IMG/VR virus record: IMGVR_UViG_3300008050_000034
Direction: 5' to 3' (one strand)
From: an uncultured virus (IMG/VR IMGVR_UViG_3300008050_000034)
Taxonomy: Duplodnaviria; Heunggongvirae; Uroviricota; Caudoviricetes
Length of the DNA: 20,000 nt
Below are positions 1 through 20,000 of this stretch, one piece after another (the stretch's first letter is position 1; each line of letters opens with the position of its first letter). The notes below the pieces were generated by a model. It was not told the DNA's origin and made no database searches. It was given only the letters and a program-made list of their open reading frames with translations. Made by a program: the position numbers and the translations under genes.

Positions 1-1
1 A

Positions 2-1918
2 GATGGAGGAGGAAACAGAGGAATCACTGTCTCCGGGCCGGCGCAAGACGCGGCTGGAGCAGTTCGCACTTCTAGTAATCACGCCTTTGACTGGGCAGAC
101 CACGCCCCGGGAGCGCCCTTTAGCTACAGAGTGGTCTGGGATGACTCCGGCCACACTAATAAAGTCTACGTACTGGTTACAGACGAGAGTACCTCGGAAG
201 AGACTCTTCTCTGGGAAGAGTCGATCGGCTCCATGGGAACTCTGCTGGCGAGCGCCCGTATGGGCTCATACTATTCAGAGGCCTCCCCTAATAGCGTGAC
301 GGGGGTTGTAGGAATAGACTCCGGGCAGATGGGAGACTTCATAGAGGTCCATGGCGTTAACGTAGAGACTTTTGGAGTTCCTCTCCTCTCCTCAGGCTAC
401 GGAACAGTCTCATCTCTGGTAGAGAGAACCACCTCAGACTCTACTGTAGTCGCAGGCTACGAGGATACGGTTGCCTGGGACCGGAGCCAAGTAGAGAACA
501 AGGTTACGGATCAGGAGACTTACTTTCAGATAGAGCAGAGTGACACAGCTACAACAGGTAACACTTCAATCGGCTGGCAAGAGACGCACTTATCGTCGGA
601 GTCGTTTCTTCTTCTGTTCCAGGGGTCTGTACGATCTTCTCTACATGAGGGGTCCTTCAGTACGGGGGCAGGACTAGACATCCGAGACGGGACCCAGGTC
701 TGCTCTCTGAGATTCCTAGACGACTTCGACTCAGAGTACATAGGGGTCCTAAACGGGTCGAATAGAGACACAATTGCAGACTTTGAGTCCTCTACCTTGG
801 GGTGGTCAGACTGCACTCCCGAGCTTCTGCTGATGGGCTCAGGGGATTACGCCGGAAGCTCGTTTCTACATGTGTACACTAGCCGAGATGATGATATCGA
901 TCCCGGCCTTATGGATAAGGTAGCTCCCTTAATAGAGGTCTCTACCGGATACACGGTCTCTGACGGAGTTTACAACGTAGATGACGATTCGGACCCTAGA
1001 GTAGATATAGGGTTTGTAGACACGGCAGAGACTTTGCTCCCCTACTCCGGGACGATGACGATCAGTAAGTTCATCCTCCTTCCGAAGTGTACGTTTTACT
1101 ACCCCTATCAGGCCGTCACAGAGCCTGAGGCATACGTGGATAGTCCTTGGGCACTCACAAATAGCTCTTCTTTCGGGGGAATGTATACGACGGTCCTGAC
1201 GGCAGATGGCGCTACTCGATCCACTCTACTCATATCTCCTACGACGTACGACCAGTATTGCTACTACTCTCTGCTGTTCTCCGACTCGGAGTATGTAGCG
1301 GGCGAGACAGGAGTCACCGTCCTGGCGAAGTTGCGTGTGAATACCTGGTGGGATCAGTTCGGAGTATCGGAGTCGGTACGAATCCCAATCTCTCCAGTGA
1401 TTGCGATAGACACAGGAGACGACCTGTTTATGCAGATGCAGTTCGTACGGTCTGAATCAGGAGAGAGCTTTGTATACTTCTCTCAAGACGCACAAGACTA
1501 CTTGGAGGTCCTTAATCAGACGGAATTAGGGGCTAAGATATCTGCGCCAGTAGACTTCACAGAGACCCACGCATACCAGGTGTCTTACAAGCCAGGTGCG
1601 CATATTCGTCTCTATTTAGATTACTCGGATACCCCTTCCATTGACATTCCTTGGGAGGATAACGATGTAGTCAGTCGGCAGAGCCAGAACTCAAACCTGC
1701 TCTCTTCGACCGCAAGTGTTGCGTTTGGGGCAATCGCAGAAGCCAATGTTACCGATAGCCATCCTGGGGCCATTGGTCTGGATATTGAGCTCGTAGCAGT
1801 CTCCCTCGGCAGTGGATTTGACTTCACATGTAACCTAGCTCTCGAACAAGATGACCTAGAAGACAAGGTCTACGGAGCACAGGCTAACGTCCTTGTAGAC
1901 GTCACGGATATGGACTGA
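2..1918 (+). CDS. Large acidic virion structural protein, 5'-truncated by the window edge; possible LamG/concanavalin-like C-terminal domain
   Basis: The frame is open from position 2 (DGGGNRGITVSG...), so the GTG at 131 is probably not the true start. The protein is rich in S/T/D/E/G and beta-type sequence. VDFTETHAYQVSYKPGAHIRLYLD resembles LamG-type strands. It overlaps the next gene via TGATG. Confidence 0.6.
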   Translation, partial: DGGGNRGITVSGPAQDAAGAVRTSSNHAFDWADHAPGAPFSYRVVWDDSGHTNKVYVLVTDESTSEETLLWEESIGSMGTLLASARMGSYYSEASPNSVTGVVGIDSGQMGDFIEVHGVNVETFGVPLLSSGYGTVSSLVERTTSDSTVVAGYEDTVAWDRSQVENKVTDQETYFQIEQSDTATTGNTSIGWQETHLSSESFLLLFQGSVRSSLHEGSFSTGAGLDIRDGTQVCSLRFLDDFDSEYIGVLNGSNRDTIADFESSTLGWSDCTPELLLMGSGDYAGSSFLHVYTSRDDDIDPGLMDKVAPLIEVSTGYTVSDGVYNVDDDSDPRVDIGFVDTAETLLPYSGTMTISKFILLPKCTFYYPYQAVTEPEAYVDSPWALTNSSSFGGMYTTVLTADGATRSTLLISPTTYDQYCYYSLLFSDSEYVAGETGVTVLAKLRVNTWWDQFGVSESVRIPISPVIAIDTGDDLFMQMQFVRSESGESFVYFSQDAQDYLEVLNQTELGAKISAPVDFTETHAYQVSYKPGAHIRLYLDYSDTPSIDIPWEDNDVVSRQSQNSNLLSSTASVAFGAIAEANVTDSHPGAIGLDIELVAVSLGSGFDFTCNLALEQDDLEDKVYGAQANVLVDVTDMD

Positions 1919-4900
1919 TGCCTACTAGACACATACAGACCCATAGATTCGCAGTTGACGAGTTCAAGGCTCGCCCTGAGGCGAAGATTGTCCCGGAGGA
2001 GGCCACCAGTATCTTGGGGGCATCAATCACTTTCAGCGCAGCAGCGTCTACTGTAGAGGAAGAAAGTGGGGAAGGCCTTACCTATGAGTGGGGCTTATCT
2101 GCTCCGGACGGGTCAGCACTACCGGGGGTGACGCTGGTTGAGGATGACGGCTCGGTAGTTAGGATCGATGGAGACGTTACAGGTACCTATATCCTGACGC
2201 TTAAGGTGTATAACGGAGGAGTAGCAAGTGATGCCGTTACTGCGGCAGCATTCTTCTCCCCAGTCATTGTTCCTGCCGTAAAGAGACTGGCCTCCGATGG
2301 CCGTTTCATGTTCCGAGTGCTTTCTAACTTCTGGTCACTTGTAAACGACAAAGAAGTATTTCCCGTACTGTGGTCTTCCTACTCTCAGGCAGTCGCTTCG
2401 GACTTACTCCAGGCTTTGCAAATCGACAGAGCCAAGTCCATTAGGACGATTCAGCCGCTGTACCAGAAGAGATGGATTGCATATAAGCCCGGCCTGGACA
2501 TAGATCCGGCCCAAACAACGATGATCCTAGGGAATCATCAGAGCGGGGGCGGAGCATTTACGGGGGATATCACATTCGTAGACGCCGGCATCTTAGTGTC
2601 TCCGACAGAGTTTGTCCTATTGACTGCGACTACCTCCAAGGCAGTGGGGTCCACCCTTACCTTGTTTGAAGGGGACAATATTGGAGAGTACCTAATCAAT
2701 CGGCTCAACTCGTCTGGAGATGGGTACATAGTATCTTCGTCTGATCCGTTCCCCAACTATGCCGGCGACATCGTAGTCTCTGGCTCTACTTTGGTATATC
2801 CCTCTACGCTGTCTAGTCTGGTGTACTCAACTACTGTTGACTTTACTGCAGCCAATGTCGAAGCAGGAGACGTACTTCGAATCGACGAGGGAGGGAACAC
2901 CGGCTACTACACTATTTCAAAAGTAGGAACTGCAGACGGCCTCTCCTCCGACTTCTACCTGGAGTTGGAGACTTCTCCAGTCTCTACGGCCTCGGACATC
3001 AAGTTCACCGTCTTTAGTGCTGTGCGGGCGAGTTACCTCAAGGACGACAATGCCTTAACAAATACAGTTTATATTCCTCAGGACGAGGCCGACCTAGACG
3101 CATACTCCCTCACCGCCCTGTCCTCAACAGGTGGTGAGATTAAGTCTAATTTTGAGATATCAGTCGTACCTCACCACGTTATTGAATCTTCCCTGGGGGC
3201 TGAGATCTCCATCAAGACGGGGGCTCGAGCAGGTACGACAGCAACCATCGCGGACTTTAATGAGTCCATGACGGGATTCATTGTATCGGTCGATCTAGGG
3301 AGTGATTCTCTGCCAGAGGAAGTCTCTTACGAGATCACTATTAACTCTGACGTCTCTAATCGTCTTCTGATCCTAGATGGAGAAGCCCATAGGATAGCGG
3401 GATACGAGCTCCTAGAGGGACTCCCATCTGTAGAAGAGGGCGGGCGTGGGAATCTGTGGGCCGTCATCTTAGAGGATTCGACTGCCCCCTCGAAGAGGGA
3501 AGGCATTGAGTGGCGAATTGGGTCTACTGTTACTTCGGATGAGTTTGAGGACTTCGAGGCCTACGGGGTCCGGGATGGGGACTTGCTGGAGCTACAAGTA
3601 TTTCGGCCCGATGTGGACGCTACCGGCACGCTATACGCAAGGATCACTGGTGCCTCCGAGAATGAGTTCTCTTTTGAGATAGGAACAGATGATCTGGTCT
3701 TCGGAGTACCGGGCAATGCCACGGTGTTTGGGGAGCCGTCTGCCAAGACCCTAGTGACCTTCAGTGAAGACTTGTCGGTGCCCACAGTTACAGAGTCTTC
3801 TGTGACCTCGGATCCCATCTTTACCTCTACCGCTATCGATATCAGGTCTTTCGTCTACTCCACTTCCTTCACGGCCCAGTTCTTTAATATCCCCATAGAG
3901 AGCACTACTAGGCTGAACATTGATTCTTATTTCGATATTCAGTTGAAGCCCAATAGGATCATCCGTAATTCGAGAGTGGCTCTGGACCCGGAAAGGGAGT
4001 ACGAGGACTCTCCCGTATATTCTATCCCGGCCCTATACGAGTATATCTCTCCAGAGCAAGTATCTAAGCTAGACACGGGAGAGTACCAGGTAGCGACCGC
4101 AGATATGTTTCTCTTGAGTAGAGAGACAGAGCCTGTTGGTCTTGTAGAAAATGGGGACTATACCGTAGCTAGAACTGAGCTCTCCGGAGCTGCGGGAGGG
4201 ACGTCTCCGGGGGCAGCCTCTATCTTTGTTGGGGACACCGATCTAGTAGCAAATGATGTTCGTCCGGGAGACGTGATAGTCCTTGAGTCAGGGATGAGTC
4301 AGGGATCCTATCCGATCTCTGCCATTATATCCTCGAACAGCCTACGAGTAGGCGGGAGAGATGTGGACGCCAGTCTGCCAATAGCAGATGAGGCGGGAAT
4401 TATATACAGGATTGAGCGCAGAGTAGACGGGAACTTTATCCGGTTTATGCGAGAGTTCACTCCCAAGACTCCAGCCCCGGAGACCCTTTGGGCCCCTCTA
4501 ACGCTCATAGATAACTTCAAGTACATCGAAGACAACTTCGGAGTCTTGGTAGGAGTAACTAAGGCGGAACTGGATGAGTTCGGGACTACCCAGGTCTCCT
4601 TTAAGGCCGCTATATCCGGACTCATGTATGCCTGGTCCCGGGGACCGACATTCCGATCGGCGGAGATCGGTGCCCATATTCTCTTGGATCTTCCTGTTAC
4701 GGAGATGCGTGGAGAGATCCTAGAAATTGACCATGAGTATTCCGATGGAAAGGGGCGGGTTCTTCTAGAGGATGTAACCGCAGATGGAATAGGAAAAGGC
4801 ATCTACCGGACTTATCTCTTTACTAGAGATGACCAATACAACGTAGAGCAGTTTAATGGACTAGGGATAAACCCAAGTACGGGTGCACAATTCCAGGAAG

Positions 4901-7122
4901 GAGATGTAGTCGAAAGGTACATCCCTCTGTCCAATAGTGTGGTCATCAGTGACAGAATAAAGGACCCGTTCTGGTGGAATGCCTATGCAGAAGTTCCAGG
5001 GTCTGATGAGCTGCAGAAGTACCATACCTGGCAGGCAGAGTTTGATCTCAAGGCTGTAGACTCTCGCGATGTCCCCCTTGCGGCGGACTTCCTGATGAAG
5101 ATCCGCCCGATCTACACGAAGCCTAAGATTGTCGGAGTACTGGCACTACTGGATGAAGTAATTGTAGAAGACGACTTCTATCTGGACCTAGATCTGTTTC
5201 TCTACGACGACCCCGCATTTAGTCGAGAATCTGCCCACATGGTGGATTCGATGAATGACAGCGGAGCCAGTACTCGAATTTTGGACATGAGCTCCTACGG
5301 CACTCGTACCTTCTTCCGTGGAGACGATCTGTCGGTGGAGGCTCTAGATGAGCAAACTGAGGTCGTTGGGATCGGAGCACTCAGTACTACTACATTCGAG
5401 GCCACCCTGTCGGATGCCGGCTACGAGGGGTACCACAGCGTAAGTTGGGTGCACTCTGGTGGAGACTTTGTAGCTTCCGACGAAGGAGGAATCTTCGCTT
5501 CCGCTGACGACGTGTCCATGTCAGGGACGGTGGATTACCTCACGGGAGAGATTACTCTAGATCTGGGATCTTCCATTCCAGACGTAGATACTGAGATAAC
5601 GATCACCTACCTACCGGCAGCAAAAGTGGTCTCTGAGCGTGGAGGTTTCGTTAAAGGGACCGAAATGGACGGGAAGTATGAGCTTCCGTACATCAACTCA
5701 TACTTCCAAGACCCTGTAGAAGTTCTAACTGAAGAGGGAGTTCGGGAGGGAGATGTCCTTTTCGTAACCACAGGAAGGAACCGAGGCAGGTTCGTTATTT
5801 CTTCTGTGATTTCAGACACAGAGCTGAGAATTCTAGAATACGCAGGTGCCCCTCCCAGGGGAGTGCCAATTACTCATATCCGTAGTGATGAGAATGCCGG
5901 CTTTCATATCCAGCGAAGGCAGGCACACGTCATTATGGGCGGAGAGGGACTGACCACTACCGCAGGAAGTAACCTCGTCCAGTTGGAAGGAGGGACATTC
6001 AGATCTTCCGGAGTGACGACTCAAGACGTCCTGCGGATCAGCCACACTACTGGAGAACAGGAAGTGGCGGATATTGCAGAGCTAGGCGAGTACGATCCTG
6101 TTTCTCTGACCTTTGGAGAAGATGTAGAGACAAAACTGACCCTGGTGAGTCCCTTGACGGTAACGGACGAGGGAGCCTCGTTTGAGATCCTCCGCTATGC
6201 ATTGAACGAGAACCCTGTGCTCACGGGAGAGGGAGATGTCAGTGCGGGAGGAAACTACATAGACGTTAATGAGGACATCTCTGTAGAGCCGGTCTTCCCC
6301 GGAGACCGCCTACTAGCGGTCGATGGTGATGACTCCGGGAAGTACTTCGAAGTCATCGGAGTCTCTCCCTACGAGGAGTTTACAGCGGGCAACACCCGTA
6401 TCTTCGTAGAGAGGCCCTTTTCCTCCTTTGTGGACCCTATTCTGTTCCAGGTAGTACATCGTTCGTTCGAAGAGGACGAAGAAGATAGTGACTATCGACT
6501 CGAGCGGCTGCATGCATACGATGCTGTCGACATCGATATCTACAGGCCAGTAACTACGGTCCTGGCTTCTACTGACTTTGTATTGAGTGATGATGAGGGG
6601 ACCCCGATGCCTCTCGCGATAGCTACGCACGGCTCCGGGACAGACCTCGCTACCCTGGGAGTGGAGATAGGAATGTGGCTGGAAGTCGAAGTGGTCGATG
6701 ATGGAGGGATCCCGGCTGAGACGACCAGTACCTCTCACGGCATTTACGAAATCGTCGACCTCATAAACGCCCCATCAGATAATGACACCGTAGTAGTGTC
6801 TAGCTACTTCCCAGGAGTGATAGGATCGTGGTCAGGAAGTGCCCCAGTGACGGAGATTTCTCCGTGTAGGGTGCTTACCGCAGACCCCAACTTTCAAGTT
6901 ACGGGAGATACTGTTACTTTAGTAAGCCCTGTACTAGACTCCTCAGCAGGAGCCACGACCTTGGAAGCAATTGGGGTCCGGCCCGGGGATCAGATTGAGA
7001 TAGAGTCATTTGATTCCCCGATTACGATTATTTCCGTCTCCGGGTCTACTCTCACTCTGGTATTAGATACTGGTCTGGCAGAGGCTAAAACAGGTAGAAT
7101 CTTCCGGCGAGAGAGACCATGA
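1918..7122 (+). CDS. 1734-aa baseplate wedge-like structural protein with an N-terminal PKD/Ig-like domain
   Basis: N-terminal PKD-like motif (ITFSAAAS...LTYEW...GTYILTLKVYNG). Helical segments FRVLSNFWSLVNDKEVF..W and FKAAISGLMYAWSRGPT resemble baseplate wedge proteins of large phages. About ten degenerate VxxGDxLxIxxGxNxGxYxI repeats. Lies upstream of collar and fibre genes. Confidence 0.6.
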   Translation: MPTRHIQTHRFAVDEFKARPEAKIVPEEATSILGASITFSAAASTVEEESGEGLTYEWGLSAPDGSALPGVTLVEDDGSVVRIDGDVTGTYILTLKVYNGGVASDAVTAAAFFSPVIVPAVKRLASDGRFMFRVLSNFWSLVNDKEVFPVLWSSYSQAVASDLLQALQIDRAKSIRTIQPLYQKRWIAYKPGLDIDPAQTTMILGNHQSGGGAFTGDITFVDAGILVSPTEFVLLTATTSKAVGSTLTLFEGDNIGEYLINRLNSSGDGYIVSSSDPFPNYAGDIVVSGSTLVYPSTLSSLVYSTTVDFTAANVEAGDVLRIDEGGNTGYYTISKVGTADGLSSDFYLELETSPVSTASDIKFTVFSAVRASYLKDDNALTNTVYIPQDEADLDAYSLTALSSTGGEIKSNFEISVVPHHVIESSLGAEISIKTGARAGTTATIADFNESMTGFIVSVDLGSDSLPEEVSYEITINSDVSNRLLILDGEAHRIAGYELLEGLPSVEEGGRGNLWAVILEDSTAPSKREGIEWRIGSTVTSDEFEDFEAYGVRDGDLLELQVFRPDVDATGTLYARITGASENEFSFEIGTDDLVFGVPGNATVFGEPSAKTLVTFSEDLSVPTVTESSVTSDPIFTSTAIDIRSFVYSTSFTAQFFNIPIESTTRLNIDSYFDIQLKPNRIIRNSRVALDPEREYEDSPVYSIPALYEYISPEQVSKLDTGEYQVATADMFLLSRETEPVGLVENGDYTVARTELSGAAGGTSPGAASIFVGDTDLVANDVRPGDVIVLESGMSQGSYPISAIISSNSLRVGGRDVDASLPIADEAGIIYRIERRVDGNFIRFMREFTPKTPAPETLWAPLTLIDNFKYIEDNFGVLVGVTKAELDEFGTTQVSFKAAISGLMYAWSRGPTFRSAEIGAHILLDLPVTEMRGEILEIDHEYSDGKGRVLLEDVTADGIGKGIYRTYLFTRDDQYNVEQFNGLGINPSTGAQFQEGDVVERYIPLSNSVVISDRIKDPFWWNAYAEVPGSDELQKYHTWQAEFDLKAVDSRDVPLAADFLMKIRPIYTKPKIVGVLALLDEVIVEDDFYLDLDLFLYDDPAFSRESAHMVDSMNDSGASTRILDMSSYGTRTFFRGDDLSVEALDEQTEVVGIGALSTTTFEATLSDAGYEGYHSVSWVHSGGDFVASDEGGIFASADDVSMSGTVDYLTGEITLDLGSSIPDVDTEITITYLPAAKVVSERGGFVKGTEMDGKYELPYINSYFQDPVEVLTEEGVREGDVLFVTTGRNRGRFVISSVISDTELRILEYAGAPPRGVPITHIRSDENAGFHIQRRQAHVIMGGEGLTTTAGSNLVQLEGGTFRSSGVTTQDVLRISHTTGEQEVADIAELGEYDPVSLTFGEDVETKLTLVSPLTVTDEGASFEILRYALNENPVLTGEGDVSAGGNYIDVNEDISVEPVFPGDRLLAVDGDDSGKYFEVIGVSPYEEFTAGNTRIFVERPFSSFVDPILFQVVHRSFEEDEEDSDYRLERLHAYDAVDIDIYRPVTTVLASTDFVLSDDEGTPMPLAIATHGSGTDLATLGVEIGMWLEVEVVDDGGIPAETTSTSHGIYEIVDLINAPSDNDTVVVSSYFPGVIGSWSGSAPVTEISPCRVLTADPNFQVTGDTVTLVSPVLDSSAGATTLEAIGVRPGDQIEIESFDSPITIISVSGSTLTLVLDTGLAEAKTGRIFRRERP

Positions 7123-7304
7123 AGTCCATAAAAGATATAGCCAAAATCAAAGATAAGATCTCAGTCCTAGGCGGATTAAGGGGAGAGAAGCGCGGAGGTC
7201 TGCGCTCTAAGGACGGGAAGCCCGTCGACCCTCAAACTATTGCCAGGGCCTTTGGGGTTGATATAGAGAGGGCTAAGCGAATTAGCAGGAGATTGTCACT
7301 ATGA
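7119..7304 (+). CDS. Small basic hypothetical protein (61 aa)
   Basis: ATGA overlaps at both ends fill the gap exactly. K/R-rich, with an HTH-like C-terminal segment (PQTIARAFGVDIERAKRI). Confidence 0.7.
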   Translation: MKSIKDIAKIKDKISVLGGLRGEKRGGLRSKDGKPVDPQTIARAFGVDIERAKRISRRLSL

Positions 7305-7918
7305 TTCCTATACATAAACTCTTGCGATGGTTCAGTCCCGACGTAGTAGAAGACCACAAGTCTGCTGCAGCGATTCAGGGGTTCTTCCAGGCTGAGACCA
7401 GAGAAAGAGGAAAGATCGTTTCCAGGACAGAAGGAAACAACATTTGGACGCTCACAGGTAGAGAGTACCTGGCCGAGCTAATTGCGCTCCGGGCCAGCAG
7501 CCCAAGGGCGACATTTAGAGACGATAGGGTTGCGTACATTGGTCTCGGGTCCGGGTCTCAGGCAGAGGTGGCCAACATCAGCTCACTAGTGGACCCTATT
7601 CCTTACTCTCCCGGAGAGTTTTTAGCTCCTACTGCCACTCCCGCAACCTTCCCTGCCTCCGCTACTACTTCTACCAAGACTGCCGTTAGATTCATTCGTG
7701 AGTACGGCCTGTCGGAGATTAGCCTGGGGTATGATGTAGTCTTGACGGAGGCTGGCCTTTTCACCGATGGAAACCCCGACGATGACTGGGCACTTACGGC
7801 CCTGACAGGATTGGATTCATCAGGAGATAGAGCTCCCGTGGCTTACAAGACTTACGAACCCATTACTAAGACTACTCAGTTTACCCTTCGAGTAATCTGG
7901 GAGGTCCGATTCATATGA
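7301..7918 (+). CDS. Tail-collar-fibre/baseplate-associated protein (205 aa)
   Basis: Pattern NIWTLTGREYLA...YIGLGSG...LTEAGLF...AYKTYEPITKT..LRVIWEVRF is typical of phage tail-collar fibre (DUF3751-like) proteins. AGGAG SD upstream. Directly precedes the giant fibre gene. Confidence 0.7.
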   Translation: MIPIHKLLRWFSPDVVEDHKSAAAIQGFFQAETRERGKIVSRTEGNNIWTLTGREYLAELIALRASSPRATFRDDRVAYIGLGSGSQAEVANISSLVDPIPYSPGEFLAPTATPATFPASATTSTKTAVRFIREYGLSEISLGYDVVLTEAGLFTDGNPDDDWALTALTGLDSSGDRAPVAYKTYEPITKTTQFTLRVIWEVRFI

Positions 7919-10900
7919 GTCAATTTAAACGCCGACCATTTATGGCGGGACATACTGACGTATTCATCCTGTCACAGCCGTATATCTCCGGAACAGAGCA
8001 CATCAACTCTGACGGAGAGCTGGATAGTATCGTTGCGCTTACTGCGCCATTTACTCTCGAGCTGTCTGTAGAGACGGAAGCAGGTAATGCTGACGTCCAG
8101 TGGACGGATGCAGATACCCTGACTTTGGCCCAGATGGTCGAAGATATCAACGGCTCTGCCCTCTCCTCCCTCGTCCTGGCCGAAGACTTTGAAGGATGCC
8201 TCCGACTATCGAGCTTGGGCTCCGGATACGTCTCCTCTGCCGGGTCTAATGCCTACATAAAAATCGTTCCTAATTCTTCAGGGGCTACGTTCATTGATGC
8301 GGCTGAGCTGTTTGGGTTTCCTCGAGACCCCCACCCTCACTCAATAGTTACCGCAGGAGACCTAGCCTCTGCCCCAGTAAGGCCCCTTACTCAGGTCAAC
8401 CGACCAGGCGTCTCCTACATTGCTCGAGGAGAGGATAGGGTCTCTCAAAACTTCAACCGAGCGCTTCATCAGCTAGGAATAAATGACGATAGCCTGAACA
8501 CGCGGCTGAAGACCAGAGTACCTATCCCTACCGTTCTTGATCTGGGAGAGGCATCGTCTCGACTAATAGTCAATGCAGATGGGGAGATTACGGCAGTAAA
8601 TCTGTCCCCAAACTTGGGAGACGACCTAGACAGCGTTCTCGAGAATAGGGTCTTTGTTGGCGGAGAGCTCAACAGTGACACAACGCTACACACCCTATCC
8701 CAGTATTTTGCAGTTCTAGACGGCAACGACAATGAGATCGTGGCAGATCACCTTCCTATTCGTGTTGGTGCCGCCACTAGAGGTGCTCCACTAGTTGCCG
8801 TTCCTTACTACCAGGACGAGGAATCTACCCCGACAAGCTCAGGTAGTGGACCTATTGCCGACACTGTTTACATTTCCGGAGGTGGAACTGACGGAGGAAA
8901 TGTACTTGGCGTCCAAAGAGAGAAGCAGGCCATAGTTACCATTGATGAGATCAGGGACCACTGTGTCTTGATCTGTAATGGTGCCCTATTCGAGACCGAA
9001 GATGTGCAGCCGGGAGACATCGCTCAGATATCTGGCTCTACTCTCAATGCCCCCATAAACCATGATGGGGCTTACATCGTAGAGAGAGTTATCTCGGAGA
9101 CGGAACTCGAGGTACGTCCTCGTGACCACGCCCAAGTACATCTCCTGAATGAGGGCTCTGCGGGCCTAGGCGGAGTACAGGTCGGAACTGATGGAGAGTT
9201 CGAAGAGAACGTCTTCTTGATGTTCTACCCTCCAATCCCCAGATTCCCTCCTGCCCGACCAGGCCCCACGGCAGATCCGGCAACCAACGCCTCCACCATC
9301 ATTCCTGGAATTCTTAGGCTAGTGGTCGGTATCGAGGGATACCTAGGAGAGGTTCCTCCTACGTTCTTAATGCACTCCACAATCAACTCTGCGGAGGAAG
9401 TAGACGCCTTCACTAGTAGACGTATCTGGAGAAGACTATCCTTTGACGGCATCTACCAAGGCCAGGGATATGACTATAGAGGTACCGAGCTAGGAGGTGG
9501 GGCCGAGGGTCGAGTGACGCATGGAGCGATTACTTTTGCTCTAGACTCTCATAACCAGGGAACTCCTCTCAACACTCTAGATAAGAGTGGCTCGGGTGAG
9601 CTCATAAAGCGGGAGAGAGACGTTGTCCTAGAGATTGCTACGCCAGGCAGTGTAATCGATCAGGACATTGGAAAGATCATCCTCCTTACTCAGCAGGGCG
9701 GAGGCACCGACATCTTCATTGAGGAGCCTTTCCTCATTTCTGAGTTCCTGAGCTACGACTCGGTCCGACTCAGTCCAATGATCGAGAGGAAGAGCTTCTG
9801 GAACTCCGTTGGAGTCTCTAGCCTGTCTGTGGACTATCAGATTCTACAGGAAGGGCTTGCTGCTATTCAGGCAGCTATGACAATCGTAGCCCCTCAGTAC
9901 AACGAGGCGGGAAACGATGCCCCACGAATAGGCCACACATTCGTCCGAACGAGGGAGAACCGTACCGGGTCGGAGCTACTGGCAGGAAAGCTAGAGACCC
10001 CCGGAACCAGTCTTCTGCACATAGAGAGAATCCAGAGTCTACGGGCAGGATATGGCGGAACGGACTGGGTGGCTGCAGAGACAGTAGAGATCCGGAACCT
10101 AGGAACAGGCGACCCCTATGTCTCTTTCTACGACAAGGATGACGATACTTCGCAGATTGAGCCACAGCACAACCCAAGTATCTTTGCTAGAGACCATAAC
10201 CCCGACAGTAGTGGCTCTAATCGCCTAGATAACTCTATCGGCCACTCAATAGTACGTGTTTTTCATGGCCCAAATGCGGGATTCTACTCTATCGTCTTGG
10301 ACGACTCTGTTGGGACTAAGCTCCAGAGACTTTCCCTTACGGGAGAAGGAGAGGATTACAGCGCCGTGGCTCTTCCGGCAGGAATGAGCCACCAGTATGG
10401 CTGCCTTTACAATATCATTTGCTCCATAGGTAGCCTATCTGCGCAAGTAGAGACCCCGTTAGATGAGAGTACATCTGTTGAGGTAGGGATCACCGCCTTC
10501 GCGGATGCCGCTACCGCCACTGCCGTTGATCAGAAGGCCCGCGCAATCCAAGCCCATTGGCTCGGAGACGGTACCGCTTTCTTCGTCAGGGCGAATGATC
10601 CTGGGTGGATCGGATACAACCTAAACACGTCTTCGGCAGGACCGGGAGGTACTGAGGCGGCGTCGGGTTGGGCAATTGACATTGAGGTCTTTAACCCCGC
10701 TAACGGCATTTGGGTGAAGTCTGCAGGCGACATCACAGACAGTAGTGAGAAGAAGAGGAGAGCCAAGGGCATCGAAGTATATGTCGAGAGCAACGAGGCT
10801 GATCCTGAGCACCAGGACCTAGACGAGGGAAGTACTCCAATACTATCGAAGCCTCAAGGGTTTGGCCTCAAAGTCACGGTAGGTCCTTCTGGGAAGGTAC

Positions 10901-13900
10901 AGGATACTCGGGAGTTTCCGTGGCACGGAAATGACCCTGCAATTATTGCTAGGACCGGAGTCACTGAGGACGGGAGCGAGAGTACCTGGGGTGTCTCGGA
11001 CATCACTATCGACAAGCATCTGATTAACGATGATAAGACCCTGCATCCGGTCACGTCTACGGTAGTTGTCCAAGACCGCAGGGGAGGCTTCTACGACTCA
11101 TCTGGAGCCTCTGTTTCTCCAGATAGAGACGATCCTGTAGAGACTATTGAGCTCGGGTACAAGGCCGGAGCTATGACGGTCTCTGGGTCCGTGAATATCC
11201 ATACATGGTCCACTCTGATATCAGATAGTGGGATTGGATCTTCAGTATCCGTCTACCCCACCTATGGACCCTCTGCTACGCAGGAAGGGGAGATTTCAGT
11301 ACACTACGGAGAGATGTCCGGGTTCGGCATGGCCTCGGACGATGGAGTCCTCCTGGGACTTAGTTATCACACTTCCGTGCCCCATGCCGCGCATCTGGGC
11401 TGGCCCCGCATAGACCTAGGACATGACGCGAATTGCGAGAGCGGCAGGAGCATCTCAGTTACGGGGCAAGACTACGAGACATTCAAGTGCAAGCATCAGT
11501 TCATCATGCAGATACCAGGGGACCAAGAGCATCTCACTGCCGATGAGATAGCGTCTCTTGTGGGGCGCGTCGTCTCTATCGAAGTCAGCGGAGAGAGTGA
11601 TGATTTCACCCACTGGAGAATAGAAGGTGTCCGGGCAGGCGCAGCAGAAGACCACGATAATAACTGGATCTACTTAGCACTACGGAACGATACCTCTGAG
11701 TCGGACCCCTCATCGGCCCCAAACCGGTCGATCATAAAGGCATCTAGGTGGGTCAAAGGATGTGTCGATGTCGCCGAGTGGCAATTATGGGGCACAGGAA
11801 ACCACCACAGTGCGCAATCGCTACCGCTGTTTGTTGCGCGTAGGGACCCGGTTGAAAGAGATACTGCCAAATACAGCGCAGATCAGTTCCCAACTGGAGA
11901 TCCAGATCCGAACAATTCCCTGATCTACCCGGCGGGATTTACTGCCTACTCTCAGGCATCAAGGTTCCACCTTGGGATGCAGAGATTTACCCAGAGCGCC
12001 GGAGATAACTCTCTAGAGGGTGGGCTTCTATGGGGAGGCGGAGACCTCTTCCTGTCCAGTGGAATACTCTCCGATGCGTGGGACAACGATCCCACGGACG
12101 AGAACTTTTGGAGTGAGTGGGTCGCGGGCGGACGCTCCGTAGATTTAACAGACAACGTATCTTCGTGGTTCCAGCCAGCCTCTCCTTTCCCGAATGAGTG
12201 GCTATGGGACACCACCACCGCCCCTCAATGGGCTGTTGGAGGGGATGATCCGGACGGCTACTACGCAGTTAGAGACCATGATGGCATCGATAGCGCAGAC
12301 CAGCTTGTATATCCGGAGTGGCGCGAAGTTTGGGGCCAGGCACAGCAGGAACTACCTGATCAAACTCAGGATCACATGTGGCCAGGCACTTCCAAAGTTA
12401 GAATGCCTGGAGAGAGTCTAAGAGTTCGGGACTTCGTTGTTGAGGTAATCGACCCCAACTACGTTGAGCCTAACTCAGACTACTCCTACGCACTAATGGG
12501 CGGCGGATCAATCGATGCCCAGGCAAGAGCCAGCGTGTTCTGGTCCCCGACTTGGGGAGGCTCCATCGCCTTCACCCAGCCGAGCTATGAGGGGTCTGGG
12601 AGCAGCGATCCAACTGTCTACCGCGTTACCAAGAAGATAGGTAGCCACTTCACGCGGCATCACTTGGACCTCGAGGTCCATATAATGTTGGCAGGTCAGT
12701 GGAAGACCACCGACCCTGCCAACTCTAAGCACTCTTTCCGGCTCTGTTTGAGGAACAGTCGAGGGGAGATCTTGGCGGAGGACATTGTCCAGGGCGACTC
12801 TGACCGAGAGCCCTATGACTCAGACGACGGCGCAGGCAATGGGTGGCGTCTGTATGAGCTCATAGGTAATTTCCGATCAGACTCTTTCCTCACTCTGGGC
12901 GAAGGTACCGTACAGGATAGTCTGGACGTTCCTTGGAACAAGTCCCCGGATCTTAGCCAGTTCTTGGCCGAAACAGACGTTCTGCAGCAAGACCTATTTG
13001 TCAGTCTCGAATTAGCCGTGACTGGAGACAATTATCCCACTGACGAGGGCTTTTTCTTAACTCAGGGTAGCGGCACGGACGGGTATGTGCCCCAGCCGTA
13101 CGCAGCTCATCTCCTGAGATTCGAGACCTCTAATAAAACGCAGCCTGTAACCATGTCCTCGCCTATAGATGTGCAAGGGCAGGTGAGAGCTAATACGTAC
13201 CGGTACTTGACCCCAAGACGAGAGACTCAGACCATAGGTCCAGAGTCTGCTAACTTCCTTACGGGAACCCAGTATTCTTGGCTAAATACTTCGGTCACTT
13301 CGGCATCCAGTCAGAACGCCGGGAAAAGCGCAGCTGGGGCAGGAGAAGGGCCGACCCATGGCTATGTCGCTTCGAAGGGTACAGCCTCCATTGTCGGCAC
13401 TTACCACAGTGGGAGTAAAAAGCTCCAATCGGACACAGACCTCTCGAACGGGTACGGTGGGATATTCCATCCTTGGCTGCATGTCGGAGGAAGCTCGTAC
13501 TATGGGGGGTCCACAAATACGCCCATAAGCGAGACGGAGTACGCCCACTGGCGGAGGCCGTACGTAGAGTGGTCTAAGTGTTTTCAGAGAGGGCCAGACT
13601 GTCTTCGGATCGAGTTCGATAGGGGACAGAACGATCCTCTTTGGTACGCCCTAAGGAACGCCTCATGGAAAACAACGCAGATGCTGGGGGAGAAGTATTT
13701 CTGGATGGACAGGGGGGACGACTCTGGAGGGCACTTCGTGGCGGGCTCGAGCTCTACCTACCAGCCCCAGCCCCAGTCTTATACCTGTCCCGGTCCTGCA
13801 GGGTTTATAGTTCCTTTGGATCCTCCACACGGAAGTAGAATAGTAGAGGTCGCCTACCACGTCTCTATTGCCCCCAATGTATGGCTCCAAAATGGACGCG

Positions 13901-14967
13901 GAATAGGGAACTACTCTGCGTTCGAGGATAAGTGGACCACTCTCGATATATCGGGGGGAGCGCCCTCGGACATCGGAAATCCTAATGATGTAAAGGTATT
14001 TGCCGACTGGAACTGTTTTCTGGAGGTACCTACTCTTACCGAAGATTCTGGAGATGGAGAGTCACCTCCCGATGCGAGCTTTGGAGGAAATATCATTTCT
14101 CCGGTTGCAGACCATTGGAGGGAGAGGTCCGGCTTTCGAGTGGAGCTTTGGAGGAAGCCAGTAGCTTTGGGCTTTGATCACGCTAGTTGGGAGAACTTTA
14201 GTTGGAACCAGGGAGGAGCAGAGTTGATCCACTCCTGGCGAGAGGAGCTATGGGACTCGGATGGTGGGGAGTACAAAGTAGACCCTTATTCTGGCTTCAA
14301 GGATAATGATTTTGACGCAGAAAAGATCCCTCACGAGACGCATTCTGGGAAGCTGTATGGCGGCAGCGGCGACCAGGTCCACTACCCCAATGAGTTCCAT
14401 ATCTCGAGAACCAAGTCTCTGGACCCGGAGGCAGACCTAAATCGCTACGATTTCTCGTCGACGGACAACAGGGTTTATATGGTAGATAGAAGAGCCTATA
14501 CCTACTTCTTGGTCATTCGTGCTTGGATGGGCGGGCCCCGTGTAAATACTCGGCACTGCTTTCACCCAAGTATGTCTGAGACCTGGGATTCGTATGAGGT
14601 AGAGGGATACACGTTCAATCCCCATCCTTGGCACCGCGATGGGTTGGCCGACTCGGAGTTCACCCATAAGGCCGACACCTCTAAGGCAGTGGCCCCGGAC
14701 TACCCCTACCCTACAGCCTGGCCCTCAAGGTCCCACAGAGTGAATCCCCCATGGGGTCCGTTCACTTTCGGAGGAGGAACAGGTATCGGGAGTGCCGCGT
14801 TTTACGGGACATGGTGTGGAGTGGCGATCAACGGAGAGGATAGATTAGATGGGTACCCGATGGGTACCGGGGATTCGAACGACCTCGCTGTTCTGTTCCC
14901 AGAGCAGTTCCCAGGTTCTTTCTCTTTCCGAGGTGCGAGGGTAGGGTGGCTAAAAGACACGTTGTAG
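7915..14967 (+). CDS. 2350-aa tail fibre / receptor-binding-like virion protein
   Basis: GGAGGT SD and ATGA overlap. The N-proximal RGEDRVSQNFNRALHQLGINDDSL resembles fibre attachment motifs. Shares the VxPGD...GxYxV repeat with the 1734-aa protein. The C-terminal region has FIVPLDPPHGSRIVEV, resembling fibre-tip beta-sandwich domains. Confidence 0.6.
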   Translation: MSQFKRRPFMAGHTDVFILSQPYISGTEHINSDGELDSIVALTAPFTLELSVETEAGNADVQWTDADTLTLAQMVEDINGSALSSLVLAEDFEGCLRLSSLGSGYVSSAGSNAYIKIVPNSSGATFIDAAELFGFPRDPHPHSIVTAGDLASAPVRPLTQVNRPGVSYIARGEDRVSQNFNRALHQLGINDDSLNTRLKTRVPIPTVLDLGEASSRLIVNADGEITAVNLSPNLGDDLDSVLENRVFVGGELNSDTTLHTLSQYFAVLDGNDNEIVADHLPIRVGAATRGAPLVAVPYYQDEESTPTSSGSGPIADTVYISGGGTDGGNVLGVQREKQAIVTIDEIRDHCVLICNGALFETEDVQPGDIAQISGSTLNAPINHDGAYIVERVISETELEVRPRDHAQVHLLNEGSAGLGGVQVGTDGEFEENVFLMFYPPIPRFPPARPGPTADPATNASTIIPGILRLVVGIEGYLGEVPPTFLMHSTINSAEEVDAFTSRRIWRRLSFDGIYQGQGYDYRGTELGGGAEGRVTHGAITFALDSHNQGTPLNTLDKSGSGELIKRERDVVLEIATPGSVIDQDIGKIILLTQQGGGTDIFIEEPFLISEFLSYDSVRLSPMIERKSFWNSVGVSSLSVDYQILQEGLAAIQAAMTIVAPQYNEAGNDAPRIGHTFVRTRENRTGSELLAGKLETPGTSLLHIERIQSLRAGYGGTDWVAAETVEIRNLGTGDPYVSFYDKDDDTSQIEPQHNPSIFARDHNPDSSGSNRLDNSIGHSIVRVFHGPNAGFYSIVLDDSVGTKLQRLSLTGEGEDYSAVALPAGMSHQYGCLYNIICSIGSLSAQVETPLDESTSVEVGITAFADAATATAVDQKARAIQAHWLGDGTAFFVRANDPGWIGYNLNTSSAGPGGTEAASGWAIDIEVFNPANGIWVKSAGDITDSSEKKRRAKGIEVYVESNEADPEHQDLDEGSTPILSKPQGFGLKVTVGPSGKVQDTREFPWHGNDPAIIARTGVTEDGSESTWGVSDITIDKHLINDDKTLHPVTSTVVVQDRRGGFYDSSGASVSPDRDDPVETIELGYKAGAMTVSGSVNIHTWSTLISDSGIGSSVSVYPTYGPSATQEGEISVHYGEMSGFGMASDDGVLLGLSYHTSVPHAAHLGWPRIDLGHDANCESGRSISVTGQDYETFKCKHQFIMQIPGDQEHLTADEIASLVGRVVSIEVSGESDDFTHWRIEGVRAGAAEDHDNNWIYLALRNDTSESDPSSAPNRSIIKASRWVKGCVDVAEWQLWGTGNHHSAQSLPLFVARRDPVERDTAKYSADQFPTGDPDPNNSLIYPAGFTAYSQASRFHLGMQRFTQSAGDNSLEGGLLWGGGDLFLSSGILSDAWDNDPTDENFWSEWVAGGRSVDLTDNVSSWFQPASPFPNEWLWDTTTAPQWAVGGDDPDGYYAVRDHDGIDSADQLVYPEWREVWGQAQQELPDQTQDHMWPGTSKVRMPGESLRVRDFVVEVIDPNYVEPNSDYSYALMGGGSIDAQARASVFWSPTWGGSIAFTQPSYEGSGSSDPTVYRVTKKIGSHFTRHHLDLEVHIMLAGQWKTTDPANSKHSFRLCLRNSRGEILAEDIVQGDSDREPYDSDDGAGNGWRLYELIGNFRSDSFLTLGEGTVQDSLDVPWNKSPDLSQFLAETDVLQQDLFVSLELAVTGDNYPTDEGFFLTQGSGTDGYVPQPYAAHLLRFETSNKTQPVTMSSPIDVQGQVRANTYRYLTPRRETQTIGPESANFLTGTQYSWLNTSVTSASSQNAGKSAAGAGEGPTHGYVASKGTASIVGTYHSGSKKLQSDTDLSNGYGGIFHPWLHVGGSSYYGGSTNTPISETEYAHWRRPYVEWSKCFQRGPDCLRIEFDRGQNDPLWYALRNASWKTTQMLGEKYFWMDRGDDSGGHFVAGSSSTYQPQPQSYTCPGPAGFIVPLDPPHGSRIVEVAYHVSIAPNVWLQNGRGIGNYSAFEDKWTTLDISGGAPSDIGNPNDVKVFADWNCFLEVPTLTEDSGDGESPPDASFGGNIISPVADHWRERSGFRVELWRKPVALGFDHASWENFSWNQGGAELIHSWREELWDSDGGEYKVDPYSGFKDNDFDAEKIPHETHSGKLYGGSGDQVHYPNEFHISRTKSLDPEADLNRYDFSSTDNRVYMVDRRAYTYFLVIRAWMGGPRVNTRHCFHPSMSETWDSYEVEGYTFNPHPWHRDGLADSEFTHKADTSKAVAPDYPYPTAWPSRSHRVNPPWGPFTFGGGTGIGSAAFYGTWCGVAINGEDRLDGYPMGTGDSNDLAVLFPEQFPGSFSFRGARVGWLKDTL

Positions 14968-15128
14968 CCAGCCTGGATACTATCCGGCTCAAGTGGGACT
15001 TGAGGACTCGGCCTTCTTCTAAGAAGACGGCCGAGACCCCTACGATCTCTACTGCATCTCGAATTGTGGAGGTCGGAAAGAACCAGCTAAAAAGGCGACG
15101 CTCCAAGGGGAAGCGCCGCCAATCTTAG
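14946..15128 (+). CDS. Possible small basic protein (60 aa)
   Basis: GTG start with GAGG upstream, and it fills the gap between the convergent blocks. However, its basic tail is encoded by the antisense of the - strand terminator, so it may be spurious. Confidence 0.3.
   Translation: MAKRHVVASLDTIRLKWDLRTRPSSKKTAETPTISTASRIVEVGKNQLKRRRSKGKRRQS
15089..15120 (-). terminator. Rho-independent terminator of the - strand operon
   Basis: On the - strand: GGCGGCGCTTC-CCCTT-GGAGCGTCGCC-TTTTT, an 11-bp GC-rich stem with two G-U pairs followed by U5. It starts 4 nt after the TAA at 15127-15125. Confidence 0.85.
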
Positions 15129-15301
15129 ACGGTAAGTCTCAGGAGAAACGCCTTAGCATCTTCTATGGTCTTTGCGTCCAGCAGGTATCCACAGTCTTCA
15201 GCCAGGCGACGAAGATCTCTAAGGCTCATGCCCTCGAGACCTTCCTCTGAGATTTCCTCTATTCCCAGCTGACTTCCGTCAAGCTGGTGATTTCGTTTCC
15301 C
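15125..15301 (-). CDS. -1 frame extension of the H1-like gene (HeH/Rho-N-like), or an independent 34-aa ORF
   Basis: Open frame GK-RNHQLDGSQLGIEEISEEGLEGMSLRDLRRLAEDCGYLLDAKTIEDAKAFLLRLTV*. LEGMSLRDLRRLAEDCG fits the LxxMxxxELRxLAxxxG helix pattern. The only ATG lies inside that motif. The frame ends right before the terminator. Confidence 0.6.
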   Translation of the reverse strand, partial: GKRNHQLDGSQLGIEEISEEGLEGMSLRDLRRLAEDCGYLLDAKTIEDAKAFLLRLTV

Positions 15302-16182
15302 GGGTCTACATCCTGATTGTAGGTCCAGGCTAGGTAGTCTGAGATAGAGGACAGCACCTCTTCAACCTCAGTCATCTTGTCGGTCAGCGCACTGACCGCC
15401 GTGTCTTGGTCGAAGACCTTCGTTCCGATGGCCTCGACCATATCGGAGATCTTCTTCAGAGACTCTACGTCCACAGGGGCTCCCTCGGTAGCCGTAGTAG
15501 TCGGAGCAGCTGTCCTACGGGTGGGCTTCCGCTTCGCAGGAGTTTTCTTTCCAGCTGCCTCTTTCTTAGGCGCGGCCTTCTTAGGCGCGGCCTTCTTAGG
15601 GGCTGCCTTAGCTGGAGTATCTTTGGTCGCCGCAGTAGTGGCCTTGGTATCTGCCTTCACGGGCACCTTGGCTTTCGTCTTCTCTTTCGCAAAGGTCTTC
15701 TTCTCTTTGGAAGGAGCCTTTGCCTTCTTCGCAGGCTTAGTCTCTACTGCCTGGTTACTCGACCCATTAGCTTTTACCTGCCCAATCAGGTCCTTTAGGG
15801 CCTCATTGTCCATCTCTGCGATGTTGGGGTAGATGGGAGCTCCAGACGTGTCTGTCATTCCGATGATCTTGTTCACCAGGGATTCAGCTGACAGCTGGAA
15901 AGAACGACCATTTCTCTCGATCGCGCCCAACTCGATAGCCAAGCTCCTGAGGAATTTTCTGTGTCCGACGATTTGTAAATCACTCATTGATAGTTTCCTA
16001 TTCTTTTTTTTGTTTTTGATTATCGCTGCGCCGCCAAACTCGTCGACGACGCGCATCCTTGCTAGAGTCACGCCGGGGTGCGCATCTTCGAAGATGCCAC
16101 ATCCTTCCCCGAATTCTATCATTCTAGTGGTAGCCTCTGAACACTTTGGGAGTCTCTTGCAGCTTATGCAAGGGCCTCTCAT
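15259..16182 (-). CDS. Histone-H1-like K/A/P-rich DNA-binding protein with a Cys-rich N-terminus and an acidic coiled-coil C-terminus; likely second start at 15987
   Basis: Central PAKKAKAP...PAKAAPKKAAPKKAAPKKE...PAKRKP tract, N-terminal CxxC-x5-C-x13-C, and C-terminal heptads (VSALTDKMTEVEEVLSSI). AAGGA SD plus ATGA overlap at 16182, and a second A-rich AGGA SD before ATG 15987. Confidence 0.75.
   Translation of the reverse strand: MRGPCISCKRLPKCSEATTRMIEFGEGCGIFEDAHPGVTLARMRVVDEFGGAAIIKNKKKNRKLSMSDLQIVGHRKFLRSLAIELGAIERNGRSFQLSAESLVNKIIGMTDTSGAPIYPNIAEMDNEALKDLIGQVKANGSSNQAVETKPAKKAKAPSKEKKTFAKEKTKAKVPVKADTKATTAATKDTPAKAAPKKAAPKKAAPKKEAAGKKTPAKRKPTRRTAAPTTTATEGAPVDVESLKKISDMVEAIGTKVFDQDTAVSALTDKMTEVEEVLSSISDYLAWTYNQDVDPGNEITSLTEVSWE
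15265..15314 (-). promoter_or_regulatory. Candidate programmed -1 ribosomal frameshift signal
   Basis: AGGA (15314-15311), 9 nt, G_GGA_AAC (15301-15295, correctly phased), 7-nt spacer GAAATCA, then hairpin CCAGCTTGAC-GGAA-GTCAGCTGG (15287-15265). Confidence 0.6.
15563..15607. repeat. 3 x 15-bp tandem repeat encoding AAPKK
   Basis: TTCTTAGGCGCGGCC twice exactly, plus TTCTTAGGGGCTGCC. Confidence 0.9.
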
Positions 16183-16478
16183 ATAACGTCGTCCTTAAAG
16201 GCCAACCAGCACCTCAGCACTATCCCTTCAGGGCACCCAAATCTAGTACATTTTCCCGTGCACCCAGGTAGTTGGGTACGCAGTCTCCTGAAGTTTCTCT
16301 GTATGTGTCTCTCCATCGCCTGTCTGTGCTCCTCTAGAGGGCACGGATCGGTGGAGTCTATGTCTCCGTCAAGTAGGGCAGCAAGCTCCTCTCGGTTAGT
16401 AAGTCTCGCAACGTTCCCGAGTCCCAGCTCCCTGGCCAGTTCTACCAGCTCTGTTCTATTTATATTCCTGTATGACAT
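16179..16478 (-). CDS. Rho-N/HeH-like nucleic-acid-binding domain fused to a Cys-rich domain (99 aa)
   Basis: NRTELVELARELGLGNVARLTNREELAALL matches the Rho N-terminal/HeH pattern. The C-terminal half has C...CTGKCTRFGC...C (5 Cys). Confidence 0.7.
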   Translation of the reverse strand: MSYRNINRTELVELARELGLGNVARLTNREELAALLDGDIDSTDPCPLEEHRQAMERHIQRNFRRLRTQLPGCTGKCTRFGCPEGIVLRCWLAFKDDVI

Positions 16479-16923
16479 CTGGAACCCCGTACTGGAGAGG
16501 ATCTACTTCAAGTAGCCTCATTACAACACCACAGTCATCTCCCATCCTCTTGGTTAGGTTGACCTCAAAGAAGAGGCAGTCGTCTATGTCTCCTAGAACT
16601 TCGACTAGACAGTCCTCTAACAACTTACGTCGATTGCCTACGTCAAAACGCTTATACAGTGTTTTGGCTCGTTTTTTAAACCACCCCTTGTTGATCACAG
16701 TTTCGAATGTAAAGTCCAAATTAAGCGCGTAAACGCTTGTTTCAGTATGGCCGGCAACGAAATTGTTTATCTCTACGACGTGGTTGGCTCGTACAAAGTC
16801 TGTGAATAGGCGGCGATAACCTATGGCTTCCTTGGTGTAGACCATCCCTCCCTGCCAACGATGCACTCTGATGTGATTCTCTGTTGGAGGGAGGTGAGGG
16901 AAGTGGATCGTTAGGGACCTCAT
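16456..16923 (-). CDS. rusA: RusA-like Holliday junction resolvase
   Basis: N-terminal LPPTEN, then RFDVGNRRKLLEDCL...DIDDC, matching the RusA pattern PPSxN / DxDNxxKxxxDxL...DD. GAGGT SD. Confidence 0.75.
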   Translation of the reverse strand: MRSLTIHFPHLPPTENHIRVHRWQGGMVYTKEAIGYRRLFTDFVRANHVVEINNFVAGHTETSVYALNLDFTFETVINKGWFKKRAKTLYKRFDVGNRRKLLEDCLVEVLGDIDDCLFFEVNLTKRMGDDCGVVMRLLEVDPLQYGVPDVIQEYK

Positions 16924-17483
16924 CTTGACCTCTTGTTTGGATGTCTACCGAAAGCCAGGTTGGTATCCCGTCTATTCATCTCAATATCTAGCCTCTTGGT
17001 CTCTATGAGGCGCGACAGGAACCTCAAGTCTCTTGAGGCGGCTCCTGCTATCCCCTCCAATAGCTCGAAGAATGTCTTGGCTTCTATCCAACGGACGTTA
17101 GCCTCGACGTACCTGGCATCAGCTACCGTAAGGTCCTCTTTCGCCTGTACAGTTCCGGTCTTAGTCTTTCTTACCAGGGACTTGGCTAGCTTTAGCTTCT
17201 CTTGGCTGTTGAGGGTCTCCGCCTTTGCCTGCGTCAGCAGAGAGTGCACATAATCGGCATGCTGGCACATCATTGAGTATATCTCTCCGAGTTCGGAGTT
17301 GGTGAAGCTACTCACGTTGGGAGGAAGCCTGCCGTCGAAGTACTCTCCGTTATCGGCGAACGGTCGAGAGGGCAGGACAAGACCTGCACTCTCAATTCTA
17401 CCTATGGCCTTCAAAGAGGCATCTTCGTACAACTGCTCTCCCTCTTCTAGAGTGACAGAGTAATCATGGTCGGTTCTTTTCAT
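16920..17483 (-). CDS. Helical coiled-coil protein, possibly a UvsY-like recombination mediator
   Basis: Long amphipathic helices with DARYVEA...LLEGIAGAASRDLRFLSR, reminiscent of UvsY-type proteins. Sits in a RecA operon. The function is inferred. Confidence 0.45.
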   Translation of the reverse strand: MKRTDHDYSVTLEEGEQLYEDASLKAIGRIESAGLVLPSRPFADNGEYFDGRLPPNVSSFTNSELGEIYSMMCQHADYVHSLLTQAKAETLNSQEKLKLAKSLVRKTKTGTVQAKEDLTVADARYVEANVRWIEAKTFFELLEGIAGAASRDLRFLSRLIETKRLDIEMNRRDTNLAFGRHPNKRSR

Positions 17484-18292
17484 CTTGCCCTCTGTTCGCA
17501 GAAGTAATTATACGGGCAGTCCTTACACTGATACTTGTCTGCGTCTGCGATGGGAGGCTCCCCCGCTTCTATTGCAGCCTCTACAAGAGAGCCCTTCTTT
17601 CTCCACCAACGCTTATAGACTCGCTCGTTGTACGGGAGGACGAACTCTTTGACTTCGTGAGGCCACAGCTTTGACACGTACAGGTACGACACGAAGGGAA
17701 CATCTAGCGCAGTAGCGTAGATGCCCATAGCCTGAGTTAGGTGCTCGGGCTTCGGCTCTGTAAGCCTGTCAAACTCCTTACCTATGGACTTGATCTCAAG
17801 GAGAACCCTCGCAGTAGGAAGAACACAAACCCCGTCAGTGCGCGAGTTTATGACGAATGCTTCGTCCAGATCTACTCGTACTTCATCTTTGAAGTTCTCT
17901 CCGAGAGAGGCATGCAACGCTTTCTGCACTACATCATGGATTGCGTGGCCCATCTGAAAGGTGATCTGCAACTGCGTGTTGATGTTTGACTTAGGGGCCT
18001 TGTCCGCAATCACGTCGTAGTAGAGACGCCGGACGCACATGTGCGCGGAGCTGGCGTGAATTGTCCCCACACTCCTCTTAGGGGCCTTATAGAGACCACT
18101 CCCCCGACAAGGTCGACACTCAAGGTCCGGCTCTTTTGCCTTCCAATCTTCGTACTCCTCGAGGGTTGCCCCGACTTGAGTACCCATCTTTTTGGCCCCT
18201 ATGTAGAAGTAGCCTCGTAGGTCAATGCCTGACCTGACGTTCTCGATCTCCTCTGCCGTATAGTCTTTTAGATCACTGATTGTGTTTATCAT
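17480..18292 (-). CDS. Cas4-like PD-(D/E)XK exonuclease with a predicted Fe-S staple (270 aa; probable start 18292)
   Basis: HASSAHMCVRRLYY, GHAIH, RTDG, LLEIKS, QAMGIY and C-terminal CKDCPYNYFC give the 1+3 Cys arrangement of Cas4/AddB nucleases. ATG 18292 reduces the overlap with the upstream gene to 20 nt. Confidence 0.85.
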   Translation of the reverse strand: MINTISDLKDYTAEEIENVRSGIDLRGYFYIGAKKMGTQVGATLEEYEDWKAKEPDLECRPCRGSGLYKAPKRSVGTIHASSAHMCVRRLYYDVIADKAPKSNINTQLQITFQMGHAIHDVVQKALHASLGENFKDEVRVDLDEAFVINSRTDGVCVLPTARVLLEIKSIGKEFDRLTEPKPEHLTQAMGIYATALDVPFVSYLYVSKLWPHEVKEFVLPYNERVYKRWWRKKGSLVEAAIEAGEPPIADADKYQCKDCPYNYFCEQRAR

Positions 18293-18746
18293 GCTTGTAC
18301 ATTTCCAGTAGTTGAAAGAACCACCCCTCTGGCACAACACAGTAGGAGTCATTCTGTTCACGAAATTCGATTAGGAAGACAGGGATTTGGTCCCCTGTAG
18401 AAGCGGAGGCAACCTTCTGTAGGTCGATCTGCTTCAAGGTGAAGGAAGCCTTGTCCGTATACTTACATTCCATCCGGATGTGCTCCGACTTTACGTCGGC
18501 CTTATCGATGGGTGTCTGTCCCGAAGCAATAGTCTGTCTTGCTCCTACAGCCTTTGCCTTCTTTTTCTCTTGCCTGTCTGCCTGTCCTCTAGTGCTCTTA
18601 GCTCTACTTTTCTTGGGGGTATATTCCAATAGAGTGACTTCATGCCGAGGGAAGGCCCTATGGCACTTCTTGCACCGTATCTTCCCTAGAGCCCATGTCT
18701 GAAGATTAAAGCCCCCGCAGAAGGGGCAAGCCTTCTTGCGAGCCAT
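18273..18746 (-). CDS. Hjc-type PD-(D/E)XK Holliday junction resolvase-like protein with an N-terminal Zn ribbon
   Basis: CPFC-x14-CKKC, then QEKK...ASG...KADV...MECK, matching the Hjc-like E / SG / D / ExK catalytic pattern. TAATG coupling to recA. Confidence 0.75.
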   Translation of the reverse strand: MARKKACPFCGGFNLQTWALGKIRCKKCHRAFPRHEVTLLEYTPKKSRAKSTRGQADRQEKKKAKAVGARQTIASGQTPIDKADVKSEHIRMECKYTDKASFTLKQIDLQKVASASTGDQIPVFLIEFREQNDSYCVVPEGWFFQLLEMYKHDKHNQ

Positions 18747-19903
18747 TAGTACGAACAGCGGACATTGGCAGCCCGTAAAGTCTGAGCCTCTATCTCGTCC
18801 AGGAGTCCCTGCTCCAGTATGAATGTTGCTGCGCTCTTCACTCCCTGTCCTAGCTTCTCTCCCTGATAGGAATACCAGGACCCGCTCCGGGTCAAGATGC
18901 CATAGTCTCCTGCCACTGCAGCAGAGTGAGCCACCCTATCTATCCCGGTTAGGTCAAAGATGAAGTCATAGGTGCCATTAGCCCCTTCGTGCCCGCCCGC
19001 CTTTTGCTTCGTGATCTCCCATCTGATGGTCTTACCTAGGAACTTGCTGCCTTCCTTGACCTTAGCTACGGGAGACATCTGAACGGTCAGCCAGCGTGCG
19101 TGCTTCAAGGCCCACCCACCTGCTTCGATAGTCTTTGGGCTATACTTGTTGGCCCTGTCAGTGTTGTCCCGTACCTGGTTGATGCCAATGATGCAGGTCA
19201 GGTTGGGGTCTCCGTGCTTATTGGGAGCCAGTGCGTGGTTCAGTCTTCTTGCAAATCTTGTGTTTAGGAGAGCAGCTCCTCCGACTCGAGGGGCGTCACT
19301 CATGCTCTGGTCTTCGTCGTGCTCCGTTAGGAGACTCCCAAAGGAGTCAATCAGCACGATGTCAAATTCCCTGCTCTCTACAAGGTCAAGAGCGATGTCG
19401 AATGACTCCTCTGCCGTAGAGGGAGGTACCGTAACGAAAGACCCGACCTGGTCTTGAAGCTCCAAGATGTCTTCTTCGGGGAGGGGCTCTCCAAGCTCCT
19501 CCTCGTATTGCCTAGCGAATTGAGCAATCTCTAGGTCCGAGAAGGCGACTCGTACTCCGCAGGAGCGAGCAAACATCTTGTCGTAAACCATCTCAGTCGA
19601 GACAACAGCAATCGAAGTGTCTTCTCCGTGTTGAAGCTGATGCTCTCTCATTACCTGGTTTGCCAACCAGTTCTTGCCTACTCCTTGCTTCCCGATGAAG
19701 AAGGACATGCCTCCCGCAGGGAGCCCTCCGGACATTCCAATGTCCAGATCCAGGATTCCAGTAGGTAGGCGCTTTAGGACCCAAGGCATCGTATACTCGC
19801 CTGCCTCGTAGATCCTTCCCGGGTACCTGGATTTTAGTTTGTTAATTACTGCCTGAAGGCTATTTCCGCCTTCGGTCTTTTGTTCCTTCTTCTTTTTGGG
19901 CAT
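18746..19903 (-). CDS. recA: Phage RecA-family recombinase (385 aa; probable start ATG 19903)
   Basis: PTGILDLDIGMSGGLPAG, Walker A GKQGVGKN, catalytic E in STEMVYD, Walker B DIVLIDS, INQVR, GGWALKH, KQK, and the RecA C-terminal domain GSWYSYQGEKLGQG. GGGAG SD before ATG 19903. Confidence 0.93.
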   Translation of the reverse strand: MPKKKKEQKTEGGNSLQAVINKLKSRYPGRIYEAGEYTMPWVLKRLPTGILDLDIGMSGGLPAGGMSFFIGKQGVGKNWLANQVMREHQLQHGEDTSIAVVSTEMVYDKMFARSCGVRVAFSDLEIAQFARQYEEELGEPLPEEDILELQDQVGSFVTVPPSTAEESFDIALDLVESREFDIVLIDSFGSLLTEHDEDQSMSDAPRVGGAALLNTRFARRLNHALAPNKHGDPNLTCIIGINQVRDNTDRANKYSPKTIEAGGWALKHARWLTVQMSPVAKVKEGSKFLGKTIRWEITKQKAGGHEGANGTYDFIFDLTGIDRVAHSAAVAGDYGILTRSGSWYSYQGEKLGQGVKSAATFILEQGLLDEIEAQTLRAANVRCSY

Positions 19904-20000
19904 GTTTCTCCCATGGCTCCGTCCCACAACTGGGGCAGTGGGGGGTTAGTGAAGTGAAGTCCACAGACCTAGATCCGCATTGCGGGCAGGGCCTGGCTCC
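19860..20000 (-). CDS. C-terminal part of a Zn-ribbon protein (not in the ORF track; starts beyond the window)
   Basis: Manual translation: ...GARPCPQCGSRSVDFTSLTPHCPSCGTEPWEKHAQKEEGTKDRRRK* (TAG at 19862-19860). Two CPxCG knuckles. Overlaps the recA start. Confidence 0.75.
   Translation of the reverse strand, partial: GARPCPQCGSRSVDFTSLTPHCPSCGTEPWEKHAQKEEGTKDRRRK

Follow-up and report, generated by a model that had tools for sequence, protein, structure and literature searches.

The window analysed here, a stretch of 20,000 nt from an uncultured marine phage, carries in its recombination module a 307-aa gene on the - strand that is likely to undergo a programmed -1 frameshift at a G_GGA_AAC heptamer, yielding isoforms of 307 and 352 aa; judging from sequence comparison, this layout recurs in many related phages. 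The longer product would gain a HeH/Rho-N-like domain, as the original prediction had proposed. The related loci strongly support this reading, because the heptamer is kept at synonymous sites, is replaced by the alternative C_CCA_AAG in one lineage and is lost together with the tail, and because the tail ORF lacks a start and keeps a constant -1 phase despite differences in spacing.

The 0-frame gene (15259..16182, - strand) begins with an ATG overlapping the stop of an upstream 99-aa gene (ATGA), and start coupling in the gene family takes the form ATGA or GTGA. The start as well as C5, C8, C14 and C28 are common to the homologues, and this shared N-terminal Cys motif confirms the 307-aa start rather than the internal one that had also been considered. 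From the N-terminus to the middle, the protein displays a 4-Cys domain, an HeH-like segment and a disordered A/P/K-rich region, followed by a long C-terminal helix and the conserved C-terminal peptide EI(T/S)SL(T/S)EV(S/D)W; in the AlphaFold model the helix spans residues 239-290, and residues 142-235 have a pLDDT <50. No Pfam or PHROG family was matched at the thresholds used, the ESM Atlas gave no usable match, and a fold search with the full-length model returned generic coiled-coil structures only, so that the N-terminal domains were barely tested by it. In the window, the disordered middle carries a net charge of +21; over 25 homologues the charge goes down to -24, and in 9/25 it is negative. 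Because the charge of this K/A/P-rich segment is not conserved and no Pfam or PHROG family was found, the earlier label of a histone-H1-like or DNA-compaction protein is not supported by the sequences. In related uncultured phage contigs, the gene recurs in synteny with its 99-aa partner and with RusA-like, Cas4-like and UvsX-like genes. The 99-aa neighbour has an HeH-like N-terminus of its own, and a profile comparison of this N-terminus with the tail described below was not significant (probability 4%).

Towards its 3' end the 0-frame reads ...GAC CCG GGA AAC GAA ATC ACC AGC TTG ACG GAA GTC AGC TGG GAA TAG. The slippery heptamer G_GGA_AAC (15301-15295, - strand) is a phased X_XXY_YYZ sequence, CC[G GGA AAC], corresponding to P294, G295 and N296, with eleven codons between AAC and the TAG (15261-15259, - strand). 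It is overlapped by a second phased heptamer, C_CCG_GGA (15304-15298, - strand). A phased heptamer by itself is not unusual here, 18 being present in the 6,496 codon positions of the 11 long ORFs of the window; among those 18, a -1 frame continuing beyond the stop of its gene is found only for the overlapping pair at 15304/15301. This frame opens 33 codons ahead of the 0-frame stop and continues for 44 codons beyond it. Read from the slip site (15125..15301, - strand), it contributes 56 new codons and ends at TAA 15127-15125, and the products would therefore measure 307 and 352 aa. The sequence consists of a linker, GKRNHQLDGSQLG, which is dual-coded with the 0-frame C-terminal peptide, and of the HeH domain, IEEISEEGLEG-MSLRDLRRLAEDCGYLLDAKTIEDAKAFLLRLTV. 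The ATA codon lying across the TAG encodes I14 of the tail, the start of its conserved hydrophobic-hydrophobic-Glu-hydrophobic segment. Transcriptional slippage was rejected, as the slip site contains no homopolymer, and so was read-through of the TAG in the window, as the 0-frame reaches a TGA 10 codons past it.

Downstream of the heptamer, after a spacer of 7 nt, lies a hairpin of 9 bp with one bulged T and a GGAA loop (CCAGCT(T)GAC-GGAA-GTCAGCTGG; 15287-15265, - strand). Its MFE of -14.8 kcal/mol (z -3.8) was matched by 0/200 shuffles. An SD-like AGGA (15314-15311, - strand) lies 9 nt upstream of the heptamer, and its anti-SD pairing is equalled by 27% of the same-size windows within the gene. 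A second hairpin, with 14 bp in two runs (15208..15247, - strand; -24.5 kcal/mol, z -2.9, 3/200 shuffles), holds the ATG 15229-15227 in its AUGA loop and an SD-like GGAAGG in its stem. An intrinsic-terminator-like hairpin (15089..15120, - strand), whose stem of 11 pairs (15120-15094) is followed by TTTTT, begins 4 nt past the tail TAA; a scan of 14800-16600, which includes the gap between the TAG and this terminator, reported it as the sole terminator-like site on the - strand. The relatives with a tail have an equivalent terminator after the tail stop, and in the tail-less rows L001, L044, L050 and L062 the terminator directly follows the 0-frame stop. Heptamer, spacing, hairpin, open -1 frame and terminator distance in the window were thus all found where the original prediction had placed them.

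The tail is conserved as protein in 25 aligned rows, and the conserved part reaches back from the tail Met by about 11 residues, spanning the 0-frame stop. AlphaFold modelled it with a mean pLDDT of 79 (84-90 at residues 21-58) and with helices at 19-23, 27-36 and 46-56, the latter two separated by a 9-residue connector. The model supports a helix-extended-helix fold closest to Rho-N and SAP domains. The best structural match was the Rho N-terminal domain (1a62_A, Z 4.8, rmsd 1.8 over 42 residues), and the other top matches comprised the SAP-like domain of CDNF/MANF, the SAP domains of Hcc-1, Ku70 and PIAS1 and the LEM domain of emerin; these top matches had Z values of 3.5-4.8, and all Z values were <5, a range that the tool calls common. 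The earlier HeH reading of the 56-aa tail thus agrees with both the predicted fold and its nearest neighbours. Pfam Rho_N (PF07498) scored 16.2 bits (E 0.01) against the tail and did not reach the gathering cut-off of 24.9, and a Foldseek search of the PDB returned nothing at E <= 0.001. Compared with the SAP/HeH/LEM/Rho N-terminal class, with which it shares the predicted order of helix, extended loop and helix, the tail has a conserved extra short N-terminal helix or strand, and it may bind nucleic acid.

A search of a 5.8-billion protein set with the tail alone yielded no short homologue besides the window's own 34-aa ORF, and a search with the tail alignment detected no longer fused protein, which the tool itself regards as weak evidence. 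A natural in-frame fusion of the tail to the 307-aa gene family, suggested as an independent check, was likewise found neither by the homologue nor by the tail-alignment searches. All database homologues represent the short form, and the tail of the window was called as an orphan 34-aa ORF; gene callers miss the long form.

The comparison across related loci covered 37 distinct rows in which the end of the gene is complete, the relatives having been reached solely via the UvsX-like and 99-aa genes in the neighbourhood. Nothing was found when a GenBank phage collection was searched at the DNA and protein level, no relative came up when viral, metagenome and genome contigs were scanned with the protein itself or with the close alignment A1, and a search with alignment A2 gave no contigs beyond those already in the set. 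The tail lies in the -1 frame in 24/37 rows; the 13 other rows comprise five without a tail, seven with a downstream ORF in frame 0 and one with the tail in frame +1. In the seven frame-0 rows, one of which (L042) is cut before the domain, the downstream ORF lies behind a TGA. A phased X_XXY_YYZ sequence where the -1 frame is open was present in 15/24 rows with a -1 tail and in 0/13 of the others, and in those 15 rows it was either G_GGA_AAC or C_CCA_AAG no more than one codon away from the same place.

The heptamer is identical at homologous codons in 12 related rows. In L004 it is replaced by GGC CCA AAG (C_CCA_AAG), at most one codon from the same alignment position, so that the amino acids differ and the site is still slippery. 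Every row of the window's clade (10/10) encodes the Gly by GGA, compared to a fraction of 0.244 among 205 other Gly codons in these genes, and the preceding codon is CCG, GAG or TCG, encoding Pro, Glu or Ser, with G as the third base in 10/10 rows versus 0.338 overall. At positions five and six codons past the Gly, a conserved Ser and a conserved Leu are encoded by five and four different codons, respectively. A naive product over about eight independent retentions, which ignores phylogeny, amounts to ~1e-5 and 2e-4. From these codon patterns, the slippery sequence appears to be conserved beyond what the protein requires. The tail-less L050 reads CCT GGT GAC at the site, having lost the heptamer and containing a -1-frame TGA within it. 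In L061, a -1-frame TGA is located immediately before GGG AAA, and the tail frame would therefore have to be entered at or after the heptamer. L019 carries G_GGA_AAC elsewhere in the protein, directly before the TGA, with a 9-bp G+C-rich hairpin 7 nt past the heptamer (-28.6 kcal/mol, z -4.2). The distance from the stop to the domain takes 10 different values, from 26 to 83 nt, in 20 rows, all of them 2 mod 3.

As to the homologous loci, the heptamer and the -1 frame were thus found to be conserved in the window's clade, but the hairpin, scored as local folding, was not. A downstream hairpin better than shuffles occurs in only 2/13 clade rows, namely the window (0.010) and L061 (0.025), and the SD-like motif rises above the gene background in only 2/11 rows, the window not being among them. 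The three-part architecture of dnaX and IS911, to which the site had been likened, is therefore not a conserved property of these loci, and the 9-bp hairpin is a possible lineage-specific stimulator.

An alternative that we consider improbable is that the tail is a separate small gene, starting at ATG 15229 and encoding a free 34-aa HeH peptide, possibly by re-initiation after TAG 15259, 30 nt upstream, with the heptamer being incidental. The ATG is indeed present, GGAAGG is found 10 nt upstream of it, a gene caller predicted the 34-aa ORF as a protein of its own (P0004), and in some rows the tail lies in a frame other than -1 with respect to the upstream gene. In the window, however, the tail frame has no canonical start codon other than this ATG (15229-15227), no ATG, GTG or TTG occurring earlier in the -1 ORF, and the ATG together with its SD-like motif is locked inside the -24.5 kcal/mol hairpin. 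The residue at this position is Met in 16 of 25 rows, which also speaks for a separate gene, but Leu in six, Val in two and Lys in one; the codon is GTA in L020, CTT in L004 and AAG in L078, and the start is replaced by GTA, CTT, AAG or CTG in at least seven lineages. In L020 and L052, the first ATG, GTG or TTG of the tail frame appears only 10 codons before its end. Across the aligned rows, the tail is thus seen to be without a conserved start codon. A separate gene is also at odds with the conserved stretch of the tail that precedes the Met and spans the 0-frame stop, and it leaves the invariant GGA and third-base G as well as the joint loss of heptamer and tail unexplained. The codon overlapping the 0-frame stop is CTG, TTG, ATA, GTA or CTA and never ATG or GTG, unlike the ATGA/GTGA coupling at the gene's own start; re-initiation at this codon was rejected for the window's clade, where it is ATA, CTA or GTA in several rows.

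Recoding could also join the tail at a place other than the heptamer, by a -1 event at the stop or the codons just before it, although for the window we regard this as quite improbable. Among the 24 rows with a -1 tail, nine lack a canonical heptamer and end in G GAC TGA, G GAT TGA, G GAA TAG or G GGG TAA, such an event would have to apply in L015 and L065, where the -1 frame opens only two codons before the stop, and the window too ends in G GAA TAG. Against this stand the lack of an established mechanism for such sequences, none being found in the sections of PMC5009743 drawn on here, and the G_GGA_AAC 13 codons upstream, whose conservation at the nucleotide level in the window's clade and whose replacement by C_CCA_AAG would be left unexplained. 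That an assembly indel has split one 350-aa gene, or that the tail is a dead remnant, is hardly credible. Sequencing errors show up most commonly as a frame change of one base close to the end of a gene, but the same split and 0-frame C-terminus are seen in independent assemblies and the split is also present in thirteen distinct rows of the window's clade. Moreover, an independent run from another study was identical over 15060-15311 with no gap, on a contig of low depth (2.4), which makes it unlikely that an assembly indel is present here. In a representative search, 16/16 family proteins ended 0-3 residues from the end of the match; since these ends agree and the independent run carries the site unchanged, the 0-frame stop is genuine. 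Decay of the tail is contradicted by its conservation as protein and its confident predicted fold.

Returning to the programmed -1 shift at G_GGA_AAC, the anatomy of the sequence, its conservation and the fold prediction are results of this analysis, and we infer the slip, its rate, the oligomerisation and the nucleic-acid binding as follows. The majority of ribosomes would pass the heptamer in frame and halt at TAG 15259, giving the 307-aa form, which would terminate in the conserved acidic/aromatic peptide NEITSLTEVSWE. In a fraction of ribosomes, the tRNA-Gly on GGA in the P site and the tRNA-Asn on AAC in the A site would move back by one base onto GGG_AAA; these ribosomes would continue with CGA AAT CAC... 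in the -1 frame and halt at TAA 15125. The resulting 352-aa form would read ...DVDPGN-RNHQLDGSQLGIEE..., with ...DVDPGNRNHQLDG... as the expected junction peptide, the last 11 residues of the short form being swapped for a short linker and a helix-extended-helix domain of about 45 residues and of the SAP/Rho-N type. The slip rate in the window is probably raised by the 9-bp hairpin 7 nt downstream. Since the long C-terminal helix is common to both forms, they probably co-assemble, which would leave a fixed minority of subunits bearing a second HeH module. As Met occupies the first HeH position in many rows, internal initiation could exist also, or instead, in those lineages. The nine heptamer-less rows, the seven frame-0 rows and the single frame +1 row suggest that the tail is reachable by other routes, leaving room for a common mechanism so far unrecognised.

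Among known systems, a close comparison is with the tail assembly chaperone of lambda, G/GT (G_GGA_AAG), and its relatives, including the haloarchaeal virus HCTV-1, for whose g-t genes G_GGA_AAC has been reported as the -1 site. The window shares with them a phased X_XXY_YYZ sequence near the 3' end of a phage gene and, presumably, a low-level second product extended at the C-terminus (PMC5009743); also in common are a layout kept at low sequence similarity and a shift direction that appears to vary between phages (PMC5009743). Unlike lambda G/GT, the gene of the window lies in a recombination/replication module (UvsX-like, Cas4-like, RusA-like) and not in a tail module, the domain added is an HeH domain of about 45 residues and not a T domain, and there is no similarity to the G or T proteins, as no Pfam or PHROG match was obtained. 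AAC-ending heptamers are reportedly weaker than AAG-ending ones in E. coli, which may not be the host of the window phage.

With dnaX tau/gamma (A_AAA_AAG, an upstream SD and a downstream stem-loop), the window has in common a heptamer and a 3' stem-loop at similar spacing, and a predicted pair of isoforms of a DNA-transaction protein with common N-terminal parts; for dnaX, the longer product is reported to be made by a shift in some bacteria (PMC5009743). The family of the window differs in having no supported SD stimulator and no conserved stem-loop, the window heptamer ends in AAC, and there is no homology to DnaX. A further parallel is offered by the small, mobile Ig-like domains on structural proteins of phages (T3 10B, Lactobacillus phage A2, Listeria phages), which are added at the C-terminus by a -1 shift, a +1 shift or in frame, depending on the phage (PMC5009743). 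Likewise, lineages differ in whether the HeH tail is found in frame -1, in frame 0 behind a TGA or in frame +1. Here, however, the appended domain is of the HeH class, its carrier is non-structural, and no lineage in this set has a plain stop-free in-frame fusion.

Annotated phage frameshifts lie almost entirely in tail-chaperone genes, tail assembly chaperones accounting for 2,397/2,476 joined genes in the SEA-PHAGES survey (PMC10885494). In a literature search with little coverage of subscription journals, neither a frameshift-appended HeH domain nor this gene family was found. If the reading is true, the phages described here possess a conserved recoding site in a non-structural gene adjoining recombinase, nuclease and resolvase genes, and this site would set the ratio of protein with and without the extra HeH module. 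The family represents a natural experiment, including sites without a recognised slippery sequence, because its clades reach the same domain through different recoding layouts. More speculatively, and with a doubt that outweighs our inclination towards it, the HeH tail may be reached only by recoding, never as a plain fusion and never as a gene with its own start: by the -1 shift at G_GGA_AAC or C_CCA_AAG in some clades, by in-frame UGA read-through with a small hairpin in others, by a +1/-2 slip on a G5 run in one lineage, and by an unrecognised stop-adjacent -1 event of the type 'G GAC UGA' in further clades. If so, a long isoform in sub-stoichiometric amounts would be strongly selected for in a non-structural DNA-transaction protein, and the -1 event next to the stop might represent a shift site of a new type.

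The candidate frameshift gene encodes 307 aa on the - strand (16182..15259), begins with an ATG overlapping the stop of the upstream 99-aa gene (ATGA) and ends in the 0-frame with GAC CCG GGA AAC GAA ATC ACC AGC TTG ACG GAA GTC AGC TGG GAA TAG. Here the slippery heptamer CC(G GGA AAC), phased as X_XXY_YYZ, lies at 15301-15295 (- strand), and 7 nt 3' of it follows a hairpin of 9 bp with one bulge and a GGAA loop (15287-15265, - strand; -14.8 kcal/mol, z -3.8, equalled by 0 of 200 shuffles). The -1 frame is free of stops from 33 codons ahead of the TAG until the TAA at 15127-15125, giving a predicted slip product of 296 + 56 = 352 aa. A terminator-like hairpin followed by TTTTT (15120-15094, - strand), the sole such site reported on this strand in the scanned region, starts 4 nt past that TAA. 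Every coordinate of the original prediction was correct.

Taken without comparison, the heptamer is not beyond chance. The 11 long ORFs of the window contain 18 phased heptamers in 6,496 codon positions, one of which is a further G_GGA_AAC within the 2,350-aa gene; the sole one whose -1 frame reaches past the stop of its own gene is that at 15304/15301. Since a lone heptamer is ordinary in the window, the case is decided by comparison with relatives. The same gene also holds a phased A_AAA_AAG in a run of eight A (codons AAA AAA AAG; 16003-16016, - strand), after which the -1 frame ends after 3 codons, which would leave an N-terminal fragment of roughly 60 aa; this site is probably due to chance because its residues vary among homologues.

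The frameshift gene matched no Pfam or PHROG family and nothing among GenBank phages. The first three protein homologues found have in common an N-terminus with four Cys and a 0-frame C-terminus of the form GNEI(S/T)(S/A)L(T/S)(E/D)V(N/S)W(E/V); direct contig scans did not find their DNA. Syntenic loci were obtained via the neighbours, 25 with the UvsX-like recombinase and 46 with an alignment of the 99-aa gene, the gene order being recombinase, resolvase-like, Cas4-like nuclease, 187-aa gene, RusA-like, 99-aa gene and frameshift gene. The N-terminal domain of the latter was present in 68 of 82 sequences, and removal of 10 whose locus ends ahead of the stop, together with 21 identical duplicates, left 37 distinct rows. 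The best-conserved marker of the gene pair is the 99-aa gene (window 16179-16478, - strand), whose translation is coupled (ATGA/GTGA) to that of the frameshift gene. Its N-terminus is HeH-like with a weak Rho_N match (E 0.026), while the Cys-rich C-terminal half is invariant (LPxCxGxC...GCP..V..CW). In nearly every locus, despite differing flanks, (T)TTAGC stands right after the terminator T run (window 15075-15093, - strand), between convergent gene blocks. In the window, two giant + strand ORFs, 1918-7122 (1,734 aa) and 7915-14967 (2,350 aa), converge on the frameshift gene; they gave no family match except a weak tail-fibre match of the first (E 1.2e-4).

A homologous tail lies between gene and terminator in 31 of the 37 rows, and a 32nd (L042) ends before the domain. 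The tail is in the -1 frame in 24 rows and in frame +1 in one (L064), seven have a downstream ORF in frame 0 right behind an in-frame TGA (L040, L054, L057, L058, L059, L043 and L042), and in five (L001, L002, L044, L050 and L062) the tail is absent, with the terminator right after the 0-frame stop. Counting only that part of the last 30 codons in which the -1 frame is open, 15 of the 24 rows whose tail is in this frame have a phased X_XXY_YYZ, versus none of the remaining 13. The window's clade accounts for 13 of these 15; 12 of its members have G_GGA_AAC 13-14 codons ahead of the stop, and L004 has C_CCA_AAG no more than 1 codon from that place in the alignment. The remaining pair, L019 with its near-copy L060, carries G_GGA_AAC immediately before a TGA, elsewhere in the protein than in the window's clade, with a G+C-rich hairpin of 9 bp 7 nt later (-28.6 kcal/mol, z -4.2). 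The hairpin stands as a feature of the window, but not as a conserved one, as it beats shuffles in only 2 of the 13 clade rows; only 2 of 11 rows, the window not among them, show an SD-like element above the gene background, and 27% of same-size segments in the gene pair with the anti-SD as well as does the AGGA 9 nt 5' of the heptamer.

At the heptamer itself, ten rows encode Gly-Asn and allow a test at synonymous sites. The Gly codon is GGA in all ten, versus a share of 0.244 among the 205 other Gly codons of these genes, and the third base of the preceding codon is always G, versus 0.338 overall, even though this codon specifies three different amino acids (CCG in five rows, GAG in three, TCG in two). 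Farther 3', at five and six codons from this Gly, a conserved Ser is encoded by five different codons and a conserved Leu by four, so that synonymous sites are saturated. A naive product over about 8 independent retentions, which ignores phylogeny, puts the chance of retention at about 1e-5 and 2e-4. From this codon usage, we infer that selection at the heptamer acts on nucleotides and not just on the protein. In tail-less L050 the site reads CCT GGT GAC, with all three slippery features lost and a -1-frame TGA inside. L061 has a -1-frame TGA directly 5' of GGG AAA, and its tail frame is therefore enterable only at or after the heptamer.

Judged by the alignments, the tail is most likely an extension and not an independent gene. 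The position of the window's ATG at 15229 is M in 16 of 25 rows, which leaves room for internal initiation at the start of the domain in addition; it is L in six, V in two and K in one, with codons including GTA, CTT, AAG and CTG. The window's ATG sits in the AUGA loop of a hairpin (-24.5 kcal/mol, z -2.9) whose stem holds the SD-like GGAAGG. In L020 and L052, the first ATG, GTG or TTG of the tail frame comes only 10 codons before its end. Protein conservation of the tail extends about 11 residues upstream of the Met at 15229, and in the window's clade its conserved segment overlaps the 0-frame stop (ATA GAG GAA, IEE, with the TAG inside). The stop-overlapping codon is never ATG or GTG, and the start of the frameshift gene itself shows ATGA/GTGA overlaps with the upstream gene. 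The distance from stop to domain takes ten values (26-83 nt) in 20 rows, every one 2 mod 3, so indels there kept the frame. Nor is the split gene a sequence artefact: all 16 family members, recovered among 21 matches in an exhaustive representative search whose other five are repetitive coiled-coil proteins, end within 0-3 residues of the match end, and 15060-15311 recurs unchanged and without gap in a low-depth contig of a run from a different study. A low-depth contig of a third run contains 15086-15283.

A canonical heptamer is missing from nine of the rows with a -1 tail. Six of these end in G GAC TGA, the others in G GAT TGA, G GAA TAG or G GGG TAA. The six sharing G GAC TGA are divergent and differ in their C-terminal peptides (L015:13000-13010, L016-L018, L065 and L073), and just two codons of open -1 frame precede the stop in L015 and L065; this end may represent a shift site of an unrecognised kind next to the stop, or else re-initiation at a non-AUG codon (CTG). 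The frame-0 rows look like a UGA read-through layout. In L040:1385-1612, L054:1717-1944, L057:2818-3045 and L059:3775-4002, the tail runs for 75 codons behind the TGA up to the terminator, and a small 4-bp GNRA hairpin (GGGC-GAAA-GCCC) lies 2 nt past the TGA, with a compensatory change in L054 and L057 (AGGC...GCCT); alternatively, translation could start at a GTG that lies 21 codons past the TGA. The tail of L043 (3652-3820) covers 55 codons behind its TGA, with a 7-bp hairpin from 7 nt past the stop (-15.2 kcal/mol, z -3.1). In L064:3664-3961, the sole row with a +1 tail, the gene ends in GAC TGG GGG CAG GGC TAA, whose run of five G would permit -2/+1 realignment; alternatively, the +1 frame may reflect an assembly indel.

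The tail consensus starts with two hydrophobic residues, Glu, a hydrophobic and a few variable residues, and continues as L..M(S/T)..EL...A...G..LD, a variable stretch and L..L.RL.V. AlphaFold, using the 25-row alignment, predicted helices at 19-23, 27-36 and 46-56 (mean pLDDT 79; 84-90 over residues 21-58). A Foldseek search with this model gave nothing significant, and an exhaustive structure aligner placed the Rho N-terminal domain on top (Z 4.8, rmsd 1.8 over 42 residues), followed by YqbF, CDNF/MANF SAP-like, the SAP domains of Hcc-1, Ku70 and PIAS1, and the emerin LEM, all with Z values below 5, a range the aligner warns is common. Pfam Rho_N scored 16.2 bits, below its cut-off of 24.9. 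On account of the predicted helices, the fold ranking and this sub-cut-off match, an HeH/SAP type is the best-supported reading of the fold of this candidate nucleic-acid binder, in favour of the HeH/Rho-N-like domain predicted originally.

The label histone-H1-like is not supported, as the K/A/P-rich middle behind it does not hold across the family: the net charge of this stretch is +21 in the window and as low as -24 in L065. For the 307-aa protein, AlphaFold predicted two small N-terminal domains (pLDDT about 70-80), disorder at 142-235 and a single long helix at 239-290; a fold search returned generic coiled coils only. Judging from the neighbouring genes, the 307-aa protein may act in DNA recombination or replication. 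Its C-terminal peptide in the 0-frame, E-I-x-S-L-x-E/D-V-x-W (window 15262-15294, - strand), is conserved, acidic, has an invariant Trp and is kept even in tail-less relatives. It may resemble the acidic tips at the C-termini of phage single-strand-binding proteins, which recruit partners. A frameshift product of the window's clade would lack this peptide.

In the proposed mechanism, tRNA-Gly and tRNA-Asn would slip together by -1, from GGA_AAC to GGG_AAA, probably aided in the window by the 3' hairpin, and yield a minority 352-aa isoform that would co-assemble with the 307-aa form via the shared helix. According to PMC5009743, the haloarchaeal virus HCTV-1 uses G_GGA_AAC for -1 shifting, C_CCA_AAG is strongly shift-prone in E. 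coli, and AAC-ending sites are weak in this bacterium, which may not represent the host of the window phage. The closest analogues are lambda G/GT, dnaX and the Ig-like domains that frameshifting appends to structural proteins of phages; for these domains, too, -1, +1 and in-frame forms exist side by side (PMC5009743). No description of a frameshift-appended HeH or of this gene family was found in the literature covered, most subscription journals being outside its scope. The mechanism is of the known X_XXY_YYZ type; the novelty lies in the gene family, in its non-structural setting and in the HeH cargo. Should the other layouts prove real, the use of several recoding routes for a single module would be a further novelty.
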